Origin: a virus
Taxonomy: Duplodnaviria > Caudoviricetes
IMG/VR virus record: IMGVR_UViG_3300049988_000286
Span: 160,001 to 224,000 of that record
Length of the DNA: 64,000 nt
Strand: one strand, 5' to 3'
Shown: positions 1 through 64,000 of the stretch, one piece after another
How positions within the stretch are numbered: the first letter of the stretch is position 1
How the letters are laid out: the number at the start of each line of letters is the position of its first letter
Translations under genes and position numbers: made by a program
The notes under the pieces: model-generated
What the model was told of the DNA's origin: nothing
Databases searched by the model: none
Seen by the model: the letters and a program-made list of their open reading frames with translations, nothing else

Positions 1-28
1 GCACGCGGTAAACTTCGCGGGAGATATC

Positions 29-247
29 ATGCATAAAGGTCTGGAACAAGCGACCCTGCTCTGGGTCGAACTTCATCCCTACTGGCAGACCGCCGATCAC
101 TCCGGCTTTATTCTGGGAGTCTATTACTTTGTCGCCGTCCCATTCATCACCGAGACCATCAATGAAATAGGGCGGGTCGGTGACGCAGAGATGCACCGAA
201 GAGTCTGGGATATTCTTGAGTGCGGTAAGGGCATCGCCATTTATTAG
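29..247 (+). CDS. hypothetical protein, 72 aa
   Basis: ORF with GGGAG SD-like sequence upstream; no recognisable motif. Confidence 0.4.
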   Translation: MHKGLEQATLLWVELHPYWQTADHSGFILGVYYFVAVPFITETINEIGRVGDAEMHRRVWDILECGKGIAIY

Positions 248-383
248 TTGAACCATGCCCTGTTATACTTGGCGGCGGGACGTGCTCGCAATATTGTCCC
301 GCCGCCAAGGGCATGGTGGTTGCTTGAAAGTGCTCGATCGTTGCGGCGAGCATGTTGTAGAAAGTTTCCCGAAAACTTTAGCC

Positions 384-389
384 TAAATA
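384..389 (+). promoter_or_regulatory. T4-like late promoter core TAAATA, 4 nt before the MTase ATG
   Basis: cctaaatacattATG; the same hexamer precedes most structural genes in the window. Confidence 0.65.
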
Positions 390-393
390 CATT

Positions 394-1206
394 ATGGACG
401 ACTTTAATGACGGCTCGGTTCGCCTATTTCACGGCGATTGTTTAAGCAAGATGCAAGAGATCGCCGATCAGAGTGTTGAATTAATACTATGTGATCTCCC
501 CTATGGGACAACTGCTTGTGCGTGGGACTCGATCATCGATCTCAATGCCATGTGGTCCGCGTATCGCCGCATCATCACACCAACGGGCGCGATCGTGTTG
601 ACTGCCGCCCAACCATTTACTTCGGTGCTCGCAGTCTCAAACCTCGAATGGTTCAAATACACTTGGGTGTGGGAAAAGAATCGACCCACCAATTTCGCAC
701 ATGCCAAGAACAAACCAATGAAGAAGCATGAGGACATTCTAGTATTCTCTCCCGGAACTACGGTTCACAAGAGCCAGAGCAAAACGCGGATGACATACAA
801 CCCACAGGGAGTGCAGCAGATCACTCCGAAGAAGGTAACGAAGAAAGCGAGCGAGAAGACCGACGCTTTCTTCGCAGACCGCCCCGGTCACCGAGAGTTC
901 GAAAGGAAGGAGGCGGGCTTCCCGCACTCTATCTTGACCTTTGCTACTGACCAGCTTGGTCTCCACCCCACGGCAAAGCCCATCGACCTCATGCGCTATC
1001 TGGTGCGGACCTACAGCAACCTCGGCGAGACTGTGCTCGATAACACGATGGGGAGTGGTTCCACCGGTATCGCGGCAGTCATGGAAGGACGCAAGTTCAT
1101 CGGGATCGAGCAGGATGACCACTACTTTGAAATGTCGCGACGACGGATAGTCGAGGTGAGTGAGCCCAACCCCGTCGAGGACGGGGATGGGATTATCATC
1201 GCCTGA
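394..1206 (+). CDS. DNA N4-cytosine/N6-adenine methyltransferase, beta class, orphan
   Basis: catalytic motif IV ILCDLPY near the N-terminus; HPTAKP; SAM-binding motif I VLDNTMGSGSTG near the C-terminus. Confidence 0.9.
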   Translation: MDDFNDGSVRLFHGDCLSKMQEIADQSVELILCDLPYGTTACAWDSIIDLNAMWSAYRRIITPTGAIVLTAAQPFTSVLAVSNLEWFKYTWVWEKNRPTNFAHAKNKPMKKHEDILVFSPGTTVHKSQSKTRMTYNPQGVQQITPKKVTKKASEKTDAFFADRPGHREFERKEAGFPHSILTFATDQLGLHPTAKPIDLMRYLVRTYSNLGETVLDNTMGSGSTGIAAVMEGRKFIGIEQDDHYFEMSRRRIVEVSEPNPVEDGDGIIIA

Positions 1207-2110
1207 AGTCGCGCAGAGCATCTGGGAGAGACGAGTAGGTCTTGAGTTTAGTCACGCGGTCACGAAAATGATAAAGGTTCTCGTGACCCGCCTCGCGAAC
1301 CAGCGACATATGCGATTTCGCCAGCCATGTGTTGAACACCTCGCGATCGTCCGGAATAGCCTTGACATTGGTTTGCCTACGCAGCAGCGGCACTTCATCT
1401 TCGTAGCGTTTGATGATTTGGCTAAAACTCGGCCAGTCTGATGGCCCAGATAGCGTGATATTGTCCGCCCTGATCATTGTCATGCCGAAGTGATTACCGC
1501 TACCCGCATAACCGAGTAAGGGTATTTGATCGAAGTTGAAGCCGATCAGAGCACTCATTAACAGCATCACCCAAGCCTCTGCTTTCGTGTCGCGCTTATC
1601 ATAGTGGCTGACGATTTCCGCCATTGCCTCTGGATAGAGACGCGAAGCGTTGTCGTGGAACCACGCGCAGAACGTGCTACGAGACCATTGCGTGATGGTG
1701 ACCACGACCGTGGCACGCGGTGCAAGATGGCGCGAGAGTGTCCTCTCAATCCACAGACCAATATCTGGGGTGATCCCCGACATGAGATCGAGGTTGACTA
1801 GATCGTAGGGCTTTGTGGGAACGAAGCATTCAACGGGTGTATGGATGATTTCGATCCGGTCAGCACCGACCGAGCCGTTAAGATAAAGACGATCTCGGGT
1901 TTTGCCCATGTGAACAAGCTCGGAAGTTTCGTGTTCGATCCACGTCTGCTCGGTCTGCGCCGTGATAGCATCGAGGCGTAGCATGTCACGGACATCGAGC
2001 GCCTCTCGGCCCGGCAAGGTCAGGAGGCTCTTGTAGGGCATACGAGGAAGTGTACCAAACACGATCTCCCGCGCATCATTCTTGCCGTCATTATCGTAGT
2101 CGAGCATCAT
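1196..2110 (-). CDS. putative class I SAM-dependent methyltransferase-fold protein, 304 aa
   Basis: LLTLPGREALDV (motif I-like), WIEHE (acidic strand-2 end), YDLVNLDLM (motif IV-like); ATGA overlap with the upstream helicase. Confidence 0.5.
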   Translation of the reverse strand: MMLDYDNDGKNDAREIVFGTLPRMPYKSLLTLPGREALDVRDMLRLDAITAQTEQTWIEHETSELVHMGKTRDRLYLNGSVGADRIEIIHTPVECFVPTKPYDLVNLDLMSGITPDIGLWIERTLSRHLAPRATVVVTITQWSRSTFCAWFHDNASRLYPEAMAEIVSHYDKRDTKAEAWVMLLMSALIGFNFDQIPLLGYAGSGNHFGMTMIRADNITLSGPSDWPSFSQIIKRYEDEVPLLRRQTNVKAIPDDREVFNTWLAKSHMSLVREAGHENLYHFRDRVTKLKTYSSLPDALRDFRR

Positions 2111-4383
2111 GCCATTTTACTCTTGGAAATAGCGACCTGATGCGATTCGCGACGGTGTAGGCTGCGCGCGCTGGGGCCGACTTTAACCGGCACCACGACG
2201 TTCTCGGGAGTCTCCTCGAACTTGATATACTCCCTATCAACCAGCATGGTTACGAGGTGAACCACAGGGGTGCCGCTGCGTAGATCGAACGAAACGCGAA
2301 ACCGACGCTTTTTGGCATCGAGGAGCGTGGTGCGATTGTTGTGGCCGCTGGTCTTCCGGCCCCCCTTGCCGCCGTACTTGATGAAGTGATTACGGATGTC
2401 GATCTCGACGTGCTTCTGCTCGTTGACAGGATAGTGCACCCCATCTGGGCGCGTAGTGCCCGGACGCAACAGCTTCGCGCCAACACCAGCCTTCGTCATC
2501 GCATCTTGCAGATCACCCCAATACGGTCCCACAATAGCTTCGATGTCGAAGTTGAGGTAACGCGAGCGGGCAAGGTCGGACGGCGCGGACGTGACCGGAC
2601 CCTTCGCCCATGAGAGTTTGGGTACCGGGCCGTTTGTCTGGATAACCTTGGCTTCTCCAAACTGTTTGTGCCCCACGTTGACCTTCGCCTCTCGGTCGTC
2701 GCGCCTCACGACGTGTCCGAACACGTCGGTAAATCGCTGCCGAAGAGCCGTGAGGTGTTTGTATTCGGATTTGGTGAAATCGATGATAACTTGGTCTAGC
2801 GTCTGGCCGTTACGCGGCAAGAAGTTTTCCATGACAATCGAGTTACTGCCCGGATTCTTACGTGGAATCTTCTCGTGATACTTGTCATAGTCGCGGCGAA
2901 ACAGCCCGATCATCTTTTCGTTCTCGTCGCTCACGATCACCATAGTGGACCGCTGGTCGATAATCTTGAACCATCCACTCATGCGACCCATCGTGCCCTG
3001 CTCCATAGCGATGGTGTTGCTGAATGCGTCAGTGAAGTCGAACGCGAGGGTGCATTCGGCGGGAACGCGATCCTGTCGCCGAGCCGCCCCTTTCACGACG
3101 ATCAGGCAATAACCGTCGTTCTCTGCTAGCACGTCATCGATCTGCTTGTATCGCTTCTGCCCCGGCAGTAGCCGACCCTTGCGCTTCATATGCGTGTCGT
3201 AGAATGGGACCAGCTTGATCCCTTGCTTGCGCAGGATGGGTTCAACGTGCTTCTCGAAGTGGGCAGTCGTTGCCGCCGACCCCACGCGCACGATCCCTGC
3301 ACGACCGCCATTGAACTTTAGGCCGTTGAACCCACGGCGGGACGGTGGGTTCATGCAGCATTCGTAAAGCACCTCTGCGAGTAATTCCGCCTGAAGCCGA
3401 GCGTCCTTCTTGCGGTGCGTGTTGTTGCTCGACAGGTTCGCCGTATAGCTGGCCAAGGTGAAATCTGCGAAGGCAGGGTTACGAACGAGCTTCGACACGG
3501 TAGTGAACCCAAGCACGGGGGTTCGTTTACCCGCAACGGTACCGCAATATCCGCTGTTTGGATCGATGTGAACTTTGTAGTGTTTATAGTTCTCGATCTC
3601 CCTGTAGGGGTAGCTGGTCGCCGAGATGAGCAATAGGCGCACCTCATAACCACGGTTGCGAAGCTCGACCATCCAGCGATCAAGAACACTGTTGATACCG
3701 CTCGCGGCGTCACCCTCGTCGATGACTAAAGTGATGATTGTGGCTCCGATTTCCGTCGCGCCAGCATCGATCTCGTCGATAGGTGTTTCAGTCGAGCGTT
3801 TGAACGACTTGATCAGCCCGTTCTTGCAAGCGTCTTGGATGGTGTAGACCTCGCCATCGAGGTGCAGCGAGGCGTGCAGATCGACGAAATCTTCGAGGTC
3901 GTTGTTGGTTTGATCGGCACCGATATTTTTACCGGGGTTGACCAGTGCAATATACTCGGGGTTGCCGTCACGCTCGTTAAGCAACGCCCGAATACCGACA
4001 GCGAAAATCGAGGATACGGTCTTGCCGTATTGTGTCTCCGCCTCCAGCGCAATGTGGCTGGTGCTGTCAAGCAGAGACAGCATGTTTGCGACGACCTCGC
4101 CCTTATCGACATGGGGCATGGCACCGGGATAGGAACTGATAACCTCGAACGCCGTTTCGCTGCGCAACTGCATCTTGGCGTAGATTTCTCGCTGACGCTC
4201 CACCGAGAGCTTTATGTGCAGTGAGTGCGCAAGCTGGGCGTCAACGGCGACCTCTTGGAAGTCGTCGTTGAGGAAGGTGGTCAGGTGATCGAGGTATTGG
4301 CGATGGCCTTCGCCAACGATCCGCTGCATATCGCGAACGGTGAACGTCGCCTTGTCGTTCTTGATGCGAGATCGGATGGCCAT
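2107..4383 (-). CDS. SF2 helicase-like ATPase, Z1-domain/restriction-subunit-like
   Basis: Walker A AETQYGKT, Walker B LVIDEGDAAS, motif III ISATS, motif VI QGTMGRMSGW; start 4383 chosen for coupling to the upstream stop (4416 is the alternative). Confidence 0.7.
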   Translation of the reverse strand: MAIRSRIKNDKATFTVRDMQRIVGEGHRQYLDHLTTFLNDDFQEVAVDAQLAHSLHIKLSVERQREIYAKMQLRSETAFEVISSYPGAMPHVDKGEVVANMLSLLDSTSHIALEAETQYGKTVSSIFAVGIRALLNERDGNPEYIALVNPGKNIGADQTNNDLEDFVDLHASLHLDGEVYTIQDACKNGLIKSFKRSTETPIDEIDAGATEIGATIITLVIDEGDAASGINSVLDRWMVELRNRGYEVRLLLISATSYPYREIENYKHYKVHIDPNSGYCGTVAGKRTPVLGFTTVSKLVRNPAFADFTLASYTANLSSNNTHRKKDARLQAELLAEVLYECCMNPPSRRGFNGLKFNGGRAGIVRVGSAATTAHFEKHVEPILRKQGIKLVPFYDTHMKRKGRLLPGQKRYKQIDDVLAENDGYCLIVVKGAARRQDRVPAECTLAFDFTDAFSNTIAMEQGTMGRMSGWFKIIDQRSTMVIVSDENEKMIGLFRRDYDKYHEKIPRKNPGSNSIVMENFLPRNGQTLDQVIIDFTKSEYKHLTALRQRFTDVFGHVVRRDDREAKVNVGHKQFGEAKVIQTNGPVPKLSWAKGPVTSAPSDLARSRYLNFDIEAIVGPYWGDLQDAMTKAGVGAKLLRPGTTRPDGVHYPVNEQKHVEIDIRNHFIKYGGKGGRKTSGHNNRTTLLDAKKRRFRVSFDLRSGTPVVHLVTMLVDREYIKFEETPENVVVPVKVGPSARSLHRRESHQVAISKSKMA

Positions 4384-4384
4384 C

Positions 4385-4753
4385 TTACTTCGTCGCCCGG
4401 AGAGAGTAAGTGCCATCGTCGTTCTTTACGAGGGGGCCAGTCTTGGGTAGGTTTTTGCCGCGACGCGAACCTTCGTTCTGCAACTCGACGAGAGCCCACG
4501 AAATGGTGTTCTTCGTCTCGGGAGTACCGCCGATACGCTCCCGAATCTGGTTAGCGGTAAGCGGCTTACGTGTGAGAGCCTTGAGGATGGGGGCGTGAAA
4601 ATCGGATGCCTTGGCATCCGACTTGGGGAGTGACTTTGGACCGCGTTTTGCGGGGCCGGAGATGGTAGAAAGGGTGACGGCGATCTCACCATCTGGCTGC
4701 ATCGCACCGAAATCGACGCGGAGCGCCTCACCTGCGTTCAACACCATGTGCAT
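4385..4753 (-). CDS. winged-helix DNA-binding protein, 122 aa
   Basis: ILKALTRKPLTANQIRERIGG...TISWALVELQNEG...LVKNDDGTYSL pattern; SD GAGGAGA 7 nt upstream of ATG 4753. Confidence 0.6.
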   Translation of the reverse strand: MHMVLNAGEALRVDFGAMQPDGEIAVTLSTISGPAKRGPKSLPKSDAKASDFHAPILKALTRKPLTANQIRERIGGTPETKNTISWALVELQNEGSRRGKNLPKTGPLVKNDDGTYSLRATK

Positions 4754-4849
4754 AAAAGATTCTCCTCTTGAAACCGAGGGAACTATCATACTTTTGTGAG
4801 TTTGCAAGCGAAAACTCGCAACGACATAAGGTGCTGTGGGTGCCTTTCC

Positions 4850-4981
4850 TTACTTCTTGGAATGGTCACCTCCCCGACACCCGCACTCCGCTTCCTCGGG
4901 AGTGTCTCCCAACATCTCCCTGACCTCGCGGCACAGGGCCTCGTCCTTCTCCGGTGCTTTGTGCTTCTCACCCTTGCTCAT
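4850..4981 (-). CDS. small hypothetical protein, 43 aa (MSKGEKHK...)
   Basis: GGAGG SD upstream; fills the gap between the endonuclease and wHTH genes. Confidence 0.5.
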   Translation of the reverse strand: MSKGEKHKAPEKDEALCREVREMLGDTPEEAECGCRGGDHSKK

Positions 4982-5807
4982 GCTCTTTCCTCCAATGGAA
5001 TTTACCGGCAGTCTTTGCCTGACCGTTGACGCACATCTGGATGCTGGACGCTGCAATCCCAGTATTTTTAGATGCCTCTGTGCAAGTTCTAAACGAGGCT
5101 ACCTCGCTACCGTCCGGGTTCAACTGCACGATCCGGTAATCAGTCTTCTTTTGACGATGCACGATCGGTGGGATCACTTCCACGTTGTGGCCCATCTTTG
5201 CTTGGATCACCAAACCGTCTTCAGTCCGCGTAGTACGGCTTTTACCTAGAAGCACCTGATTGAGAAGGCGATAGTCGATACCAAGTTCCGTCGCCGCCGA
5301 CCTCTGTGAGGTGTATTGCCCAATCGGTACACCGTCAGCGCCGTAAATCGTTACAGGCTTCGAAAATCGATCTGTCATGTCAGGCCGCTTTCGGCCCACG
5401 TTGATTTTGTTGCCAATCTTCTTCTCGGACATGATCGCTTTGGTGGCTTCCGTGTGGCGAAGGCCGTTCGCACCCTCTCCACCAAGGGTCAGGTTCGCAA
5501 GAGGCCCGGTGCCGTCACAACGCCTTCCAATTTGACCGATAAGCGCAATCTCGATCGCTTGGGCCATCTTCTCGGTCTCAACCGTCGCAAGGACATCTTC
5601 TACGATCTTCAGCCCATTCCTCCACGCCTTCCTGATAATATGCGCTTTGATCGTCTTGGCATCCCGCTTTCGAGCATCACAGAGATGCTCATTGAGACGA
5701 CGAGAACCGACAAAAGAGATGCCGATGTAAAAGGGGACTTCTTGTCCCTCTACTCGCAATTGATAAACATAATGTGACACGATGCTAAACTCCGATAGAA
5801 AGATCAT
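4968..5807 (-). CDS. free-standing GIY-YIG homing endonuclease with NUMOD3/NUMOD1-like DNA-binding repeats
   Basis: YVY..FYIG, RRLNEH, IEIALI, LANLTLGGEG, HTEATKAIMSEKKIG, FRTCTEASKNTG. Confidence 0.8.
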   Translation of the reverse strand: MIFLSEFSIVSHYVYQLRVEGQEVPFYIGISFVGSRRLNEHLCDARKRDAKTIKAHIIRKAWRNGLKIVEDVLATVETEKMAQAIEIALIGQIGRRCDGTGPLANLTLGGEGANGLRHTEATKAIMSEKKIGNKINVGRKRPDMTDRFSKPVTIYGADGVPIGQYTSQRSAATELGIDYRLLNQVLLGKSRTTRTEDGLVIQAKMGHNVEVIPPIVHRQKKTDYRIVQLNPDGSEVASFRTCTEASKNTGIAASSIQMCVNGQAKTAGKFHWRKEHEQG

Positions 5808-5814
5808 CTGTCGT

Positions 5815-5820
5815 TATTTA
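5815..5820 (-). promoter_or_regulatory. late promoter TAAATA for the homing endonuclease
   Basis: TAAATA 7 nt upstream of ATG 5807. Confidence 0.55.
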
Positions 5821-5837
5821 GCATCGTGTCCATTCAA

Positions 5838-7217
5838 CTACGCAGCCGCGCGATCCCTCACTTCGGCAAGCGTCGTCGAACCGACCGCAAGACCATCGAG
5901 GAAGCGTCGCTTGAGGAGGTCGCCTTCCGCGCCGTAAGCGACGGTGACGATTTGACCATCAATGCGCACCACCGAGAGGCGTCCGCGCTTCGAGCGCTTG
6001 CTGTGATCACCCACCGGGTCTTTGTAAACGTCGATCCACTCACCGTTGATGCGAGCCGCGCAGCACTTCATGGCGAACTTGAGATCATCGCGGTTGACGA
6101 TCTGGAGCAACCCGCCGCCCATGCCGAAGGCAATATTGTCGAGCGAGTAGCCAGCCGCCAAGACGTTCCGGATGAGGATCAGGAGCGTCTTGTGCGTGAT
6201 CCCATCTCCTTGGATGATCCGAACCGCCGGGTTGAGGACGCGAAAACCTTTGCTGTTGACGGTGTGGCCGAACGCCGCATCGAGGCGCTGTAGGATTTCC
6301 ACGGGCACCATTGTGGGGTCACCACTGTCAGGACGAACGACAACGACGGTGCCGCTATCGAGCACCTCTTGTTTGAGTTCGACGCCCCAGATGTTCGACA
6401 CCGCATTGTAGATGTCGTAGCTGTCCGAGACGGCGGAGATCATCACGCCGCGACCACCCAGCTTCGTCATCATGTTCCGATACGCTTGCGCCTCATGCGA
6501 GCGACCGAAGCTGGTGACCGTCGAGTGCTCCATCGCCGAAATCGAGTTGCCGGGCATCTCGTCAGCGTAGAAGCGACGCCCCGCCACGAGCGCTTCGAGG
6601 GTGTCGGTTCCACGGAAGTTGACGAGATGAGCGATCCCGCCGATTGCGGCGCTCTCGCCGCTTGACACGCCGCGTGCACCGAAATCGTGAAGCTTGAAGG
6701 GGATTTGACCCTGCGGATCGTCGGAACTCTCCACGAGGCCGTCCATGATCATCTGGCGGCACATGTAGGAATTTGTAGCTACCGTCGTGGGATACCAGAT
6801 GGCGCGAAGCAGCGCGGTTTCGAGGAACGAAGTCAGCCAGAAGAACTCCGGATCGGTGTTGACGATGGTGACGAGCGGGGTGCCGGTCGGCACAACCATG
6901 CCTTCGTCGATCGCGCGAATCTCCACCGGGAGCCTACCACCGTGCTTATCGACGAGAAGCCGCCATCCCTCTTCGAAGAAGGGCACGCCATAGAGGGGCG
7001 ACATCGCGACGGCCTCATCGACCATCGCGTGGGTTACGGGATTGGTGAGGATGCGATCTCGAAACATCTGAAGACCGAAGTAGCAGATACGATCCCAGAT
7101 GCCGCCACGGCTCTCGATGTAGGAGTAAACGTACTCCGTGCCTCCGGGGTATTGATATGCGTGCGACCACTTGTAGCCGTCGCTCATGATGCAGATGTTG
7201 TCGGTAAAGGTAGTCAT
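5838..7217 (-). CDS. nadV: nicotinamide phosphoribosyltransferase (NAMPT)
   Basis: SDGYKWSH, LHDFGARG, SAMEHS, VVVRPDSGDP, IIQGDG, FGMGGGLLQ; the track start ATG 7235 lies inside the SD, so 7217 is preferred. Confidence 0.95.
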   Translation of the reverse strand: MTTFTDNICIMSDGYKWSHAYQYPGGTEYVYSYIESRGGIWDRICYFGLQMFRDRILTNPVTHAMVDEAVAMSPLYGVPFFEEGWRLLVDKHGGRLPVEIRAIDEGMVVPTGTPLVTIVNTDPEFFWLTSFLETALLRAIWYPTTVATNSYMCRQMIMDGLVESSDDPQGQIPFKLHDFGARGVSSGESAAIGGIAHLVNFRGTDTLEALVAGRRFYADEMPGNSISAMEHSTVTSFGRSHEAQAYRNMMTKLGGRGVMISAVSDSYDIYNAVSNIWGVELKQEVLDSGTVVVVRPDSGDPTMVPVEILQRLDAAFGHTVNSKGFRVLNPAVRIIQGDGITHKTLLILIRNVLAAGYSLDNIAFGMGGGLLQIVNRDDLKFAMKCCAARINGEWIDVYKDPVGDHSKRSKRGRLSVVRIDGQIVTVAYGAEGDLLKRRFLDGLAVGSTTLAEVRDRAAA

Positions 7218-7238
7218 GATAATGGAATCCTCCATTAA

Positions 7239-7261
7239 GCCGCTCCATTCACCGGAGCGGC
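7239..7261 (-). promoter_or_regulatory. RNA hairpin GCCGCUCC-GGUGAAU-GGAGCGGC in the NAMPT leader
   Basis: perfect 8-bp stem; same loop as the hairpin at 8406-8428. Confidence 0.55.
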
Positions 7262-7271
7262 GGGGTTGATA

Positions 7272-8381
7272 TTACTTCTTCGGGGTCTTGAGCATTGCCT
7301 TGAGGGTTTCGATGATCGCGAAATGATCCTCGAACATCATCTCCGACTTGATGTCCGCGATAGGAACCCAGCGAGCCACCTTGGCATCGCTGCGACCCTT
7401 GACCTTCGGGAGGGGTCCATCTTCCAGCTTGATCAGGAAGACTTGCGAAACGACGCGGCCACGATCGCTGCGGTAGGGATAGTTGGCATTCATCTGGCCA
7501 ACCATCCCGCCCTTGAGGCGACTGTTATTCACGTCGATCTTGGTCTCTTCGCGAAGCTCGCGGATGAACGCATCTTCGTGCCATTCGCGGTTTTCGAGGA
7601 AGCCTCCGGGAAGCGCGAGCAGACCCTGCCCCGGAATGTTCTTTCGCTCGATGAGGAGCACGTGCCCGCTCTGAACCACCATGGCATCGACAGTGTTGTG
7701 AACGACCGTGGGGCGGAAACCGAGTTCCTTCTCCACCATGTCAGCAGCCTTCTCGAAGGCCCGGCGATAGTTCTGGTTGTAATCGACTTCGCGGAACAAG
7801 TGGGAAAGATCACCGCCACGCAAAAGATCACGGATGGTAGCGTTGGTGCCAAGCGGAACGCTCTTCGCCGATTCAGGTGACCACCGCTTTGATGCATACA
7901 AGGCGTCGCGCATGTTGGTAGCCGAGAGGTTATCGTGAAGGCTCTCAACCCCGATCGACTCCCACTGCGGGAACATATCGAGGAAGAAATGATTCCCCTT
8001 CTCGTCCTTGGCGTGCCCGATCAACGCGATCTTGGGCTTGTTTTCCCACGGACCGGTATCGTCGATGACGCGCGACATCGCGGACTGAACGTCCTCCTGC
8101 CATTGCAGATTGGAGTAAGGAGCGTCTCGAACAGCGGAGATCAGGATACGATCATGGAAGCGCGGATCGAACGATCCACGGATCATCTCCTTGACTTCGT
8201 TGAACGAGAAGGGAGAGCGCTCCGTGCGCGGCTGGAAGCACGAACCAACGATGACGTGGACGTACTTGGAGCGGGTGAGCGCAATTTCGATGATGCGATG
8301 GTGAGCGTTGTGGAAGGGGCGAAACCTGCCGATAAAAACGCAAAAATCGTACTGGCCCCCATCGGGGCGGTCGTCTGACAT
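7272..8381 (-). CDS. nadM: bifunctional NMN adenylyltransferase / Nudix ADP-ribose pyrophosphatase (NadM-Nudix, NatV-like)
   Basis: FIGRFRPFHNAH nucleotidyltransferase motif, IGHAKD, LSATNMRD, Nudix box GGFLENRE..RELREET, GRSDA, MFEDH. Confidence 0.92.
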   Translation of the reverse strand: MSDDRPDGGQYDFCVFIGRFRPFHNAHHRIIEIALTRSKYVHVIVGSCFQPRTERSPFSFNEVKEMIRGSFDPRFHDRILISAVRDAPYSNLQWQEDVQSAMSRVIDDTGPWENKPKIALIGHAKDEKGNHFFLDMFPQWESIGVESLHDNLSATNMRDALYASKRWSPESAKSVPLGTNATIRDLLRGGDLSHLFREVDYNQNYRRAFEKAADMVEKELGFRPTVVHNTVDAMVVQSGHVLLIERKNIPGQGLLALPGGFLENREWHEDAFIRELREETKIDVNNSRLKGGMVGQMNANYPYRSDRGRVVSQVFLIKLEDGPLPKVKGRSDAKVARWVPIADIKSEMMFEDHFAIIETLKAMLKTPKK

Positions 8382-8405
8382 TATATCCTCCATCAGAAGG
8401 GTTGC

Positions 8406-8428
8406 TGCGACCCATTCACCGGATCACA
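8406..8428 (-). promoter_or_regulatory. RNA hairpin UGUGAUCC-GGUGAAU-GGGUCGCA in the NadM leader
   Basis: 8-bp stem with two G-U pairs that form only on the mRNA strand. Confidence 0.55.
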
Positions 8429-8432
8429 CTTC

Positions 8433-8438
8433 TATTTA
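8433..8438 (-). promoter_or_regulatory. late promoter TAAATA for the nadM-nadV operon
   Basis: intergenic TAAATA about 50 nt upstream of nadM. Confidence 0.55.
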
Positions 8439-8470
8439 GGCCAATGCGGCTCCCTCGGTCAATATAAATC

Positions 8471-8499
8471 TTGCACCGCCGAACTATATCCGCTATGCC
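8471..8499 (+). promoter_or_regulatory. sigma70-type promoter TTGCAC-N17-TATGCC
   Basis: predicted +1 coincides with ATG 8506. Confidence 0.5.
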
Positions 8500-8505
8500 A
8501 CGGTT

Positions 8506-8955
8506 ATGGATGCTCGCTACACCCGCACCTACTGGTACGATGCACCAGCGTACGATGTTGCACAGACCTTCAATCGTGGGCAACTCGCCGGTTTCTACCC
8601 CGATCAAGCGCCGCAGAAGCGGGGCCGCAATCAGGACGAAGACCTGTGTCTCTTCCTCGATCAACTCTGCGCTCGATGGTTCAACACCCCATTTACGCTA
8701 CAGACCGAGTTCATGGCGGAGTATCGCTTCCTCGATCTCGATTATCGCGCTGCGAAAATAAGGTCGTATAACGCGCATATGGATCGTTGCTTGATCGAGA
8801 GCACGGACGACCCGTCCATGTACGCGATCTTCGATATGCGGTTCAAGCGCGGGTTCGGTGGCGTGTCGAGCAACGTCCTGCATTGCCACACCTACGAGGT
8901 GCATGAGTGGAACATTCCTGACCACGAGATGACCCTCATGCGGTTGATCTTGTGA
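8506..8955 (+). CDS. hypothetical protein, 149 aa
   Basis: ORF in a coupled run (GTGA overlap with the next gene). Confidence 0.75.
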   Translation: MDARYTRTYWYDAPAYDVAQTFNRGQLAGFYPDQAPQKRGRNQDEDLCLFLDQLCARWFNTPFTLQTEFMAEYRFLDLDYRAAKIRSYNAHMDRCLIESTDDPSMYAIFDMRFKRGFGGVSSNVLHCHTYEVHEWNIPDHEMTLMRLIL

Positions 8956-9212
8956 AGACGATTACGGTAGAACTCGGGCAAGGGAAGAGTTACGACTTCA
9001 TCACCGCCGTCGAGGTAGCGAGAGCGGTCGTTGAGGGGGAGTTTCACCTCAAGCTGGGGTTGGCCTCCGTAGAGGCATCGTTGCCTTCATCGAGGCTGCG
9101 CTACTTCCTCCAAAATCATCTCTCGGGTATGTTCGCGCTCATCTTCACATCGCAGCATGACGCCACCATGTTCGTCCTCGCCTATCAGAGGAGCGACAAT
9201 CCCGATGTTTGA
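8952..9212 (+). CDS. small hypothetical protein, C-terminal F-x-x-x-x-D-x-x-x-F-x-L family
   Basis: FTSQHDATMFVLAY. Confidence 0.7.
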   Translation: MKTITVELGQGKSYDFITAVEVARAVVEGEFHLKLGLASVEASLPSSRLRYFLQNHLSGMFALIFTSQHDATMFVLAYQRSDNPDV

Positions 9213-9456
9213 AGTCACTTTCCCACCCAGCGACTTCGACGGCATGGAACGCTTCTACGCGATTCGGCAAGCGCGCAAGCACGCGTTAGGGCCGTTCTCT
9301 TTGCGTGTGGGCGATAAGCGGATGTCAGCCATGAAGGGGATGCTTCCCGATGAGGCTTTTACCGCACATCTAGAGGATCGTTGGGGTCTCGTCTTCGAGA
9401 GCGAGGTGGACATGATGATGTTCAAGCTGGCGTTTCGCCCGATGGATCAGGCGTAA
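9205..9456 (+). CDS. small hypothetical protein, same family, 83 aa
   Basis: SD GAGGAG; FESEVDMMMFKLAF. Confidence 0.7.
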   Translation: MFEVTFPPSDFDGMERFYAIRQARKHALGPFSLRVGDKRMSAMKGMLPDEAFTAHLEDRWGLVFESEVDMMMFKLAFRPMDQA

Positions 9457-9797
9457 GCGGCAAGCTTCTTGGCCGTCGCCTTCATCCGCTTGCCCTCGGT
9501 ATCAGCGTGCTGGCAGCAGAACAGCAGGTTGATCACTCTACCCTTGAGCGAGTAGACGAGAATGATGTCGGGGGCGAGGTGGCAGTGCTGAAACCCCTTG
9601 AGCGGTCCGGTGAACGGACGATCATGGGAGCCGAAGCGTTGCTGTAAGGGATCGGGTAGCTTGGCGGCAGTGAACTGCGCCAGCTTATCCTTGAGACGCG
9701 GGTTTGCGCGCAGCAAGACGGCGAAGCTTTCGGTGAAGAGCGGCTTGGGTGCGATCGTCCACGGAACATCTCGTCCCGCTTCAACGATGATCGCCAT
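9447..9797 (-). CDS. YafQ/RelE-family mRNA interferase toxin, 116 aa
   Basis: DRPFTGPLKGFQHCHLAPDIILVY...CQHAD aligns by eye to E. coli YafQ DHPLQGSWKGYRDAHVEPDWILIY...GTHAA. Confidence 0.8.
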   Translation of the reverse strand: MAIIVEAGRDVPWTIAPKPLFTESFAVLLRANPRLKDKLAQFTAAKLPDPLQQRFGSHDRPFTGPLKGFQHCHLAPDIILVYSLKGRVINLLFCCQHADTEGKRMKATAKKLAAYA

Positions 9798-9805
9798 CCA
9801 CTCTC

Positions 9806-9946
9806 TTAAAGAGCGGCGAGCCACTTCGCGAATTCTTCCTGCGACATCGACTGGGTATCGTCCCCCTCGGCCGCGATGATGCGCGCGACGAGATCGGTAT
9901 CCTCGGTGATGATCTGCTCGATCAGCATGTCGGTGTCCTTTTCCAT
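9806..9946 (-). CDS. putative antitoxin, 46-aa acidic peptide (not in ORF track)
   Basis: MEKDTDMLIEQIITEDTDLVARIIAAEGDDTQSMSQEEFAKWLAAL; ends 8 nt before the toxin ATG. Confidence 0.65.
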   Translation of the reverse strand: MEKDTDMLIEQIITEDTDLVARIIAAEGDDTQSMSQEEFAKWLAAL

Positions 9947-9952
9947 GACCGG

Positions 9953-9958
9953 TATTTA
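9953..9958 (-). promoter_or_regulatory. late promoter TAAATA for the antitoxin-toxin pair
   Basis: 6 nt upstream of ATG 9946. Confidence 0.65.
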
Positions 9959-9984
9959 GCACAGTTCTGCGGCAAGGCAAGCAC

Positions 9985-9994
9985 TAATTGATTA
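9985..9994. promoter_or_regulatory. palindromic operator-like site TAATTGATTA (CACTAAT-TG-ATTAGTG)
   Basis: recurs at 14149 and 16076. Confidence 0.4.
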
Positions 9995-10019
9995 GTGAGA
10001 CTTAGCGAACAAAGACAAA

Positions 10020-10049
10020 TTGCACCCTTGGTGCGCCAGAAGGTATAAC
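10020..10049 (+). promoter_or_regulatory. sigma70-type promoter TTGCAC-N18-TATAAC
   Basis: predicted +1 coincides with ATG 10056. Confidence 0.55.
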
Positions 10050-10055
10050 ACCGTG

Positions 10056-10727
10056 ATGGAAAGAAATCGTTTTTGCGGCTTTTGTGGCACTGAATTCAAC
10101 GATCTGTCGTGGCCGCGCCACTGCACGAATTGCTCACGAGTGACCTACCGTAACCCCCTCGCTGTAGCGATCTGCCTCCAGCCGATCACCCACGGGGAGC
10201 GGACCGGACTCGCTATTGCCCAACGCGCTATTCCACCCGTTGGTGGTTGGGCGTTGGTGGCAGGACACCTCGAAGTGTTCGATCATGGTAGCGAAACGGT
10301 TGAGGAAGGGGCGGCACGCGAGTTCTTCGAGGAGACAAGCGTGCGTTCGGGCGCGAACCCACGCCTCATCCGCAGCGAGAAGAACCATCTCGGTCACCTG
10401 TTGATCATCGTCGAAACCGATGCCATCCCTTGGTCGGACTGGACAAAGGCCAGACCCTGTTCGGAAAACCTCGCCCTCGACGTAATGTGGGAGCCACGTG
10501 ACCTCTGCTTCCCCATTCACACCAAGGCAGCCAAGGATTGGTTCGAGGGTAGACAGAAGCCAGCAGCGACGCTTATCTTCAGCACCATCAACGAATACGA
10601 TTCGTGGTGCGCGGTATGGTCGATCGATCGGAACGGTGACTACATCGATGTGATCTTCGAGGATGCCGACGCGGAGACTTGCGAAGATTGGTGTGCCGCG
10701 AATGGCTATCGTATCGTCATCGTCTAG
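10056..10727 (+). CDS. Nudix hydrolase with N-terminal zinc ribbon and C-terminal extension
   Basis: FCGFCG...HCTNC..YRNP; GWALVAGHLE...AAREFFEETSV. Confidence 0.85.
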   Translation: MERNRFCGFCGTEFNDLSWPRHCTNCSRVTYRNPLAVAICLQPITHGERTGLAIAQRAIPPVGGWALVAGHLEVFDHGSETVEEGAAREFFEETSVRSGANPRLIRSEKNHLGHLLIIVETDAIPWSDWTKARPCSENLALDVMWEPRDLCFPIHTKAAKDWFEGRQKPAATLIFSTINEYDSWCAVWSIDRNGDYIDVIFEDADAETCEDWCAANGYRIVIV

Positions 10728-10736
10728 GAGATATTC

Positions 10737-10889
10737 GTGACACGAGATGAAAAAGCGACGCTCATCGAGGATGCGCGTCAGCGCATGGTGGAGGCGTATC
10801 GCAACTATACTGATCAAGGCAGTGTGGCGAACCTGACAGCCGCCGCATCCTATGCTGCGGTCATGTCCGCGTTGATCGCTGATCTATGA
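10737..10889 (+). CDS. hypothetical protein, 50 aa (not in ORF track)
   Basis: AGGAG SD, GTG start, ATGA overlap with the next gene. Confidence 0.6.
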   Translation: MTRDEKATLIEDARQRMVEAYRNYTDQGSVANLTAAASYAAVMSALIADL

Positions 10890-11212
10890 CCTTGCTTCCT
10901 CTCACGCCGGGGCTCCTTCTCTCGATGGCGCTTCGCTACGATCACAGCTTTGGCATTCATGGACCGTTTGATCCAGAACCCGATCTTGCTTCCAAGCAGA
11001 TGGCGATCTTCGATCAGGCGGTTGAGTATTGGCGCACTAGACACGACGAGCCCATTACTGTAACCGACCGTCAACTCCGGGAAGAAATGACCGGGGTTGG
11101 CTTCTTCGTCCCGGCCGTAGGTCAGGAGGATGTGAGCCTTCTTCGTGCATCAATGGATGCACGGGTGTTCGAGCACCTTGTGTGCTTGGTTGAGAGGTAT
11201 CGAGATGAGTGA
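10886..11212 (+). CDS. hypothetical protein, 108 aa
   Basis: coupled on both sides. Confidence 0.65.
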   Translation: MTLLPLTPGLLLSMALRYDHSFGIHGPFDPEPDLASKQMAIFDQAVEYWRTRHDEPITVTDRQLREEMTGVGFFVPAVGQEDVSLLRASMDARVFEHLVCLVERYRDE

Positions 11213-11648
11213 AACGGGTTTGCAGAAGTTGAAGGCCGATGTCATCGTGGCAATGAAGGCTGGGGATCGCACGCGCCTTGACGTGCTTCGCCAGTTCGTC
11301 AACCGCACCACGATGACGGCGAAGAACGACGGCAACCGTGACGCCACCGACAAGGATGTGATCACCGCCGGTCTCAAGATCGTCAAAGAGGCGAATGAGA
11401 CCCGCTCGATCTACGTCGAGAAGGGCGTCGATACCTCGCCGCAGGACACCGAAATCGCGATCGTCTCCGAGTATCTGCCCCGGCAGATGAGCGAGGATGA
11501 TCTGCGCGCCGTCCTCGTCACTCTCTCTGCCTCGGCACCGGAGGGCAAGGCGGCGCGCGGCTATTACAACAAGGAGTTGAACGCGCGCCACAAGGGCGAG
11601 TTCGACAACGCGGTGGCGCAGCGCATGATCGCCGAGATGGTAGCGTGA
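11205..11648 (+). CDS. GatB/YqeY domain protein
   Basis: VAMKAGDRTRLDVLR, EIAIVSEYLPRQMSEDDL. Confidence 0.85.
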   Translation: MSETGLQKLKADVIVAMKAGDRTRLDVLRQFVNRTTMTAKNDGNRDATDKDVITAGLKIVKEANETRSIYVEKGVDTSPQDTEIAIVSEYLPRQMSEDDLRAVLVTLSASAPEGKAARGYYNKELNARHKGEFDNAVAQRMIAEMVA

Positions 11649-11797
11649 AGATGACCTTCTTCCGCGCGATCTCGGCCGTGTTGATCGGTGCTGCCGTGGG
11701 GACGCTGGGGGCCGCTGTGGAACACAGCATGGCGGAACCGGCGTCGAAGAAGAAAGCCAAGAAGAAAACTCGCAAAAAGAAGGGTAAGCATGGCTAA
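11645..11797 (+). CDS. 50-aa membrane/signal peptide with poly-Lys tail (not in ORF track)
   Basis: MKMTFFRAISAVLIGAAVGTLGAAVEHSMAEPASKKKAKKKTRKKKGKHG; GTGA overlap. Confidence 0.55.
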   Translation: MKMTFFRAISAVLIGAAVGTLGAAVEHSMAEPASKKKAKKKTRKKKGKHG

Positions 11798-12053
11798 CAT
11801 CATCACACCAGACGAAGTGCGTGACTGGTTCGCCGATGCCGATGACGATGAGGTCACGGGCTTCCTCGAAGAGGGGCTCACGGATGTCATCGGCGGCGAG
11901 TCTCGTCCCCAGAAGGTCAAGGACATGATCATCGCGATGTCCGACCACACTATCCAGACGCTCCTCGACGACAATGGCCTTCAGCCTTTGATCGAGAACC
12001 TCGAAGAAGACGACTTCTTCGGTACCGAGGGCTTTGCCAAGCGCTTCGCATGA
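11790..12053 (+). CDS. highly acidic hypothetical protein, 87 aa
   Basis: 22 D/E versus 6 K/R. Confidence 0.75.
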   Translation: MANIITPDEVRDWFADADDDEVTGFLEEGLTDVIGGESRPQKVKDMIIAMSDHTIQTLLDDNGLQPLIENLEEDDFFGTEGFAKRFA

Positions 12054-12060
12054 ATGATCG

Positions 12061-12085
12061 CCGGTGGGATCGAGTGTCCCACCGG
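12061..12085. repeat. 9-bp perfect inverted repeat CCGGTGGGA-N7-TCCCACCGG
   Basis: seen directly; no U-tract. Confidence 0.6.
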
Positions 12086-12091
12086 TTGACA

Positions 12092-12097
12092 TAAATA
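12092..12097 (+). promoter_or_regulatory. late promoter TAAATA
   Basis: 4 nt upstream of ATG 12102. Confidence 0.65.
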
Positions 12098-12101
12098 GAT
12101 C

Positions 12102-12614
12102 ATGGTTTGCACGCATGATCATCCCCTCGTCGAGACGCAGCAACTCGATGAGATGTATTACAAAACGATGATGCAGAAGATTGTGCCCGGCTACCTGCCG
12201 ACGCGTGACTACGCCCCGTTGATTAAATTCGTCAAGTATCAGAAGACTGTGGGCAACACGATTCAGTTCTTCGTGCCCAACCGCTACAACGGCTTCATGG
12301 TTTATATCCGCTTCGATGAATGGGCGGAGAATGTCCGCGATCTCGAATACACGCCAGTAGAAGCAGCAAGGCTTCTATTCTGGGGCGCGAACCTGCGCAT
12401 CCACTGCAACTGCCCAAGCTTTGCCTTCCACGGCTATCAATATATCCTTTCCCAAACCGAATCCGCTATCGTGCCGGAAGTGCGCTTCCCCCATGTCCGC
12501 AACCCTCACCTCAAGGGTCTCTTGTGTAAGCATGGACGCCGGGTGATGAAGACCTTGCCGTTCCACCTCGGTGACATGGCGAAGGCTATCAAGGAACAGC
12601 GCGCGGCGCTCTAG
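12102..12614 (+). CDS. SWIM-like zinc-finger protein
   Basis: IHCNCPSF...LLCKHG (CxC-Xn-CxH). Confidence 0.65.
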   Translation: MVCTHDHPLVETQQLDEMYYKTMMQKIVPGYLPTRDYAPLIKFVKYQKTVGNTIQFFVPNRYNGFMVYIRFDEWAENVRDLEYTPVEAARLLFWGANLRIHCNCPSFAFHGYQYILSQTESAIVPEVRFPHVRNPHLKGLLCKHGRRVMKTLPFHLGDMAKAIKEQRAAL

Positions 12615-13177
12615 TCGCTGAACAGCACCTCGTCCGCTGTGGCCGATCCTTCGAAGTCGTAACGCTCTCCGGCTGGAAACCCGACGATGAGTTTCGTGCA
12701 GCGTTGACCACCAATCATGCGGTCGTATTTGAACCGACCATGCTTTGCTAGAATTTCTTTACCGAGTAGTTCTTCCGCATGATCGTTCGGAACTGGCGGC
12801 AGCCCGAGATTGAGCGCGACATTCGCCGCTTTACCGCTGGCCTCCGACCAGCCACGATGAAGCTTGATGTCATCGGCGACAATCCGCCGCAAATCAATCT
12901 TCGACTGTCGAGAGTCGTCGGTAGCAACACAGACGCGCTTCGCACCATACTTCTTCTTGAATATAGCAACGACGACGATCTTCCCTTTACGGCGGACAAG
13001 CTTCCACCAAGTATTGGGTTCATTGATAAGATCGTCAACACTCCGATAATTGAGGTTGCCGCCGATGTATTGATATGCTTTCTCTATCAGGTCGAATACC
13101 TCTGGCGCGTACTGCGCCTTCTGCTCGCGGTCAAAGAGGTTGACGTAAGTCTCTGTAAGAATCTCATGGAGGCGCAT
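12611..13177 (-). CDS. hypothetical protein, 188 aa, probable head-internal protein
   Basis: real start MRLHEILTE, 4 nt after TAAATA; the track ORF is over-extended. Confidence 0.75.
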   Translation of the reverse strand: MRLHEILTETYVNLFDREQKAQYAPEVFDLIEKAYQYIGGNLNYRSVDDLINEPNTWWKLVRRKGKIVVVAIFKKKYGAKRVCVATDDSRQSKIDLRRIVADDIKLHRGWSEASGKAANVALNLGLPPVPNDHAEELLGKEILAKHGRFKYDRMIGGQRCTKLIVGFPAGERYDFEGSATADEVLFSD

Positions 13178-13181
13178 TGGA

Positions 13182-13217
13182 TATTTATTACGGTGCGGTG
13201 ATGGTTTGGGGTAAATA
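13182..13217. promoter_or_regulatory. back-to-back divergent late promoters (TAAATA at 13182-13187 minus, 13212-13217 plus)
   Basis: 4 and 5 nt upstream of the two divergent ATGs. Confidence 0.7.
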
Positions 13218-13222
13218 CTCCC

Positions 13223-13873
13223 ATGCGCCACCACATCGACCTCATCAACTCTGTCCTCGTCGAGGCACAGAACACCAACGAGATTTTCCAGCAGACGCGC
13301 ACCGCGCTCACCCGCGCATGGACGAGCAAGAAGCGCCTCTCCTATCAGACCGCCCAGCGCGAGATCGTCACCACGCTGACGAAGATAGCCCAGCAGATGC
13401 AGGACGATTCGCACCCCATCACCGTCTTGGTCGATCTCTACCCCGATGATCCCAAGCCGGGTCGCCTGACCGCGCACCACGGTGGTGCATGGATGGTAAT
13501 CAACTTCGAGCGCACGCTTCCTGATGACTGGGACAAACTGTCGAACGAAGACATCACCACCGTGGTGTTCAAGGTCAGTCAGGTGTTCGCGCACGAGATG
13601 CAGCACTATGCACAGTATCTGCGCAACTGGTCGTATTTCGAGCAGCGGGGTGGTGACGCCCCCGAGAGTCAGGTGCGTTCCGACGCCGCCAGTGCGTGCC
13701 GGGAACTCATCGCCCACTACGGCGACGCCAAAACGGTAATCGGCGCGCTGAAGTCGAGCGTCGCTGACGTAATTGAGGCCTCCGAGGCAATGGCGAAGAA
13801 CCTTCGCAACACCACCAAGGAGGCCTCCAAGCGTTTCCTCACCGCCCTCTACACGCAGCTACAGACTAGCTAG
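13223..13873 (+). CDS. putative zincin-like metallopeptidase, 216 aa
   Basis: FAHEMQHYAQ (HEXXH) on a predicted helix. Confidence 0.55.
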   Translation: MRHHIDLINSVLVEAQNTNEIFQQTRTALTRAWTSKKRLSYQTAQREIVTTLTKIAQQMQDDSHPITVLVDLYPDDPKPGRLTAHHGGAWMVINFERTLPDDWDKLSNEDITTVVFKVSQVFAHEMQHYAQYLRNWSYFEQRGGDAPESQVRSDAASACRELIAHYGDAKTVIGALKSSVADVIEASEAMAKNLRNTTKEASKRFLTALYTQLQTS

Positions 13874-14042
13874 TCGAGCGGCATACCGCGCAATAGGGGA
13901 GAAGGTTGAGGACTTCGAGCAACTCGTCGAAGTCGTGGTCGTTGGTGACCTCGCACTCGCGCAGCGCCGCTCCCACCCCGGCCAGCGTGGGGTCGATCGT
14001 CACAACTACAATGATTCCGTCCTCCATCATTCGAGCCTCCAT
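13866..14042 (-). CDS. hypothetical protein, 58 aa (not in ORF track)
   Basis: MEARMMEDGIIVVVTID...; TAAATA at 14099-14104 upstream. Confidence 0.45.
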   Translation of the reverse strand: MEARMMEDGIIVVVTIDPTLAGVGAALRECEVTNDHDFDELLEVLNLLPYCAVCRSTS

Positions 14043-14118
14043 GGTGGTTGAGCCTAGTTAATCGATCAACCGTCCTGTGGTTCCACAGTTCACGGGAATA
14101 TTTATTCCATTATCGCTG

Positions 14119-14158
14119 TTGACAGTTCGCTGCCTTTCCCGTATTCGGTAATTGATTA
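14119..14158 (+). promoter_or_regulatory. sigma70-type promoter (TTGACA at 14119) with a TAATTGATTA site over the start region
   Basis: TTGACA-N17-TATTCG then TAATTGATTA and AGGAG SD. Confidence 0.5.
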
Positions 14159-14168
14159 GGAGAAAGCC

Positions 14169-15503
14169 ATGCTCGACCGTAACGATCCTGCCCGCACCGT
14201 TTTCCTCATCCCGGAGGCTCACATGCCCCGCTTGGAGCGCGAGGTAGCCAAGCTTTCCAAGAAGGCGGAGAAGTGGCACGGCTGGGCATTCGACGTGCTC
14301 GTCTTCGGTTTTCAGTTTCGCGACGAGCGGGATGGCACCAAGACCAAGCTGATCGAAGTTTCGCTCGATGTCGAGACTATCAAGCTTGACGGCTGGGAGT
14401 TTCTCGCGCGCCTCGATCACGCGCAGGATACGGGCAACATCGTCCGGTCGGTCCCCAACGCCGTCGTGGATGTCGCGGAGCGTTTCCGCCACTCCGCTCC
14501 GGACTGCGAGCACTGCAATCATCGTCGGCTGCGTCGCGACACCTTCGTGCTCTATGATGCCGAAAGCGGTGAGTACAAGCAGGTGGGCTCGACCTGTCTG
14601 GCCGATTTCCTCGGGCACGAGGCCACCAAGCTGGGCCGCATCGCCGAACTCGCCGGTTACGCGACGGAACTCGCCCGCGCTCTCGAAAAGGAGCCGGTGA
14701 GCAATGACCCTCGTGTCTTGCAGGAGCGTCGCTACATCGATCTCGCCGACTATCTCGTCCATTGCGCGACGATGATCCGCGTTAACGGCTGGGTCTCGGG
14801 CAAGGCCGCATACGAGAACAAGTCCCTGACCGCAACGCGCTGGGTGGCGCTCGACAACATGCTCACCGCGAGCATGACCTTCGTTGTGGAGCCCACGGAC
14901 GAGGATCAGGCACTGGCCGAGAAGGCTCGCGCTTGGGTGCAGGGCTTCGCCGATCTGCCGAGCCTCGACGAGTATCAGCACAACGTCCTGACCCTCGCCA
15001 ACGCGGTCGTGATCGATACCCGCGCGTGCGGCCTCGCGGCGTCGATCGTCGGCGTCTATTGGCTGAAGCACACGCCGAAGCGCGGCAAGGCGCAACTCGG
15101 TGACCTGACCGAAGTCCTGACGCTGTTCGGCCGCGCGGCGCGCCTCCGCAATCCCAAGATCAACCTCGACTTCCCCGACACGGGCAAGATCGTGCTCTCG
15201 GTCGCGGGTCCGCGCTCCAAGGCTCCGGGGACGATCAACGTCGCCACGCCGGGCGGATACGAGGCCAACACATGGTATGGCCGGGTCAATCTCGATGGTA
15301 GCTTCACGCCCACTCGTCAGGCTCCGGCAGCGCTGGAGGCTAGGCTGGCTTTGTTCGCCGCCGATCCCGCCAAGGTGGCGGGCGAGCATGGTCACCGCAC
15401 CGGCCAGTGCTGTTTCTGTAACCGTCCCCTCACGGACGAGCGTTCGACGGAAGTCGGATATGGCCCGGTCTGCGCGGACACTTTCGCCCTACCGTGGGGT
15501 TGA
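14169..15503 (+). CDS. phage protein with two Zn-binding motifs, C-terminal DUF6011-like domain
   Basis: CEHCNHRR...VGSTC and GQCCFCNRPLTDERSTEVGYGPVC. Confidence 0.75.
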   Translation: MLDRNDPARTVFLIPEAHMPRLEREVAKLSKKAEKWHGWAFDVLVFGFQFRDERDGTKTKLIEVSLDVETIKLDGWEFLARLDHAQDTGNIVRSVPNAVVDVAERFRHSAPDCEHCNHRRLRRDTFVLYDAESGEYKQVGSTCLADFLGHEATKLGRIAELAGYATELARALEKEPVSNDPRVLQERRYIDLADYLVHCATMIRVNGWVSGKAAYENKSLTATRWVALDNMLTASMTFVVEPTDEDQALAEKARAWVQGFADLPSLDEYQHNVLTLANAVVIDTRACGLAASIVGVYWLKHTPKRGKAQLGDLTEVLTLFGRAARLRNPKINLDFPDTGKIVLSVAGPRSKAPGTINVATPGGYEANTWYGRVNLDGSFTPTRQAPAALEARLALFAADPAKVAGEHGHRTGQCCFCNRPLTDERSTEVGYGPVCADTFALPWG

Positions 15504-15603
15504 CAGTTCACCAAATGATCGGCTTGCGGAGAAGCCGCTGGACAAGCGCCCGCAAGTAGATCACGCCATCTGGAGCGGTCAGGGGATCGCCGGGGGTGCG
15601 ACA

Positions 15604-15819
15604 ATGGCTTGGATGATCCCAAAGGATGCGCTGCTGCTGATTATCAACCATCGCATCGACTGTCTGCGGCAAGACGCCCGTATGGGCCAAATCGCTGCTC
15701 GGCAGAAGATCGACGTGTTGGAAGATTTATTGGTGATGATCGACTTTATTCAGCCGATATCGATCGGATCAGTCGAGCCAGTAAATCTTGCGGAAACTAT
15801 CCGCATCACGCCCGCTTAA
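15604..15819 (+). CDS. hypothetical protein, 71 aa
   Basis: ATG after a GGGGGT SD-like sequence; the track ORF is over-extended. Confidence 0.4.
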   Translation: MAWMIPKDALLLIINHRIDCLRQDARMGQIAARQKIDVLEDLLVMIDFIQPISIGSVEPVNLAETIRITPA

Positions 15820-16056
15820 CGCCAACACGGCGTCGCGCTCGTCGATGGTGATGTAACGATCATCGTTACCGAGATGCCAGTCATCCTTGGCGTTCATGAA
15901 GAGGAAATCCATCAGGGCACCACGGAAGACGATCGCCTCGAACGCGGAGTGCTCACTCAACGCGACGCGGAAGATGTGACGATCACCCATGACACCAATC
16001 GGCTTGATGGTGAAGGAGTCGAGGTCAACGGCCTCGTAGGGGTTAGTCGCCAGCAT
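15769..16056 (-). CDS. hypothetical protein, 95 aa
   Basis: ORF; IDERDAVLAL resembles the small-protein family motif. Confidence 0.6.
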   Translation of the reverse strand: MLATNPYEAVDLDSFTIKPIGVMGDRHIFRVALSEHSAFEAIVFRGALMDFLFMNAKDDWHLGNDDRYITIDERDAVLALSGRDADSFRKIYWLD

Positions 16057-16075
16057 AGATGCGCTCTACACCGGC

Positions 16076-16085
16076 TAATCAATTA
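16076..16085. promoter_or_regulatory. TAATTGATTA site (minus strand)
   Basis: intergenic, upstream of 16056. Confidence 0.4.
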
Positions 16086-16087
16086 AG

Positions 16088-16354
16088 TCAACTGATTGCG
16101 GCTGACTTGTAGCCCGAGAACGCATGGTCGAGAAATGATTCGCTGCACAGCATGTGGAGTAGTTCCATAAAGGAGTAGTCGGAACTGTCCCGGATCAGGC
16201 AGGTGAACATATCATGACAATAGCAATCCACTGCTACTACGGAAACGCCCTGATTGAAGCACTGATTGTAGATGTAACGACGAACCTCGTCCACAAATGC
16301 ACGAAGCCGATCAGCGCGTCGATTAAACAGGTCGTCCCTTGAAACGATATTCAT
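16088..16354 (-). CDS. hypothetical protein, 88 aa, Cys/His-rich, lower GC
   Basis: GGAGG SD and TAAATA at 16374-16379. Confidence 0.65.
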   Translation of the reverse strand: MNIVSRDDLFNRRADRLRAFVDEVRRYIYNQCFNQGVSVVAVDCYCHDMFTCLIRDSSDYSFMELLHMLCSESFLDHAFSGYKSAAIS

Positions 16355-16396
16355 GTTGTTGAACCTCCACGAGTATTTATCGATAGAGGGGCGATT

Positions 16397-17083
16397 TTAC
16401 ACGCGAGGGAAGGCCTCTCCACTGCGATAATGTGGGTCGCCTTTGAGGTGATCGTTTATCAGCATAACGACGACGCGGCAGTTGGCTTTGCTCAACAACA
16501 GGGCCTGACAGGGCTCGTTGGGATGAATGACTGCGTTGCCGCGATCAACGAAACCCGCGTAACCGAGGCGACGCAGCATGGAGTTCCAGATGATGTGCTC
16601 CTCCCGACCGAGCAGCCTTTCCGCCCGCTTGGCGATGCGGTGAGTGAGGTTCCAGAATACCTCACCGGTAGTGTTGTAGTTGTGGTAGAGATCACCGGTC
16701 CAACCCTCGATCATCGATAGGGCGAATTGTTCGTTGTTGGCATCAACGAGCCGCCACAACTGGGTGCAGATACCGTCGTAGTCGTGCTCGAACTGGCTAT
16801 CGTCATACTCGCCGATATCGCAAATTTCTCCCCGTCCCTCGAACAAGCAGACGTATTTTCGATCGGAGGCGAATGGGATCGTGGATTCGCGCATCATCTC
16901 ATAGGCTTCCCGCAAGGGGTAGGCGTAGATACCGATCGGCGTTGAGGTATGCTGCGTCGATGGATTGATCCCCAGCTTCTCAATATCGACGAAGGATACG
17001 AACATGTTGGGTCGATTGAGGTATTGGGCGAGCACCGACATCGCGGTTTCGGAGCGACGCTCCATGAGGTCAAGGAGGATCAT
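16397..17083 (-). CDS. hypothetical protein, paralogue 2, possible ADP-ribosyltransferase-like fold, 228 aa
   Basis: FVSF..KLGINP..TPIGIYAYP...LRRLGYAGFVD..IHPNEPCQA. Confidence 0.75.
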   Translation of the reverse strand: MILLDLMERRSETAMSVLAQYLNRPNMFVSFVDIEKLGINPSTQHTSTPIGIYAYPLREAYEMMRESTIPFASDRKYVCLFEGRGEICDIGEYDDSQFEHDYDGICTQLWRLVDANNEQFALSMIEGWTGDLYHNYNTTGEVFWNLTHRIAKRAERLLGREEHIIWNSMLRRLGYAGFVDRGNAVIHPNEPCQALLLSKANCRVVVMLINDHLKGDPHYRSGEAFPRV

Positions 17084-18297
17084 CCCTCCACCCCGTGCGC
17101 GATCACGTCGGCGACTTGAGGGATTTTGGTGAATGCCTCGAAATTGTCGATGCGGGACGGGTTATGGAGCAAACCTTGTATATTTCCACGATCAAGGCCG
17201 CTCGCCAACAGTTCTCGCAATACATCGGAGTCGATCTTGCCTTTGGCGAAGGCGATGAGGTGTTCCTTCATCGAACGAAATTTCATCAATCGTCGGATAT
17301 GGTTCATCCTGTCGGGGAAGTCAGAATGACCAAGGATATAATCGATGATGTCAAATTCATGATTGCTGATGCAGAAGAAAACAACTTGGCTCTTTTGCTC
17401 ATCCGTGCATTTATCGAGGAAGCGGTACTTCATTGCTTGCTTCAAATTCGAATCGGCGTAGGAGTCGATGAAGCGGATCGTGTCATCGACGTTCGCAACA
17501 GTGAGGCGCTGGACGCGCGCCGCAGGGATGTTGTTGATCTCGCCGGTGGTGATCATCTTGACCATCGATGACTTCCACGTGTTCTGGACACGCTCGTGGC
17601 CGATCGATCGGTTGATGATCGTGATGGGCTTGATCACGCCGGGGTTGAAGATCACCGCCTGTGTGGGCTCATTCTCGTGGATGAAGCCATCGCCGCGGGC
17701 ATCGAAGGCGAGGTCGAAACCGATTTTGCGCAGGAGGGATGTCCACATACCGATCGAGGCCTTGCCCGGCTTGAGAGCGATCGAGAGAAGCCGGGTGGTA
17801 TTCCACAGCCATGCGACGGGCATCATCGCGTAAGCGGTGCGCCGTCCCTCTTCAGAAATCGTGTCGAGAGTCTCCACATCGATCAGGCGCAACTCCTCCA
17901 AGATGCGCATCTTCTCGCGCCACTCCGCCATGGTGAGGTCGCCGGTAAGTTCGCGCTTCAGCGGCGCAGTGACGCGGAAAACCCACGCATGGTCCCAAGG
18001 CGATTCGCCACTAAAGGGCACTTCGAGACCACCATTATAGTCACGCCCGTCGTCACCGAACTGCTCGGTATATTCGATGACATAATCAACCGGGTAGCAG
18101 TAAACACCTAGAGGTGTCTCGAAACCAGAGCGAGGATTGATACCAAGCTTGGCGGCTTTGTTCTTGCCAAACCCTTGTGTAAAACTGACGAAAACATCGT
18201 CCTCTCCGCGAAACTTTTCTAGCTGCTCAAGCGGAGTACCGGCGCGAGGATTACGCGCTGGATTAGACCGACGTTCAAAAAGGTCTTGGAGGAACAT
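17080..18297 (-). CDS. hypothetical protein, paralogue 1, possible ART-like fold plus helical C-terminus, 405 aa
   Basis: FVSF..KLGINP..TPLGVYCYP...LRKIGFDLAFD..IHENEPTQAVIFNP; start MFLQDLFER, 5 nt after TATAAATA. Confidence 0.75.
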   Translation of the reverse strand: MFLQDLFERRSNPARNPRAGTPLEQLEKFRGEDDVFVSFTQGFGKNKAAKLGINPRSGFETPLGVYCYPVDYVIEYTEQFGDDGRDYNGGLEVPFSGESPWDHAWVFRVTAPLKRELTGDLTMAEWREKMRILEELRLIDVETLDTISEEGRRTAYAMMPVAWLWNTTRLLSIALKPGKASIGMWTSLLRKIGFDLAFDARGDGFIHENEPTQAVIFNPGVIKPITIINRSIGHERVQNTWKSSMVKMITTGEINNIPAARVQRLTVANVDDTIRFIDSYADSNLKQAMKYRFLDKCTDEQKSQVVFFCISNHEFDIIDYILGHSDFPDRMNHIRRLMKFRSMKEHLIAFAKGKIDSDVLRELLASGLDRGNIQGLLHNPSRIDNFEAFTKIPQVADVIAHGVEG

Positions 18298-18302
18298 GCG
18301 GG

Positions 18303-18310
18303 TATTTATA
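18303..18310 (-). promoter_or_regulatory. late promoter, full T4 consensus TATAAATA
   Basis: exact consensus. Confidence 0.75.
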
Positions 18311-18319
18311 CCCACAAGG

Positions 18320-18712
18320 TCAGACGCTTGGGCGCATCCGCATCGAGGGGACGGCGCACACCTTCTTCGCATCGAGGAGCGCCACCAATGCGTGATCACG
18401 GCTCGGCTGGGTCGCCACTGCGGCATCAAAGTCGTCGCGGCGAACGATAAAGGCCCCGGCGTCCTTCATACCAATGAGGTAGAAGGCATCACCGTAGTGC
18501 CATGACACCGAGCACGCACCAACAAGGAGATCAGCGGCAGCGGCAGGGAGGGACGCGGTAACAATGCGGAGTTCGGGCTCGCCTCGCGGTAGCGACACCG
18601 TGATGGGGATGATCTGGAGCGGAATGTCGGTCGGCGAGGGCTTGGGCGGCAACGGAGCCGCCGTGGTGAGAAGGCTGCTGATTAGACCAATGAGAACCGA
18701 CGTTTTGAACAC
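18320..18712 (-). CDS. exported/periplasmic hypothetical protein, 130 aa
   Basis: N-terminal signal-like MFKTSVLIGLISSLLTTA, then a Pro-rich linker. Confidence 0.6.
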   Translation of the reverse strand: MFKTSVLIGLISSLLTTAAPLPPKPSPTDIPLQIIPITVSLPRGEPELRIVTASLPAAAADLLVGACSVSWHYGDAFYLIGMKDAGAFIVRRDDFDAAVATQPSRDHALVALLDAKKVCAVPSMRMRPSV

Positions 18713-18772
18713 TCCCTAGACTCCTCGATACATTTTACTAATCATGCATCAAGGAGCCCCGTGGAGCAATAA

Positions 18773-19243
18773 TCAATTTGTCGGCACGAAACCATCGAAT
18801 AGATATACCACCGGTTGGTAGTTGGTCGAATACCGCTCGACGATCGATGAGAGGACCGCCCACGATCCTCCGGCGAGCGCGGAGCCCATAGTGGGCATGA
18901 AGAGTTTGTCGATGCCCAAATCTCGCGCTAGCACATCGATGGCTTCCAGCCCTTCAGCGATGGCATCGTAGGAGACATAGCGTCTGCCATCGTAGCCGTA
19001 GAAGCGCTGGCCGATCAGGTTGAAGATGGTGCGGCCATCATCGGCCCGGTAGGGGATGATCTGGCCGGGCTTGAGACCCTCTAGGTGATGCACCTCTGTA
19101 TAGACCTCGTAGGCACCGGGGTAACGCTCTCGTAGTTCTTTGGCGAAACCGCTCCCCATGCGACCCTGTGCATTGCAGCAATGGACGAGAAAACGCACAT
19201 CTTCGCCTTCGAACAGATTGCCGGTTCGATACTCGATTTTCAA
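18773..19243 (-). CDS. macrodomain ADP-ribose-binding/hydrolase protein
   Basis: GNLFE, VHCCNAQGRMGSGFA, MPTMGSALAGGSW. Confidence 0.9.
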   Translation of the reverse strand: MKIEYRTGNLFEGEDVRFLVHCCNAQGRMGSGFAKELRERYPGAYEVYTEVHHLEGLKPGQIIPYRADDGRTIFNLIGQRFYGYDGRRYVSYDAIAEGLEAIDVLARDLGIDKLFMPTMGSALAGGSWAVLSSIVERYSTNYQPVVYLFDGFVPTN

Positions 19244-19596
19244 AACAAATCCTCCGGTTGATGATCAGATGCTTCCGCGTCCCAATCGACGTAGCTGGTC
19301 ACTACCGGAGCATCGAGAGCCTCAATCGCAAAGTGGTAGAAATCCCCGCCCGTCCAAAGCTGCACAATGGTGAAGCCTCGTTCGCGCAAGGCTTCGTCCG
19401 CGCCTTGGAACACCGCCAGCGTGCCATAGTCGCTACCATGCGCTAGCTTAAGCCGGGACACAAGACCGTTGATACGAAGATCGATGCCCCGAGCATCAAC
19501 CAGTTGCTGCAAACCCTCGATGGCTTCACAAACTCCCTTCCAGTCACAGCCAGCGGAGGCTTCTGGAACATGGGCATCCCTTTCGATGAAGATCAT
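19240..19596 (-). CDS. hypothetical protein, 118 aa
   Basis: start MIFIERD chosen from the ATGA overlap chain. Confidence 0.6.
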   Translation of the reverse strand: MIFIERDAHVPEASAGCDWKGVCEAIEGLQQLVDARGIDLRINGLVSRLKLAHGSDYGTLAVFQGADEALRERGFTIVQLWTGGDFYHFAIEALDAPVVTSYVDWDAEASDHQPEDLF

Positions 19597-19658
19597 CGCA
19601 TCAACAGCAGCACGGTTGGTAAGAACCCAACCATGAACAGGAACAGGCTCGCGCGCAT
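19593..19658 (-). CDS. 21-aa hydrophobic microprotein MRASLFLFMVGFLPTVLLLMR (not in ORF track)
   Basis: TGATG overlap upstream, ATGA overlap downstream. Confidence 0.5.
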   Translation of the reverse strand: MRASLFLFMVGFLPTVLLLMR

Positions 19659-19873
19659 CAGATATCCGCCCCCTGTGCATCACTGACGAGATGACCGGCG
19701 CGCAGCCGAAACGAGAAAGCATCACTGAACTTCGTCATGTAGATGGCATCACGGCGCAGCACGACCCTTCCGTCAGCCTCGCCCGCCGTTTCGGCCACCA
19801 TTGAACGGACCTCCTCTGGGGAAAACTCGTCCATGTTGTTCAGATAATCGATAGCAAATTTCCAAGCCTTCAC
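19658..19873 (-). CDS. small hypothetical protein, 71 aa, same small-protein family
   Basis: GAGGA SD + GTG; MTKFSDAFSFRL. Confidence 0.6.
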   Translation of the reverse strand: MKAWKFAIDYLNNMDEFSPEEVRSMVAETAGEADGRVVLRRDAIYMTKFSDAFSFRLRAGHLVSDAQGADI

Positions 19874-19886
19874 GTCTCGTTCCTCT

Positions 19887-21944
19887 TTATACTTCTTCGC
19901 TGATACTCGTAAAACCGTTCTCTTTCGAGACCCGAAGAATTCGATCAATGCGACCGACCAATTCATCTCGGTGGCTAACGAGAAACACGTTCCTACCAGC
20001 CCGGCCCATCGCCTTCAATATTTGCAGACCCGATTCCGCACCAGCACCATCAAGGCCAGAATCGAGAAGTTCGTCGATCCAGATCAGGTTGACACTGTGG
20101 TTCAACGACTCCCAGACATCACGGAACGCCCACGACGTGGCCATGATAAGCCGATTGCCCTCGCCACGAGAAAGCTGTGCGAAGTCCATGCTACGACCGA
20201 GAAGCACAATATCGACATCGAGGTCCGACTTGAACCGAATCTCGTGCGGGAGACCCAGTTTATTCAGATAGCCGTTGAGGCGCTGATTGAGATGAACGAG
20301 GTTCTGCTCGACGATCTTGCGGCGGATGAAGCTGTCTTTATTCGTGAGCATCTTGAGCACATACTCCTGATGGAGCAATGTATCGGTGAGTTCATTCATC
20401 GCAGTGAGATCAATCTCCTGCAAGGTCTGCTGCAATCCCGCGATTTGTCCCTCGAACGGATTCTCGGCAGCGGCCTCTCGTGCCAGATCGGTAGCGAGGA
20501 TGTCACGGGCGTGCTTCACCGTGTAGATTTCATCGCGAGACTCGAACAAGGGCTGGGGCTGCTCGCCCAATGTGTTCAACTCGTCAGCGAGAGCGGTGAG
20601 ATGCCCAGCCTTCTCTACCAAAGCTGTATCGAGCGCCGTCAACGATTGTGTGATCTCCTCTACCACCACGGCGGCATCAAGAGCAGCCTGTTCGCTCTCT
20701 TCGATCCGAACGGCAATCTCCGAGCGCGCTTCCTCGATCTCTTCCATCATGCGGGCATGATCGGCCTCCTTGCTGACCACGGCCTTGTCGCGGGCCGCGA
20801 GGTCACGCTCCAACCGTGCAATCACGGCGGCGAGGTGATCAGTGCCCGCAAGGGCTTGGCCGCATGTCGCGCATTCTTGCTCGCCGGGATTGGCGAGAAG
20901 ACCCATGACACGATCGCGCTCCGCCGTGGCGGTAACGATATCGGCCTGTAGCGCATCACTGTTCGCCAAGGCGCGCACGAGGTCACGCTCCAGCCGATCA
21001 ACGGCTGCCCTACCGGCCGTTCCTTGGATGATGGTTTGAGCAGCGGCGAGGCGACCGTTGAGCGATGTCCGGTCTCGTTGTAGCTGGGTGACATCGCGCT
21101 CGACGAACTGCTTGTCGCTGACGAGGACGCGGTGTCGCTTTCGCCAAGCATCGAGGGCATCGAACGCCGCAATCTCCGCGTCGAAGTCGATCGCCTCTGT
21201 GGCGGCAATCTGTTCCGCGAGGTCGATCATGGTGGCGTCATGGGTGTTCTGCCAACGATCGCGCTCCATCTCGGCGCTCTTCACCGCGAGGTTGATACGC
21301 CGGTTAGCCGCTTCGGTGGCTTTGTTCGAGGCGTCCTCGATCTTGATGCTGTCCTTGGTGAAGCCGATCATGCCCTTCAGCGTTTCCGCCCGCGCGCTGA
21401 TCTGGGTGACGCCAAGTAGCTCCTCGATGATCTCGCGCTGCTTCGCCGCCCCCTCTTTGAGGAAGGGCTCCGTATAGGTATTGAGGGCACAGATGTGCTT
21501 GAACATCGTGTGCGACATTCCAATCAATTCGGAGATGTCGATCTGCGTCTGGGCGTTCTCACCCTTCGCGTTGTTGTCGTCCTGCTCCTCTGGGAGCAAC
21601 TCCTGACCATTCTTGTAGAACTTGAGGACGTTGGGGCGACGACCACGCTCGACCCGGTAAGCCACCCCATCCTTCTCGAAGTCAACGACGACAAACATGC
21701 CCTTGCCATTGATGTTGTTGATCAGATTGTCGATCTTGATCTTGGTCAGCGGCTGTCCGTATAAACCAAAGGAGAGGGCTTGGAGGAGGGCTGTCTTTCC
21801 CGCGCCATTGCGGGTCACGCCGCCATTGGCGTCGTTGTTGCTACCAAGGATCAAGGATAGGCCATGATCGGAAAGTCTTACCGCCTGTGTAGCGTTACCG
21901 ATCGAGAGGAAGTTCTTCAATGATACTGAATTGATTTTGAACAT
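19887..21944 (-). CDS. recombination endonuclease subunit, Rad50/SbcC-like (T4 gp46-like)
   Basis: Walker A NGAGKT, coiled coil with CATC hook, signature LSRGE, Walker B IWIDELLDSGLD, VSH. Confidence 0.95.
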   Translation of the reverse strand: MFKINSVSLKNFLSIGNATQAVRLSDHGLSLILGSNNDANGGVTRNGAGKTALLQALSFGLYGQPLTKIKIDNLINNINGKGMFVVVDFEKDGVAYRVERGRRPNVLKFYKNGQELLPEEQDDNNAKGENAQTQIDISELIGMSHTMFKHICALNTYTEPFLKEGAAKQREIIEELLGVTQISARAETLKGMIGFTKDSIKIEDASNKATEAANRRINLAVKSAEMERDRWQNTHDATMIDLAEQIAATEAIDFDAEIAAFDALDAWRKRHRVLVSDKQFVERDVTQLQRDRTSLNGRLAAAQTIIQGTAGRAAVDRLERDLVRALANSDALQADIVTATAERDRVMGLLANPGEQECATCGQALAGTDHLAAVIARLERDLAARDKAVVSKEADHARMMEEIEEARSEIAVRIEESEQAALDAAVVVEEITQSLTALDTALVEKAGHLTALADELNTLGEQPQPLFESRDEIYTVKHARDILATDLAREAAAENPFEGQIAGLQQTLQEIDLTAMNELTDTLLHQEYVLKMLTNKDSFIRRKIVEQNLVHLNQRLNGYLNKLGLPHEIRFKSDLDVDIVLLGRSMDFAQLSRGEGNRLIMATSWAFRDVWESLNHSVNLIWIDELLDSGLDGAGAESGLQILKAMGRAGRNVFLVSHRDELVGRIDRILRVSKENGFTSISEEV

Positions 21945-21956
21945 ATGGGATTTTAC

Positions 21957-22340
21957 TCAATTGATCACTGGGTTGCAATTTGCAAACCAAGGGAAACGAT
22001 CTTGCGATGATAGGGTGAGGAGCGTTAGATCGTGATCGATCAACTCCTCTGTGTTGATCCACTGCGACAGCGAGCCACCGTTTGTCTCCGCACGGACGAC
22101 TACCGCCTCATAGGCGATGTCACCCATTGGTTCGAGCATCGTGGCATGAAAGTGAATCATCTGGTTGAGACGCTTGGTCTCAAACCAGAAAATGAACGTT
22201 CCATTGTCGCAAGATATGCTGGCACAATTAGCCATCCGGAGTTGGTATTCGGCAACGAGGAAACTGTCCTCCGAGACCGTGAGCGCATGATGCCTCGCGA
22301 TCACATCAAGGCATCGTGAACAGAACTCCTCTGCGGTCAT
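21957..22340 (-). CDS. hypothetical protein, 127 aa
   Basis: coupled to gp47 by an ATGA overlap. Confidence 0.65.
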   Translation of the reverse strand: MTAEEFCSRCLDVIARHHALTVSEDSFLVAEYQLRMANCASISCDNGTFIFWFETKRLNQMIHFHATMLEPMGDIAYEAVVVRAETNGGSLSQWINTEELIDHDLTLLTLSSQDRFPWFANCNPVIN

Positions 22341-23374
22341 GATCCGAGACTGTTGTAGATTTCCACCAATTTGGCGGGTCGATAGGTTGAACCAAGCACC
22401 GACTGAAGACCCTCGACGACAATCTGGTCCACTGATTGGAAGGTTACCTCGCCATCGAACTCCTGATCCATCGACCCCTTATTGGGGTGGACGAGTTCGA
22501 TCTTCCGCATCCCGTAGCGGTTGATGTATTCCTCGCGGACAACCTGTGCCTCCTCAAAGGTGACCTCAATGTCGAGCGTCACCCTTGCGGTCAGCTTGGG
22601 GCAGAGCATTCGATCCGGCTCTTGCAGAAGCTGGGAGAGGGTCATCGTGCGGAATTGCGGCGCATCCGGCCATGCCTCGAATACAGGCTCGCCGCCCCAT
22701 TCAAGGAACATCATGCCGCGATCGGAGTCCCACGCGTCGGCGAAATCGAAGGGGAAGGGATTACCGATGTAGATGACGTTCTGCTTGGCCTGACGAAAAT
22801 GGAAGTGGCCCGAGAACGCGTATTCGCAGTTGGCGAAATCATCCACCGTGACACCACCCTCGTGATCCGGCATCGGCACCTTGGCGTTCATCAGGAAGCC
22901 ACCGTTGAGTTCACCGTGCATGAAGACATAGCGGGACTTGATACTCTTGAGCGTCTTCTTCTCATCTTTGACCAGCCATGGCAGGAAGGTCATCGACTCG
23001 CGACCGGTGCCGAAGGTGGTGGGTTCGGAGATCAGCGTCAGGTTGGTGAGGTGCTTCGAGAAAGCCATCGACGACATGTCGCGTTTGTCCCGATACAGGA
23101 GGTCGTGGTTGCCGACGATGAAGTAGATGTCCGTGAAGGCATCGTTGAGCATCTCCAAACCCTGCAAACCATAGTTGAGGGTTGAGACGGCAACCTGATG
23201 GCGATTGTCAAAATAATCACCGAGGAAGGCGATGGCGTCACAATTCTCGGCCTTGGCGCGTTCGATGAACCACGCGATGAACTCAAGGTTGTCGAGATTT
23301 GCTTGCTCGTTGTTGGATCGCCTACCGAAATGGATATCTGTGAAACAGGCTAGTTTCTTGAATGGAGTGGTCAT
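22337..23374 (-). CDS. recombination nuclease subunit, Mre11/SbcD-like (T4 gp47-like)
   Basis: FTDIHFG, LGDYFD, VGNHD, HGE, SGHFH. Confidence 0.95.
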   Translation of the reverse strand: MTTPFKKLACFTDIHFGRRSNNEQANLDNLEFIAWFIERAKAENCDAIAFLGDYFDNRHQVAVSTLNYGLQGLEMLNDAFTDIYFIVGNHDLLYRDKRDMSSMAFSKHLTNLTLISEPTTFGTGRESMTFLPWLVKDEKKTLKSIKSRYVFMHGELNGGFLMNAKVPMPDHEGGVTVDDFANCEYAFSGHFHFRQAKQNVIYIGNPFPFDFADAWDSDRGMMFLEWGGEPVFEAWPDAPQFRTMTLSQLLQEPDRMLCPKLTARVTLDIEVTFEEAQVVREEYINRYGMRKIELVHPNKGSMDQEFDGEVTFQSVDQIVVEGLQSVLGSTYRPAKLVEIYNSLGS

Positions 23375-23413
23375 CGGTTGAAATTACATCACCGACAACC
23401 CCGCCGCTATATT

Positions 23414-24286
23414 TCAATGATCGTGCTTTTTATCAGCCTCTGCCTTTGCCATCGCGGCGATCTGCGCGGCTGATTTGCGCCCGCGCTTCGCCGGTAGAGG
23501 CTTGGGTTCCACGACGCCGCTCTGTGCGAGTTCGTTCTCGATCTGGCGCGTGTGGCTCGGTGACATTCCCATATGGATCAGGAGGTCATCCCGGATATTC
23601 TGTGCCTTCTTCTCCAAGTTGATGACGCGCACGAAGCAGTGGGTCAGCGTTGTGGTAAAGAATGCGAAGGGGTTGTTAGACTTCGACTCGTCAAACTGTA
23701 GGCCCACCTGTGCGAGATGGGTCAGCGCCAGTCCCTTCATATCATCGCGGTAGCTGTAGTTACGGAAGTTGCTCTTGCCGCTATACTTATCGACCAGCAT
23801 GACGAACATCAGCCCAAGCCGTTCCGACATTCGTCCCTTCTCGATCGTGAACTCACCGGTCTCGAAATCACCACGCCAATGCGATCGGCCGACTTCGGTC
23901 CACACCTGTTCACCGTCCTCATCGAAGGACAGTAGATAGTGCTTGAAGGGAGGAAAGTTAGTGCGGGCGTGGCTCTGATTAGTGGCACGAGACTTGCGCT
24001 TACGATCGGGGTCAAGGGGGACGTGATCATAGGTCATTACCCGGAATACCAGTCCATCAGCAGTATGGGGCTCCTGATCGTCTTCCAGCTTCGAATTTAG
24101 CTTGGACAGAAGCTCAAGGAGGTAAATGTCGGTCACCGAAGCGAGGCTACTCACAATGGCGTCGTATTCCGAATATTCCGGATCGATAAAGGTGCAAAAG
24201 GTCTTTTTGCAACGAGCGATCTCGGCCAGCAATTCTTTATTGGACAGATACTTAATGGCGCGGGGGCGAGTTACGGTTTTGGTCAT
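23414..24286 (-). CDS. late-transcription sigma factor (T4 gp55-like)
   Basis: YLSNKELLAEI, NFRNYSYRDDM, QFDESKSNNPFAFFT, INLEKKAQNIRD. Confidence 0.85.
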   Translation of the reverse strand: MTKTVTRPRAIKYLSNKELLAEIARCKKTFCTFIDPEYSEYDAIVSSLASVTDIYLLELLSKLNSKLEDDQEPHTADGLVFRVMTYDHVPLDPDRKRKSRATNQSHARTNFPPFKHYLLSFDEDGEQVWTEVGRSHWRGDFETGEFTIEKGRMSERLGLMFVMLVDKYSGKSNFRNYSYRDDMKGLALTHLAQVGLQFDESKSNNPFAFFTTTLTHCFVRVINLEKKAQNIRDDLLIHMGMSPSHTRQIENELAQSGVVEPKPLPAKRGRKSAAQIAAMAKAEADKKHDH

Positions 24287-24326
24287 CTAATCCTTTGCTA
24301 CACAAGGACGATGGCCTTGATTCCTC

Positions 24327-24356
24327 AATATAGCGTAGACCGAACTGTTGTTGCAA
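24327..24356 (-). promoter_or_regulatory. sigma70-type promoter TTGCAA-N18-TATATT for the gp55-like gene
   Basis: consensus-like spacing upstream of the AAAGGA SD. Confidence 0.5.
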
Positions 24357-24386
24357 TAAATACTACTATAATAGTCCCGCTAAATA
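24357..24386 (+). promoter_or_regulatory. tandem late promoters (TAAATA 24357-24362 and 24381-24386) opening the baseplate operon
   Basis: seen directly. Confidence 0.65.
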
Positions 24387-24407
24387 TTTGGCAATGAGGG
24401 AAAGATC

Positions 24408-25274
24408 ATGAACCTACTCAAGACTCCGGTGTTCACCGCCGCCACAGTGCCTTTCGTGCCCGACGACACTGCGGCTGTGCAGTCGTTCGACCCCCGCGAC
24501 TCGATGCTTGCCGCAGAGGGAATCGATGTGTCCAACTTCCATTCCACGGAGGACGAGCCCGATGAGATCGTGGTATCAGGCAAGCGCGATGGTGCGGTAG
24601 CGGCAGCGGATGCTCCGGTGGACAATCGTCTCCGTTTGTCGGCCCTGTCGGGGCGAGAGAACGATGTCTATGGTGCCTCGGATCGCAGTACCAACATCTT
24701 GACCCCCCTTCACCGCACCGGGGGGCTTCTCTTCCCCTACACGCCGTCAGTATCTGTGAACGGGGAGACTTCGTGGTCGAGCCACGATCTCGTTCACACC
24801 AACTACGACGTGCTCTCGTATCAGCGCACTGCCTCTGCGGTGATCGGCATCACTGGCAAGTTCACGGTGCAGAATCAGCGCGAGGGTGAATACGCACTGG
24901 CGGTTCTCCATTTTCTCCGCGTTGCGGGAAAGATGTATTACGGTGATTTCGATTCACAGCAGTATGACGCGAAGAACCGCGATACTACAAACACCTTGGC
25001 GGGTTTGCCCCCACCGGTGCTACGACTGCGCGGATACGGCACCTACATGTTCAATGATCTCAAGTGCGTGCTCAAATCCTACAGCTATTCCTTCGAGGAA
25101 GGAGCCGATCTCGTGACAATCAAGTCACCCACGGGTGGCACGGTGATGATCCCACCGATGTTCTCGATCACGCTCGGTATCGGTCTGCAACAGAACCCCT
25201 CCAAGGTCCGTAAGCAATTTGCCCTCAACCAGTTTCGCACTGGTGCACTGATGAAGAACGGAGGATGGTTCTAA
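24408..25274 (+). CDS. baseplate/tail-tube initiator-like protein (gp48/gp54-like)
   Basis: LLFPYTPSV, GLPPPVLRLRGYG; first gene of the baseplate operon. Confidence 0.65.
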   Translation: MNLLKTPVFTAATVPFVPDDTAAVQSFDPRDSMLAAEGIDVSNFHSTEDEPDEIVVSGKRDGAVAAADAPVDNRLRLSALSGRENDVYGASDRSTNILTPLHRTGGLLFPYTPSVSVNGETSWSSHDLVHTNYDVLSYQRTASAVIGITGKFTVQNQREGEYALAVLHFLRVAGKMYYGDFDSQQYDAKNRDTTNTLAGLPPPVLRLRGYGTYMFNDLKCVLKSYSYSFEEGADLVTIKSPTGGTVMIPPMFSITLGIGLQQNPSKVRKQFALNQFRTGALMKNGGWF

Positions 25275-25576
25275 TGCCTCGTATCACCTACCCGGCAAGC
25301 TCACCCTATGCGGCAACGCCGCAGAGTGCGTTCTCGATTGGTCGTTATCAGCATCGCAACATTCCGTCGAGTGATCAGGACAGCTTCTTCACAATAACAG
25401 AGAAGTACAATCTCCGTCCTGATCTTCTCGCCTATGATCTTTATGGCAATCCGAACTACTGGTGGGTATTCTGTTCACGGAATATCTCCCTGATCCGTGA
25501 TCCCATCTGGGATTTCACTACCGGAAAGGTGATCACGGTTCCTAGCAACACCCATTTGAAGGCGACCATCGGTTGA
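25274..25576 (+). CDS. baseplate wedge LysM-like protein (gp53-like)
   Basis: RPDLLAYDLYGNPNYWWV. Confidence 0.8.
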   Translation: MPRITYPASSPYAATPQSAFSIGRYQHRNIPSSDQDSFFTITEKYNLRPDLLAYDLYGNPNYWWVFCSRNISLIRDPIWDFTTGKVITVPSNTHLKATIG

Positions 25577-28311
25577 CAACTCCTAAACGCCCCCCTGACG
25601 CCAAGCCTATCGCGCAGAACGATACTGGCTTGCGCGAAAAACTGATTAAGCCCGTGAACGGTCCTATCTCTTCCGGGTTTGGAGCGCGCGAGCGGCCCGG
25701 CGGCGTGGGATCAAAGGATCACAAAGGGATCGACTATGCGGTTCCTGCCGGGACGCCCGTCCATGCTGCGGCTTCGGGCACGGTAACATTCGCGGGAACA
25801 CGAGGCGGATATGGCAACTATGTCATCATTGATCACGCCGACAAGACGCAGACCGCTTACGCGCACTTGAGCGATATCGGTGTGCAAGTCGGCACGCGTG
25901 TCGCTGCCGGTGAGGAGATCGGGAAGTCCGGTGGTGTCAAGGGCGCGGCCGGTTCGGGTAATTCACAGGGCGCTCACCTCCACTTCGAGGTGGCGAAGAA
26001 TGGCGTCAAGGTCAATCCCAAGACGGTCACCGATGTCGCGAAGACCGACAAGGCCGCAGAAGCGAAGCAGACTGCTAACGATGCCGAATTGTCTCGTCAG
26101 CAGATCGTAATCAATCAGGATCAGGATGCCATCATTGAGAAGCTGATCTCGGGCGATCACTTCAAGGAAAATGCCGCTAACACCTATGACAATCTCACCT
26201 ATCATTGGCGGCTCTACATGACCGCCGACAGTGAGGTTACGTCAGCGGCGACAACGACAGCCGAGTCCACCATCCAGAAGTTCTACGAGGAGTTGAACAG
26301 CTTCACGCAAGTCACGATCGCAGAGACGGGTGTGACCACCTACTCGATCGATGAAGTCACCATGGAAGCCGCTGTCGGAACAGAGTTCCGGACAGAAAGC
26401 ACTCTGTTCACCTCGATGGAGATGAAGATCACCGAGCCTAACGGTGTCAACTTCCTAGATGCTCTTCGCTCTGCGGGTATTCGAACCGGTACGCGTAACT
26501 ACATGAAGACGTTCTACTATCTCGAACTATCCTTCAAGAGCTACAACCTCGATGGCACCATGAACCTCGCCCCGTTTGCCGATCTCCCCAACGGGGGCAA
26601 GTGGGTGTGGACCGTGCAGATCACCAACATCGATGTAGCCCTCGACGCCGGTGGGGGCAGCTACACCTTGCAGATGATCCCGCTCACGGACTCGCTCCTG
26701 ACCGGAAGCTACAATCTCATCCCGTCGAGCATCCACGTCAACGGCGGAACCGTGGGTGAGTTCTTTGACGATCTCTGCTCTCGCCTCAACAACGTCTGGT
26801 CGCGCTTCAAGGGCGGACCCGGTATTATCAAATACAAACCAGCATTCCATCCTGTCAAGGATGTGATGACCGCTGAACAGGTCAGAGCCTTGCCGGTCAT
26901 CCCCAAGGATCAAGACTTCAATTCCGAGCGCGACATCGCCTTCGATGCTAACAAGACTGGTCACATCGCGCAGGGGTTTACAATCTCGCGCGTGCTCGAC
27001 TCCCTGATGTCATCGTGCGAGGAAGCGCAGAAACTCGCTATGGACAGCCTTACACCCGGCTCCGTGGATGGCGAGAAGGCGAAGGCGCGAGGCTACCGCC
27101 AGTCGATCATTTGGCGCATCGAGCCAGAGGTCAAGCTGCCTAACTACGATCCGATCTTCAACGAATACTACCAAGACATCACGCTGCACATCTATGGCTT
27201 TCGCCACCATACTGCCGTGCTGTCGCCGCAGGATACAACGAGCGATGAGGCGGCGCAGAAGGCAATCTTGACCGAGATGGTGACGCGTAACTTCCTGCTG
27301 AAGAAGTACGACTATCTTTTCACCGGCCAGAACCAAGAGGTGCTCGATCTTGACCTCAATTTCAACCTTGCATGGCAGGCATATTTGCCGCGCCTTGTTG
27401 AAGCGAATCAAGATCAAGTAGCCACGCACGCGAAGGCGAACCCCAATACGCCCACCACCGATGCGGAGAAGAAGCGCGCAGAGGATGAGCGCAAGAAGAA
27501 CGATCCGCAATCGATCGGTTCTGCACAGGGCGAGAGCGCGCAAACCGCCAACTCCTTGTACGAACAGGTCAGGGCTTTGGAAGCGACGAACCCGCGTTCA
27601 GAGGAAGACGAGAAGAAATTGCAGGAATTGCGCGTCAAATACAAGGAGGCGATTGCCGCCAACGACGCGCAGTCTCGGATCACCAGTGCCAAGCGGGCGG
27701 AGAAACAAGCAGAGCGACCCGCACAGACACCGGGTCGGGATTTTCAGCGTGAATACGCGGACGATTTCGCATTCGAGTACCGCAAGCTTTCCGATCAGCA
27801 GAAGAAGGAAGCCTTCCCGATCACGATTCAGACCTACGACCCCGCCGACAACTCGGGCCTTTCGGGCCAATACCATGCGGGTAAGTCACTCTACGGCGCA
27901 GTCTTGAATCAGGCCTATGGCCCATTGGCGACGCAATTCTTCCGCATCTCCATGACAGTCATCGGCGATCCTTTCTGGATTGGACCGGGATCGTTCGAGC
28001 AAGCCATTGCACGCAAGTCCGAGACGTTCAGTGGTTCCTATCCCAACCATTCCGAGGGCGCGAACGCGTTCCTGTTCCGGATGCGCTATCCCTTGGGTCA
28101 GGACGACAATGGCGACATTGTTCTAAACACCAACGAGACGGTGACGGGTGTTTATCAGGTCAACAAAATCACGCACAAGTTTATCGATGGTAAATTTACG
28201 CAAGTCCTGCAAGCTAACCGCATACCGATCGTCGATCTCTACACCAGTTTGTATAAATCGATTTATCCCGACACGGAAAATAATCCCAATGACAATAACG
28301 GGGGCGGCTGA
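25573..28311 (+). CDS. baseplate hub protein (gp27-like) with N-terminal M23 peptidase
   Basis: HKGIDY, GYGNYV, YAHLS, HLHFEV; ISMTVIGDPFWI, GVYQVNKITHKF. Confidence 0.8.
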   Translation: MTTPKRPPDAKPIAQNDTGLREKLIKPVNGPISSGFGARERPGGVGSKDHKGIDYAVPAGTPVHAAASGTVTFAGTRGGYGNYVIIDHADKTQTAYAHLSDIGVQVGTRVAAGEEIGKSGGVKGAAGSGNSQGAHLHFEVAKNGVKVNPKTVTDVAKTDKAAEAKQTANDAELSRQQIVINQDQDAIIEKLISGDHFKENAANTYDNLTYHWRLYMTADSEVTSAATTTAESTIQKFYEELNSFTQVTIAETGVTTYSIDEVTMEAAVGTEFRTESTLFTSMEMKITEPNGVNFLDALRSAGIRTGTRNYMKTFYYLELSFKSYNLDGTMNLAPFADLPNGGKWVWTVQITNIDVALDAGGGSYTLQMIPLTDSLLTGSYNLIPSSIHVNGGTVGEFFDDLCSRLNNVWSRFKGGPGIIKYKPAFHPVKDVMTAEQVRALPVIPKDQDFNSERDIAFDANKTGHIAQGFTISRVLDSLMSSCEEAQKLAMDSLTPGSVDGEKAKARGYRQSIIWRIEPEVKLPNYDPIFNEYYQDITLHIYGFRHHTAVLSPQDTTSDEAAQKAILTEMVTRNFLLKKYDYLFTGQNQEVLDLDLNFNLAWQAYLPRLVEANQDQVATHAKANPNTPTTDAEKKRAEDERKKNDPQSIGSAQGESAQTANSLYEQVRALEATNPRSEEDEKKLQELRVKYKEAIAANDAQSRITSAKRAEKQAERPAQTPGRDFQREYADDFAFEYRKLSDQQKKEAFPITIQTYDPADNSGLSGQYHAGKSLYGAVLNQAYGPLATQFFRISMTVIGDPFWIGPGSFEQAIARKSETFSGSYPNHSEGANAFLFRMRYPLGQDDNGDIVLNTNETVTGVYQVNKITHKFIDGKFTQVLQANRIPIVDLYTSLYKSIYPDTENNPNDNNGGG

Positions 28312-30275
28312 TGACTACCATTAACACAGGGCGTAAGCGCACGCGCGCGCAGCGTGGTATCGATGATTTGCGGGCATCGAGCAACATCCATCTCGCATTC
28401 GTGAAGAACACCGCTGATCCCCAGCGCATGGGTCGTTTGCAGGTCTGGATTCCTGAACTCGGTCCCGACGATCCCGCTACGTGGATCACCGTCTCCTATG
28501 CGGCTCCCTTTGCGGGTGCGTCGCCGGTCACGGACAATGTGGTGGATGATCGCTCGGAGGCGGGTTCACAGTCCAGCTACGGGATTTGGGCCACTCACGT
28601 CGATGTGGGCAATCAGGTGTTGGTCTGCTTCGTCAATGGCGATGCTGCACGAGGTTATTGGTTCGGATCGGTCTATGCCCAGAACATGAACCACATGGTG
28701 CCCGGCGTGGGGATGAACGTCTCCACTGATCCGCAACTCAACGAGGCATTTGCGCCCTATAGTCCGCCGGTGGCCGAGTACAACAAGAAGGACACATCGA
28801 TCAATCCCGCGAGCCCCGTCCGGCCCGCCGCCTCCGCTCTTGCGACCGCATTGCTCGCTCAAGGTCTCTCGCACGATCAGGAACGCGGCGTCTCCAATAC
28901 CTCGGCGCGGCGCGAAGATACCTCGCGGGTGCAGGGTTGGCTCACCCCCGGTGGCAATTCGATCAGCTTCGACGATGATCCCGCCAACGCCTTTATTCGG
29001 TTCCGTACCAAGCACGGCGCGCAAATCATGATTTCCGACACGTCGGGCTACATCTACGCTATCACAAAAGAGGGAAAGTCTTGGGTTGAGATTTCCGATG
29101 GTGCGGTGGAGATTTACAGTAGCGCACCGGTGTCGATCCGGTCGGAAGACGACGTGAATATCCAAGCCGACAAAGACTTGAACCTCGATGCGCGCGGAGA
29201 TATCAATCTCAATGCCGGAGGTGCTATCCGGGCTCATAGCGGAGGTGCGACCGAGATCGCCGCTGGCGGTGCTCTCAACACTCAAGCGGGCGGCAACGCT
29301 TCGCATAGTGCGGGAGGTAGTCTCGCACTTGGTGGCGGCGGCGCGGTGGGAATTTCCGCTGGTGGCGCGCTGGTCTCCGAAAGCGGCGGGGCGAACGTTC
29401 GCAATGGTTCGGAGATACTTGACAACTCCGGTGGAGGCAGCGCCGTCGCCCCGGCGGAGGCAAGCTTCAAGGAAGCATCGTCAATCGGTGACAGCACGGG
29501 TCGGGCTACCATCTGCTCACGCTCTCCCGCGCATGAACCGTATCACCATCCCATCAACGCCACCGTCTCAACTGCGCCAGCGGGAAGCGGCGCTGGTGCG
29601 GGAGGCGCTGGCACGATCAAACGCGCGGACGGCACGCTCGTGCAAGGCGTCACCGAGCCTGACAATACACCGGTCCAGAAGATCGGTGGGTATAAGGTCA
29701 GCGATCGTGTCAACGGCTGTATCTATCAGGCGAGCCGCCGCACCGGTGTTCCCTACACCACGATGATGGCCATGGCGGCAGCGGAAAGCAGTTTCAACCC
29801 TAATGCGGGTGCGTCGAGTTCATCAGCGAAGGGCTTGTATCAGTTCGTTGGCGGAACATGGGACACCATGCAGAAGCGCTACGGGCCGAATGGTACCGTG
29901 GTGAAGAACCCCGGCGTCTCGACGAACATCTTCGATCCCTGCGGGAACGCGTTGATGGGAGCCTACTACATCAAGGAGAACGCTGCGGCATTGTCGGCAG
30001 CCGGGTTGGGAACGAGCCCGACAGAACTCTACTGCTGCCATTTCCTCGGCACCGGTGGCGGTCGTCGCTTCCTGCGTGCCGTCAAGGCGAACCCCAATGC
30101 ATTGTCGAACCAGTCCGTTGACGGACGTGCGTTCCGGGCCAATCGGAGCATCTTTGTGAAGCAGAATGGTCAGACGCGCACCAATCAGGAAGTCTACAAC
30201 ATCCTTCATGCGAAGACGGGCGCGACAGTGCCCCAGTGGGCGGCTTATCAGAAGTCTCACAGCACTAATAAATAA
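28311..30275 (+). CDS. baseplate spike (gp5/VgrG-like) with C-terminal lytic transglycosylase
   Basis: OB fold DPQRMGRLQVWIPEL; beta-helix repeats; AESSFNPNA..AKGLYQF. Confidence 0.85.
   Translation: MTTINTGRKRTRAQRGIDDLRASSNIHLAFVKNTADPQRMGRLQVWIPELGPDDPATWITVSYAAPFAGASPVTDNVVDDRSEAGSQSSYGIWATHVDVGNQVLVCFVNGDAARGYWFGSVYAQNMNHMVPGVGMNVSTDPQLNEAFAPYSPPVAEYNKKDTSINPASPVRPAASALATALLAQGLSHDQERGVSNTSARREDTSRVQGWLTPGGNSISFDDDPANAFIRFRTKHGAQIMISDTSGYIYAITKEGKSWVEISDGAVEIYSSAPVSIRSEDDVNIQADKDLNLDARGDINLNAGGAIRAHSGGATEIAAGGALNTQAGGNASHSAGGSLALGGGGAVGISAGGALVSESGGANVRNGSEILDNSGGGSAVAPAEASFKEASSIGDSTGRATICSRSPAHEPYHHPINATVSTAPAGSGAGAGGAGTIKRADGTLVQGVTEPDNTPVQKIGGYKVSDRVNGCIYQASRRTGVPYTTMMAMAAAESSFNPNAGASSSSAKGLYQFVGGTWDTMQKRYGPNGTVVKNPGVSTNIFDPCGNALMGAYYIKENAAALSAAGLGTSPTELYCCHFLGTGGGRRFLRAVKANPNALSNQSVDGRAFRANRSIFVKQNGQTRTNQEVYNILHAKTGATVPQWAAYQKSHSTNK
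30269..30274 (+). promoter_or_regulatory. late promoter TAAATA, 4 nt before the gp25-like ATG
   Basis: overlaps the spike stop codon. Confidence 0.5.
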
Positions 30276-30278
30276 CTG

Positions 30279-30647
30279 ATGACGGATAGAACATTTGTAG
30301 GCTTCTCGACTGTGGGTGCGAGTGATTCGAGGTCTTGGGCCTTGTATGACCGCGATCTCATCAAACAGGATTTGAGAAACCATTTTCACACTCGCAAGGG
30401 CGAGCGGCGGATGCGACCCACCTATGGGTGTTCGATCTGGGACTACATCGGTGAACAGATGTCTGCTGATATCAACGAATCTATTCGTCTCGAAGCCGAG
30501 CGTATTGTAGAGTTGGATACCCGGCTAGAGGCTGAAAACATTTATGTCGATGCTAAGGATCACACGATCGTGCTCGTGATGGACCTCATCTATCGGCTCG
30601 ACGGAACAGCAGAGCGGTTCAAGATTATCTTTGATGCTCGTCAGTAA
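30279..30647 (+). CDS. baseplate wedge gp25-like protein
   Basis: LIKQDLRNHFHTRKGERRMRPTYG. Confidence 0.85.
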   Translation: MTDRTFVGFSTVGASDSRSWALYDRDLIKQDLRNHFHTRKGERRMRPTYGCSIWDYIGEQMSADINESIRLEAERIVELDTRLEAENIYVDAKDHTIVLVMDLIYRLDGTAERFKIIFDARQ

Positions 30648-30662
30648 TATTGAGAGGAAGTA

Positions 30663-33600
30663 ATGCAGAACAATCGGCAATCAGAGCTATTCTTGAGCAA
30701 GGACTGGCTTGTCCTCTATCAGGCATTCACGCAGGTAAACTTCAACGCCAGCGACCCTAACTCGATCAATCAGTCACTGCGCGATTATATCGCAGTCAAC
30801 TATCCCGAGGATTTCAACGACTGGATCGAGTCGAGCGAATTCGTTGCGATCATCGATCTCCTCTCGTGGCTCGCGGGTACCCTTGCGTTCAAGATGGACA
30901 TCAACTCGCGCGAGAACTTCCTCGAAACCGCAGAAGCACGCGAGTCGGTGCTTCGGCTTGCGCGTTTCCTCTCCTACAACCCTCGCCGCAACCGCCCCGC
31001 CACCGGTATGGTGAAGCTGGTCGAGGTATCGACCGATGATGACATCCGCGATTCCACGGGCACCAACCTCGCAGGGGTGAAGGTTCAGTGGAACAACGCT
31101 GACGATCCCGATTGGTTTGAACGCTTCACCACGGTGATGTCGTCGGCATTCACGAACACCAACCCGTTCGGCACCCCGTTGAAGACTGGCCTCCTGACTG
31201 GCATCCCCACCCAGCTTTACCGCGTCAACTGTCTGATGGGGGCGAACAACTTCGCCTTCTCGACGAGCGTAGGCGGCGAGGGGATGGACTTTGAACTCTG
31301 CAACGGAGACTTCAACGATCTCGGTAGCTTCAACGAGCGTGCCCCCGATGCGAGCGCGGCGTTCAACCTCTTCTATCGCAACGATGGTAATGGGAACAAC
31401 TCTGCCCGCACCGGCTTCTTCATGCTCTTCAAACAGGGATCAACGGTTCGTCAGACTTTCCGCATCGATACGCCGGTTGAGAACCAGTTGCTCGATCTCG
31501 ATGTCGGTGGTGTGAACGAGAACGACGTGTGGGTGCAGACCGTGGATGAGAACAGCCAAGTCCTCATCGACTGGACCAAGGTTCCCGCGATCTTCTCCGA
31601 AAACATCACCTACAACAACGTCAACGCTGACAATCGCAACATCTTCTCTGTGTTGACGCGTGATCAGGATCGTGTCTCGATCCGCTTCTCCGATGGTATC
31701 TTTGGAACCGCGCCGGTGGGCAACATCATGGTCTCGCACCGCGTGTCCAACGGTCGCCAATATCAGGTTCGTCCGACCGATATCAACCGCATTACCCAAT
31801 CGATCCGCTACTTCAATCGCGCGGGCATCTTGCGCACCCTCAAGCTGACCTTCAGTTTGCAGGAGCCGGTCCTCAACGCAGCGCCGCGTGAGACCGACGA
31901 GCAAATTCGCCAGCGCGCTCCCGGCACCTATGCGGCCCAGAACCGCATGGTATCGGGCGAGGATTATAATAGCTTTCCGCTGTCGTCGAACCTCGCCACC
32001 AAGCTAAAGGCCGTGAACCGCGTCTACAGCGGGCACTCGCGCTTCATCGACCTCAATGACCCCACCGCGACCTACACGGATGTGGTGGTCAACAGTGATG
32101 ACGGAATGCTCTACCGCGAGACCGCCAACGTCTACGCAGAGGTGCCGTTGTCGCTCAACCGGACACCCGCCGAAATGATCTCTGCGCATTTGCAGCCGAT
32201 CGTTCGCAGTCTCAATGTCCGCTCCTATGTCAATGATACCATCTTTGGGCGCGTATCTCGCGGAGCCAATAACCCCGACGTTGACATTCCGGCTGGCACA
32301 AGCTGGAAGCGTTCCACCTCCGCGAAGTTTTCATCTTCGGGCGCGCTGTCGCATTCGAGCCTCTACTTCCGTGAAGGCTCGCAACTGAAGTTTGAATTGC
32401 CCAACGGCGAGTTCCGCTGGGCAAGCATCGCGGTGCTGACCGACAATCCCACTACGATTGTGCCCGCCAATACGCGTGGACCCGTGACACTTTCAGAGGA
32501 CATTCCGACTGGATCGCGTGTCGTCTCGCTCCTGCCGGGTTTCTCGTCTGAACTGCCAACAGAGACTTTCCTTGCCCTTGTTGCCCGCTTCGGTGCCGCG
32601 AGCGCACGACGGGGCTTCTCGCTCTGGTTTGATCCCGAGCAGGATCGATGGTTGATCCGTGATGAAGTCACGCTACTGTCCGCCGCTGACAATACCAACG
32701 ACGCCATCCATGTCCTTACCGCAGAGTTCTACGCGGGTAGCTTGTGGAAATTTGCTGCTCGGGGGACCAAGTATGTCTTCGAGTCGGAGCGTAAGGTGAA
32801 GTGGTTCAGCGACTCCAACAATACCGTCGATAGTGAGACGGGTTTGAAAAAGAACGACACGGTGACCGTTCTTCGCAGCAATCCTGATCTTCGAGAGGAT
32901 TATGCGGCGGATGGGCGCGGCATTGTTCGCGATCGTGCCTTCAACGTCTCTGCCCTCTACTATTACGGTGATGGCGCACAGGAGCCGCGCCGCGTTCAGG
33001 TTGACTTCACCGACGTGGACGGTGATGGTTCACCCGATGACCCGGAAGCGGTCAGCTTCATCACCGACTTGCCTGATTATCAAGGAACGCTGTTCTGGCA
33101 GCTTGGTGAGAGCTACGGGCAGCCGTGTTACAAACCGACGCGCGAGATCACCGTATTCGCCATGCCGTCGATCCGTTTCATCTCGCAAATCCCGCCAATC
33201 GTCCGCTTCCATCGCGGCGAGGGGGCGAGCGACATCGCATTTGCGTCGGGGGACATCTGCTATGTGGTGTCATTGGGCGACTTCTTCGAGCGTGTGAACG
33301 ATTCATGGCAGACCCTGCCGCGCCGTAACTTCCGCATCGCGAAGGGCCGGGGTGCCAACACGGCCAAGCGCTGGGTCGTCATCGACCCCTACCAGCGTGA
33401 CGATGACCGCGATGGTAATCCCGATGGCGGCGGTACCGTGTATCAGATCGCCTATTCCCGCGACGCCAATGAGGTTGCGGCACAGTATCGTTCCGCTGAT
33501 GAATTCCTCATCCGCGACGGTTCTCTGGCATTCAAGTGGAAGCACTATGCCCCGTCTGATCACCGTATCGATCCTGCGATCACGAACATCATCGACACCT

Positions 33601-34142
33601 TCGTCCTCTCTACCGAGTACGACTACGCGACGCGACTCTGGATCGCCAATGGTGCAAAGATCACCGATCTCCCCAAAGCTCCTACCGAACTTGATCTTCG
33701 TCTCACCTTTGCGGAATACGATCAGCAGAAGGTGTTCTCCGACCAGATTGTTTGGCGTCCGGTCAGTTACAAGCTGCTTTTCGGTAACGGTTCGGAACCA
33801 CAGAACCTGCGTGCCCGCTTCAAGGTGATCAAGCTGCCGATTTCCAATGTCGCCGATGGCGAGGTGAAGAGCCGCGTCATCGCTGCCGTGAATGAATTCT
33901 TTGCGGTATCGCGCTGGGATTTTGGTGAAACCTTCTATTTCACTGAACTTGCAGCATTCATCCACCAGCGACTTGCTGGTGTGATCGGTAGCGTAGTTAT
34001 CGTTCCAATGGATGAGGAGGCCAGCTTCGGTGAAGGCTTCGAGGTGCGTTGCCGCACCGATGAAATCTTCATCTCCACCGCGCAGGTGAGTGATGTTGAG
34101 ATCATTAACTCAAATACGACGAGCCAACTTCGTATCCGTTAA
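30663..34142 (+). CDS. baseplate wedge protein (gp6/J-like), 1159 aa
   Basis: DWIESSEFVAIIDLLS, TAEARESVLRLA, IRFSDGIFG, ETDEQIR, QNRMVSGEDY. Confidence 0.85.
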   Translation: MQNNRQSELFLSKDWLVLYQAFTQVNFNASDPNSINQSLRDYIAVNYPEDFNDWIESSEFVAIIDLLSWLAGTLAFKMDINSRENFLETAEARESVLRLARFLSYNPRRNRPATGMVKLVEVSTDDDIRDSTGTNLAGVKVQWNNADDPDWFERFTTVMSSAFTNTNPFGTPLKTGLLTGIPTQLYRVNCLMGANNFAFSTSVGGEGMDFELCNGDFNDLGSFNERAPDASAAFNLFYRNDGNGNNSARTGFFMLFKQGSTVRQTFRIDTPVENQLLDLDVGGVNENDVWVQTVDENSQVLIDWTKVPAIFSENITYNNVNADNRNIFSVLTRDQDRVSIRFSDGIFGTAPVGNIMVSHRVSNGRQYQVRPTDINRITQSIRYFNRAGILRTLKLTFSLQEPVLNAAPRETDEQIRQRAPGTYAAQNRMVSGEDYNSFPLSSNLATKLKAVNRVYSGHSRFIDLNDPTATYTDVVVNSDDGMLYRETANVYAEVPLSLNRTPAEMISAHLQPIVRSLNVRSYVNDTIFGRVSRGANNPDVDIPAGTSWKRSTSAKFSSSGALSHSSLYFREGSQLKFELPNGEFRWASIAVLTDNPTTIVPANTRGPVTLSEDIPTGSRVVSLLPGFSSELPTETFLALVARFGAASARRGFSLWFDPEQDRWLIRDEVTLLSAADNTNDAIHVLTAEFYAGSLWKFAARGTKYVFESERKVKWFSDSNNTVDSETGLKKNDTVTVLRSNPDLREDYAADGRGIVRDRAFNVSALYYYGDGAQEPRRVQVDFTDVDGDGSPDDPEAVSFITDLPDYQGTLFWQLGESYGQPCYKPTREITVFAMPSIRFISQIPPIVRFHRGEGASDIAFASGDICYVVSLGDFFERVNDSWQTLPRRNFRIAKGRGANTAKRWVVIDPYQRDDDRDGNPDGGGTVYQIAYSRDANEVAAQYRSADEFLIRDGSLAFKWKHYAPSDHRIDPAITNIIDTFVLSTEYDYATRLWIANGAKITDLPKAPTELDLRLTFAEYDQQKVFSDQIVWRPVSYKLLFGNGSEPQNLRARFKVIKLPISNVADGEVKSRVIAAVNEFFAVSRWDFGETFYFTELAAFIHQRLAGVIGSVVIVPMDEEASFGEGFEVRCRTDEIFISTAQVSDVEIINSNTTSQLRIR

Positions 34143-34207
34143 TTGAACGAACTGTGCGATTGCTATATAATGGTAGAGCCTATTAAGTGTAGGCTTTACC
34201 ATCTCTC

Positions 34208-34213
34208 TAAATA
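34208..34213 (+). promoter_or_regulatory. late promoter TAAATA
   Basis: intergenic, upstream of the 3284-aa gene. Confidence 0.6.
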
Positions 34214-34241
34214 AACCTAGAGACACAGTATAGCGAGAATC

Positions 34242-37200
34242 ATGAAGCGTCGTCCTATCACGCAGCTACCGGCTGTTCACCAAACCGATCCCCTCAAGCG
34301 GTTCTTCGGAGCCACGGTGGATCATCTTTTCCAGCCCGGCAACGCTGTGCCAATCAGCGGCTACATCGGCCATGTGCCGGAGTACAACGACGCGTCCAAG
34401 GATTTCTACAAAGTAGAGCCTAATGCCGCTCGCACCAAGTATCAGCTTGAACCAACAATGGTCTCACAGGCGGAGGACAAGTCGCTCTCCGCGATCCTCT
34501 TCTATGACGATCTGGTTAGCCGCCTCTCTGCCGTTGGTGCTCTTGTGTCCAACACCGATCGTCTGTTCAAGTCCGAGTATTGGACGTGGGCACCCCCGGT
34601 CGATATCGACAAGATCAACAACTCGCAATACTACTACTGGTCCAGCGACAGCGTTCCGGCGCTCAAGATGACGCTCCCCGGCGTCGAGCTTCCGGTCACC
34701 TATCAGGGCGACGGCAGCACTAATCGATTTGCGCTTCCGCCGTCTCTCCCGCGCCGTCGCATCCTTCCCGCTGACCAGATCACCGTAGAGGGTGAAATTT
34801 TCGACGGATCACCCCGTGTGCTCGTTAATGGTCGCAGCGTGCCGTTTACGCTCGACGGGCAGGACATCGTGCTCGCCACGACGCCTCTTACCGGTATCCC
34901 GATCGAGGTCTACCGCTATGGCAGCCTCGGTAATGGTAGCCGCACGAACTTTGCCATCCCGTTGATCTACGATGATAGCGTGTCTTTCTCCGCGTCCGAC
35001 ATCCATGTGTTCGTCGGAGGTCGCGAAACCAAAGCATTCACCATCTCCGGGAACGCGATTGTGCTCGCCGTTGCCCCGGCGGGTGACATCGAGGTTTCTG
35101 TCACGATCTTCTCTGACATCAGAGAGGCTCTCTCGCGGGCAAGTCACACCGTTGACATCTCCTCCCTGAACGCCGCTGGCGTGAAGAAACTCGTAGATGG
35201 CCTCAAGATCGAGGCTATCGATCCGACGCGCTGGGCATTCGGTTTCGAGACCAAAACCTTCTCGACTCACAAGTGGGATGAGCAGAACCCTGCGGTATTC
35301 TACGTGGATGGTGTGGGACAGACTTTGATCTTCACACCAGAGAGCGAGATGCTCGACATCGCCGACCCTTTCTACGCGGTTGTGTCACGCGAGCATCGCG
35401 CAGGATCGTTCTTCTCCCGTGCAAACCGCTGGGTTGCGCGCGAAGCCCTTGCGTGGTGCGAAGGTGCCACCACGGAGCGTCAGGCCAATCGGCCGATCTG
35501 TGAGTTTCGCGGTGATCTGAAGCTCTTCAACTACGGGACGCAGCGTGCTCCGGTGGCAGATGCCACGGTGGGTGTTTTCTCGCGCGTGACCAACTTCACG
35601 TTCTCGACGCACTCCGACGACGCTGGTCGCCCGATCAACGCTGGAGATATCGTCCTGATTGGCTCGGTCGGGCAGTCGTTCGATAACAAGTTCGTCGTCT
35701 GGCCCACGGTGGATGATCTGGCACCTGCCTTCGTCGGCACCCCGGATATCGTCCATACTGCCGTCATCGGTGATGTCTTTGTCAATGCTAAGACGAACAT
35801 CGAATATCGCTTTGCCGGTGATGCTTGGCTGCCGTGTGCCGTTCCCGGCGATCGACCCCTGTTCGATCTCTTTGACCAGAATGGTATTTCGATCGGCGAT
35901 GAAGCCGAGTATCCGGAAACAACATTCAACGGTTCGGCGATCTTCGGCTTCGAAGTCGGCGATGGGGTCAACGATGTTGTGCTTGGCTTCCCGGTGAACT
36001 ATGACACCTACGGTCAGATCATTTTCGAGAATTTTCTCTACACACAGCGGTACCGCTACCGTGATGGTGACATCACCGGCTATTACTTCTATCAGCAGGA
36101 CGGAGTTTTCCGCAACCAGTGGTATAAGGCGAAGGGTGTGCTTGCCGCACCGGGGAGCAGCACCGACATCACAGTCCCCCTCAACCTACAGGCAAACCCC
36201 AACTTCGGTACCCCAACGCTGATTTCGCGCAACAACTGGTTCAAGCATTTCTCGTCTATTAGCGAGAACCAGATTGGCTTTTCCGGACAGGTGTTCGCTG
36301 ATAATAACTGGTCAACCACCGACCGTGACTTGAGCGTCGGAACGGAGATCATTCAGGCCCGCTCTCCCCTCCTCAAGCTGATGATGCTGATGACGGAACA
36401 GGCATTCGATCCCGTTGCAGTAATCAAATATGTCGAGTCGGAGTACAGTCGCTTCAAGCTGAAAGTCCATCAGAAGATTCGGGATCGTATCAATGGTGGC
36501 CTTCTCACTGGCGCGTCGGATTTCACCGCTGCTGCTCGCGAAATCCTCGCAAGCCTTGGTGCGAATAAAACGCCCGATTTTGCGTTCTTCCTTTCGCGCA
36601 TCGCGGGCGGTACCTATTTCATCCCCGCCACCCCGGCAACGATGTCCATCACGCCGATGGTCAAGCCGACGATTATCTCCGAGAATGGCATCGCCTTCAT
36701 CGTTGGGCACGACGGTTCGCGCACGGGTGCTACCGATGCGATCACCGATGGCGTCGTGCTGGCGATCGAGCAACTGATCTTCAACAGCCGCGCGAACGAG
36801 GCGTATCATAGCGAGCTTCGTCCCATCCTTGACGAGTATGACCTCATCAGTGGTCAGTATCGCGTCGCAGACTACTCGCGCGATGAAGTCAACGTCATTA
36901 TGCAAGCCAGTTTTGAGGAGTGGGCGCGAGTCAACAACGCCGACTACCTATCAAACCTCTTGCACGATCCAGCCAATCCCTTCACGTGGAACTACGGCTC
37001 GATCGCGGATCGCAACGGAGCCAGTCTTCCCGGTAACTGGCGTGCAATCTATCGCCACTATTTCGACACCGAGACGCCCCACCTTACGCCGTGGGAGATG
37101 GTTGGCTTCGCGGAGCGTCCGACATGGTGGAACGCCCGCTACGGCGTGGCACCCTATACCCGCCTCAACACGCTTCTGTGGCAGGATATGGAAGCAGGGC

Positions 37201-40200
37201 GTATCGCCTCTGGACCACGCGCCGGGTTGGATACTCGATTTGCGCGTCCCGACCTCCTGTCGGTATTGCCAATCGACATCAACGGTAATCTCCTTGATCC
37301 CGTCGCGGCACGCATCGTCCCCAACGCGCCGTCGATTCAGTTCGCGCAGGAGAGTTGGGTGTTCGGCGACGGTGGACCGATCGAGAACCTGTGGCGGCGC
37401 TCGTCGTCGTTCGGCTTCGCCAAGGCACTCGCCCTCTTCCTGATGCGCCCCGCGCAGTTCGTTGAGGATTATTGGGACACCGACGAGCGTGCGATCGTGC
37501 ATGGCGATCAGTGGGTTGATCTTCCCGCCGGTCGGCGCGTCGCCTCATCGGAGTTGACCGTCCACGGTGAATTCGATGCCGCTGGTGTAGCGAAGGTCTC
37601 GTTCGGCATCCAGAACTGGATCGTCGAATACCTGATCAATCGTGGTCAGACGCCCGCGCGCCTCGGCACGCTCATTCGTGGCCTCGACGTGCGTCTCGCA
37701 CACAAGATGGCGGGCTTCACCACGACTGATCGTCTGACCATCTCTGCGGAGAGTTTCGGCCTCGTGCCGCCGGAGGATGTCGCGATCGAGTTGTATCAGT
37801 CGCCCGGTCTGACCAGCGATTACTACTCTGGCATCATCATCGAAAATCTGTCACCATCGCGGTGGCGTATATTCGGCTATAACTCGTCCGACCCTTACTT
37901 TGACATCGAGGCAAGTGATCGCGCGGGCCGTAAGCTGTTGCTTACCGGCGTCCCAGAGCGCGTGGTCAACGACTGGCGTCCGAGCGTCTACTACAAGACC
38001 GGGATGCTAGTGCTTCACCTCGGTGTGGTCTATGAAGCCAAGCGGAACCACACCTCGGGCCAGATTTTCGAGAATCTGTATTGGGAGCAGGATGAAGTCA
38101 ACACTCTCGCAGACGAGAAGCTATACGAGTATCTTGAGGGTAACGGACATGAGTCGCGAGTCCCCTACGCGAGCGTAGTTAACAATCGACAGGACGTTCT
38201 CGACTTCCTCTTCTCATACGCTCGAACACTGGCCAAGCGAGGCTTTGTGTTTGATGAAGGGACTTGGCAGGAAGCCGCGCAGCAGTTCATCACTTGGTCG
38301 AAGATTCGTTGGTCGAAGGGTTCTTTCATCACTCTGTCGCCGGGCGCACGCTCGATCAAGTTCTCGGCTCCGCAGGGCTATGTGCTCAATCTCGAAGGAC
38401 CAACTGCACTGGGGGGTATTCTCAACCGCACCGGGCATGTCATCGATCAGCGCAAGACTAAGATCGACCGTCTCGATGACGAACTCGTCATTACCGCTGA
38501 TGGCGATGACATCTATGGTGTATCGCTGCGTAAATCAGAGATCGAGCACGTCATCGTGTTCTCTAACCGCACGATCTTTGACGATCTGATCTACGATCCC
38601 GTGTTGAACATCCGCCAAACGCGCCTCAAAATGAGTGCTCGCCGTACCACGGAGTGGAACGGTCGTTACGATGCACCGGGGTTTATCATCTCCCAAGGAC
38701 AGATCGTCAACAATTTCGATAAGTCTGCGGAAGACCTTCGATACATGTTCGATATTGAACTCGCGGACAACACCGTCTTGCGCGATCATGCCCGTCATAC
38801 CATTGGTTTTCAGAAGCGCGACTACTTGAGCCGTCTGCTCCTGAACGAGACGCAACAGTTTGAACTATATCAGGGAATGATCCAGCAGAAGGGTGCTCGT
38901 GGGGCCTTGAACAAGATCGTGAGATCGCGGGCCGTCGAGGGCAATCGTGATCTGACGTTCCTTGAGGAATGGGCTTTCCGCATTGGTGAGTTCGGTTCCT
39001 ATGAGCCGCGCGCCTATCTCGAAATGGCCTTGAATGCCCGTGATATGCGGCGTGAGCAGCAAGTCGTTCATCTCGGTTCCAATCTCGGGAACGAGAGTGA
39101 CAATATCATCTCGCTGATCAACGAGGATTCGCGCTGGATTGATCGACCGGTTAACTTCAATGAACTAACCGTTGGCGATGAGGTCATCTATGGTCTCCCG
39201 AACGCGGGATATTGCCGCACCAGCGACGCCGATCATCACGCCGCCACCATGCCGCTGTTTGCCGCCAAGGCCTTCGATAAGCTTCAGGCGGGTGGATCGT
39301 TCCGCGCCGGAGAGAGCATTTGGCTCTATGATCACAACAACACGGGGTGGGCTTTCTTCTATCTCGTCGGTGAGAAGCGCATTACCTTGATCGAAACCGC
39401 CGAATCAAATGGTGAAGTCGTCGGAACGCGCCTCGTGCTCGGCACCGATCACGGTCTCGTAGCCGGTGACACCATTTTGATCAATGGACCCGCTGGTGAT
39501 AACTTCGCGGCGGCGGGCGTTTATCAGATTGCGGATGCGGGTATCGATTACATCGAGATCGATAACGAGGAAAATGCCAGCAGCCCGTATGATTTTGCCC
39601 AGCGTGGCGAAGAGGGTCCGCTCGTATTCCGCCTTACGACGGCACGTTTCCCCAACCGAGCAGCAGCACTTCTCGCCGATCGCGCTGTCCCTCTCCTGTT
39701 CGTCGATGACAACGGTCAGGGCAAGTGGTCGGTGCTGACTCGCGTGTTCCTTGAGCCGTTGATTGTGCCCATCGATCTCAACAATCCCCTCGGGCCGACC
39801 AAGATCGTGCCCCAGCCCCCGCAGGTGATCATCGCCCGTGAGCAGCCCCGGATGATGAACTCCGCGCGAATCGCGTCGGCGCTGATCTACGACCGCAATA
39901 CGGCGGTGACTGCGAACAGCATCAAGGCACAGCCCGTGACGCTGGCGCGCATCACCCCGATCGATCCGATGGTGGGCTGCATTTCCGGCATCGCCGATCG
40001 TGAGATCACCTACAAGCTTGAGTACGACCCCGCCGCCTATGCGGAAGATGGCAATCTGTGGACAGACGCGCATGTCGGGCAACTCTGGTGGGACATGTCA
40101 ACCACATGGTTCATCAACCCCTACACCGATCTGACACCGGCTAACGACGAGGCGCGTTACATCGCGGAGTTGCAGTATCGGGCGAACAACTGGTCGCGCC

Positions 40201-43200
40201 TCGCACCGGGGACCGAAATCGACATCTATGAGTGGACGCGCAGTGATGTGCCGCCCTCGTCGTTCGTCGGTGAGGTTCATCCCTCTGGTCAGTACACGAC
40301 GGCGCAGATCGACAATGCTGCATTGGGCAAGGTAGTGACGGAATACTACTTCTGGGTCAAGAATCCAATCGCTACCCCGGCCGTTGCTGGCCGCACCTTG
40401 GATGCACAATCGTGCGCAGACATCATCGCGAACCCGAGCGCAGCCGGTCTACCTTGGACCGCTTTGCTCTCGCCATTTGATTTCGTCATCTCCACGGTTC
40501 GTGACCGACTCACCGATGACTCGACGGTGTTGCAGCTACAGTTGCAACTCACCAACGAGGACGAGGATATCCCGCACAGACAGTGGGTCATGCTCCGCCC
40601 CGGCGATCAGACTTCACTGCCAAGCGCACAGCTTTGGAACAAGCTTCGCGATTCGCTGGTGGGTATCGATGACAACTTTGCCGCCGTGCCTAATCCAAGG
40701 CTGCATCAACAGTCTCGCACTGGTATCGCGGCCGGTCAGAGCATGTTTGACGCGGATAAGCGCAAGGATGCCCGCCGTTCCTTCATCACGCTGATCAATT
40801 ACCAATTGGGTAAGCGCGACTTCGGCGGAAGTCGTTCGTTCGCAGAGACGGTCTTTGACACCACAACGGCTCCGCCTTCGAAGCTAATCTGGTCGGCTAA
40901 TGGCTATTCCGAAACTCTCGCTTTCTTGCCCCCCAAGGCGTTCTACGACGTTGCTACAAGCGATCAGGCAGAATTTGAGGAACTCGTCAATAGCCAGTCG
41001 CAGCCGGGTCGTCGCGTGTTGTTTGACAACCGCTACTCCGCTAACCCGAGTTGGAGCGTGTGGCGCAAGTCGAATAACAAGATCGATCTCGTTCCCATGT
41101 TCGACTACACGGTTGACAAGATCACTGATCTCGCGCGGCTCGGTGGTGGTGCGATCCCGAATAACCGTTTTGTCCTCGTGCGTGAGAACGCCGAATACAA
41201 CGGCTTCTGGACCGTGCATCGCTATCTCAATGGCGCATTCTCGATCGTTGCAGCGCAACAACTCGACACGACCGGCTTCTGGGAGTTCAACGATTGGTAT
41301 AGCGGTGATTATACCGCAGAAGACGAACCGGTCATCACATACGCCGATGTGGCGGCGCGCGATCGTGCAGAAAGCCCGGTGAGCAACCGCTACGTGAAGG
41401 TGCTCGACGACGGCTCCGGATACTGGATTTGGACGGTGTTCATCGATGATGCGTGGCAGGTTGTCGCTCGCCAGTCTGGCACTATTCAGTTGAGCGAACG
41501 CTTCTTGGAAGATCGTCCCCTCTACGGTTGGGCCAATGGCGAGGCGTCGTTCGACAAGGTGGTGCGCGAGCGCGACGGCACACTGGAGCTTCGTGAGATG
41601 ATCGGTGCCATCTTGGACAATCTTCTCTCCAATGCGGAGAAGAACGAATTGTGGTTCTCGATGGTCAACTTCGTTCATGCGCATCATGATCAGGTCGATT
41701 GGGCGTTCAAGACCAGCTTCCTTTCGGTGGCGGGCTTCAACGAGAAGCTTACAACGGCTCCGATTGCGGCGGCGGACAACACACCGCACATCTTGTCTTA
41801 CATCGATGAAGTCAAGCCGTATCGAGTCACGGTTCGTGACTTCGCCCGGAGCCTCCGCCCTGATCTTGAATCGTTCACGATGGGTGCGACGGACTTCGAC
41901 AAACCCGTCTATTACGATCCGGCGACGATGGGCTTCCGCGTCCTCGATGAAGAGCGCGTGGACGACATTGCGATTATGGAGAAGGGGGTTTGGTCACATT
42001 GGCTTCACAACGTTGATCTCCGTCGCAACATGCGCATCAAGCTGGTGTTTGACCGCGTATGGTTCGAGGATGCTCTCGATGCCGGTGCCGCTCACCGCAT
42101 CACGCAGTTCTACCAGCCCACCGCTGGGATGAAGCCGCTTGATCTTCGGGCGTTGCTCGACCTCGACTTCAAGGGAACCACCCTGTCGGGTTCGACCTTT
42201 GCTAGCACGATCTCCGATAGCGTTGTTGGCGACCACACCGCAGAGACCACCAACGGACCTGACGGGTTTGCGATGCTTGACCCACGCGTTGCCCCTGACA
42301 CGCCGGAGGAATTGGTCCGCATGGGCGCGCACGACATCCTCCTGATGCAGGTGGACGATCGTTGGGGCGCTGGTGCCCCGAAACAATTCGTCCGCAGCTA
42401 TGATGTCGCCAAGGAGCGTCGCAATAAGGTCAAGCTGCCTATCGGCTGTGTGGCCCGCTCCGTGATCGTGTTCTTCGATGGTGTTCGCGGCGTTCCCGGC
42501 GTTGATTACCTTGTTGATCTACTCGCCAATGAGCTTACCGAAGTGCTGGTCAAGCGCGGCACCCAGCGCACCAAGACGGTAGTTGTTCACGCCTTTGGAC
42601 ATGCGGGACACCGCCCGATCATCGATCAGGTGTTCACCACGGCGACAGCGGGCAGCAATCAGGTCACCATCCCTGCGTTGGTGCTCGAAGAAAGCGCCTT
42701 CTCGTTCGAGGTGCTGCGTAACGGATCGTTCCTGTCGGCTACCCGTGTCGGAAACAAGGTGGCCTTCAATGCACAGGCGGGTGAGCAGATCATCGTCACG
42801 TTCTACCGTGGCGCGGTGCTTGCCGCGACCCGCATGGTAGTGCTCGATCTGACGAACACAAGCGGGACCGACTTCCAAGCCACCCTCCCAGCGGCGGCAC
42901 GATCCTTCAATCGACCCCTCATTTCTTCGATGATGATCGAGGTTGATGGTCGCCGCCTTGCCCCGCCGACGATGTTCTGGATGACCAATCAGCGCTTCCA
43001 GTTCCGCGCCGAATGGCCAACCGCTAGTGCGATTCGCGTTGTCGATGACACTGGCAATTCGTCATCCGTGGTAGCGATGAGCAAGAACAACCTTGCAGAT
43101 GCAGAGGCGGTTCTCGCCACCAACCCGGCGGCACGCTTCACGCTTTGGGAGGGTCATTTGATCATTACCGATGCGGATGCGGATTCGCGCACCTACGCGG

Positions 43201-44096
43201 TGGTGTTTGATGGCACTGGTGAATTCACGATCAACGATCTCAACGGCAATGTCTCGATCCCCGCCTACTCCGGCGGCGCTGTTCGCGCCCTCTACTGGCG
43301 CAACGACGCTTTGATGAAACCGAAGACTTGGGCTTTCCTTGCCGAGCAGACCGGTGTCTATACGCTATCGACATCTGCATTCTCGCATTCATCGTGGTTG
43401 ACGATCAACGGCCTTCGGCTCGTCGAGGGTGTGGATTACACAATCGAGGACACAACTGATGGCGGCTGGGGTATTGGGGCCTTCGACACTTTCCGTATCG
43501 ACTCGGTTCGGCCGATCAAGGTAGCCATCAAAAACTTCGTCGCCGCCACGGATCGCGTCGTGTTGACTTTGTTTGAGGGCAGAGAGAACCAGCCCGCAGC
43601 GACTTGGCAACACAGCACGACGACGCCCGACATCGTTCGCTTCCGTAAGGTGGAGGCGCGCGATGGTTACTCGGCTGGCTACGAGATCGAGCACGGTGCA
43701 TGGGCGACTGATCGCTTTGATACTCGCTTCGAAGGTGGCGTTCTCGCATCGGCGATTACCCGTGATGCCGATACCCTCACGATCGTGCGTAATCCCGCAG
43801 CGGTCCCTGCCGTAATGCTCGCGACGGAGGCTGTGCAGCTTCCTGTTGCGTCGGATAACGAGCCGGGCGTGGTCTGGATTGGTGCCGAACGCATCGAGTA
43901 TTTCCGTCGTGAAATCGTCGGGGAGACGGTGGTGCTTTCGGAGGTGCGTCGCTCAACAAAGGGAACGACGGCACGCGATCATGCAAGTGGTGCGAAGGTT
44001 CGTGTTCCTAACACAAGCACCCGCCTACCCGCGCCTCCGCTGGTCAATCAGCTTTCTTCCCTTCAGAGTGCCGCTGATACAGAGGGTGCCCCTTGA
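34242..44096 (+). CDS. giant virion structural protein, probable baseplate wedge/outer baseplate, 3284 aa
   Basis: position in the baseplate operon, late promoter, beta-rich modules. Confidence 0.75.
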   Translation: MKRRPITQLPAVHQTDPLKRFFGATVDHLFQPGNAVPISGYIGHVPEYNDASKDFYKVEPNAARTKYQLEPTMVSQAEDKSLSAILFYDDLVSRLSAVGALVSNTDRLFKSEYWTWAPPVDIDKINNSQYYYWSSDSVPALKMTLPGVELPVTYQGDGSTNRFALPPSLPRRRILPADQITVEGEIFDGSPRVLVNGRSVPFTLDGQDIVLATTPLTGIPIEVYRYGSLGNGSRTNFAIPLIYDDSVSFSASDIHVFVGGRETKAFTISGNAIVLAVAPAGDIEVSVTIFSDIREALSRASHTVDISSLNAAGVKKLVDGLKIEAIDPTRWAFGFETKTFSTHKWDEQNPAVFYVDGVGQTLIFTPESEMLDIADPFYAVVSREHRAGSFFSRANRWVAREALAWCEGATTERQANRPICEFRGDLKLFNYGTQRAPVADATVGVFSRVTNFTFSTHSDDAGRPINAGDIVLIGSVGQSFDNKFVVWPTVDDLAPAFVGTPDIVHTAVIGDVFVNAKTNIEYRFAGDAWLPCAVPGDRPLFDLFDQNGISIGDEAEYPETTFNGSAIFGFEVGDGVNDVVLGFPVNYDTYGQIIFENFLYTQRYRYRDGDITGYYFYQQDGVFRNQWYKAKGVLAAPGSSTDITVPLNLQANPNFGTPTLISRNNWFKHFSSISENQIGFSGQVFADNNWSTTDRDLSVGTEIIQARSPLLKLMMLMTEQAFDPVAVIKYVESEYSRFKLKVHQKIRDRINGGLLTGASDFTAAAREILASLGANKTPDFAFFLSRIAGGTYFIPATPATMSITPMVKPTIISENGIAFIVGHDGSRTGATDAITDGVVLAIEQLIFNSRANEAYHSELRPILDEYDLISGQYRVADYSRDEVNVIMQASFEEWARVNNADYLSNLLHDPANPFTWNYGSIADRNGASLPGNWRAIYRHYFDTETPHLTPWEMVGFAERPTWWNARYGVAPYTRLNTLLWQDMEAGRIASGPRAGLDTRFARPDLLSVLPIDINGNLLDPVAARIVPNAPSIQFAQESWVFGDGGPIENLWRRSSSFGFAKALALFLMRPAQFVEDYWDTDERAIVHGDQWVDLPAGRRVASSELTVHGEFDAAGVAKVSFGIQNWIVEYLINRGQTPARLGTLIRGLDVRLAHKMAGFTTTDRLTISAESFGLVPPEDVAIELYQSPGLTSDYYSGIIIENLSPSRWRIFGYNSSDPYFDIEASDRAGRKLLLTGVPERVVNDWRPSVYYKTGMLVLHLGVVYEAKRNHTSGQIFENLYWEQDEVNTLADEKLYEYLEGNGHESRVPYASVVNNRQDVLDFLFSYARTLAKRGFVFDEGTWQEAAQQFITWSKIRWSKGSFITLSPGARSIKFSAPQGYVLNLEGPTALGGILNRTGHVIDQRKTKIDRLDDELVITADGDDIYGVSLRKSEIEHVIVFSNRTIFDDLIYDPVLNIRQTRLKMSARRTTEWNGRYDAPGFIISQGQIVNNFDKSAEDLRYMFDIELADNTVLRDHARHTIGFQKRDYLSRLLLNETQQFELYQGMIQQKGARGALNKIVRSRAVEGNRDLTFLEEWAFRIGEFGSYEPRAYLEMALNARDMRREQQVVHLGSNLGNESDNIISLINEDSRWIDRPVNFNELTVGDEVIYGLPNAGYCRTSDADHHAATMPLFAAKAFDKLQAGGSFRAGESIWLYDHNNTGWAFFYLVGEKRITLIETAESNGEVVGTRLVLGTDHGLVAGDTILINGPAGDNFAAAGVYQIADAGIDYIEIDNEENASSPYDFAQRGEEGPLVFRLTTARFPNRAAALLADRAVPLLFVDDNGQGKWSVLTRVFLEPLIVPIDLNNPLGPTKIVPQPPQVIIAREQPRMMNSARIASALIYDRNTAVTANSIKAQPVTLARITPIDPMVGCISGIADREITYKLEYDPAAYAEDGNLWTDAHVGQLWWDMSTTWFINPYTDLTPANDEARYIAELQYRANNWSRLAPGTEIDIYEWTRSDVPPSSFVGEVHPSGQYTTAQIDNAALGKVVTEYYFWVKNPIATPAVAGRTLDAQSCADIIANPSAAGLPWTALLSPFDFVISTVRDRLTDDSTVLQLQLQLTNEDEDIPHRQWVMLRPGDQTSLPSAQLWNKLRDSLVGIDDNFAAVPNPRLHQQSRTGIAAGQSMFDADKRKDARRSFITLINYQLGKRDFGGSRSFAETVFDTTTAPPSKLIWSANGYSETLAFLPPKAFYDVATSDQAEFEELVNSQSQPGRRVLFDNRYSANPSWSVWRKSNNKIDLVPMFDYTVDKITDLARLGGGAIPNNRFVLVRENAEYNGFWTVHRYLNGAFSIVAAQQLDTTGFWEFNDWYSGDYTAEDEPVITYADVAARDRAESPVSNRYVKVLDDGSGYWIWTVFIDDAWQVVARQSGTIQLSERFLEDRPLYGWANGEASFDKVVRERDGTLELREMIGAILDNLLSNAEKNELWFSMVNFVHAHHDQVDWAFKTSFLSVAGFNEKLTTAPIAAADNTPHILSYIDEVKPYRVTVRDFARSLRPDLESFTMGATDFDKPVYYDPATMGFRVLDEERVDDIAIMEKGVWSHWLHNVDLRRNMRIKLVFDRVWFEDALDAGAAHRITQFYQPTAGMKPLDLRALLDLDFKGTTLSGSTFASTISDSVVGDHTAETTNGPDGFAMLDPRVAPDTPEELVRMGAHDILLMQVDDRWGAGAPKQFVRSYDVAKERRNKVKLPIGCVARSVIVFFDGVRGVPGVDYLVDLLANELTEVLVKRGTQRTKTVVVHAFGHAGHRPIIDQVFTTATAGSNQVTIPALVLEESAFSFEVLRNGSFLSATRVGNKVAFNAQAGEQIIVTFYRGAVLAATRMVVLDLTNTSGTDFQATLPAAARSFNRPLISSMMIEVDGRRLAPPTMFWMTNQRFQFRAEWPTASAIRVVDDTGNSSSVVAMSKNNLADAEAVLATNPAARFTLWEGHLIITDADADSRTYAVVFDGTGEFTINDLNGNVSIPAYSGGAVRALYWRNDALMKPKTWAFLAEQTGVYTLSTSAFSHSSWLTINGLRLVEGVDYTIEDTTDGGWGIGAFDTFRIDSVRPIKVAIKNFVAATDRVVLTLFEGRENQPAATWQHSTTTPDIVRFRKVEARDGYSAGYEIEHGAWATDRFDTRFEGGVLASAITRDADTLTIVRNPAAVPAVMLATEAVQLPVASDNEPGVVWIGAERIEYFRREIVGETVVLSEVRRSTKGTTARDHASGAKVRVPNTSTRLPAPPLVNQLSSLQSAADTEGAP

Positions 44097-44100
44097 GGGT

Positions 44101-44108
44101 TATAAATA
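44101..44108 (+). promoter_or_regulatory. late promoter TATAAATA, 4 nt before ATG 44113
   Basis: exact T4 consensus. Confidence 0.75.
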
Positions 44109-44112
44109 GATC

Positions 44113-44220
44113 ATGAGTAAACCCGACGAAAACTCCAATGTCATCGTGGTTGAGCATTTGCTCATCCGCGATGTCACGAAAGACAAAGTTATCTTGAATA
44201 AGCGCCAAGGAGCCAAATGA
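44113..44220 (+). CDS. 35-aa protein MSKPDENSNVIVVEHLLIRDVTKDKVILNKRQGAK (not in ORF track)
   Basis: late promoter, ATGA overlap, similarity to the N-terminus of the next gene. Confidence 0.7.
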   Translation: MSKPDENSNVIVVEHLLIRDVTKDKVILNKRQGAK

Positions 44221-44813
44221 ACGACACGAACACTATCAAGGTGAAGGGCCATGTTCTCATCCGCGACGCGGATAGCGGTGAAGTCATTCTCGATAAGATG
44301 AATGCTATCCACCTTGAGAATATCTCCGAAGCACTTGCCCTCGCCGTTTCTCATCGGGGTTACGGACAGTTCAACACCATGGTTTTCGGTAATGGTGCTT
44401 CGGTAGTCTCCGGAACGGGCGCGGTGACTTACTTTCCCCCGAACGTGACTGGAAGAGACGCGAGCCTCTACAATCCCACCTATACTACCAAAGTCATCGA
44501 TGACAACAATTCGTTGAACAACGATCCGACAACGAACTTTGAGGAAGTCATCCACACTGATGGAACGACCTACAGTGATATTGTGGTGCACGCCTATCTG
44601 AACCATCACGAGCCCGCTGGTCAGGAGGCCTTTGACGACGCCGACAGCGTGAACGGAGCCTACGTCTTCGACGAACTCGGTATCTACGGCTATCCCAAAA
44701 ACGGTATCGGCACGGGTAAGCTTCTCACCCACTGCATCTTCAACCCTATTCAGAAATCGATCAATCGTGCGTTCGAGATTGTATATACGATCCGGATTTA
44801 TCTAGCACAATAG
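44217..44813 (+). CDS. virion structural protein, baseplate/tail-fibre attachment
   Basis: FDELG..LLTH..FNPIQKS motif; operon context. Confidence 0.7.
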   Translation: MNDTNTIKVKGHVLIRDADSGEVILDKMNAIHLENISEALALAVSHRGYGQFNTMVFGNGASVVSGTGAVTYFPPNVTGRDASLYNPTYTTKVIDDNNSLNNDPTTNFEEVIHTDGTTYSDIVVHAYLNHHEPAGQEAFDDADSVNGAYVFDELGIYGYPKNGIGTGKLLTHCIFNPIQKSINRAFEIVYTIRIYLAQ

Positions 44814-44869
44814 TTTCACGCATCAATATAGCAGGACCACACCGGTCATAGTATAGTTCGAGGAGATAT

Positions 44870-46012
44870 ATGTACAACATCAGAAACAGTGCCGGTGTCG
44901 TTGTCGCAGTAGTTGCCGACCGCCAGATCAACACCACATCCACTCCGCTCGCACTCGCGGGTTTCAACTCGTCGGGATACGGCATCTCCATTTCGGAGAA
45001 TTTCATTCGTCTCCTCGAAAACTTCAACTCCGACATATCCCCAAGTAACCCCCTAGAGGGAATGATCTGGTATGATCGCGCCGTGAGCAAACTGAAGTTC
45101 CGTCAGGGGACGCAGTGGAGCGCCGTCAATGGACCGATGACGACCGGGAGCGACTCTACCGCTGGTGGCCTTGCTGCTGCCTATCATCATCGGGTCGAAG
45201 CCGTGGACACCTCTGTTCTCGTCATGATCGCGGGTGGTAAGATCGTCTCCGTGATCAGCCCCCGTGACATCACCGTCACTAATCTTCCGGCCAACATTAC
45301 GATCAATTCGGTAAACTATCCCTTTGCTTCTGTCTTCCCGTTCGGTATCGAGGGTGGCAGCAACACGGCCAACGACGCCACTGACTACATCGTCAATGGC
45401 AAGGTGATGGTCTCCGAGACTGCTCGTTTCAGCGGTGGTGGTGACTTGAACAAGCCCGCTGGCTGGGCGTTCCTTGATCTTGGTTCTAACACCATTGGAC
45501 TCATGATCGCCAACGGTATCGTCGTTGCTGCTACCTCGAACACTCCCGTGCTCAACGGTGATCTCCCGGATAGCATTTCGGTGCTGGTCCGCAAGGACGA
45601 TCGCACCAACGAGACCACGGCAGTATCGCTGCGTTCGCGTTTTCCGCTGGGCCTCATCTCTGGCACCACCATGGCGGCGGGCGCGATCACTACCGGTGGG
45701 TTGCGCAATGTCCAAACGAAGAGCGTCCCCTACACGGTTCAGCTAGCCGATTCTGCCTCGATCCTGCGTATGGAATCGACATCGGCGCTGACGCTGACGC
45801 TTCCCAACAACATGCCGGTAGGCTTCGAGGTGATGGTCATTCAGACTGGCACCGGACTGGTCACGATCTCTGCTTCGTCGGGTGCCACTCTGGCGAGCCG
45901 TCAGGGCTTCACCAAGAGCGCGGGTCAGCACGCTCGCATTACTCTCTCGGTGGTATCCAATTCCAACGGCGCTGCGGCAGTGTACAACTTCGCCGGAGAC
46001 GGTGCAGTCTGA
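44870..46012 (+). CDS. tail fibre-like protein, 380 aa
   Basis: ENFIRLLENF..PSNPLEGMIWYD N-terminus; fibre-type C-terminal domain. Confidence 0.7.
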   Translation: MYNIRNSAGVVVAVVADRQINTTSTPLALAGFNSSGYGISISENFIRLLENFNSDISPSNPLEGMIWYDRAVSKLKFRQGTQWSAVNGPMTTGSDSTAGGLAAAYHHRVEAVDTSVLVMIAGGKIVSVISPRDITVTNLPANITINSVNYPFASVFPFGIEGGSNTANDATDYIVNGKVMVSETARFSGGGDLNKPAGWAFLDLGSNTIGLMIANGIVVAATSNTPVLNGDLPDSISVLVRKDDRTNETTAVSLRSRFPLGLISGTTMAAGAITTGGLRNVQTKSVPYTVQLADSASILRMESTSALTLTLPNNMPVGFEVMVIQTGTGLVTISASSGATLASRQGFTKSAGQHARITLSVVSNSNGAAAVYNFAGDGAV

Positions 46013-46497
46013 TGGCATCGTTATCAAAAAATAAAGGAAGTGCCTTTGAGCGCAAGATCGCAAATCTCTTCTCGGCGCGTTTCGCCGAATATACTGGGAA
46101 AAGTTCTTGCTTTAGGAGGAACGCGGACTCGGGGTCATTCTTCGGTGCTAGCAATAAGAAGCGCATCGAGACTCACGATACCTCAAAGGCTTGTTACGGT
46201 GACATCATGACGCCACCGGGCTTCAACTTCGCCATTGAGTGCAAGCACTACAAGACGCCGCCTAGCTTTGCCTCTATTCTCAAGCAGGATTTTAAGACTC
46301 TCGATGGATGGTTGGAACAGGCCGAACAGGACGCAGAGAACTCCCAGCAGCGTGTCCTCCTCATCATGAAGTTTAATAACGTCCCGGAGGCTGCGGTGGT
46401 CAAGTCTGACCTTGGTGCAATCAAGTATCGCGGCTATTCTATCGTGCCACTCGTAGAGTTCCTCGACCAGCCCGACGATTATTTCTTCACGAAGTAA
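46012..46497 (+). CDS. Holliday junction resolvase-like PD-(D/E)xK nuclease
   Basis: SKNKGSAFERKIA, YGDIM, AIECKHY. Confidence 0.8.
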   Translation: MASLSKNKGSAFERKIANLFSARFAEYTGKSSCFRRNADSGSFFGASNKKRIETHDTSKACYGDIMTPPGFNFAIECKHYKTPPSFASILKQDFKTLDGWLEQAEQDAENSQQRVLLIMKFNNVPEAAVVKSDLGAIKYRGYSIVPLVEFLDQPDDYFFTK

Positions 46498-46708
46498 AGG
46501 TCAACTCGGCGATGAGCCAATCCTCCTCGTTGGCGAGTCGTAGCCACGCGATCTGAAAACCACCGATGTGACGACGCGCAACATCGTAATCGGGTCGCGC
46601 GATGCCATTCTCCTTGCACCACCTATGCAATCGTTCGATGTCGTCCTTCTTCTTGACGACGACGATATGCGGGTAGAGTGCCGCCATGCGAGCATCTAGC
46701 GCGCTCAA
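46487..46708 (-). CDS. small hypothetical protein, same family
   Basis: LANEEDWLIAELTF. Confidence 0.65.
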   Translation of the reverse strand: MSALDARMAALYPHIVVVKKKDDIERLHRWCKENGIARPDYDVARRHIGGFQIAWLRLANEEDWLIAELTFTS

Positions 46709-47034
46709 AGTTGTAGCTTCGCCAAGATGTAATCGTGCTCGTTCATGAACGATAACCGATAATTTGGTCCTTTCGAGAGCGGGGCCAGATACCAGTTACT
46801 CGCGTTGTAGATTGCCCAGTGGAGGGCGTCAATCATCCGCGCGGGCTCGATGCCAAACTCACTCATCCCCGCCTCTACATTCGCGCCCGGAAGGCTATCG
46901 ATTGTTATGCAACCCCTTGTTTCATCAGCCATCCCATACTCCACTACATAATGGAGAACGACTGGGTGAACATCAATAAGGGGAACGCCGAAATGATTCG
47001 CCAGACTCTTGGCTCCTTCGATCCATTTCGTCAT
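46705..47034 (-). CDS. small hypothetical protein, same family
   Basis: FMNEHDYILAKLQL. Confidence 0.65.
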   Translation of the reverse strand: MTKWIEGAKSLANHFGVPLIDVHPVVLHYVVEYGMADETRGCITIDSLPGANVEAGMSEFGIEPARMIDALHWAIYNASNWYLAPLSKGPNYRLSFMNEHDYILAKLQL

Positions 47035-47264
47035 ATCAGAGGCATCCGGGATTCCTTGACGACCTTCATACGCTCTTCGACCATCTCCATGATGTCACGA
47101 CGCTCCGTGATACTCAAGGTCCAAGCCTCCTCGCGCGACAGTGCGCCACGCATATACCACATCAGATTAACGATCTGCGACCTCAATTCCTTCTGCTCTT
47201 TGTCGAAGCGTTTGAGAAAGCTGTTTATCTGCTCCCCGGTCGTCAGTCGGAGGAGCGTTCCTCG
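47031..47264 (-). CDS. gp51-like/tail-assembly-chaperone C-terminal ORF, probably reached by -1 frameshift
   Basis: LMWYMRGALSREEAW; no good start; lies in the -1 frame of the upstream gene. Confidence 0.65.
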   Translation of the reverse strand, partial: RGTLLRLTTGEQINSFLKRFDKEQKELRSQIVNLMWYMRGALSREEAWTLSITERRDIMEMVEERMKVVKESRMPLI

Positions 47265-47270
47265 AAAAAA
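47231..47270 (-). promoter_or_regulatory. predicted -1 ribosomal frameshift signal: U UUU UUC (47270-47264), 7-nt spacer, GCUCCUC/GGGGAGC stem
   Basis: canonical X XXY YYZ heptamer in the correct frame. Confidence 0.65.
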
Positions 47271-48163
47271 GTTGCAGGATTGAACTCGATCGAGCCCGCC
47301 CACTCATGACCGCAGTCGCCACAAGTAGCAGGGACAGTCTTGTCGGCACCCATATTGTTGATTGTCTCCAAGGCAGCGCGAATACGATTGAGGGTGCGGC
47401 TATCGGTATTGACGAGAAACTCCTCGATCATCCCTTGATCAGATACCTCGGCACCCGGCACGATGATCTTGATGATTGAGCAAGCAACGCCATGGGTGTT
47501 CATCTCCGCGAGCCGCGCCATCACGCCCTTGTAGGTAGCATCGCGCTCCTCATCCGTCGCCGACTCATTCATGTCCATGGCTTGAGCGATGCGACGCTCC
47601 TTAAAGGCCGCGATCAGGATTTTGGTCTGTAGCTTGACCGTGTGGGGGCGGAGATACACCACCATGTCGTCCGAGAGGCGCACCTCGTTGATCGCGGGCA
47701 CTGGCGTAATCGTCTGGAGGATCGAGGGGAGATCGACCTCGTAGGGGTTCTTCTCGTCACACTTGGGGCAGACGAGTTCCACGTCCATCTTGTCGCCACT
47801 GCTCGCGACCCGGATCGCCAGTAGGAGCACATCGAGATCGGGAGCCGAAACCAGTTCCGGCATCTTGATGGCGGGGACGCACGAGGCAATCAGGCTCATC
47901 ACTGCGCTGTTGTTCATCAAAGCGTCGGGGGACGACAGGAGAAGTTCGTCGGCGGCACGCATCGGCAGCACCTTGACTTCACCAGCCTCGTCCAACTCGA
48001 CCCCACCCTCTGGGAAGAACACACCCCCGGTGGGTAGCTTGACCGAACAACCCGGCAGACGAAAGTATGCCGCGAGTGGATTGCTCGATTTGGGTGCGGC
48101 AAATGCCTTGTCGGTGAACAATTCGTTTTCGTTAAATTCGTCTTCCGCGACCAGTTTGCTCAC
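47243..48163 (-). CDS. baseplate hub/tail assembly protein (gp26-like), 306 aa
   Basis: NPLAAYFR, LPTGG, PMRAADELLL, DLDVLLLAIR, CPKC, CGDCGHEW; GTG start after a GAGG SD. Confidence 0.8.
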   Translation of the reverse strand: MSKLVAEDEFNENELFTDKAFAAPKSSNPLAAYFRLPGCSVKLPTGGVFFPEGGVELDEAGEVKVLPMRAADELLLSSPDALMNNSAVMSLIASCVPAIKMPELVSAPDLDVLLLAIRVASSGDKMDVELVCPKCDEKNPYEVDLPSILQTITPVPAINEVRLSDDMVVYLRPHTVKLQTKILIAAFKERRIAQAMDMNESATDEERDATYKGVMARLAEMNTHGVACSIIKIIVPGAEVSDQGMIEEFLVNTDSRTLNRIRAALETINNMGADKTVPATCGDCGHEWAGSIEFNPATFFEERSSD

Positions 48164-48191
48164 ACAACACCTCACTCTACTTTTGTACCTG

Positions 48192-48236
48192 TATTTAAGT
48201 CATGATAAACTACGGAGATAACGCTCTCAATAAATA
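48192..48236. promoter_or_regulatory. divergent late promoters (TAAATA 48192-48197 minus, 48231-48236 plus)
   Basis: intergenic between the hub and tape measure genes. Confidence 0.65.
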
Positions 48237-48261
48237 TCAAGAACGATGAGAGACTTTGATA

Positions 48262-50625
48262 ATGAGTGAATTCGACCAGTCTGATATGGATCGCGTGCTT
48301 TCCGAGATGGAGAAGGCAGCGTCTGCGATGAACGGCATGGCCCGTGGGTCGCAGTCGCGAGGTCGCGGGAGCCGTCAAGAAGCCGCAGAGGCTTTGGAGA
48401 GTGCACTGTCGAAGGTCACTCGTCGTGCCAAGAGCTTCGATGATTCTCTCGCCAATGCGATCAACAACAGTGATCGTATGAACGAAAGCTTCGAGGGAGC
48501 GGTTGATCAGTTGACTCGCTTCACCTTGAGCGGCTTCGCTGGTGCGGCGGCGCTGGGTGCACTGATCACCAAAGCGATGTCGGTGACTAAAGTCTATCAG
48601 CAAATGTCCGAAGTTGGCCAGTCCTTCGGTGGCAGCATGGCCAAGATGATGATTGCAGCAGGTGAGGCGGGGCTTCCCCTGAATGAATTCGCTGCCATCC
48701 AGTCCAAACACAATGCCACAATCAACGCCACGAACGGTAACTACTTCAAGATGAACTCGATGCTGCGTGATCAGCTAAAGACGAGTGGCCTCTACGGTAT
48801 GACGATCGAGCAACTTGCCGACTTCTCTGCTGGTTACCTTGAAGTTTCCCGCCTCAATGGCACCCTCGCGACGAAAAGTAACGCGAAGGTAGTTAAAGAG
48901 ATGGGTGAGTTGGCGCTCACTACTACCGGGCTGGCGGAAGCCAGCGACAAGACGCGTCAGGAGATTACGCAACTTGCCACGGCGGCGTTGTCGAGCGCGT
49001 CGGCGATTGCGGGCATCTCGGTAGTATCCGCGAACCTCCGCGACACGGTTGACAAGAACGCGAAGACGACCACGGCAATCTTCGCTTCGCTGAACGGAGA
49101 GGCGGGTGAGTTCTTTTCCAAATTCTTCGCCGACTCTATTGGTATGCCAGCGGCGATGACGCAACAGGCGAGCACGCTCATCGACTCCGGTATGTCTCCG
49201 TTCGTGTCGCGGATGCAGGAAATCTCACGCAAGAACGCGATGGGGCTCGACACCACCGAAGACGCGATCAATGCCTCGAATGACTTCAAAGAAGCCGTTG
49301 AGGCAAACATGCCGGTGCTCCGCGCCCAAGCCGCTGCCGGTAACGAGAGCGCCGCGCAGACGATCCGTATGGCCGCTGCCATTCAGAAGCGAACTAAAGC
49401 AGAGATCGATCAGGCTAAGGACGCAGCGAAGAACAAGCCGAAGTGGACTGCTTTCTGGCTCTCGATCGACAGCATCTACAAGGGCCTCGTTGGTGCATTC
49501 AACTCTTCGTTCATCAAGGGCTTTACGAGCACTATGACGGATTTGGGCAAATTCGGGGAAAGCAACGCTGGCCAACGGTTGAAAAACTTCCTCGAAAGTC
49601 TCGGCGAACAACTCGGCAAATTCCTCGGTGGTGTATTGACCAGTGAGAACATCGAGCGCTTCGCCAACGGTATATTCAACCTCGCCAAATGCGTGTTCGA
49701 AGCCGTCGAATCATTCACCATGAATGGTGGTTTCGTTAGCCTTCAAAACTCTTTGACGATGCTTGGTGGGTTCATCTCGGTGGTGACATACCCGCTGCGT
49801 CTTCTCGGTGATGTATTGAGCAGCATGTCGCCCGGCTTTGTCAAGGCGGCAGGTATGATTGGCGGCGTCGGTTTCTTGCTCTTCAAGGCTTGGAAGATGG
49901 TCACCGGTATGCTGGGAATGCGGGCACAGACAATGAACGTCCGCGCCGGAACCGTCAACATCGATGGCGGTGGAGGCGGTGGTGGCGACGGCGGTGGACG
50001 CGGGCGCGGCCGGGGTCGAGGTGGTCGTCTTGGACGAGCCGCTAGAGGTGCCCGTGCGCGGTTTGGTCGTTCGAGCCTTGGTCGCATGGCCCGTGGCGTA
50101 GGCGGCGTGGGTCGCGTAGCTGGTCTGGGTCGGTTGGCTCTTGGTGGCGTTGGCGCGCTTGCGGGCATGGGTGGCGAGATGATCGCCGACAACATGCAGG
50201 ATGGTGCGGCAAAGACGGCGATAGGGTCTGCCTCTCGCGCGGCCGGGTACGCGGCTACGGGTGCCATGTTGGGATCGTTCCTCCCCGGTGCGGGCACTCT
50301 CATCGGCGGTGCTCTGGGCGGAGCCTATGGCCTTTATTCGGGCTACAAGGACTATTCCGCACAAGCTGCGGCGGCGAAGCCACAGATGCCCGCCATGGCG
50401 GTCCCGAAACCTTCCGCGATCCCCGGTATGGCCGCGATGGCGGTCCCGGCCACTGCCGCTGCTGCGAGCGCGGCGAAGCCCACCGTTGATCCCGCGCAGG
50501 TGATGATCGACGAGTTGAAGAAGCAAACCGAGGCATTGTCTCGCATGGCTGCGACGCTCGGCGGCAAGATCGATCAGGGTAATACTTTGCTACGCAAAAT
50601 TGAAGTTTCGGCCCAAAGTCTGTAA
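48262..50625 (+). CDS. tail tape measure protein
   Basis: long Ala/Gly-rich helical protein with hydrophobic GG-repeat segments, adjacent to the chaperone gene. Confidence 0.75.
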   Translation: MSEFDQSDMDRVLSEMEKAASAMNGMARGSQSRGRGSRQEAAEALESALSKVTRRAKSFDDSLANAINNSDRMNESFEGAVDQLTRFTLSGFAGAAALGALITKAMSVTKVYQQMSEVGQSFGGSMAKMMIAAGEAGLPLNEFAAIQSKHNATINATNGNYFKMNSMLRDQLKTSGLYGMTIEQLADFSAGYLEVSRLNGTLATKSNAKVVKEMGELALTTTGLAEASDKTRQEITQLATAALSSASAIAGISVVSANLRDTVDKNAKTTTAIFASLNGEAGEFFSKFFADSIGMPAAMTQQASTLIDSGMSPFVSRMQEISRKNAMGLDTTEDAINASNDFKEAVEANMPVLRAQAAAGNESAAQTIRMAAAIQKRTKAEIDQAKDAAKNKPKWTAFWLSIDSIYKGLVGAFNSSFIKGFTSTMTDLGKFGESNAGQRLKNFLESLGEQLGKFLGGVLTSENIERFANGIFNLAKCVFEAVESFTMNGGFVSLQNSLTMLGGFISVVTYPLRLLGDVLSSMSPGFVKAAGMIGGVGFLLFKAWKMVTGMLGMRAQTMNVRAGTVNIDGGGGGGGDGGGRGRGRGRGGRLGRAARGARARFGRSSLGRMARGVGGVGRVAGLGRLALGGVGALAGMGGEMIADNMQDGAAKTAIGSASRAAGYAATGAMLGSFLPGAGTLIGGALGGAYGLYSGYKDYSAQAAAAKPQMPAMAVPKPSAIPGMAAMAVPATAAAASAAKPTVDPAQVMIDELKKQTEALSRMAATLGGKIDQGNTLLRKIEVSAQSL

Positions 50626-50629
50626 TATC

Positions 50630-50637
50630 TATAAATA
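50630..50637 (+). promoter_or_regulatory. late promoter TATAAATA for the portal
   Basis: exact consensus. Confidence 0.75.
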
Positions 50638-50664
50638 AAATCAAAGAAGGATCGGTGACTATTT

Positions 50665-52458
50665 GTGGCTACGTGGAAGAAGTATTTTCGAGCAGTAAAC
50701 AACCCGCTGGATGCTGCGTACGAGCGACAGCAACAGGGGACGCCGGGCGATGGTCGCTCAACTGCGTCGAAGTTTCAATCGATCCTACCCGAAATCTACG
50801 CCGGGCATCCTAATCGCATTCAGCGTTACTATCAATATGAGGATATGGCACGCGACTCCGACATCTCGGCGGCGCTTGATACGATTGCCAACTTCTGCAC
50901 CCAGTCGGAGGAACAGAGCGACTCGCCCTTTGAAGTAAATTATTTCCAGAAGGCGACCGACCAAGAGATCAAGATCATTGAGGAGACTCTTACCCAGTGG
51001 GTGAAAGCCAATAAGTTCAAGGCAAAGCTGCGCAAGATTTTCCGTAACTGTGCACAGAACGGCGATGCTTTCTTCATCCGTGATCCCGAGGACCATACTT
51101 GGTTCTGGATCGACCATTACGCGGTCGAGTTGGTCAAGATGACGGTCGATGGTAAGCGCGAGCCGGAAGAGTACTTGATCAAAAACTTCGATCCGAACAC
51201 TACCGAGCGTTGGGGCACGTTCGTTGATGATATCTCCCGCTACCGCAACCCCGGAATGTCCCCAAGCGCATCGGGTCGCCCGATGGCATCGCAGTCGGGT
51301 TCACAGTTCCAGATGGCGGGCGCGGATCGCGATCAGCGCGCGCAGCGAGGGCAGCCGGGTCAAGCGGGGCTCAACACCTATGTGGCCGTCAAAGCCGAGA
51401 ATGTCGTCCACCTTGCCTTGAGCGAGGACATGGATATCAATGCTCCTTTCGGTCAGTCCGTCCTTGATCCGATCTTTAAGACCTTCAAGCAGAAGGAATT
51501 GCTTGAAGACTCGATCATCATTTACCGCGTCCAGCGCGCGCCCGAGCGTCGTGTCTTTTACATCGATGTCGGTGCAATGAACGGCGTTCGTGCGCAGTCC
51601 TATATCGAGGGTATCAAGAACGAAATCCATCAGCGTCGTATTCCGAACCGGACGGGCGGTGGATCGGCCATTATGGATACCGCTTACAACCCCTTGTCGA
51701 TGCTCGACGATTATTTCTTCGCCCAGTCGTCGGAAGGTCGTGGCTCAAAGGTTGAAGTCCTCCCGTCCGGCGACGCCTTGGGCGAGATCACCGACCTCTC
51801 TTACTTCACCAAGAAGATGGCGCGCGGCCTTCAAATCCCCACCACCTACCTCTCGCTCGGTGATGATGAGCAGCAAGCCAGTTACAATGACGGTAAGCTT
51901 GGCTCCGCCCTAATTCAGGAATTCAAGTTTAGCAAATACTGTATGCATCTCCAGAGTTTGCTCGCGCCGGAATTTGACAAGTTCTTTAAGGAGTATCTGG
52001 AAGCCAAAGGCGCGATTATCAGCCCTGACTTGTTTGAATTGCAGTTCAAGCCGCCGCAGAATTTCACGAAGTATCGACAGATCGAACTCGATCTACAGCA
52101 GACGCAGGTTTACTCATCCGTCGCCGGTAATACTCACCTGTCGGAGCGCTTCAAGCTTCGCCGCTTCCTCAACCTCACCCCGGAGGAGATGTTGGAGAAC
52201 GAGACCGATTGGGCGGAGGAGAATCCGGAGAAGATGAAGGCAGCGACTGGCTCGACTGCCGCTGAATCAACCCCGGATGGCGATCTTGGATCGATCGGAA
52301 TGCGGCCCGACGACGGTGGCGATCTCGATCTCGACCTCCCTGATGAGGGAGGGGACATGGACTTGGGCGGAGATGATCTCGGTGGCGGTGGCGGCGACGC
52401 CCCCGCGCCCGGCGGTGATGCTCCCGCAGCACCGGCACCACCAGCAGCAGGAGCATAA
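50665..52458 (+). CDS. portal protein (T4 gp20-like)
   Basis: IIIYRVQRAPERRVFYIDVG, DDYFFAQSSEGRGSKVEVLP. Confidence 0.95.
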   Translation: MATWKKYFRAVNNPLDAAYERQQQGTPGDGRSTASKFQSILPEIYAGHPNRIQRYYQYEDMARDSDISAALDTIANFCTQSEEQSDSPFEVNYFQKATDQEIKIIEETLTQWVKANKFKAKLRKIFRNCAQNGDAFFIRDPEDHTWFWIDHYAVELVKMTVDGKREPEEYLIKNFDPNTTERWGTFVDDISRYRNPGMSPSASGRPMASQSGSQFQMAGADRDQRAQRGQPGQAGLNTYVAVKAENVVHLALSEDMDINAPFGQSVLDPIFKTFKQKELLEDSIIIYRVQRAPERRVFYIDVGAMNGVRAQSYIEGIKNEIHQRRIPNRTGGGSAIMDTAYNPLSMLDDYFFAQSSEGRGSKVEVLPSGDALGEITDLSYFTKKMARGLQIPTTYLSLGDDEQQASYNDGKLGSALIQEFKFSKYCMHLQSLLAPEFDKFFKEYLEAKGAIISPDLFELQFKPPQNFTKYRQIELDLQQTQVYSSVAGNTHLSERFKLRRFLNLTPEEMLENETDWAEENPEKMKAATGSTAAESTPDGDLGSIGMRPDDGGDLDLDLPDEGGDMDLGGDDLGGGGGDAPAPGGDAPAAPAPPAAGA

Positions 52459-52460
52459 AG

Positions 52461-52700
52461 ATGACCTTGAACGAATTCGTCAAGCCCGAAGACGCAACCA
52501 ACTACGACCCCAACGCCGACACAATCGGCCAGCGGCATCGCGACGACACTCGCAAAGAGCCTCTCACGCTTCGACTGCTCAACCATCTCAAGAAGATGCG
52601 CGCACTCAAGAAGCTTGAGGCCATGAAGAAGCAAGATGTCCTGACTGCAATGTACGGCCAGAGCGAAGGCGGCGATGCTGGCGGCGGGGGTATGTTCTAA
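52461..52700 (+). CDS. small head-assembly protein, 79 aa
   Basis: position after the portal; LTLRLLNHLKKMR. Confidence 0.65.
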   Translation: MTLNEFVKPEDATNYDPNADTIGQRHRDDTRKEPLTLRLLNHLKKMRALKKLEAMKKQDVLTAMYGQSEGGDAGGGGMF

Positions 52701-52805
52701 TAAAAGCCGGTTTTTCACGCTTAACCTAAGCGTGAGAATCGGTGCGCCTAAATAAAAACGACACATGAGCAGTGTTGAGCAAAACCATATAGAGGAGTTA
52801 TTATA

Positions 52806-53753
52806 ATGAAGTCTATTCTTGAAAAGGCTTTGGTCCACCTCCTGAACGAGGACGTTGAGAAGGCACAGGAACTGATGCACCAGTTCGTCGTCGAACAGGC
52901 GCGCGCGATTCACGAGAGCCTCCGCGAGGGCGACGAGTGCGACATGGACGCCATGGACGATACCCTTGAGGAGAACGAGTTCTTCACCGAGGCTGATCTT
53001 GAGGACACCGAGGCTGCCGAGCAGCTTGAGGACGACCTCGACGACAACGACGGTGGCGACATCGCCGGTGGTGACGACTTCGGTGGCGAGGAAGTCGCTG
53101 CTGATGATCTCGACGCAGCCGAGGTAGAGGGTGGCGACGACATGGGTGCCGAGATGGGCGACGACATGGGCGGCGAGGGTGACATGGCCGAGAAGCTGGA
53201 CACCATCGAGGACGAGATCGCTTCGCTTCAGGCCGAGTTCGAGAAGATCATGGCCGAGTTCGACGGTGGCGACGAGATGGACGCCACTGATGAGGCTGGT
53301 GATGACTTCGGCGACGACGTTGAGGTTGCGGATGCTGACGCGGTTGACGCCCCCGAGTTCGGCGGCGAGACCGAGGAAGAGGACGAACAGGACTTCGATC
53401 GCGTCACCGAGTCGATGGTCGATGATCTGAAGAAGGTCTCGGTCCCGAACGAGGACGGTCGCGGTGCTACCGGCCAGAAGCTGTCCACCCCGACGACTTC
53501 GCCGATCGCCAAGGACGCGAAGCCGACCGTTCTTCGCTCGAAGAACACCGTTGGTCACACGGGTTGGGAGCGCGAGACTGCACCGTCGAAGAAGGATGGT
53601 CCGGATCGTGGTCGCAAGTACGACAACAACCGTTCGAAGGCCACTGACGGCAACGAGAAGATGCCCGCCACTGGTCCCAAGAAGGCGGAGATCAACAAGC
53701 CCGTCGCTGGCAACAACAAGTCGGTGATTCCGGGTAAGAAGAGCGGCAAGTAA
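52806..53753 (+). CDS. acidic prohead core protein (gp67/68-like position)
   Basis: very D/E-rich, TAAATA at 52749-52754, position before the protease. Confidence 0.7.
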   Translation: MKSILEKALVHLLNEDVEKAQELMHQFVVEQARAIHESLREGDECDMDAMDDTLEENEFFTEADLEDTEAAEQLEDDLDDNDGGDIAGGDDFGGEEVAADDLDAAEVEGGDDMGAEMGDDMGGEGDMAEKLDTIEDEIASLQAEFEKIMAEFDGGDEMDATDEAGDDFGDDVEVADADAVDAPEFGGETEEEDEQDFDRVTESMVDDLKKVSVPNEDGRGATGQKLSTPTTSPIAKDAKPTVLRSKNTVGHTGWERETAPSKKDGPDRGRKYDNNRSKATDGNEKMPATGPKKAEINKPVAGNNKSVIPGKKSGK

Positions 53754-53777
53754 TCTAGCCTCTCTTTAGAGAAAACG

Positions 53778-53810
53778 AAGCCCGCAGGGAGCAATTCCTG
53801 CGGGTTTTTC
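53778..53810 (+). terminator. intrinsic terminator
   Basis: CCCGCAGG/CCTGCGGG stem then TTTTT. Confidence 0.85.
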
Positions 53811-53873
53811 GTGTTCGAGACACAAGAAAGCCAGAATTAGGTAAATAGCAGGAACTTATATCGAGGTTTACTC

Positions 53874-54494
53874 ATGTCGCATATCCCACTTACCGAAGAC
53901 CTTACCTTTAGTCAGTCGATGCTAACCCCGCTGACCGAGGGCGAGGGTTCCAAGAAGGACTGGTACCTCAAGGGTATTTTCGTGCAGGGCGATGTTCGTA
54001 ACCTCAACCGTCGCGTGTATCCCACCAACGAGATCAAGAAGGCGGTCGCGCTCGTGAAGGAGAAGGCCAAGGACTTCACCGTCTGGGGCGAATTGGATCA
54101 CCCCGCAGAGTTGCAGATCAATCTGGATCGCGTCTCCCACCTCATCGAAGACATGTGGATGGAAGGCAATAACGGCATGGGCAAGTTGAAGATTGTCAAC
54201 ACGCCGATGGGTAACATCGCCAAGGCCATGCTTGAAGCCGGTGGCAAGATGGGTGTGTCTTCGCGCGGCTCCGGCAACGTCGATTACGACGGCGTTGTTT
54301 CCGAGTTTGAGATCGTCACCGTTGATCTGGTTGCTACTCCGAGCGCACCCGATGCCAAGCCGATCGCCATCTACGAGGCGTTCACTGGTCCGCGCGGCTA
54401 CATCCGCGAAGATTTGGCCCGTGCGGTCATGAATGATCCAAAGGCACAGAAGTATCTCCATAGTGAGATGCTGTCGTGGATGGATCGCCTGTAA
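53874..54494 (+). CDS. prohead core protease (T4 gp21-like)
   Basis: GELDHP, RVSH, GVSSRGSG, TVDLVATPSAPDA; TAAATA at 53842. Confidence 0.95.
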   Translation: MSHIPLTEDLTFSQSMLTPLTEGEGSKKDWYLKGIFVQGDVRNLNRRVYPTNEIKKAVALVKEKAKDFTVWGELDHPAELQINLDRVSHLIEDMWMEGNNGMGKLKIVNTPMGNIAKAMLEAGGKMGVSSRGSGNVDYDGVVSEFEIVTVDLVATPSAPDAKPIAIYEAFTGPRGYIREDLARAVMNDPKAQKYLHSEMLSWMDRL

Positions 54495-54595
54495 GCTTTT
54501 TCCACAAATTGGAGTCTAAAGGGGGCTTTGTGCCCCCACCGTCTAAATAATCGAAGAACAATTGTTCGAAGATTTTTAACAGATGGGAGACCATA

Positions 54596-55840
54596 ATGCC
54601 CAAAACGATTGAAGAAATCCTGAACGAGACGCTCGCCCCCGAGATGAAAGCGTCTCTGAAGGAAGCTTTCGACGCAAAGGTCGATGCCATGCGTGTAGAG
54701 ATCGAGGAAAGCGTCCGCGCTGACATCTCGAACCGCTACGAGCATGACAAGAGCCAGCTTGTCGAAGCGATGGATAAGATGCTCACGGACGTGATCCGCG
54801 TGCATGAGGAGGCCAAGGCTTCCGAGATCGCGCAGCTTGCCGAAGCCCGCACCAAGTACAAGACCGCCATCACCGAGAGCAAGACCGCCATCAAGGGCCG
54901 GGTTGCTGCGATGTCGTCCGCTGCCATGAAGATGATCAGCGAGTCGGTTGCCGCAGAGGTCAAGTCGCTGCGTGATCAGAAGGTGTCGATTGCTAACGAG
55001 GCCGCTGCTCTCTCCGAGAGCGTTGAGGCGGTAAAGTCGAAGCTGGTCGAGAACCACGAGGCTCACCTCATCAAGATCAACGAATTCGTGACCCGTCAGG
55101 TAGCGAAGGAAGTTGGCGAATTCGCACAGGACAAGCGTGCACTCGTCGAGACCCGCGTCAAGCTGATCTCGGAGAACAAGCAGAAGCTGGCCGAAGCACA
55201 GAAGAAGTTCATCAAGGAAGCGGCTGCCAAGGTCGAAGCTACTGTGACTGACACGCTGTCGCGTGAAATGACGCAGCTTCACGAGGACATCGAGCGTAAC
55301 CGTGACAATCAGTTCGGTCGCGACATCTTCGAAGCCTTCGCTGCTACCTACATGTCATCGCACCTTGCCGAGGGTTCGGAGGTCCGCAAGCTTCAGAAGA
55401 TGCTTGAGAGCCGCGACGCCACGATCGCTGCCAAGGAAGGCGAGTTTGCCACGATGAAGACGAAGCTGGACGAGGCAAAGACTGCCGCCGCCACTGCCGA
55501 GCGTCGCATCGTTGTCGAGGGCGAGCGTGCTGCTCGTTCGAAGATCATCAGTGATCTGGTTGCCAATCTTCGTGGCGACAAGCGCGCTGTGATGGAGAGT
55601 ATGCTTGAGACGACCAAGACGGTCAACCTCAAGAATGCTTTCGATAAGCTTCTCCCGGTCGTTCTCGCAGAGTCGCCCCGGAAGGCTGTTCCCGCAGGTA
55701 AGAAAGTCTTGAGCGAGACCAAGGTTGCTCCCGCTGCTGTCACCACCGGTGACCGTCGCGTTCGCACCGAAGCAATCGTTGAGGATGACAGCGCAGTATC
55801 CGAGATCGCCCGTTTGGCGGGAACTCTCCGGAAACTGTAA
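54596..55840 (+). CDS. prohead scaffold protein (T4 gp22-like)
   Basis: long charged coiled coil between protease and capsid; TAAATA at 54544. Confidence 0.85.
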   Translation: MPKTIEEILNETLAPEMKASLKEAFDAKVDAMRVEIEESVRADISNRYEHDKSQLVEAMDKMLTDVIRVHEEAKASEIAQLAEARTKYKTAITESKTAIKGRVAAMSSAAMKMISESVAAEVKSLRDQKVSIANEAAALSESVEAVKSKLVENHEAHLIKINEFVTRQVAKEVGEFAQDKRALVETRVKLISENKQKLAEAQKKFIKEAAAKVEATVTDTLSREMTQLHEDIERNRDNQFGRDIFEAFAATYMSSHLAEGSEVRKLQKMLESRDATIAAKEGEFATMKTKLDEAKTAAATAERRIVVEGERAARSKIISDLVANLRGDKRAVMESMLETTKTVNLKNAFDKLLPVVLAESPRKAVPAGKKVLSETKVAPAAVTTGDRRVRTEAIVEDDSAVSEIARLAGTLRKL

Positions 55841-55910
55841 AAAACGCCCTTATTGCGTAGTATTTGACTCAACACAATAAATATTTCAGAGACAAAAGGA
55901 GTTATTACCA

Positions 55911-57107
55911 ATGAATCTTTTCGAAAGCAAGTGGGATGGCCTCAAGGAGAAGCTCCTCGAAGGTTCCGACCTCACGCACAACATGGACGGTTCGCTGAAC
56001 AACAACAAGAAGAAGACCATGAATCTTCTCCTTGAGAACACCCGCCGTAGCCTCATGGAGGCTGCTTCTTCGGGTGCCACTTCGGCAGCGCAGATCGCCC
56101 AGCTTAACAAGGTCATTCTGCCGGTCATGCGCCGCGTTATGCCCACCGTCATCGCGAACGAGATCGTCGGTGTTCAGCCGATGGCCGGTCCGATCAGCCA
56201 GATTCACACGATGCGCATCTCCTACGCGGAGTCGGTCACGGGTGGCGTTACGGCTGGTGACGAGATGTTCTCGCCCTACAACATCGCGAAGTATTACTCC
56301 GGTGATACCTCGGCTCCGACCACGCCGCAGGGCGCTCTGACTGGCACGCTGGAGGGAACTCCGGGCCGTGGCGTCAAGATCAGCACGCTGCGTCAGACGG
56401 TTGAGGCTCGCTCGCGCAAGCTGTCGGCTCGCTGGACCTTCGAGTCGGCGCAGGACGCACAGTCGCAGCAGGGCATCGACGTTGAGCAGGAAGTCATGGC
56501 TGCCGTCGCGCAGGAGATCACTGCCGAGATCGATCAGGAAATCCTGTATCACCTCCGTCAGCTTGCTGGCACCTCGCAGACCTTCTCACAGGCTGCTGTC
56601 ACCGGCACCCCGACCTTCATCGGCGATGTGCACGCTGCTCTGGCGATCCAGATCAACCGCGCTGCGAACATCATTGCTACCCGCACCCGTCGTGGCGCTG
56701 GTAACTGGTGCGTCGTTTCGCCGACCGCTCTGACGCTCCTCCAGTCGGCGACGACTTCGGGCTTCGCGCGTTCGACCGATGGTGTCTTCGACGCTCCGAC
56801 CAACACCAAGTTCGTCGGCACGCTGAACAACACCCTCCGCGTTTATGTCGATGGCTACGGTCAGGACGAGACGCCGGTTCTGATCGGCTACAAGGGTAAC
56901 GAGACGGACGCTGCGGCGTTCTACTGCCCCTATGTTCCGCTGACCTCTTCGGGCGTGGTCCTCGACCCGCAGACGATGGAGCCGGTGGTGTCGTTCATGA
57001 CCCGCTACGGTTACACCGAGTTGTCCTCGAACTCGACTTCGCTCGGCAACGCAGCGGACTATGTTTCGAAGATCAACATCGACACGACTTCGCTGACTTG
57101 GATGTAA
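55911..57107 (+). CDS. major capsid protein (T4 gp23-like)
   Basis: VMRRVMPTVIANEIVGVQPM, RKLSARWT, EITAEIDQEI, AFYCPYVPL, FMTRYG; TAAATA at 55878. Confidence 0.97.
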   Translation: MNLFESKWDGLKEKLLEGSDLTHNMDGSLNNNKKKTMNLLLENTRRSLMEAASSGATSAAQIAQLNKVILPVMRRVMPTVIANEIVGVQPMAGPISQIHTMRISYAESVTGGVTAGDEMFSPYNIAKYYSGDTSAPTTPQGALTGTLEGTPGRGVKISTLRQTVEARSRKLSARWTFESAQDAQSQQGIDVEQEVMAAVAQEITAEIDQEILYHLRQLAGTSQTFSQAAVTGTPTFIGDVHAALAIQINRAANIIATRTRRGAGNWCVVSPTALTLLQSATTSGFARSTDGVFDAPTNTKFVGTLNNTLRVYVDGYGQDETPVLIGYKGNETDAAAFYCPYVPLTSSGVVLDPQTMEPVVSFMTRYGYTELSSNSTSLGNAADYVSKINIDTTSLTWM

Positions 57108-57133
57108 TCTTCGGATTACCCCGAATCAAAGAG

Positions 57134-57162
57134 AGGGTGGCAGGAAACTGCCACCCTTTTTT
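57134..57162 (+). terminator. intrinsic terminator after the capsid gene
   Basis: AGGGTGGCAG-GAAA-CTGCCACCCT then TTTTT. Confidence 0.9.
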
Positions 57163-57197
57163 GTTGCCTTGCTTCCACGGAAGGGCTACATAACACT

Positions 57198-58697
57198 ATG
57201 ACCCTCCGTGAACACCTCGATCTCATCATCGCTGAACACGGACTGAAACAATGGTCGAGGGTCGCACAGAAGGATGAAGCCTTCATGGCGCTTATCCCCG
57301 TCGTAGAAGGATTGTCCTTCCCCGAACGTGTCTTGGTTGCGTTGGGCGAACCCGCTTGGTGCGAGAGGGGCCAGAGGCGCAAATTCGGTTCGATCGTCAC
57401 GGGTTGGCGGTTCTGCGGCAAAACCGGCGTGTGCCCCTGCGCGGCCGAGACGGTCTCCCGGAAGTGCAAAACCAATATCGACCACGAGGCTCGATTAGCC
57501 AAAACGTCGGCGACGCTCAAGGCGCGCTACGGCTCCACCAATCCCGGCCAAGCCCCCGCTGCCAAGGCGGCGCACCGTGCCCTCTACGAAGATGAAGAGC
57601 GGGTAGCGGCAGCGGTTGCCAAAGGAAGGGCAACGATGCTTGAACGGCACGGCGTTGACAATGCGTTCAAACTCCCGATCGATCGGAAGGCTATTGCGCG
57701 CCGCGAATGGTCGATTGAGACGGGTGCCCTCCTCGATGATCCCGCTCTATTCGCCGACTATATGGCGAGCCGTTCTTCCATGGGCGCGGCCGATGACCTC
57801 GGGATCAATCCCACGACGATCAACAACTATGTTCGTCGCCATGGCCTCGATCTTCGAGGATCATCTTATGAACGCGAAATCGCGTCGTTTCTCGCCGATA
57901 ACGGATTGAATTTCAAGCCGCGTGATCGAACTGTGATCAGACCGCTGGAACTTGACTTCTTGTTAACCCAGCACGATCTGGCGATTGAGTTTAATGGCCT
58001 TTACTACCATTCTGAACTCGTTCTCGACAATGATGCTCATCAGCGCAAGTGGCAGATGTGTCACGATGCTGGTATTCGCCTGTTGATGATCAACGAGGAC
58101 GAATGGAACGAGCGCAAGGAAGTGCTCAAGAGGAAAATCCTGATTCTGTGTGGCCTTGGTGAGCGCGGCGTAGGTGGCCGTCAGCTATCTGTTCGAGATA
58201 TCGGGGCTCCTGTCGCAAGAGCATTCTGTGAGCAGCACCATATCCAAGGTGCGCCCGGTCCAGTCACGCTCGCATTGGGCGCTTTTGAAGGCGATGATCT
58301 TCGAGGTGTCGTCACGATGGGTAGCCAACGCGGCACGGGCGCAACAGAACTCACTCGTTTCTGCACTGACGGAAGGTTGTACGCGGGCATGTTTGGCAAG
58401 CTTCTGAAAGCCGCACAACATCGCTTTGACGAAATCGTGACTTTCGCCGATCTCCGCTACAGCGACGGCGGTGTTTACGACAAGACCGGATTCATCAACT
58501 GTGGCACAATTCGGCCCGACTATCGCTATGTGATACGCAACAAGAGCTTCCATAAGAGTCTCTTCACCAAAAAGCGGATTGCCGAGCGCTTCAACATTGA
58601 CATGACCGGACTTACCGAGCGTGATGCTATGCGCAGTCTCGGGATACCCCGCATCTACGATTGCGGAAAAATCAAGTATCGCTGGCTCAAAGATTGA
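57198..58697 (+). CDS. putative homing endonuclease (PD-(D/E)xK, Hef/Vsr-like)
   Basis: ELDFLL..LAIEFNGLYYHS..HQRK; Cys motif and RYG repeats; C-terminal FADLRYS..YDCG. Confidence 0.75.
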   Translation: MTLREHLDLIIAEHGLKQWSRVAQKDEAFMALIPVVEGLSFPERVLVALGEPAWCERGQRRKFGSIVTGWRFCGKTGVCPCAAETVSRKCKTNIDHEARLAKTSATLKARYGSTNPGQAPAAKAAHRALYEDEERVAAAVAKGRATMLERHGVDNAFKLPIDRKAIARREWSIETGALLDDPALFADYMASRSSMGAADDLGINPTTINNYVRRHGLDLRGSSYEREIASFLADNGLNFKPRDRTVIRPLELDFLLTQHDLAIEFNGLYYHSELVLDNDAHQRKWQMCHDAGIRLLMINEDEWNERKEVLKRKILILCGLGERGVGGRQLSVRDIGAPVARAFCEQHHIQGAPGPVTLALGAFEGDDLRGVVTMGSQRGTGATELTRFCTDGRLYAGMFGKLLKAAQHRFDEIVTFADLRYSDGGVYDKTGFINCGTIRPDYRYVIRNKSFHKSLFTKKRIAERFNIDMTGLTERDAMRSLGIPRIYDCGKIKYRWLKD

Positions 58698-58760
58698 TAT
58701 TGCCATCCTCGACTGCGGTCTGTAGAACGACGGAAACAAATCGTATAAGTGAGAAAGCGT

Positions 58761-59045
58761 ATGTCGAAGTCAGCCAACGAAATCGTTCAGGAAGCCCTTT
58801 TCTCGTCGCTGATCGAGGCAGTCACTGCGCTCAAGGCCGGTGGTACACCGAACACGATCCTGCGAGACCTGTCGGCCATTCACGCCAACACTTCGATGGA
58901 CTCGCTGCCCGATGGTGTGCAGAAGGCTCTTCAGGCGGGTGTCCGCGACACGATGGCGCGTCTTCAGAAGGAAGGTTACGTCATCGCTCCGAAAGTGCTA
59001 CCCGCGAAGCGCGAAACCTTCGCGCCGCGACATCCACGACGCTGA
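58761..59045 (+). CDS. hypothetical helical protein, 94 aa, possibly host-derived
   Basis: ORF followed by a terminator. Confidence 0.7.
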   Translation: MSKSANEIVQEALFSSLIEAVTALKAGGTPNTILRDLSAIHANTSMDSLPDGVQKALQAGVRDTMARLQKEGYVIAPKVLPAKRETFAPRHPRR

Positions 59046-59048
59046 ATT

Positions 59049-59081
59049 AAAAAAGGGGAGGTCTTGCGACCTCCCCTTCTT
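59049..59081. terminator. bidirectional intrinsic terminator
   Basis: AAGGGGAGGTC-TTGC-GACCTCCCCTT with an A-tract on the left, between convergent genes. Confidence 0.85.
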
Positions 59082-59105
59082 CGTTAAAGGGATGAGCAGT
59101 CCCCT

Positions 59106-59888
59106 TTATTCTTCACCATAGAGAGTTAGAATTTCTTCGATAACGGGATGGCGCTCTACGTCTTCGCGATCGAAGCGGACCAGCTTGATGCGATTAGAGC
59201 GGTGGAGTGCCAGACGGTTCATGAAGTCCTTGAGCCCGTTGTCGCTGAAACCGCGATCGTGCTGCTGGATATCACCAGTGACGAACATGCGGCTTTCATC
59301 ACCGAGGCGGGTCAGGACCATCTTCATCTGATTGGGCGTGGCGTTCTGCGACTCGTCGAACAGGATGATCGAGCGCTTGAGCGTGCGACCGCGCATATAG
59401 GCGAGCGGAGCGATCTCAACGACTTCATCCATGAGCATCTTCTCCAACGCCTGAACGGAATAGAATTCCTTGAACACGTCGGTGATGGGGATGACCCACG
59501 GAGCCATCTTGTCGAGGAGCGTGCCGGGCAGGAAGCCGTGCTGCTCGTCCACTGATACGGCGGGGCGGGTGATGATGATCTTGTCGATGTTGCCTTCCTG
59601 TAGCTGCTTGATCGCATACAGGGTGCAGAGCAGCGTCTTACCAGTTCCGGCAGGGCCAGTGGCGAACACTACAGAGTTGTGCTGGTCTTCCAGCAACTCG
59701 ATGTACTCTTCCTGACGCAGATTGCGCGGAAGCAATTCGACTTTCTTTTTTACGCGGGGTTCGGGATTAGCGTTGAAGGGAACAACATTATCACGGTATG
59801 AGCGCGAACTCGATTTCGGATTACGATCTTCGCGGGGGTTCGGACGACTGGCACGCTTCGCATTGCTGCGAGAATTTTGTTTAGCCAC
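59106..59888 (-). CDS. phoH: PhoH-family ATPase
   Basis: GPAGTGKT, GFLPG, PLAYMRGRT, DESQN, MVLTRLG, GDIQQHD; TAAATA at 59933. Confidence 0.95.
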   Translation of the reverse strand: MAKQNSRSNAKRASRPNPREDRNPKSSSRSYRDNVVPFNANPEPRVKKKVELLPRNLRQEEYIELLEDQHNSVVFATGPAGTGKTLLCTLYAIKQLQEGNIDKIIITRPAVSVDEQHGFLPGTLLDKMAPWVIPITDVFKEFYSVQALEKMLMDEVVEIAPLAYMRGRTLKRSIILFDESQNATPNQMKMVLTRLGDESRMFVTGDIQQHDRGFSDNGLKDFMNRLALHRSNRIKLVRFDREDVERHPVIEEILTLYGEE

Positions 59889-60020
59889 TGCATACTCCGT
59901 ATTTGGTTAGAGGTTTGGTGAGCGCTCACCTCTATTTACTTCCAAATTCCGGATCATGCCGAATAGCAGCCAGTCGTCCCTTCGATCTAAATAACGCCCG
60001 ATGACGGTTTTTAGCCGTTT

Positions 60021-60560
60021 TTACCTTGGCGCAGTCCAGTGATGATTGCATCGAGGCTCGTAAGTGTCGCTACCCCCGAGTTCAACCACTTCACCGCTAC
60101 GCGATTTCTTGTAGGTCTTGCTCGCCGGGGCGGCACAAACGCTGCACGTTGCTTTCAACTTGATGACTTCATCGGCCATCCCCGTGAGCGCCGCAGAGAT
60201 CGGGAAGGGATCACCATGCCAATCGGTGTCGAGGCCGCAGACAAGCACTTCCTTCCCGGCCTTGAGGAACACCTTGATGGCGCGCACGATGTCGCCGCCG
60301 TAATGGGGCTGGGCGAAGAACTGAACTTCATCGATGCAGATGAGACCAGCCGCATCGGCGGAGAGCATATCGTCGGGGAGCGCCACGGGAGAGGCATTGA
60401 CGCGATCCCCAGTATGGGTGACGCATTCCTCCTCTGCGTAACGGATGTCCATGGCGGGCTTGAACACGATCGAGTCATCTCGCGCCCGCACTGTCTTGAC
60501 AAGGTGACTGGTCTTCCCGCTGTACATGGGACCGGTGACCATGGTTAGGCGTCCGTACAT
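60021..60560 (-). CDS. tdk: thymidine kinase
   Basis: GPMYSGKT, IDEVQFF, GLDTD, CSVC, YEPRC. Confidence 0.95.
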   Translation of the reverse strand: MYGRLTMVTGPMYSGKTSHLVKTVRARDDSIVFKPAMDIRYAEEECVTHTGDRVNASPVALPDDMLSADAAGLICIDEVQFFAQPHYGGDIVRAIKVFLKAGKEVLVCGLDTDWHGDPFPISAALTGMADEVIKLKATCSVCAAPASKTYKKSRSGEVVELGGSDTYEPRCNHHWTAPR

Positions 60561-61120
60561 AGACGCTCCACGATCTCCGACCAGTCATTCACCCGCGTCA
60601 TCCCTGCATCGGGGAGGTCAGCGTTGTAGGCATGATTGATCAGGTAGGTGTCAAAGCCGAGTTCATGACCCGCTAATGCGTTGTCGTAGTTGTCCTCGAT
60701 CCATACGGATGGTTCAAGGCTGGATAGCACCGCACGCTTCGAAACAAATCCAGTAGCGATGACTTCCTCAAAGGGAACGCCCAGCACGGCTTCGAGATTA
60801 TTTCGACGCCTCTGCGCGATACCAGCGGTGTTGGGACATGCCGTGATCGCAACAAAGCGCCAACCACAAACATGGAGGCTACGCATTGCCTCTGCTGCTC
60901 CCTTCATGGCAGGGACGCTATAGGCGTGCTCACACGCGAAATAGCGGTGCACCACATCGCTCTCTTCTTCGTCGCTGATTCCGAAAGCGAGCGTGAGACG
61001 GTTGAACCGGTGAAGGTGATCATCGGGAAAGTCGTAGCCTTGTTCCCGCAGCCACGGCTCCCAATGCAGATTGAAGTCGAGAACGGTAGCATCGACATCG
61101 GTATAGATGATCTTACTCAC
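60545..61120 (-). CDS. HAD-family 5'(3')-deoxyribonucleotidase-like protein
   Basis: IYTDVDATV, ITA, SK, WIEDN; GTG start at 61120. Confidence 0.8.
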   Translation of the reverse strand: MSKIIYTDVDATVLDFNLHWEPWLREQGYDFPDDHLHRFNRLTLAFGISDEEESDVVHRYFACEHAYSVPAMKGAAEAMRSLHVCGWRFVAITACPNTAGIAQRRRNNLEAVLGVPFEEVIATGFVSKRAVLSSLEPSVWIEDNYDNALAGHELGFDTYLINHAYNADLPDAGMTRVNDWSEIVERLCTDA

Positions 61121-61451
61121 TGGTGGTATTCGCAAGCTGCTTGGCTGCCCAGTTGCGCAGACCATCCTTGATCATGTCATCGTACTTCTTCACGTAGTGA
61201 GCGATCACCATCTCGTCATCTGCCTCGCCCGCCCGAGCGTTCTTGAGCAGCTTGCCATCGAGGAGGTCGATGATCAGGCTCGCCGTCATCTGCTTTGCGT
61301 TGAGGCGATCGACGACACTCACGTGCTCGGTCATGACAAGGTTGTCGGGGTCGTTCATCCAACCCTTGACCCGTGTGTTGGCAGTAGGCTTTGGGATATG
61401 GCGTAGCTCGATCACGAGAAAGGGTCGGTTGCGATTGTAGTGATGGGACAT
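61113..61451 (-). CDS. hypothetical protein, 112 aa
   Basis: coupled within the replication operon. Confidence 0.7.
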   Translation of the reverse strand: MSHHYNRNRPFLVIELRHIPKPTANTRVKGWMNDPDNLVMTEHVSVVDRLNAKQMTASLIIDLLDGKLLKNARAGEADDEMVIAHYVKKYDDMIKDGLRNWAAKQLANTTSE

Positions 61452-61453
61452 AT

Positions 61454-62395
61454 TTACTTCCTTGTAAGCCGGACCATTTCGCAAATGGTGGCTGATAGAT
61501 TGATCTCTTCGTCCGCAACGAATTTGCTCTTATAGAGACCATCACGGACGATAATCAGCGCATCATCGTGCTGATCCGGTGTATCACCGAACAACTCCAC
61601 GTTGCGGTAGAGCCAGCGATAGATATCATCGTACTCCTCCGGGCTAGCCTGTGAGATGATAAGCTTCCGGGCAGCAGTGTGCTGTCGCTTGCGGAACATC
61701 TCCACCACCTCGAACATGAAGTCGTGAGCAGCGTGGTCGGACTTTGGTTTGGCACAGAGCCGCCCCTCGACTGTATTCTGCTCAACGAGGCCGATGCACT
61801 TACGAAGATCAGGGTAGGCGGCTTCGATATACTCACACAGGATATCGGTGTCGGCGGCAACCCCCTCACGGTCGAGGATTTCAGCGACGCGCATCACGAA
61901 CTCGGACTGGTCAAGTGCTTCGAAGTTAAACTCCTGACACCGGCTTCGGATCGCGCTTTCAATCTTCTCCACATAGTTGCATGTGAAGATGAAGCGGACT
62001 GTGGCAGAATATTGCTCGATCTCCGAGCGGAGAAACTTCTGCGACAGGAGGGAAAGCGCGTCGGCTTCGTCGAGGATGACATACTTGATGCCATGCTCGT
62101 TCTCAATCATGGGGTAGGTCTGCACGAACCCGGTGATCTGCGCCTCCAAGAGTTCTACCTTGCGGACGCGGCTCGCCTTGATGAACAGAATATCGCCCGA
62201 TGGCACATTGAGCAGCTTTAGGAGCAGTTTGGCGAGGCTGGTCTTACCCAGCCCCGATTTGCCCGCAAAGCACAGGTGCGGGAGCGCACCCGCTGCGATC
62301 CACTCGCCCGCCTTTGCGCGCAAGTTACCGTCGCGCCAGACATACTCATCGAGCGTCTGCGGAATATATCGATCGACCCAGAGTGTGGTATCCAA
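61454..62395 (-). CDS. sliding clamp loader AAA+ subunit (gp44/RFC-like)
   Basis: WVDRYIP, GKSGLGKT, ILDEAD, FTCNY, IRSRC, YPDLR. Confidence 0.95.
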   Translation of the reverse strand: MDTTLWVDRYIPQTLDEYVWRDGNLRAKAGEWIAAGALPHLCFAGKSGLGKTSLAKLLLKLLNVPSGDILFIKASRVRKVELLEAQITGFVQTYPMIENEHGIKYVILDEADALSLLSQKFLRSEIEQYSATVRFIFTCNYVEKIESAIRSRCQEFNFEALDQSEFVMRVAEILDREGVAADTDILCEYIEAAYPDLRKCIGLVEQNTVEGRLCAKPKSDHAAHDFMFEVVEMFRKRQHTAARKLIISQASPEEYDDIYRWLYRNVELFGDTPDQHDDALIIVRDGLYKSKFVADEEINLSATICEMVRLTRK

Positions 62396-62406
62396 CGCGG
62401 CGGTCC

Positions 62407-62757
62407 TTATAGAGCGTGAGTATCGTAGTCGGTAGGTCGGTCAGGCTGATCGCTGACCAGAAGGATTGCGGCGGGATCGATCTTCCAAACATCAATCTTG
62501 CCTTCGGGCAGATCGAGCGGTAGGCGAAGAGTCCAGCGACCGTGCTCGACGTAGAGCCACTCACCGGGTTCAAGGTAATCGATGTCCGGGCCGGTGCGCC
62601 AAACTCGGCACCAACGCGGCTTGATACCGTGGTCCTTCATGTTGTCGTCACGAAGAATGATACCACCCTTCGTCTTCTGCATCCCGGCCTCCAAATCAGT
62701 AACGAAGATGTTACCTTTGAGAGGCGTGAATGAATTTCCAGAGGTAGTCTGTGCCAT
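62407..62757 (-). CDS. co-chaperonin GroES/gp31-like, 116 aa
   Basis: PLKGNIFV, KTKGGIIL, VWRTGP; the track ORF is over-extended. Confidence 0.8.
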   Translation of the reverse strand: MAQTTSGNSFTPLKGNIFVTDLEAGMQKTKGGIILRDDNMKDHGIKPRWCRVWRTGPDIDYLEPGEWLYVEHGRWTLRLPLDLPEGKIDVWKIDPAAILLVSDQPDRPTDYDTHAL

Positions 62758-62851
62758 TACGGTCCTCGATTGTTTAGGTGACCATTTAGACAGCCATCTC
62801 CGGTTCTCGCAATATTCGAAGATAAATACGCAGTTATAAGGAGAAGCACTC

Positions 62852-63181
62852 ATGAAGATTACAAGCCTCAAGGGCCGCGAGGTTGATTTCAACGCTCTGC
62901 GCGCCAAGCACGCATCAACGATCGCTATCAACGGTGGATCGGGACCGCTCACCAACGCGCGAGGCGATGTCCTTGGTCGGGGCGGCGAGGTGATCAAGAC
63001 ACAGGCGGAGGTCATCAAGGATTATTATGAGAACAACCCCAAGGCCGTGACTGTCTCCACAGTCTCGCTCAAGGATGCCGATGAGGACATGATGACGCCC
63101 GCACAGGCGATTGCCGCTCTAGAGGGAGGCGAAGTGGCGAAAACCGTGCAGAAGCGTCGTTCGCGCGACTCCGAGGATTAA
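62852..63181 (+). CDS. late hypothetical protein, 109 aa
   Basis: TAAATA at 62823, AAGGAG SD; TNARGDVLGRGG. Confidence 0.7.
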   Translation: MKITSLKGREVDFNALRAKHASTIAINGGSGPLTNARGDVLGRGGEVIKTQAEVIKDYYENNPKAVTVSTVSLKDADEDMMTPAQAIAALEGGEVAKTVQKRRSRDSED

Positions 63182-63696
63182 TCCTTCAAGAACTCACCAA
63201 TTTCCAGTCCATACAGGATGGGATTGATCTTGGTGATACCGATCAGGAAGAGGGCAAAGCTGGCAACGCTAGACCCTCTTCCTACCCCCCATACGATCTT
63301 CCGGGCGCGAAAACTATCGACGAGGTAGATCATGAGGCGCAGTAGCGGCGTGAGTCCGCGCGTTTCGTATTCCTGCTGCTCGACCAAGAGACGAGCCAAC
63401 TCCTCATCACTCTGGCATCGGTCGCGCAACACGGCCCAAACATCGAGATCGTTGTATGCGGCCGGGAAGAGCCAACGCGATTGACGCTCCATATGGTATG
63501 CTTGGGGCGAACCCTGTAACACACTGGACGCGAAAACGGCGGTGGGCTTGTCGTTGGTGAGGCAGAGTTCGTTATAGCGTTCGATAAGGGGGTCTATCTC
63601 GACCACGGTGGCCGCGAGGTCTCGCCCCTCATACAGCATCTGAAAAAGATCGGGTTCAGTGAGGACTACCTCACCGTAATCGTTTACGTGCATCAA
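63178..63696 (-). CDS. stand-alone DNA polymerase III alpha (DnaE) N-terminal palm fragment
   Basis: WGVGRGSSVASFALFLIGITKINPILYGL matches the DnaE GxGRGSxxGSxxxxxLGITxxDP motif. Confidence 0.8.
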   Translation of the reverse strand: MMHVNDYGEVVLTEPDLFQMLYEGRDLAATVVEIDPLIERYNELCLTNDKPTAVFASSVLQGSPQAYHMERQSRWLFPAAYNDLDVWAVLRDRCQSDEELARLLVEQQEYETRGLTPLLRLMIYLVDSFRARKIVWGVGRGSSVASFALFLIGITKINPILYGLEIGEFLKD

Positions 63697-63990
63697 TCAG
63701 TCTTTGATGATCTGCGGGCGGAAATTGCCCTTGATGATTACCGCTTCGCGCGGAGCGTCATTAGCGAGGAACCCGAGATCGATTGCCCAATTCGGCTTCT
63801 CCGACAGATCGGCATCCTCCGGGGCGAGCGTGTCGAATACGGTGCCGTCGTCACGCATCCACCATGGTCGATCAAACCACGTCGGACCATCAATCCATCC
63901 TTCCATATCGGGAAGGTCTTCTTCGCAATCGCCGACATAAGTGAATACCAGCCCCTCCGCCGTGTCCGAGGATAGTTCAATAGTCCCCAC
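63697..63990 (-). CDS. acidic hypothetical protein, possibly 5'-truncated by the window edge
   Basis: frame is open to the end of the window. Confidence 0.6.
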   Translation of the reverse strand: MGTIELSSDTAEGLVFTYVGDCEEDLPDMEGWIDGPTWFDRPWWMRDDGTVFDTLAPEDADLSEKPNWAIDLGFLANDAPREAVIIKGNFRPQIIKD

Positions 63991-64000
63991 CGCGAAAGCA

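Follow-up and report, generated by a model that had tools for sequence, protein, structure and literature searches.

A rare phage gene pair encoding an SF2 ATPase and a methyltransferase-fold protein points to an undescribed methylation-linked DNA-handling module

We analyzed a 64,000-nucleotide stretch (the window) of the 500-kb genome of an uncultured T4-like phage. Three translationally coupled genes on its minus strand encode a probable HTH protein, a 758-aa ATPase and a 304-aa protein, here called the partner. The HTH and ATPase genes are separated by a 1-nt gap (TAA-G-ATG), and the stop codon of the ATPase gene overlaps the start codon of the partner gene (ATGA). The open reading frames and junction sequences thus bear out the coupling claimed in a preliminary description of the locus. 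The genes are as follows.

1..256, minus strand: start of a second PF01555 DNA methyltransferase gene, 302 aa, of which only the start lies in the window (E 4e-35; L011:5348-6256)
394..1206, plus strand: beta-class N6/N4 DNA methyltransferase, 270 aa (PF01555, E 6e-26)
1196..2110, minus strand: partner P0002, class I SAM-methyltransferase fold, 304 aa (alignments, predicted structure)
2107..4383, minus strand: SF2 ATPase P0001, 758 aa (family alignment, invariant motifs, predicted structure, profile comparisons)
4385..4753, minus strand: probable HTH protein, 122 aa (open reading frame; first gene of the operon; AGGAG 8 nt 5' of the ATG)

The methyltransferase gene at 394..1206 converges on the partner gene with a 3' overlap of 11 bp and is divergent from the second PF01555 gene, which continues beyond the left window edge. 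Models from Pfam, PHROG, PADLOC and NCBIfam returned zero matches to the HTH, ATPase or partner proteins, and PDB sequence searches with the operon proteins gave noise only. A sigma-70 promoter scan yielded none exceeding the shuffled expectation, and no T4-type late TATAAATA box was seen by eye 5' of the operon.

Alignment of 31 members of the ATPase family located a Walker A motif (residues 115-122), a DExD-type box (221-227) and a Q...GR motif (462-470), the helicase motifs quoted in the preliminary description. Q118, G120, K121, D222, E223, D225, A255, R435, R436, Q462, G463, R467 and G470 are invariant across the family, and the motifs are therefore real and selected rather than due to chance. 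The predicted model (pLDDT 79.9) begins with a helical N-terminal region; residues of about 100-510 form two RecA lobes, and the conserved C-terminal domain that follows (515-758) shows no evident nuclease. At least 500 Foldseek matches are SF2 proteins at E<=1e-3, and VIA Z scores reach 16.7. These matches are generic SF2, not DEAD-box-specific; PF00270 (DEAD) matches 11/31 of the relatives, and the nearest viral structures are uncharacterized SF2 proteins of giant viruses. We conclude that the large protein, with its Walker A, DExx Walker B, motif III (S/T-A-T) and motif VI with an arginine finger in addition to the two RecA-like lobes, is a member of the SF2 helicase/translocase superfamily. 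In one relative a DNA-binding HARE-HTH insert separates the two lobes, and no fusion of motor and partner was found in the long relatives. The family is small, with 38 representatives among 1.84 billion proteins. A word-index search of 5.8 billion proteins retrieved the ATPase alone, tblastn against 50,697 phage records gave zero matches, and scanning IMG/VR and JGI metagenome contigs for patterns derived from the helicase alignment confirmed no relative.

We compared the ATPase family profile with four SF2 families by hhalign. The best match is DEAD-Z1 (93.3%, score 71.9; the confident alignment covers 95 columns of the N-core), followed by HsdR (82.8%, 59.8), RecQ (10.3%, 36.2) and SNF2 (0.1%, 18.8). 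Q118 is invariant within x-Q-x-G-K-T, and 15 Z1 proteins show V-Q-S-G-K-T at the aligned site; in H.CglI, Gln replaces the first conserved Gly of Walker A (PMC5861437). Motif VI differs: DEAD-Z1 motors have a shortened Q-x-x-R spacing (PMC5861437), whereas five residues lead from Q462 to R467 in the phage ATPase, which is longer than canonical, and only the G-R-x-x-G-aromatic part is common to Z1 proteins. The Pfam Z1 family (PF10593) matches neither the ATPase (none at E<=1) nor its relatives (0/31 at E<=0.01), and a six-frame search of the whole 500-kb genome found no PF10593 match at E<=1. The Z1 likeness noted earlier by eye thus holds for the profile and for the Walker A glutamine, but not for Pfam membership or for the spacing of motif VI. 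We found no family match to a PD-(D/E)xK nuclease and no conserved acidic/lysine set outside the motor part of the ATPase. Family searches and conservation analysis of the ATPase, the partner and conserved neighbors likewise revealed no PLD or other nuclease domain and no conserved catalytic set, in agreement with the absence of a nuclease motif reported before.

The predicted model of the partner (pLDDT 84) has a class I methyltransferase fold, a seven-stranded Rossmann-like sheet, at residues 1-221, followed by a variable, alpha/beta C-terminal domain (about 255-304). In both Foldseek and VIA, the top matches are methyltransferases without exception (E about 3e-8; Z 12-14, maximum 14.3, over residues 1-221). 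The RsmD-like structures 3p9n, 2esr and 2ift give the lowest rmsd and the highest identity (Z 12.6-13.2, rmsd 2.3-2.8, identity 15-16%; for 3p9n, Z 13.2 and rmsd 2.3), and tRNA methylases (Trm1, m1A58, cmo5U) also rank high. By hhalign, the match to 14 RsmD proteins is weak (13.8%) yet collinear over 115 columns that start at the N-terminal helix motif and reach strand 4; the partner has no Pfam match to the RsmD family (PF03602 / TIGR00095), and its profile scored 1% with PF01596 (O-methyltransferase) and 10.6% with PF01555. Acidic residues that normally hold SAM are kept (Glu-59, invariant at the end of strand 2, and Glu-94), but the loop after strand 1 is degenerate, L-P-[SG]-x-x-A-L replacing the glycine-rich SAM loop. 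The protein has no DPPY or PC motif. At the DPPY site an invariant Asp-108 is followed by [LMT]-[ME]-[SCA] in 12/12 relatives. The model thereby supports the Rossmann methyltransferase-like assignment, without DPPY or PC, of the preliminary description. A motif scan of 185,579 prokaryote species genomes found no copy of the partner. Complex prediction with the motor (1-758) and the partner (1-242) gave a score of 0.64, and one unrelated control scored 0.54; these scores speak neither in favor of binding nor against it.

The ATPase-partner pair was found in 11 other metagenomic phage loci, with helicase identities of 21-35%, and the two genes overlap or are translationally coupled in all 11 as well as in the window. 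In 11/11 loci with enough context, the window counted, the pair has a PF01555 methylase at most one or two genes away. This methylase is convergent in five, where it occupies the other strand and the 3' ends overlap, divergent upstream in five and in tandem in one. The window methylase shares 81% identity with that of locus L013, against 24% for the helicases and 32% for the partners, which suggests that methylase lineages have been exchanged freely relative to the pair. Of the only five PF01555 genes in the 500-kb genome, three are no more than 8 kb away from the pair, which sits in a methylase-rich accessory region adjoining NAD-salvage genes. The family is seen in phage-like metagenomic contigs only (neighbors include T4 gp9/10, gp23 and NAD-salvage genes), and all pair loci come from related large T4-like phages. 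Small upstream and downstream genes of the related loci match no Pfam family.

The first gene of the operon had been labeled a winged HTH; the 122-aa protein has weak Pfam matches only, to HTH_20 (E 0.017) and HVO_A0261_N, and no PDB match. Searches of related loci, and of the insert regions and long N-terminal parts of relatives, revealed no homologue, and a place for the HTH gene as a conserved module component is ruled out because no locus has a homologue. Judged by sequence comparison, it is particular to this phage and lies outside the conserved module. Locus L123 has a different coupled upstream gene, of 115 aa. The preliminary description had taken the three coupled genes as the unit: the ATPase and partner genes do recur together, the HTH gene does not, and the third conserved element is the adjacent PF01555 methylase, which it had omitted. 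As far as gene order and homology tell, the conserved unit is thus ATPase, partner and adjacent PF01555 methylase rather than the HTH triad. Neither of the two contrary findings that the preliminary description had named, genes that never co-occur and a 304-aa protein lacking a Rossmann fold, was obtained.

Our best explanation, offered tentatively, is that the motor and its pseudo-methylase or methylase partner form a machine that works with the adjoining methylase on phage DNA, probably in counter-restriction. From the folds, motifs, gene coupling and conserved synteny observed here, we infer a two-subunit machine made from one coupled transcript and genetically tied to a separate beta-class DNA methyltransferase. 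Its SF2 motor would resemble those of restriction enzymes, is probably a translocase on double-strand DNA and would most likely move the methylase-like subunit along phage DNA; the complex and the adjoining methylase may act together early in infection to set up or protect the phage's own methylation and so serve as a counter-restriction device. In its logic, such a device would have precedents in the DarB-type methylase-helicase dyad (PMC5512222) and in the ATPase-dependent methylation of MANTIS (bioRxiv 10.64898/2026.09.23.753747), although the protein families are unrelated. DNA is a likely substrate because the nearest profiles are those of double-strand DNA restriction motors, and because an HTH domain is inserted in one relative and an HTH gene is present in trans in this phage. 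A role in assisting methylation is favored because coupling and methylase linkage recur, although the 500-kb genome has only five PF01555 genes, and because we found no nuclease, the family was seen only in phage-like contigs and the partner is absent from the prokaryote scan. The free exchange of methylases would also fit a helper for any methylase better than a cognate restriction specificity.

Other observations count against a role in assisting methylation. Lacking the glycine-rich loop and DPPY, the partner may not methylate anything. Convergent genes with overlapping 3' ends are the classic layout of antagonistic restriction-modification pairs, and this arrangement, present in 5/11 loci, would be odd for subunits of one machine. 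The nearest relatives of the motor, DEAD-Z1 and HsdR, serve restriction, not modification, and the synteny may be partly inherited rather than selected, since all loci come from related T4-like phages. Late proteins encoded at 16-18 kb of the window have a common capsid-loading leader, M-[IF]-L-x-D-L-x-E-R-R-S. This tag is on none of the HTH, ATPase and partner proteins; an injected role is unlikely, and we dropped a DarB-like injected protein as a candidate. It is conceivable, if somewhat doubtful, that the pair and the methylase make up a phage-specific, nuclease-free three-part machine, in which the translocase would carry the remodeled methylase fold as a base-flipping reader or loader that gates an exchangeable methylase. 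Such a machine would let the phage use ATP to mark its own DNA processively, or tell foreign DNA apart by its methylation. To our knowledge, such gated, motor-driven methylation has not been described for viruses.

The main rival to a role in assisting methylation is a phage-borne, restriction-like weapon, which we consider possible but rather unlikely. Here motor and methylase fold would read and disable unmethylated DNA of the host or of competitors, and the adjoining methylase would mark self; the layout would resemble that of Type III Mod/Res or of the CglI/NgoAVII systems with their three genes (M + R + H), and its effector would be unrecognized or recruited. The motor profile, best with DEAD-Z1 and HsdR and sharing the Gln-for-Gly Walker A variant (PMC5861437), argues for restriction. 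So does the strict methylase linkage (11/11), with five convergent, 3'-overlapping arrangements as in many restriction-modification systems. Having lost the catalytic motif, the methylase fold could serve as a base-flipping reader, and the hypervariable C-terminal domain of the partner resembles a specificity domain. BREX, which is nuclease-free and methylation-based, provides a precedent for exclusion of this kind. However, no nuclease or other effector domain was found in the ATPase, the partner or the conserved neighbors, PADLOC gives no match, and the scan of prokaryote genomes, the usual further home of such systems, turned up no member of the partner family. The uncoupled lineages of methylase and pair (81% versus 24-32% identity) are in addition hard to fit with matched specificity.

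That T4-like jumbo phages use the ATPase as an ordinary helicase in replication, recombination or transcription appears improbable; the partner would then be structural and non-catalytic, and the methylase would be nearby through inherited gene order, with no functional link. Synteny could indeed be inherited among related large T4-like phages, the top VIA matches include the repair and remodeling motors RadD, FANCM, RecG and INO80, and the nearest viral structures, from giant viruses, are uncharacterized SF2 proteins. Passive inheritance would, however, keep one arrangement, whereas the order, orientation and lineage of the methylase change while adjacency stays, and a family this rare (38 in 1.84 billion), with no member in 50,697 sequenced phages, does not serve core replication. 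An RNA-directed pair, in which a DEAD-like RNA helicase and an RsmD-like protein would modify or bind host or phage rRNA, tRNA or mRNA beside an unrelated DNA methylase, is very unlikely: PF00270 is the sole Pfam family touched by many ATPase relatives (11/31), RsmD-like rRNA methylases are the lowest-rmsd matches of the partner, with tRNA methylases also high, and its N-terminal K/N/R-E motif aligns with that of RsmD, but a DNA methylase adjoining in 11/11 loci and in three arrangements is unexpected for an RNA enzyme, the helicase profile is nearer to double-strand DNA restriction motors than to RecQ, the fold matches are generic SF2, one relative has the HARE-HTH DNA-binding insert, and the partner is missing the amino-methylase catalytic motif that RsmD needs.

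The methylation conflict between phage and host is usually described through bacterial restriction-modification, BREX, DISARM and MANTIS, and through simple orphan methylases of phages. The pair suggests an undescribed methylation-linked DNA-handling module: it is rare and conserved, invisible to all family libraries tested, and ties a restriction-type motor and a remodeled methylase fold to exchangeable methylases. If it assists methylation, phages too would use ATP-driven loading to outrun host restriction, and the pair might be turned into a processive tool for DNA modification. Were it to restrict, it would be a virus-encoded weapon, either nuclease-less or equipped with a new effector. 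Under either reading, two unnamed protein families are defined.

Among the closest known systems are the CglI/NgoAVII restriction-modification systems, which consist of M, R and H subunits with a DEAD-Z1 motor (PMC4267653, PMC5861437). In both, three genes encode a DNA methylase, an SF2 motor and a small protein produced together with that motor. The motor profiles are collinear through all helicase motifs (93.3%, the best of the four SF2 families tested) and have in common the Walker A glutamine, x-A-S directly behind DEAD, an aromatic-Gly motif following motif III and, within motif VI, GR-x-x-G-aromatic. In contrast, the phage motor is unmatched by Pfam Z1, its Q-to-R spacing is longer than canonical where that of Z1 is shorter, and its C-terminal domain has no detectable similarity. 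The R subunit of CglI/NgoAVII comprises B3 and PLD (HKD) nuclease domains, whereas the phage partner is a methyltransferase fold; the phage-linked methylase belongs to PF01555, and the setting is a lytic phage rather than a bacterial chromosome. The N-core of the phage motor also aligns with Type I HsdR (hhalign 82.8%, 189 columns), and, in joining an SF2 motor to a subunit with a methylase fold, the pair is reminiscent of Type III Mod and Res. No PD-(D/E)xK nuclease domain of the kind fused to HsdR and Res was detected at either end of the motor; unlike the methylase subunits of these systems, the partner lacks DPPY and an obvious target-recognition domain, and a separate, active-looking methylase is encoded alongside.

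RsmD-like amino-methyltransferases (16S rRNA m2G966) are the lowest-rmsd fold matches of the partner and align with it collinearly, though weakly. The partner differs in having D-[LMT]-[ME]-[SCA] in place of DPPY/F, a degenerate glycine loop, an extra C-terminal domain and a gene coupled to that of a motor. Iyer et al. (2017, PMC5512222) described DarB-type methylase-helicase dyads from conjugative elements and phages, with a proposed role in coupling translocation to modification or protection of element DNA against restriction. These dyads too unite a methyltransferase fold and an SF2 ATPase in a mobile element, but as one polyvalent protein instead of two separate genes. The phage motor is unlike SWI2/SNF2 (hhalign 0.1%), the DarB methylase is an EcoKI/TaqI-like adenine methylase with LPD36 while the partner is RsmD-like without the catalytic N/D-P-P-Y motif, and the pair has no capsid-loading tag and no tblastn match to sequenced phages. 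In MANTIS (Gao_RL) defense, loading and activation of the methylase require an ATPase together with a co-regulator (bioRxiv 10.64898/2026.09.23.753747). The families are unrelated (MtsA is an AAA+ ATPase of the ORC/Cdc6 type and MtsB a DUF3870 protein), and MANTIS is bacterial and has a PLD-helicase effector; the likeness is one of logic only, MANTIS being a precedent for methylation that depends on an ATPase and an accessory protein encoded beside the methylase.

The window (bases 160001-224000) belongs to a 499,572-bp IMG/VR record judged complete, with a G+C content of ∼56%. Neighboring genes encode a T4-type baseplate wedge, a hub plus tail lysozyme, an SbcCD-like nuclease, NAMPT, and an NMNAT-Nudix protein; from these T4-type and NAD-salvage neighbors we conclude that the element is a very large T4-related phage. 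The genes analyzed here are as follows.

4753-4385, minus strand: 122-aa probable HTH ORF, first of three consecutive genes, with an AGGAG box
4383-2107, minus strand: 758-aa ORF (the motor, an SF2 ATPase), starting one base past the TAA of the 122-aa ORF
2110-1196, minus strand: 304-aa ORF (the partner), its ATG overlapping the TGA of the 758-aa ORF
394-1206, plus strand: 270-aa PF01555 DNA methylase, convergent with the 304-aa gene (11-bp overlap)
just upstream, extending beyond the window edge: second PF01555 methylase

Reading the sequence confirmed the three consecutive minus-strand genes of the preliminary description, with their one-base junction and ATG/TGA overlap, and the motor motifs quoted there are present. 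None of the three encoded proteins matched a model in Pfam, PHROGs, PADLOC, or NCBIfam, or a PDB sequence.

Directly upstream of the operon lies a gene for a 279-aa GIY-YIG + NUMOD1/I-HmuI-like homing endonuclease (4968-5807, minus strand; Pfam, PHROG 314), which is absent from related loci and is therefore probably a mobile insertion outside the module. A short ORF of 43 aa that has a GGAGG box (4850-4981, minus strand; sequence reading only) overlaps the end of this gene and precedes the operon. Between 4754 and 4830 (minus strand) we noticed by eye a GCTTGCA element followed, after 12 nt, by a TATGAT box, an arrangement bearing a loose resemblance to a T4 middle (MotA-box) promoter; a sigma-70 promoter scan found nothing above the shuffled expectation. 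Two late proteins (16397-18429, minus strand) start with the near-identical leader M-[IF]-L-x-D-L-x-E-R-R-S, a putative capsid-address tag missing from the 122-, 758-, and 304-aa proteins.

Synteny was analyzed in contigs carrying relatives of the motor or the partner. A partner homolog directly follows the motor gene, usually overlapping it, in the metagenomic phage loci L002, L003, L004/5, L006, L007/8, L009/10, L012, L013, L123, and L124 and in one locus without DNA (helicase identity to the window's motor ranges from 35% down to ∼24%). A PF01555 methylase is located at most 1–2 genes from this pair in each of the 11 loci with sufficient flanking sequence, window included, and is oriented convergently with overlapping 3′ ends in five, divergently upstream in five, and in tandem downstream in one. 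Only five PF01555 genes occur in the 500-kb genome, three of them <8 kb from the pair. The HTH gene has no counterpart in any related locus. The conserved module thus is motor, partner, and an exchangeable beta-class methylase, and not the triad of winged HTH, Z1-like helicase, and methyltransferase-fold protein originally proposed.

The methylases beside the pair come from different lineages, those of L123 and L124 being of the SPPY type. The window's methylase shares 81% identity with that of L013 (4159-4926), compared with 24% for the helicases and 32% for the partners, which suggests that the methylase cassette was exchanged recently. In the adjacent methylase (394-1206, plus strand), DLPY replaces DPPY, and relatives with 45–50% identity occur in many bacterial phyla.

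All contexts of relatives resemble large T4-type phages (gp9/10, gp23, NAD salvage), and no partner relative turned up among 185,579 prokaryote species, each represented by a single genome. The NAMPT and NMNAT-Nudix genes (5838-8393, minus strand) lie a few kb from the pair, as they do in the distantly related L004 (1-2189), and an NAD synthase gene is found near the pair in L009; this vicinity may represent a counter-defense region common to the loci. In one related phage contig (L007, 10238-14809; L008, 4131-8702), four co-directional genes 2 kb beyond the module, including those for a Cas6e-like protein (PF08798) and a DinG-type helicase (PF13307), resemble a phage-borne type IV CRISPR-associated set.

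The motor has only 38 relatives among 1.84 billion representatives searched exhaustively with HMMER, and none among 50,697 sequenced phages. An alignment of 31 relatives shows invariant Walker A residues (Q118, G120, K121), a DExD box, A255/T256, an arginine pair (435 and 436), Q462, G463, R467, and G470; 11 of these proteins match PF00270 and two match ResIII. We compared the family by profile-profile alignment (hhalign) with bacterial Z1 (15 proteins), HsdR, RecQ, and SNF2 (14 each) sequences. The best match is Z1 (probability 93.3%, score 71.9), followed by HsdR (82.8%, 59.8), RecQ (10.3%, 36.2), and SNF2 (0.1%, 18.8); Z1 and HsdR align with each other at 33.8% (score 45.9). The confident motor-Z1 alignment is confined to 95 columns of the N-core; under a permissive setting it is collinear over Walker A, motif Ia, DEADxAS, and motif III, and onward over the aromatic-Gly motif, motif V, and the GRxxG-aromatic part of motif VI. 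A Gln-for-Gly Walker A, a stated hallmark of the H.CglI DEAD-Z1 motor (PMC5861437), is also present in the motor (Q118). The noted Z1-likeness holds to this extent, but the Pfam Z1 model matches neither the motor, nor its relatives, nor anything else in the genome, and the Q-to-R spacing of motif VI is longer than canonical in the motor and shorter in Z1. In our reading, these sequence features suggest a separate family in the restriction-motor neighborhood of SF2, not a Z1 protein.

In an AlphaFold model of the motor (pLDDT 79.9), a helical N-terminal region precedes two RecA lobes, and nearly all relatives keep the C-terminal domain that follows them. Fold searches returned SF2 enzymes of every kind with no clear winner (Foldseek E ∼1e-8; VIA Z 12–17), among them RadD, DRH-1, FANCM, INO80, DinG, LlaBIII, and RecG; the closest viral models are uncharacterized giant-virus proteins. 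Asp, Gly, Pro, and Arg residues of the C-terminal domain are moderately conserved, and a conservation check found no nuclease-typical invariant set there. One 1124-aa relative (P0014), from the locus without DNA and lacking the HTH gene, carries a HARE-HTH domain (PF05066, E 1e-7) inserted after motif III and ahead of the second RecA lobe.

The partner has about a dozen detectable relatives. Its model (pLDDT 84) reveals a class I methyltransferase (residues 1–221) followed by a small variable α/β domain, and its top fold matches are all methyltransferases (Foldseek E ∼3e-8; VIA Z up to 14.3), RsmD-like enzymes giving the lowest r.m.s.d. and highest identity (3p9n: Z 13.2, 2.3 Å, 16%). The match to an RsmD profile is weak (13.8%) and collinear from the N-terminal KNxxRE helix to strand 4. 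Glu-59 (end of strand 2) and Glu-94 (after strand 3) are conserved, in line with SAM binding. Of the glycine loop only L-P-[SG]-x-x-A-L remains, and the DPPY position is occupied by D108-[LMT]-[ME]-[SCA], a conserved motif in its own right. Given these features, the partner is either a methylase whose active site is non-canonical or a pseudo-enzyme binding SAM and/or DNA.

Folds, motifs, coupling, and methylase linkage are thereby demonstrated. We infer that DNA is the substrate, because the nearest motors are dsDNA translocases of restriction enzymes, one relative carries the HARE-HTH insert, and the window has an HTH gene in trans. A complex prediction for the pair gave no verdict and was kept out of the evidence. 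Our best, tentative reading is that the motor would drive the methylase-fold subunit, which would mark or protect phage DNA in cooperation with the neighboring methylase. The missing nuclease, the freely exchanged methylase lineages, the restriction of the family to phages, and the counter-defense neighborhood all fit this reading. The main rival, a restriction-like weapon along the lines of CglI/NgoAVII (M + R + H; PMC4267653) or of Type III enzymes, is favored by the motor's affinities and by a convergent, separately transcribed methylase, but its effector is missing and the methylase lineages are uncoupled, and we consider it rather unlikely. A replication or repair helicase of the ordinary kind, whose synteny would simply be inherited, is less likely again, and an RNA-directed pair appears distinctly improbable.

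The initial interpretation as a DNA-targeting system is partly supported. The module is real, conserved, and unannotated, it newly combines known kinds of parts, and its function is readily testable in laboratory strains. For a motor-driven methylase-fold subunit that marks or protects phage DNA, the DarB-type methylase-helicase dyad (PMC5512222) and MANTIS ATPase-dependent methylation (bioRxiv 10.64898/2026.09.23.753747) provide precedents in logic.

Follow-up and report, generated by a model that had tools for sequence, protein, structure and literature searches.

Twin RNA hairpins with an identical loop precede the two NAD-salvage genes of a large phage and may serve as a sequence-read operator

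The two NAD-salvage genes of this phage, nadM-Nudix and nadV, are each preceded by a strong RNA hairpin (H1) that presents the loop GGUGAAU. Such twin hairpins had been described in an earlier note on this DNA, and both sequence and folding confirm them; the feature is real and, within the genome, specific to the NAD-salvage genes. Five observations support, at the level of sequence and predicted structure, a cis-acting RNA element that is specific to both NAD-salvage cistrons: the pairing is strand-specific, the element occurs at no other place in the genome, its tip is identical on stems that compensate for their changes, its distance to both start codons is fixed, and the tip recurs in a related metagenome contig, L013. 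We tentatively favour the reading, to which we would give a little less than an even chance, that H1 is a lineage-specific operator hairpin which is read by its sequence and coordinates translation of the two cistrons. The note had proposed a cis-regulatory RNA motif that coordinates phage NAD salvage; the cis-acting RNA is supported by these observations, while as to mechanism the note left the choice between a protein operator, a processing site and a ligand element.

Results

The window analysed here is a stretch of 64,000 nucleotides (bases 160001-224000 of a 499,572-bp IMG/VR virus record; 57% G+C). Both NAD-salvage genes are encoded on its minus strand (Table 1), and nadM and the divergent gene for P0122 have a common intergenic region. 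P0122 has no Pfam or PHROG match and belongs to a small family of about nine proteins; its homologue in L013 is 27% identical (E 4e-17). As proteins, the relatives of NadM range from 79% down to 50% identity (P0003-P0017), and no N-terminal extensions that could expose leader sequence were found among them.

Table 1. Positions, in window coordinates, of the genes, hairpins and promoter motifs at the NAD-salvage locus.
Feature	Position	Strand	Basis and remarks
NUMOD-type homing endonuclease gene	5807-4968	-	
nadV / Nampt (nicotinamide phosphoribosyltransferase), P0001, 459 aa	5838..7217	-	Pfam NAPRTase + NAMPT_N; phrog_448
H2 of nadV leader, UAAUGGA-GGAU-UCCAUUA, with SD GGAGGA (7228-7233), followed by AUC and AUG	7220..7237	-	RNAfold
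H1 of nadV leader, GCCGCUCC-GGUGAAU-GGAGCGGC, 23 nt	7239..7261	-	10 nt past the nadM stop codon; RNAfold; not terminator-like
nadM-Nudix (NMN adenylyltransferase + ADP-ribose pyrophosphatase), P0002, 369 aa	7272..8381	-	Pfam CTP_transf_like + NUDIX; phrog_395; same-length homologues
nadM SD region, SD GGAGGA at 8386-8391	8386..8400	-	RNAfold: CCUUC (8396-8400) pairs with GGAGG (8387-8391)
H1 of nadM leader, UGUGAUCC-GGUGAAU-GGGUCGCA, 23 nt	8406..8428	-	starts at predicted +1; RNAfold; tip kept in L013
CTAAATA promoter motif, -10-like or late-type	8433..8439	-	genome counts; kept in L013
TTGACC, -35-like hexamer, 17 nt upstream of CTAAAT	8457..8462	-	same spacing in L013; not flagged by the consensus promoter scan
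P0122, 149 aa, unknown function, divergent from nadM	8506..8955	+	homologue in the same divergent position in L013

On the mRNA strand, the nadV leader reads UAA-UAUCAACCCC-GCCGCUCC-GGUGAAU-GGAGCGGC-UUAAUGGAGGAUUCCAUUAUC-AUG and the nadM leader reads CUAAAUA-GAAG-UGUGAUCC-GGUGAAU-GGGUCGCA-GCAACCCUUCUGAUGGAGGAUAUA-AUG. The 11-base tip, CCGGUGAAUGG, is identical on both copies of H1, and only 11 bases are conserved between the two leader copies. The stems differ in a compensating manner at five of their eight pairs, three of them by changes in both partners and two by a change in one, and pairing is kept. The earlier observation that the stems covary holds to that extent, although the statistics are weak with three sequences: when the two copies are aligned with the hairpin of L013, four pairs have changed in both partners and 89% of the cells are paired, but 32-46 of 500 shuffles reach the observed values. 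RNAfold adds a G-U closing pair, such that each H1 becomes a 9-bp stem with the pentaloop GUGAA. The nadM copy contains two further G-U pairs and does not fold on the plus strand, in agreement with the previous statement that it needs two G-U pairs and can form on the mRNA strand only.

H1 is predicted by RNAfold to be much more stable than any alternative fold of either leader. The nadV leader as a whole folds into two adjacent hairpins (-24.7 kcal/mol, z -3.7), and the nadM leader reaches -17.8 kcal/mol (z -1.7). The second, SD-containing hairpin (H2) is close to an SD-in-loop form before nadV, whereas before nadM it consists of a 5-bp anti-SD pairing or of an alternative with a 12-nt loop; inspection of the nadM leader by eye suggests an alternative fold in which CUGAU would pair with GUCAG and so span the SD and the start codon. 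The spacer between H1 and H2 measures 2 nt in the nadV leader and, according to how H2 folds, 5-9 nt in the nadM leader, and the start codon follows H1 at 21 nt (nadV) or 24 nt (nadM), the latter distance recurring in L013 in the same register. The 9-mer AUGGAGGAU lies 3' of both copies of H1, as expected from the earlier remark that both are followed by the same SD context; it has nine copies in the genome and occupies a leader position in these two only. An intrinsic terminator was not called by the scan at either H1, the tails of which are UUAAUGG and GCAACCC.

The position of the nadM copy can be judged from the promoter motif upstream of it. CTAAATA occurs 97 times in the genome, compared with 23 times for the reversed control, and is followed by a start codon (ATG or GTG) exactly 4 nt downstream at 51 sites and 5 nt downstream at 12. 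An ORF of at least 60 aa is opened at 59 of the 66 CTAAATA sites that have a start codon at 3-5 nt. Since the start codon lies 4-5 nt past the motif at 63 sites in total, transcription would be expected to begin about 5 nt downstream of it, and this spacing argues that CTAAATA is a promoter motif whose transcripts are usually leaderless. H1 of nadM begins at the usual start-codon position after CTAAATA and is thus placed at the extreme 5' end of the mRNA. Thus, of the earlier claim that this copy sits at the 5' end of a late transcript, the first half is supported by the CTAAATA spacing; however, given the conserved TTGAC, the promoter may be sigma-70-like and not purely late. A hairpin likewise opens several other CTAAATA transcripts that have a leader (genome positions 327945, 358381, 415278, 214543 and 212748). 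As no CTAAATA precedes nadV, the H1 of nadV would be internal to a bicistronic RNA.

Across the whole 499,572-bp genome, the exact sequence CCGGTGAATGG is present at these two sites only. Eight copies with one mismatch exist; none is a leader hairpin, and those that could be placed lie inside ORFs. No other hairpin with a GGUGAAU loop on a stem of at least 6 bp was found in the genome, and the prs gene of the same phage has no such leader. The impression from the first inspection that the element is missing from other intergenic regions therefore extends to the full genome. Among 596 hairpins with a stem of at least 8 bp and a 7-nt loop, two tip 11-mers recur, and a recurring tip alone is not rare. 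The nadM/nadV pair nevertheless stands alone among the recurring tips in that its members lie 1.2 kb apart, on one strand, in the leaders of the two genes of one pathway.

When viral, metagenome and genome collections were scanned with the proteins as guides, a single useful relative, L013, emerged, and what is said here of tip conservation refers to this one relative and to the nadM copy only. The other matches were 31-42% identical to NadM and at most 58% identical to NadV. L013 is a syntenic metagenome contig whose NadM is 56% identical over 284 aa; it carries the divergent P0122 homologue and, from its translations read by eye, a zinc-ribbon Nudix farther along that appears to be the same as in our phage. 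The nadM leader of L013 is CTAAATA-AGAT-TGTGACCC-GGTAAAT-GGGTCCGT, with the tip CCGGUAAAUGG in the same place as in the nadM leader described above. When the two intergenic regions are aligned, conservation is seen in three blocks, namely the -35 hexamer, the CTAAATA motif and the hairpin tip; the tip, TGTGAyCCGGTrAATGGGTC, is the longest of them and exceeds the promoter hexamers. It has undergone one loop transition (G to A) and one stem change from U-G to C-G. A quick NadM tree puts this phage and L013 in one well-supported clade, whose basal split separates them, and the tip therefore probably dates back to the ancestor of that NadM clade.

The nearest large phage compared at the DNA level, G001 (457 kb, NadV 58% identical), has leaders with the H1/H2 layout, and its nadV H2 is nearly identical to the one described here. 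Its H1 tips are unlike the nadV/nadM tip of our phage and unlike each other, so such hairpins can exist without a common tip. Conservation in homologous leaders is accordingly seen in the nadM leader of L013 but not in the tips of G001. A scan of IMG/VR with CTAAATA-N(6-14)-CCGGTRAATGG returned 11 matches, none of which lies in a hairpin with a stem of at least 5 bp or beside NAD genes. A scan of the same collection with GAYCCGGTRAATGGGTC returned 43, most of which appear to be a coding motif, DPF(T)GSG, seen on its reverse strand; we take this to be motif I of DNA methyltransferases.

Leaders of similar layout are found on these genes elsewhere. We re-derived a family of two-hairpin leaders from about 240 loci, covering 1.5 Mb around the nadM and nadV genes of other phages, in which the commonest 7-nt hairpin loop is GAUAGAC, with about 145 distinct copies. 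The GAUAGAC hairpin is followed by an A/C-rich spacer and then by a hairpin that presents AGGAGUU just before the AUG. Among 127 distinct copies, 55 precede NadV-like, 44 NadM-like and 28 other ORFs, a count that is biased as the loci were chosen around these genes. An alignment of 73 copies (A2) covaries strongly, with 93% of its cells paired and a covariation score of 0.95 compared with 0.18 after shuffling; H2 is 97% paired, pairing not having been a selection criterion for H2. The family occurs in phages and in some bacteria, has no entry in Rfam, and no description of it was found in the literature searched. Variants of the loop occur on the same layout, with GAAAGAC and GACAGAC scattered in the main NadM clade and GGUAGUC confined to a deep, separate one. 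Loop type thus tracks the NadM clade, GAUAGAC, GGUAGUC and GGURAAU each being found in its own; this clustering on the NadM tree involves only two to four changes, and shared ancestry alone may explain it.

The hairpins described here fall outside the GAUAGAC family as modelled. R1, the covariance model of that family built in this work, matched neither leader at E values up to 10 when the whole window was searched, nor did it match the L013 hairpin, for which the best overlapping alignment was out of register (4.7 bits). When R1 was forced onto slices of 70-76 nt, it found the right register at 3.2 and 2.2 bits, as against 23-53 bits for true members, non-seed and GC-rich ones included. The loop, moreover, is GGUGAAU here and GGUAAAU in L013, and not GAYAGAC or one of the variants GAAAGAC and GGUAGUC. 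The placement, in contrast, is that of the family, with one copy directly before each of nadM-Nudix and nadV.

The likeness goes beyond placement. In both cases the same two genes are served by a separate element before each cistron, and a single loop type is used per genome or lineage. H1 is strong in both, and its 7-nt loop starts and ends with bases able to pair (G-C in the family, G-U in our phage). Downstream of it comes an SD-containing structure that, before nadV, is close to the SD hairpin with which the family leaders end at the AUG. The nadV H2 of our phage, GG-AGGAUU-CC, resembles the form GG-AGGAUUU-CC of the family. The loops have G1, U3 and A6 in common; GAUAGAC differs from GGUGAAU at four positions and from GGUAAAU at three, all of them transitions, and the L013 loop is intermediate between GGUGAAU and GAUAGAC. 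On the other hand, the closing pairs are invariant here and variable in the family, the spacer between H1 and H2 is 2-9 nt here as opposed to 8-20 A/C-rich nucleotides, and the nadM H2 is poorly formed in comparison with the SD hairpin of the family. On these sequence comparisons the element may work like a GAUAGAC leader and may be a diverged relative of it.

Discussion

An invariant tip on stems that are free to change, held at a fixed distance from two start codons and with one copy internal to the mRNA, is best explained by a hairpin that is read by its sequence. The recognition element would be the tip of H1, comprising the C-G, C-G and G-U closing pairs and the GURAA loop on a stem of 8-9 bp, which lies at the upstream edge of the ribosome-binding region beside the weaker, SD-containing H2. 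We propose that a trans-acting reader, most likely a protein, would bind both copies and set the translation of NadM-Nudix and NadV jointly, with repression as the likeliest direction; the reading of the tip by a factor, the protein nature of this factor and an effect on translation are all points that we infer. In addition, the H1 of nadV lies 10 nt past the nadM stop codon, and ribosomes that finish translating nadM there should briefly melt it and so couple the two cistrons. Since GAUAGAC leaders are found on nadM and nadV elsewhere, a dedicated regulator of this pathway becomes more plausible, and we regard the GGURAAU leader as one lineage's variant of the operator-like leaders that stand before NAD-salvage genes.

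Hairpins that are read by a protein and limit translation are known, for example, the operators of phage T4/RB69 gene 43, E. coli thrS and the MS2 coat protein. Like these, the element described here is a short hairpin with a sequence-specific loop, positioned 5' of or overlapping the ribosome-binding site. Unlike them, it is present in two copies for two cistrons, it has no sequence similarity to any of them, and its reader is only a candidate. The candidate readers are the phage NadM-Nudix itself, suggested only by the tracking of NadM clade by loop type (with its few independent changes), and the divergent neighbour P0122. The AlphaFold model of P0122 is of moderate confidence (pLDDT 71), and its best match in the PDB, the Aha1 C-terminal domain, is weak (E 0.028, TM 0.37); no RNA-binding fold was present among the structure matches to this model, and an Atlas search returned no match. 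RegA was rejected as a reader, no Pfam PF01818 match having been found in the genome by a search that was run without a positive control.

The more serious alternative is that both are generic stabilising or processing hairpins and that their common tip remains from a duplication of the leader or from gene conversion and is read by nothing, an explanation we hold to be possible but doubtful. The nadM copy would then block 5'-end-dependent decay, and the nadV copy would shield a nadM fragment at its 3' end or a processed nadV mRNA at its 5' end. Protection by 5'-terminal stem-loops is established for the ompA leader of E. coli, and the nadM hairpin resembles that leader in that it starts exactly at the predicted first transcribed base. 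Furthermore, 5' hairpins are a general habit of the leadered CTAAATA transcripts of this phage, and G001 has comparable hairpins that lack a common tip. However, the loop of a mere stabiliser should drift, whereas all 11 tip bases are identical while the stems differ at five of eight pairs, and, with the proteins 56% identical, no part of the intergenic region is better conserved than the tip. For stabilisation of the ompA type, a conserved loop and an internal second copy are needless; indeed, since the nadV copy is internal to the bicistronic mRNA, it is not accounted for by a role confined to the 5' end of the transcript. As other leadered transcripts also start with hairpins, a stabilising role of the nadM copy is likely in addition to being read, and under the operator reading the nadM H1, at the 5' terminus, should shield the transcript from 5'-end-dependent decay as a secondary effect.

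A small-molecule riboswitch formed by H1 and the SD region, responding to NAD+, NMN, ADP-ribose, nicotinamide or PRPP, is improbable. The gene context would be typical for one, H2 holds the SD, and the class I (nadA motif) and class II (pnuC motif) NAD+ riboswitches likewise occupy the leaders of NAD metabolism genes. The element here is, however, far smaller than these and is built without their internal-loop or pseudoknot architecture. An Rfam cmscan of positions 5000-10500 at E values up to 10 gave four unrelated matches at chance level, none of them at the hairpins and none to the NAD+ classes, in line with the earlier view that this is not a known NAD riboswitch. The two copies have no more than 11 bases in common, the spacer differs, H1 is far more stable than its alternatives, and by eye no complement of the loop is conserved across the leaders. 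A ligand pocket within a 23-nt hairpin that lacks a conserved tertiary partner is unlikely. Other base-pairing partners of the loop were also considered and rejected. A pseudoknot between loop and SD would pair GAAU with AUUC in the nadV leader only, pairing of the loop GGUGA with the 3' end of 16S rRNA is lost in L013, and the search for a kissing-loop partner in trans gave chance-like matches only.

The boxB elements of the lambdoid phages (lambda, P22) carry a GNRNA pentaloop on a short stem, and the G-U-closed GURAA loops, GUGAA here and GUAAA in L013, fit G-N-R-N-A. That H1 is a boxB-like hairpin bound by a protein for antitermination or processivity is nonetheless very improbable, as the likeness is one of pattern and no antitermination context was recognised: the scan called no terminators nearby, an unsystematic look identified no boxA and no N-like gene, and two closely spaced cistrons flank the second copy.

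We give equally little weight to an operator that acts at the DNA level and binds a transcription factor such as NrtR of the host. Both genes are found in NrtR regulons, and the sites that NrtR recognises are palindromes of 21 bp whose arms are conserved around a 7-bp centre, with a GT-N7-AC core (PMC2330246). Neither hairpin fits this pattern. Here it is the asymmetric centre that is conserved and the arms that vary, contrary to what a dimeric operator would show; CC and GG stand as closing bases in place of GT and AC; the nadM copy is a palindrome at six of eight positions as DNA and a full helix as RNA; and the nadV copy lies inside the operon, where there is no promoter motif. Finally, that two unrelated hairpins should coincide by chance is scarcely credible, for although two tip 11-mers do recur among the 596 strong hairpins, the adjacency of this pair on one strand, its location in the leaders of one pathway, the common AUGGAGGAU block and the conservation in L013 all speak against it.

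If the operator reading is followed one step further, the H1 loop would be the specificity determinant for RNA binding by NadM-Nudix, or by a partner such as P0122, and loop and reader would have co-diversified into at least three classes, GAUAGAC, GGUAGUC and GGURAAU. We consider this version unlikely. If it were true, a metabolic enzyme of phage counter-defence would autoregulate its whole pathway through a small operator, and this phage would offer a natural swapped-specificity pair.

The genes concerned give a reason to expect control at this point. NadV (Nampt) and NadM (Nmnat) constitute the NARP2 pathway, with which phages rebuild NAD+ and escape defences that deplete it, among them Thoeris, DSR and SIR2-HerA (10.1101/2024.02.11.579819). 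NARP2 consumes PRPP, overproduces NAD+ and is toxic to clone in E. coli (10.1101/2024.02.11.579819). A pathway reported to be costly and, on expression, toxic provides a rationale for tight, coordinated control, and H1 is probably a dedicated control element for it. We found no description of a regulatory RNA for the NARP2 pathway in Rfam or in the literature searched. The element combines a different loop with a layout similar to that of the GAUAGAC leaders and belongs to a separate NadM clade. If it is indeed dedicated to the two cistrons, this costly counter-defence pathway would be controlled through it.

Distribution and variants of the leader

The canonical leader, that is, the GAUAGAC two-hairpin leader found before nadM and nadV in other phages, is not limited to phages, since it also stands ahead of NAD-salvage genes in bacterial chromosomes, where its loops read GACAGAC or GAAAGAC. 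The two Methyloversatilis leaders score 37-39 bits against the family covariance model, R1; the Methylobacter leader is part of the seed alignment and has no separate score. A form with a GGUAGUC loop stands before nadM of a deep, separate NadM clade, whose proteins are ~324 aa long with the N-terminus MKTGIFIGRFQP, and nadV of these phages has the Shine-Dalgarno (SD) hairpin alone, without the first hairpin, H1. In the 457-kb phage G001, an ATAAATA motif lies ahead of the H1/H2-type leaders of both NAD genes. Its nadV H2, the SD-bearing hairpin (AAUGGAGAAGUUCCAUG), is nearly identical to the nadV H2 of this phage, but its H1 tips, CGG-GAAGU-CCG and CCGGAUGUCGA, are unlike those seen here. Scans for patterns of the hairpin tip (loci L286-L328) returned mostly what appears to be DPFTGS coding sequence, because the reverse complement of the tip (GACCCATTCACCGGATC) encodes this peptide, which we take to be motif I of DNA methyltransferases.

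Within this phage, the family model matched the window only once and weakly (11.1 bits, E 3.2), on a late-type leader that opens with CTAAATA, a promoter motif of this phage. Next comes a hairpin of 6 bp (CGACAC/GUGUUG), which an A/C-rich spacer separates from a hairpin with the SD in its loop (AUAG-AGGAG-UUAU). As this leader precedes a gene for a 315-aa protein, adjoining that for the prohead protease, it shows that the two-hairpin layout is not restricted to NAD genes here.

Coordinates of leaders, hairpins, example promoter motifs and genes (L-numbers denote the DNA loci compared)
Feature	Position	Strand	Remarks
GGUAGUC-loop leader	L217:1460-1503		
GGUAGUC-loop leader	L225:1452-1496		
GGUAGUC-loop leader	L226:1412-1456		
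GGUAGUC-loop leader	L251:635-682		
GGUAGUC-loop leader	L260:1380-1430		
G001 NAD-gene leaders	L281:1447-1505; L281:2559-2605		H1/H2-type
Canonical leader	L174:2955-3003; L174:4106-4161		Methyloversatilis chromosome
Canonical leader	L176:2944-2994		Methylobacter MAG
Late-type leader	window 52748-52808	+	before 315-aa gene
13-bp hairpin	window 5777-5829		arms ACACGAUGCUAAA / UUUAGCAUCGUGU; between nadV stop codon and NUMOD homing-endonuclease gene
CTAAATA	window 383-389	+	
CTAAATA	window 9953-9959	-	
CTAAATA	window 5815-5821	-	
CTAAATA	window 52748-52754	+	
P0122	window 8506-8955	+	140-150 aa, no assigned function
P0122 counterpart	L013:777-1199	-	
Nudix protein, N-terminal zinc-ribbon-like CxxC pair	window 10020-10727	+	Pfam NUDIX; DZR below cut-off
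Apparent Nudix counterpart	L013:3-335	-	

Genes around nadM

P0122 is divergent from nadM both in this phage and in L013, a syntenic metagenome relative (27% identity, E 4e-17). It belongs to a family of ~9 members that has no match in Pfam or PHROG; the predicted model (pLDDT 71) gave only a weak match, to the Aha1 C-terminal domain (E 0.028). The zinc-ribbon-like Nudix gene, 1.6 kb from nadM, appears to be retained in L013, and its product is, in our view, suggestive of NudC-type NADH pyrophosphatases and NAD-decapping enzymes.

The CTAAATA promoter

The 5' arm of the hairpin downstream of nadV contains the CTAAATA motif of the NUMOD homing-endonuclease gene, and promoter use and RNA structure may therefore be linked at this gene. 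Many of the ORFs opened by CTAAATA sites have in common an MR(N/Y)(F/W)I(D/N)L-type N-terminus. Across the whole genome, CTAAATA occurs in 97 copies, against 23 for the reversed control, with ATG or GTG exactly 4 nt after it at 51 sites and 5 nt after it at 12. A start codon lies 3-5 nt past the motif at 66 sites, and at 59 of these it begins an ORF that is 60 aa or longer. From this spacing and these ORF counts, some 60 leaderless mRNAs seem to be made from a single promoter type in this large phage.

What the first reader, a model, noticed from the sequence alone, without database searches (positions are those of the whole stretch)
9447..18310. Candidate head-packaged effector arsenal: late genes with a shared N-terminal protease tag and stand-alone conflict domains
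Seen: six proteins directly behind TAAATA late promoters or in late operons begin with a hydrophobic-x-E peptide. These are MAIIVE-A (YafQ-like), MLIEQIITE-D (its partner), PLVE-T/QLDE-M (SWIM), MRLHEILTE-T (12611), LINSVLVE-A (zincin) and MFLQDLFE-R; the coupled paralogue begins MILLDLME-R. The capsid protein has the same pattern (SLME-A). Established: T4 internal proteins and Alt carry a short capsid-targeting peptide removed by gp21 after (I/L)-x-E, then are injected. RelE-like RNases, HEXXH peptidases and ARTs are typical domains of phage polyvalent proteins. Inference: these are separately tagged, injected host-takeover or anti-defence enzymes, in effect a disassembled polyvalent protein.
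Basis: partly seen in the sequence, partly recalled or inferred. Interest (0 to 1): 0.78.

Follow-up and report, generated by a model that had tools for sequence, protein, structure and literature searches.

The report
Capsid-address tags on late phage enzymes
In this 500-kb uncultured T4-related phage, five or six unrelated late proteins in the flagged region (50 in the whole genome) begin with a short shared peptide that ends in the cutting motif of the phage's head protease, so they are probably loaded into the capsid and delivered with the DNA, as T4 does with a few proteins; no experiment has shown this.

Summary
The window lies in a 499,572-bp Rak2-like phage that has a T4-type S77 prohead protease. 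TAAATA followed by four bases and ATG occurs 76 times, against 0 in the control. Fifty otherwise mostly unrelated proteins begin with one of three tag forms: MRxxI(N/D)L.E, MLLxDLFE or MRxx(E/Q)II.E. The tag is found on 43% of late-start genes and 3% of the others (p = 1e-27). Four proteins in the flagged region carry strict tags: a GNAT-fold protein, a doubtful zincin, and two ART-like paralogues.

Its N-terminus then matches the tag that its homologues carry. Its small partner gene and their 19-nt overlap are conserved in relatives. The SWIM protein is related to P1 gp25 and its motif is at chance level.

The tag ends in (L/I)-x-E, like T4's IPII/IPIII peptide MKTYQEFIAE, T4 Alt's ITE-6 site, and the conserved L-x-E site in this clade's capsid protein. 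Packaging, cleavage and injection remain untested. Only 2 of the other 46 tagged proteins have a Pfam match.

This scan had already found the same tag in two other windows of this genome (e1-5341074, e1-5341219) and similar tags in other megaphages.

The parts
9953..9958 (-). TAAATA late-promoter element, 6 nt before the ATG of the partner gene. It heads the operon of the partner and the RelE-like gene.
9806..9946 (-). Small acidic partner protein of 46 aa. The N-terminus is MEKDTDMLIEQIITE-D and the C-terminus EFxKWLxxL is conserved. Candidate inhibitor or chaperone of the RelE-like protein.
   Evidence: Homologues in L014 and L015 have the same position, the same two-ATG N-terminus and the same C-terminus. 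No family match.
9447..9824 (-). RelE/YafQ-like RNase-fold protein. The revised GTG start at 9824 gives the N-terminal tag MARRSLREWMAIIVE-A, then a short linker, then the core starting at W.
   Evidence: Pfam YafQ_toxin 1.6e-6, 28.8 bits against a cut-off of 30. PHROG RelE-like 1e-5. 120 homologues, most with an (S/x)LRxhI(D/N)LhE(A/G) N-terminus. The 19-nt overlap with the partner is conserved.
12102..12614 (+). SWIM-containing protein behind TAAATA-N4-ATG (TAAATA at 12092-12097). The core resembles phage P1/P7 gp25. No genome-wide tag.
   Evidence: Weak SWIM match. phrog_1722 1.3e-12. tblastn to P1/P7 gp25 over residues 67-144. The N-terminus does not fit any tag class.
12611..13177 (-). 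GNAT-fold protein of 188 aa with a class-3 tag, MRLHEILTE-T, directly behind TAAATA (13182-13187) plus 4 bases.
   Evidence: Three orthologues all start with MR tags. In the AlphaFold model, helix 3-7 has low confidence and is followed by strand beta1 at 9-14. 176 PDB GNAT matches, best 8e-6. Atlas result.
13223..13873 (+). 216-aa protein with a class-1-like tag, MRHHIDLINSVLVE-A, behind TAAATA (13212-13217) plus 5 bases. Contains HEMQH. Doubtful zincin.
   Evidence: The only orthologue starts MLMRRFIDIVME and has QEMQH. Weak M78/SprT-like structural resemblance, TM 0.4-0.5. No relevant Pfam match.
17080..18297 (-). 405-aa protein built of a class-2 tag (MFLQDLFE-R), an RRSNPxxNP linker, an ART-like domain (about residues 26-232) and a helical-repeat domain (232-405). 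It lies behind TATAAATA (18303-18310) plus 5 bases.
   Evidence: 234 homologues, nearly all starting M(R/K)xx(E/D)(I/L)xEARRNPExNPK. Model pLDDT 78. AFDB hits to ART-PolyVal-like, DUF3990 and RES. The top PDB hit by two methods is a cyanophage A4 ejection protein, 9k3a_B, Z 7.3.
16397..17083 (-). 228-aa paralogue containing only the ART-like domain, with class-2 tag MILLDLME-R. Translationally coupled to the upstream gene by an ATGA overlap.
53874..54494 (+). Prohead protease of the T4 gp21 family (Peptidase_S77). Presumed to be the enzyme that removes the tags.
   Evidence: Pfam PF03420, 92 bits, 7.7e-27. phrog_207 3.3e-57.
54596..55840 (+). 414-aa helical, scaffold-like head-core protein with 29 hydrophobic-x-E sites. 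N-terminus MPKTIEEILNE-T. Presumed docking partner for the tags.
55911..57107 (+). Major capsid protein (gp23-like) with the predicted maturation site SLME-AASSG.
   Evidence: phrog_138 4e-86. Sequence. L48 and E50 are invariant in Phosso, 121Q and a Vibrio phage.
23414..24286 (-). Homologue of the T4 late sigma factor gp55.
   Evidence: T4 gp55 used as query, E 2.5e-5.

Best explanation
The region holds part of a genome-wide cargo set. These are late genes, mostly transcribed from TAAATA so close to the ATG that the mRNA is probably leaderless. Their products begin with an 8-16-residue amphipathic peptide ending in (L/I)-x-Glu.

By analogy with the T4 capsid targeting sequence, the proposed mechanism has three steps, all inferred:
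1. The peptide docks the protein onto the scaffolding core while the prohead assembles.
2. The S77 prohead protease cuts after the Glu.
3. The mature enzyme stays inside the head and leaves with the DNA at the next infection.

In this window the probable cargo is:
- a RelE/YafQ-like RNase, made together with a small partner that probably keeps it harmless in the producing cell;
- a GNAT-fold acyltransferase;
- two ART-like paralogues;
- one protein of unclear fold that carries an HExxH motif.

Shown here: the tag, its statistics, its portability across folds, its conservation in relatives, and its match to the protease motif.
For: 1. A specific tag is present on 50 proteins. It marks 43% of late-start genes against 3% of others, p = 1e-27.
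2. Selection acts on the peptide, not the DNA. Arg2 is encoded by CGC, CGA, AGA and CGT. Nine tagged genes are operonic rather than behind TAAATA, and in contig L015 six consecutive tagged genes lack TAAATA.
3. The tag is portable. Without it there are 49 singletons and 6 small clusters. One paralogue cluster carries all three tag forms. The folds include RelE-like, GNAT and ART-like. RelE-like homologues occur with the tag plus a linker of variable length, and also without any tag.
4. Glu is at residue 9 or 10 in 28 of 31 class-1 tags (p = 1.5e-22), with L or I at P3. This matches T4 gp21 specificity as described in PMC9026906 and PMC5694885.
5. The machinery is present: S77 protease, scaffold-like protein, capsid protein with a conserved L-x-E site, and gp55-like sigma factor.
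6. The tags resemble verified T4 signals: IPII/IPIII MKTYQEFIAE-A and Alt MELITE-LFDE (ITE-6 cleavage in PMC5694885). Alt is also an ADP-ribosyltransferase.
7. In the models the tag is a short, low-confidence helix ahead of the folded domain.
8. Relatives L009 and L010 show the same promoter-plus-tag design.
9. The ART-like domain's best solved match is a virion ejection protein.
Against: - There are no virion proteomics, no N-terminal sequencing and no RNA data for this phage or any tag-bearing relative.
- Fifty or more cargo species would far exceed any documented case for the T4 type.
- The closest cultured relative, Sinorhizobium phage Phosso (capsid protein 66% identical), has neither the tag nor the TAAATA-N4-ATG design. 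The head machinery therefore does not require the tag, and there is no experimental proxy.
- In the GNAT protein the predicted cut falls at the first residue of strand beta1.
- Class-2 tags have Arg at P1'. Whether the protease accepts this is unknown.
- T4 gp61.1 begins MKTFKEFIKE, and I know of no report that it is packaged. A CTS-like N-terminus alone does not prove packaging.
Confidence: 0.6

Rival explanations
1. The peptide is an address or docking helix for some other late structure or partner, such as the tail or baseplate, the membrane, a chaperone or an oligomerisation scaffold. On this view it is not for head packaging, and the terminal Glu is part of a binding surface.
For: - The only direct facts are a conserved amphipathic N-terminal helix and late expression.
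- Phosso has the same head genes without the tag.
- The SWIM neighbour resembles the P1 protein gp25, annotated 'tail stability'.
Against: - The near-invariant (L/I)-x-E end matches the prohead-protease motif and the conserved capsid-protein site.
- The tag resembles the T4 CTS and the Alt propeptide.
- No alternative receptor is evident.
Confidence: 0.15
2. The peptide is a removable pro-sequence or degradation signal. It would keep toxic enzymes inactive or short-lived in the producing cell, without any packaging.
For: - Several tagged proteins are potentially toxic: RelE-like and ART-like.
- The tag ends in a protease motif.
Against: - An 8-10-residue helix outside the fold is unlikely to inhibit such different enzymes.
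- The RelE-like protein has its own dedicated partner gene.
- In the T4 model the gp21-type protease is described as cleaving head proteins within the assembled prohead (PMC5694885).
Confidence: 0.08
3. The shared start reflects constraints on translation of leaderless late mRNAs, through codon or nascent-peptide effects. It would not be a protein-sorting signal.
For: 41 of 50 tags sit directly behind TAAATA plus 4-7 bases and ATG.
Against: - 56 of 97 such late starts lack the tag.
- Nine tagged genes are operonic or Shine-Dalgarno-led, and in L015 all six are.
- The codons vary synonymously.
- RelE-like homologues carry the tag 3-8 residues away from Met1.
Confidence: 0.05
4. The pattern is chance, or is the conserved N-terminus of a single expanded paralogous family.
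For: The loose hydrophobic-x-E motif has a background of about 19%. Six small paralogue clusters exist.
Against: - Strict-tag association p = 1e-27.
- 49 singleton proteins once the tag is removed.
- At least three different folds carry the tag.
Confidence: 0.03

Closest known systems
Capsid targeting sequence (CTS) of phage T4 internal proteins IPI, IPII and IPIII, and the N-terminal propeptide of T4 Alt (Mullaney and Black 1996, as reviewed in PMC9026906, PMC3012670 and PMC5694885)
   Same: - A peptide of 6-10 residues at the extreme N-terminus on otherwise unrelated accessory proteins.
- Hydrophobic residues at about positions 4 and 7.
- It ends in (L/I)-x-E, the gp21 motif.
- The phage has a gp21-family protease, a scaffold core, and a capsid protein with an L-x-E site.
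- The cargo includes an ART-like enzyme, as Alt is.
   Different: - About 50 tagged proteins here against four in T4.
- Three consensus forms, none identical to MKTYQEFIAE.
- Mostly leaderless-looking late starts.
- The cargo includes a RelE-like RNase with a partner gene and a GNAT-fold protein.
- Nothing has been shown experimentally.
Polyvalent proteins of phages and conjugative elements (Iyer et al. 2017, as cited in PMC7824862)
   Same: The domain repertoire matches (ART-PolyVal-like, GNAT, zincin-like peptidase). The presumed role, delivery with the DNA to act early against the host, also matches.
   Different: Here the domains are separate small proteins, each with its own tag and promoter. 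They are not fused into one giant polypeptide.
Phage P1 Dar system and the DarB N-terminal packaging signal (PMC9024508)
   Same: An N-terminal signal (30 residues in DarB) is sufficient to load an accessory anti-defence protein into the head.
   Different: P1 loading is stepwise and depends on DarA/Hdf. The signal is longer and unrelated in sequence. P1 has only a few cargo proteins.
Propeptides of ejection and inner-body proteins in phiKZ-like giant phages such as SPN3US and phiKZ (PMC5694885, PMC7411985)
   Same: Many head-internal proteins are processed after Glu by a gp21-related protease. The propeptides are thought to act in targeting.
   Different: Those propeptides are often longer than 100 residues, use an (S/A)-x-E motif, and share no common short tag.

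Membership tests
T4-type capsid targeting sequence / prohead-protease propeptide | Short peptide at the extreme N-terminus, shared by otherwise unrelated proteins | tested here: met
   50 proteins in three tag forms. With the tag removed there are 49 singletons.
T4-type capsid targeting sequence / prohead-protease propeptide | Peptide ends in the gp21 cleavage motif (L/I)-x-E | tested here: met
   28 of 31 class-1 tags have Glu at residue 9 or 10 (p = 1.5e-22). P3 is L or I in 26 of those 28.
T4-type capsid targeting sequence / prohead-protease propeptide | Phage encodes a gp21-family protease, a scaffold core and a capsid protein processed at L-x-E | tested here: met
   PF03420 at 92 bits. 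Head module. The L-x-E site is conserved in four capsid proteins. Actual processing was not tested.
T4-type capsid targeting sequence / prohead-protease propeptide | Synthesis at the time of prohead assembly (late) | tested here: inconclusive
   There is a strong association with TAAATA, which also precedes the head genes, and a gp55 homologue is present. No RNA data are available.
T4-type capsid targeting sequence / prohead-protease propeptide | Protein present in virions with the peptide removed, and peptide sufficient to target a reporter | not testable with these tools
   The phage is uncultured. No proteome exists for it or for any tag-bearing relative.
RelE/YafQ toxin family (PF15738) | Sequence match to the family profile over the curated threshold | tested here: inconclusive
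   28.8 bits against a cut-off of 30, E 1.6e-6, covering profile positions 37-85 of 88. PHROG RelE-like 1e-5. The HCHL and H..EG motifs are invariant or nearly so in 20 homologues.
Type II toxin-antitoxin pair | Adjacent, co-transcribed small partner gene that neutralises the toxin | tested here: inconclusive
   The partner gene and the 19-nt overlap are conserved in three contigs. The partner matches no antitoxin family. Neutralisation was not tested.
GNAT acyltransferases | GNAT fold | tested here: met
   176 PDB matches at E <= 1e-3, all GNATs among the 50 listed, best 8e-6. The model topology is GNAT-like, but mean pLDDT is only 62. There is no Pfam match, and cofactor-binding residues were not examined.
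ART-PolyVal (PF18760) / ADP-ribosyltransferase fold | Sequence or fold match, and catalytic residues | tested here: inconclusive
   There is no Pfam match for 17080-18297 or for 47 relatives. AFDB fold hits to ART-PolyVal-like, DUF3990 and RES have E 0.01-0.2. The catalytic triad was not identified. Another tagged protein, G000 372433-372966, matches PF18760 at 1.4e-6.
Zincin (HExxH) metallopeptidases | Conserved HExxH zinc-binding motif | tested here: not met
   HEMQH here is QEMQH in the only orthologue. Structural resemblance reaches only TM 0.4-0.5. I do not file this protein as a zincin.
Polyvalent proteins | Several conflict domains fused in one very large polypeptide | tested here: not met
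   The proteins are 46-405 aa with one catalytic-type domain each. The resemblance is functional only.

The most novel reading that the evidence does not exclude
A clade of leaf-associated megaphages uses one portable address peptide of 8-10 residues to load fifty or more different stand-alone proteins into the capsid and inject them. The cargo would include a RelE-type RNase that travels or is produced with its own inhibitor, plus ART-like and GNAT enzymes. This would be a modular protein-delivery system an order of magnitude larger than T4's. The cargo list could then be read straight from the genome, and most of it is functionally unknown.
Probability: 0.45. Interest if true: 0.8.

Novelty: new variant of a known kind. 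Interest (0 to 1): 0.66.

Why it matters
If the tag is a capsid address, the injected proteome of uncultured giant phages could be predicted from sequence alone. That would point directly to dozens of candidate host-takeover and anti-defence proteins, nearly all without a known family. It would also show that T4's internal-protein strategy scales to about 7% of a phage's genes (50 of about 780). A packaged RelE-like RNase with a dedicated partner would be a new way for a phage to use a toxin-antitoxin-like pair. The short tag could also be useful for loading foreign proteins into phage heads.

Tried and rejected
- **RNA evidence.** No RNA holder was listed for the region or for the single gene, so transcription starts could not be checked.
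- **Megablast of the region against phages.** No match.
- **Scan of viral contigs for the promoter plus tag.** No match. The tag alone gave one contig, L003, with MRNWINLLEA but no TAAATA.
- **The search for related loci.** Nothing for the 405-aa protein or for the SWIM protein.
- **Cultured proxy.** Phosso lacks both the tag and the TAAATA-N4-ATG design. The RaK2 paper reports only that the capsid protein runs smaller than predicted, with no cleavage site and no tags.
- **Pfam on all 46 tagged proteins outside the window.** Only a weak GNAT match and one ART-PolyVal/DUF3990 match. A genome-wide 'conflict-domain arsenal' therefore cannot be demonstrated by sequence.
- **Pfam on 48 members of the 405-aa protein's family.** Only DUF4116 in some C-termini.
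- **PDB Foldseek for that protein.** No hit at E <= 1e-3. The best is 9k3a_B at 3.3e-3, and VIA gives Z 7.3, which is middling.
- **Rejected gene call.** The + strand ORF 12779-13201 that my first gene call preferred is wrong. The - strand gene has three orthologues.
- **Rejected start codon.** The ATG at 9797 for the YafQ-like gene is replaced by the GTG at 9824.

Full report
**Context.**
The window is bases 160001-224000 of a single 499,572-bp IMG/VR virus record with 57% G+C. Its major capsid protein is 61-66% identical to those of Rak2-like jumbo phages. The nearest cultured relative is Sinorhizobium phage Phosso, at 469 kb. The window contains a T4-style head module:
- portal, 50665-52458;
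- a 315-aa acidic protein;
- a Peptidase_S77 (gp21-family) prohead protease, 53874-54494, 92 bits;
- a 414-aa helical scaffold-like protein;
- the capsid protein, 55911-57107.

A homologue of the T4 late sigma factor gp55 lies at 23414-24286.

**Checking the observation.**
TAAATA occurs 26 times in the window against 6.1 expected. Genome-wide there are 171 copies, and 102 of them are followed by ATG after exactly 4 or 5 bases. TAAATA-N4-ATG occurs 76 times against 0 for the reversed control.

The same element, with a longer leader and a Shine-Dalgarno sequence, precedes the portal, protease, scaffold-like and capsid genes. It therefore behaves as the late promoter, as TATAAATA does in T4. With only 4-5 bases before the ATG, the accessory transcripts are probably leaderless. 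That is inference; no RNA runs were available.

Hydrophobic-x-E with E at residue 6-15 is found in 19-20% of non-late proteins and in 15-18% of shuffled N-termini. In the flagged region 9 of 17 genes have it (p = 0.002), but two of those are plainly not tags.

What is highly significant is a specific consensus that appears when all late starts are listed. It has three forms:
- class 1, MRxxI(N/D)(L/I).E, 31 proteins;
- class 2, M(L/F/I)(L/I)x(D/Q)L(F/L/M)E, 9 proteins;
- class 3, MRxx(E/Q/N)(I/L)(I/L/V)x?E, 10 proteins.

A slightly broader pattern (tag2) marks 43% of the 97 late-start genes against 3% of the other 691 (Fisher p = 1e-27). Of the 50 strictly tagged proteins, 41 sit directly behind TAAATA. 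Late genes without a strict tag carry the loose motif at 30% versus 19% (p = 0.054), which is close to background.

**Is the signal a peptide or a DNA feature?**
It is a peptide:
- Arg2 is encoded by CGC, CGA, AGA and CGT, and Leu7 by four different codons.
- Nine tagged genes are operonic rather than behind TAAATA.
- In the related contig L015, six consecutive tagged genes (MRKWINLIED and similar) have no TAAATA at all.
- More than half of the leaderless-type late genes lack the tag.

**Is it paralogy?**
No. With the first 14 residues removed, a set of 66 broadly tag-like proteins fell into 49 singletons and six clusters of 2-4 members at E < 1e-3. One of those clusters has members carrying class 1, class 2 and class 3 tags. 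The three forms are therefore interchangeable versions of one signal.

**The proteins of the finding.**

(a) *12611-13177(-), MRLHEILTE-T, directly behind TAAATA-N4.* It has three orthologues in 5.8 billion proteins. All start with MR tags, and two of them have a full class-1 tag followed by a second h-x-E. The AlphaFold model puts a low-confidence helix at residues 3-7 ahead of strand beta1. The fold is GNAT: 176 PDB matches at E <= 1e-3, best 8e-6 (Atlas result). The + strand ORF over this stretch is a false call.

(b) *13223-13873(+), MRHHIDLINSVLVE-A.* Its single orthologue begins MLMRRFIDIVME. HEMQH here is QEMQH there, and the structural resemblance to M78/SprT-type peptidases is weak. 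I do not accept it as a zincin.

(c) *17080-18297(-), MFLQDLFE-R, and the coupled paralogue 16397-17083(-), MILLDLME-R.* There are 234 homologues, on contigs up to 578 kb. Nearly all start M(R/K)xx(E/D)(I/L)xEARRNPExNPK, and Glu8 is at least 90% conserved across 48 aligned members. The model has mean pLDDT 78. It shows the tag as a short helix, then an unstructured linker, then an alpha/beta domain (about residues 26-232) and a helical-repeat domain.
   - AFDB matches include ART-PolyVal-like, DUF3990 and RES proteins.
   - The best solved match by two independent aligners is a large ejection protein of the cyanophage A4 pre-ejectosome: 9k3a_B, residues 1120-1606, Foldseek E 3.3e-3, VIA Z 7.3. 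The structure is described in PMC12002296.
   - These matches are moderate and no Pfam profile hits. 'ART-like' is a lead, not a membership.

(d) *The YafQ-like protein.* Pfam gives 28.8 bits against a cut-off of 30, and PHROG gives RelE-like at 1e-5. An exhaustive search found 120 homologues. Most begin with a few residues followed by (S/x)LRxhI(D/N)LhE(A/G), then a linker of 4-25 residues, then the core. Some lack the tag altogether.
From a GTG at 9824 it reads MARRSLREWMAIIVE-A, which aligns with those tags.
   - That start overlaps the upstream gene by 19 nt. The same 19-nt overlap is seen in two other contigs.

(e) *The partner, 9806-9946(-).* It and its homologue in L015 both start at the TAAATA-proximal ATG. 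The N-termini are MEKDTDMLIEQIITE-D and MSKQEPDMQINEALVE-A, and both share the C-terminus (E/D)FxxWLxxL. It is a conserved, co-translated companion of the RelE-like protein and plausibly its inhibitor. No family matches it.

(f) *The SWIM protein, 12102-12614(+).* It is late and leaderless-type, but its N-terminus fits no tag class. Its core resembles P1/P7 gp25, a protein detected weakly in P1 virions (PMC9024508). Its h-x-E motifs are at chance level.

**Fit to the protease.**
Class-1 tags were selected on residues 1-7 only. Even so, 28 of 31 have Glu at residue 9 or 10 (expected about 12%, p = 1.5e-22). P3 is L or I in 26 of the 28, and P1' is most often Ala. The capsid protein's SLME-AASSG site has L and E invariant in Phosso, 121Q and a Vibrio phage.

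The T4 signals were verified from NC_000866:
- IPII and IPIII begin MKTYQEFIAE-A.
- Alt begins MELITELFDE, and six residues are removed at ITE-6 (PMC5694885).

For the T4 CTS, residues 4 and 7 matter for targeting and residues 8 and 10 for processing (PMC9026906). The tags here have hydrophobic or aromatic residues at positions 4 and 7 and Glu at 8-10.

**Relatives.**
Contigs L009 (176 kb, 53% G+C) and L010 (74 kb, 50% G+C) carry orthologues of the GNAT gene and show the same TAAATA-N4-ATG plus tag design. L010 has seven such genes in 20 kb. Phosso has none. The system is therefore specific to this uncultured clade, and no cultured proxy exists.

**Interpretation.**
The best-supported reading is a T4-type capsid-targeting propeptide used on a much larger scale. 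Packaging, cleavage and ejection are inferred, not shown.

The 'disassembled polyvalent protein' picture fits the few cargo proteins that can be recognised. These are the RelE-like protein, the GNAT-fold protein, and ART-PolyVal-like domains, which include a Pfam-level match in tagged protein G000 372433-372966. ART and GNAT are domain types listed for injected polyvalent proteins in PMC7824862. However, 44 of the 46 tagged proteins outside the window have no Pfam match at all.

I found no paper that describes such tags in Rak2-like phages or megaphages. The concept that the CTS lets T4-like phages package varied proteins is established (PMC9026906, PMC3012670).

This scan had already reported the same tag from two other windows of this genome, and similar tags from other megaphages. 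I re-derived the genome-wide statistics independently before reading those notes.

Noticed in passing
whole genome; in the window e.g. 12092-12104, 13177-13187, 13212-13225, 18297-18310: TAAATA followed by exactly 4 bases (75 cases) or 5 bases (27 cases) and then ATG. The N4 form occurs 76 times in the pattern search against 0 in the control, and only once in the closest cultured relative, Phosso. This implies a large class of leaderless late mRNAs, whereas the head genes use the same element with a leader of about 20-50 nt and a Shine-Dalgarno sequence.
   Followed up: partly
window 9806-9824: The RelE-like gene most likely starts at a GTG that overlaps the end of the partner gene by 19 nt. 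The same 19-nt overlap is present in contigs L014 and L015.
   Followed up: yes
L015:1682-5689: An 8.3-kb related contig has six consecutive tagged genes (MRKWINLIED, MRKWIDLMEG and similar) immediately downstream of its RelE-like gene. They are packed head to tail without TAAATA.
   Followed up: partly
L009:10573-11166 and L010:10558-11181: In relatives the GNAT-fold orthologue is followed by a UPF0227 (YqiA-like hydrolase) gene. An Atlas cluster of 386-aa proteins carrying UPF0227 aligns with the GNAT protein (TM 0.71), which suggests a fused form. That neighbour is absent in this window.
   Followed up: no
window 54596-55840 and 52806-53753: The scaffold-like protein begins MPKTIEEILNE-T and the 315-aa acidic head-core protein begins MKSILEKALVHLLNE-D. 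Both N-termini resemble the cargo tags.
   Followed up: no
T4 NC_000866 18966-19130 (L008): The T4 protein gp61.1 (54 aa), annotated as hypothetical, begins MKTFKEFIKED, close to the IPII/IPIII capsid targeting sequence. I know of no report that it is packaged.
   Followed up: no
window 34242-44096: A single open reading frame of 3,284 aa on the + strand, just upstream of structural genes. Not examined.
   Followed up: no
window 57198-58697: A 499-aa protein that matches HNH/homing-endonuclease PHROG families lies immediately after the major capsid gene.
   Followed up: no
window 18773-19243 and 10020-10727: A macro-domain protein (phrog_335, 1e-37) and a NUDIX protein flank the tagged genes. 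Neither carries the tag.
   Followed up: partly
L003:3514-3640: An unrelated-looking 64-kb IMG/VR contig (44% G+C) encodes a protein starting MRNWINLLEA with no TAAATA upstream. The same tag may be used outside this clade.
   Followed up: no
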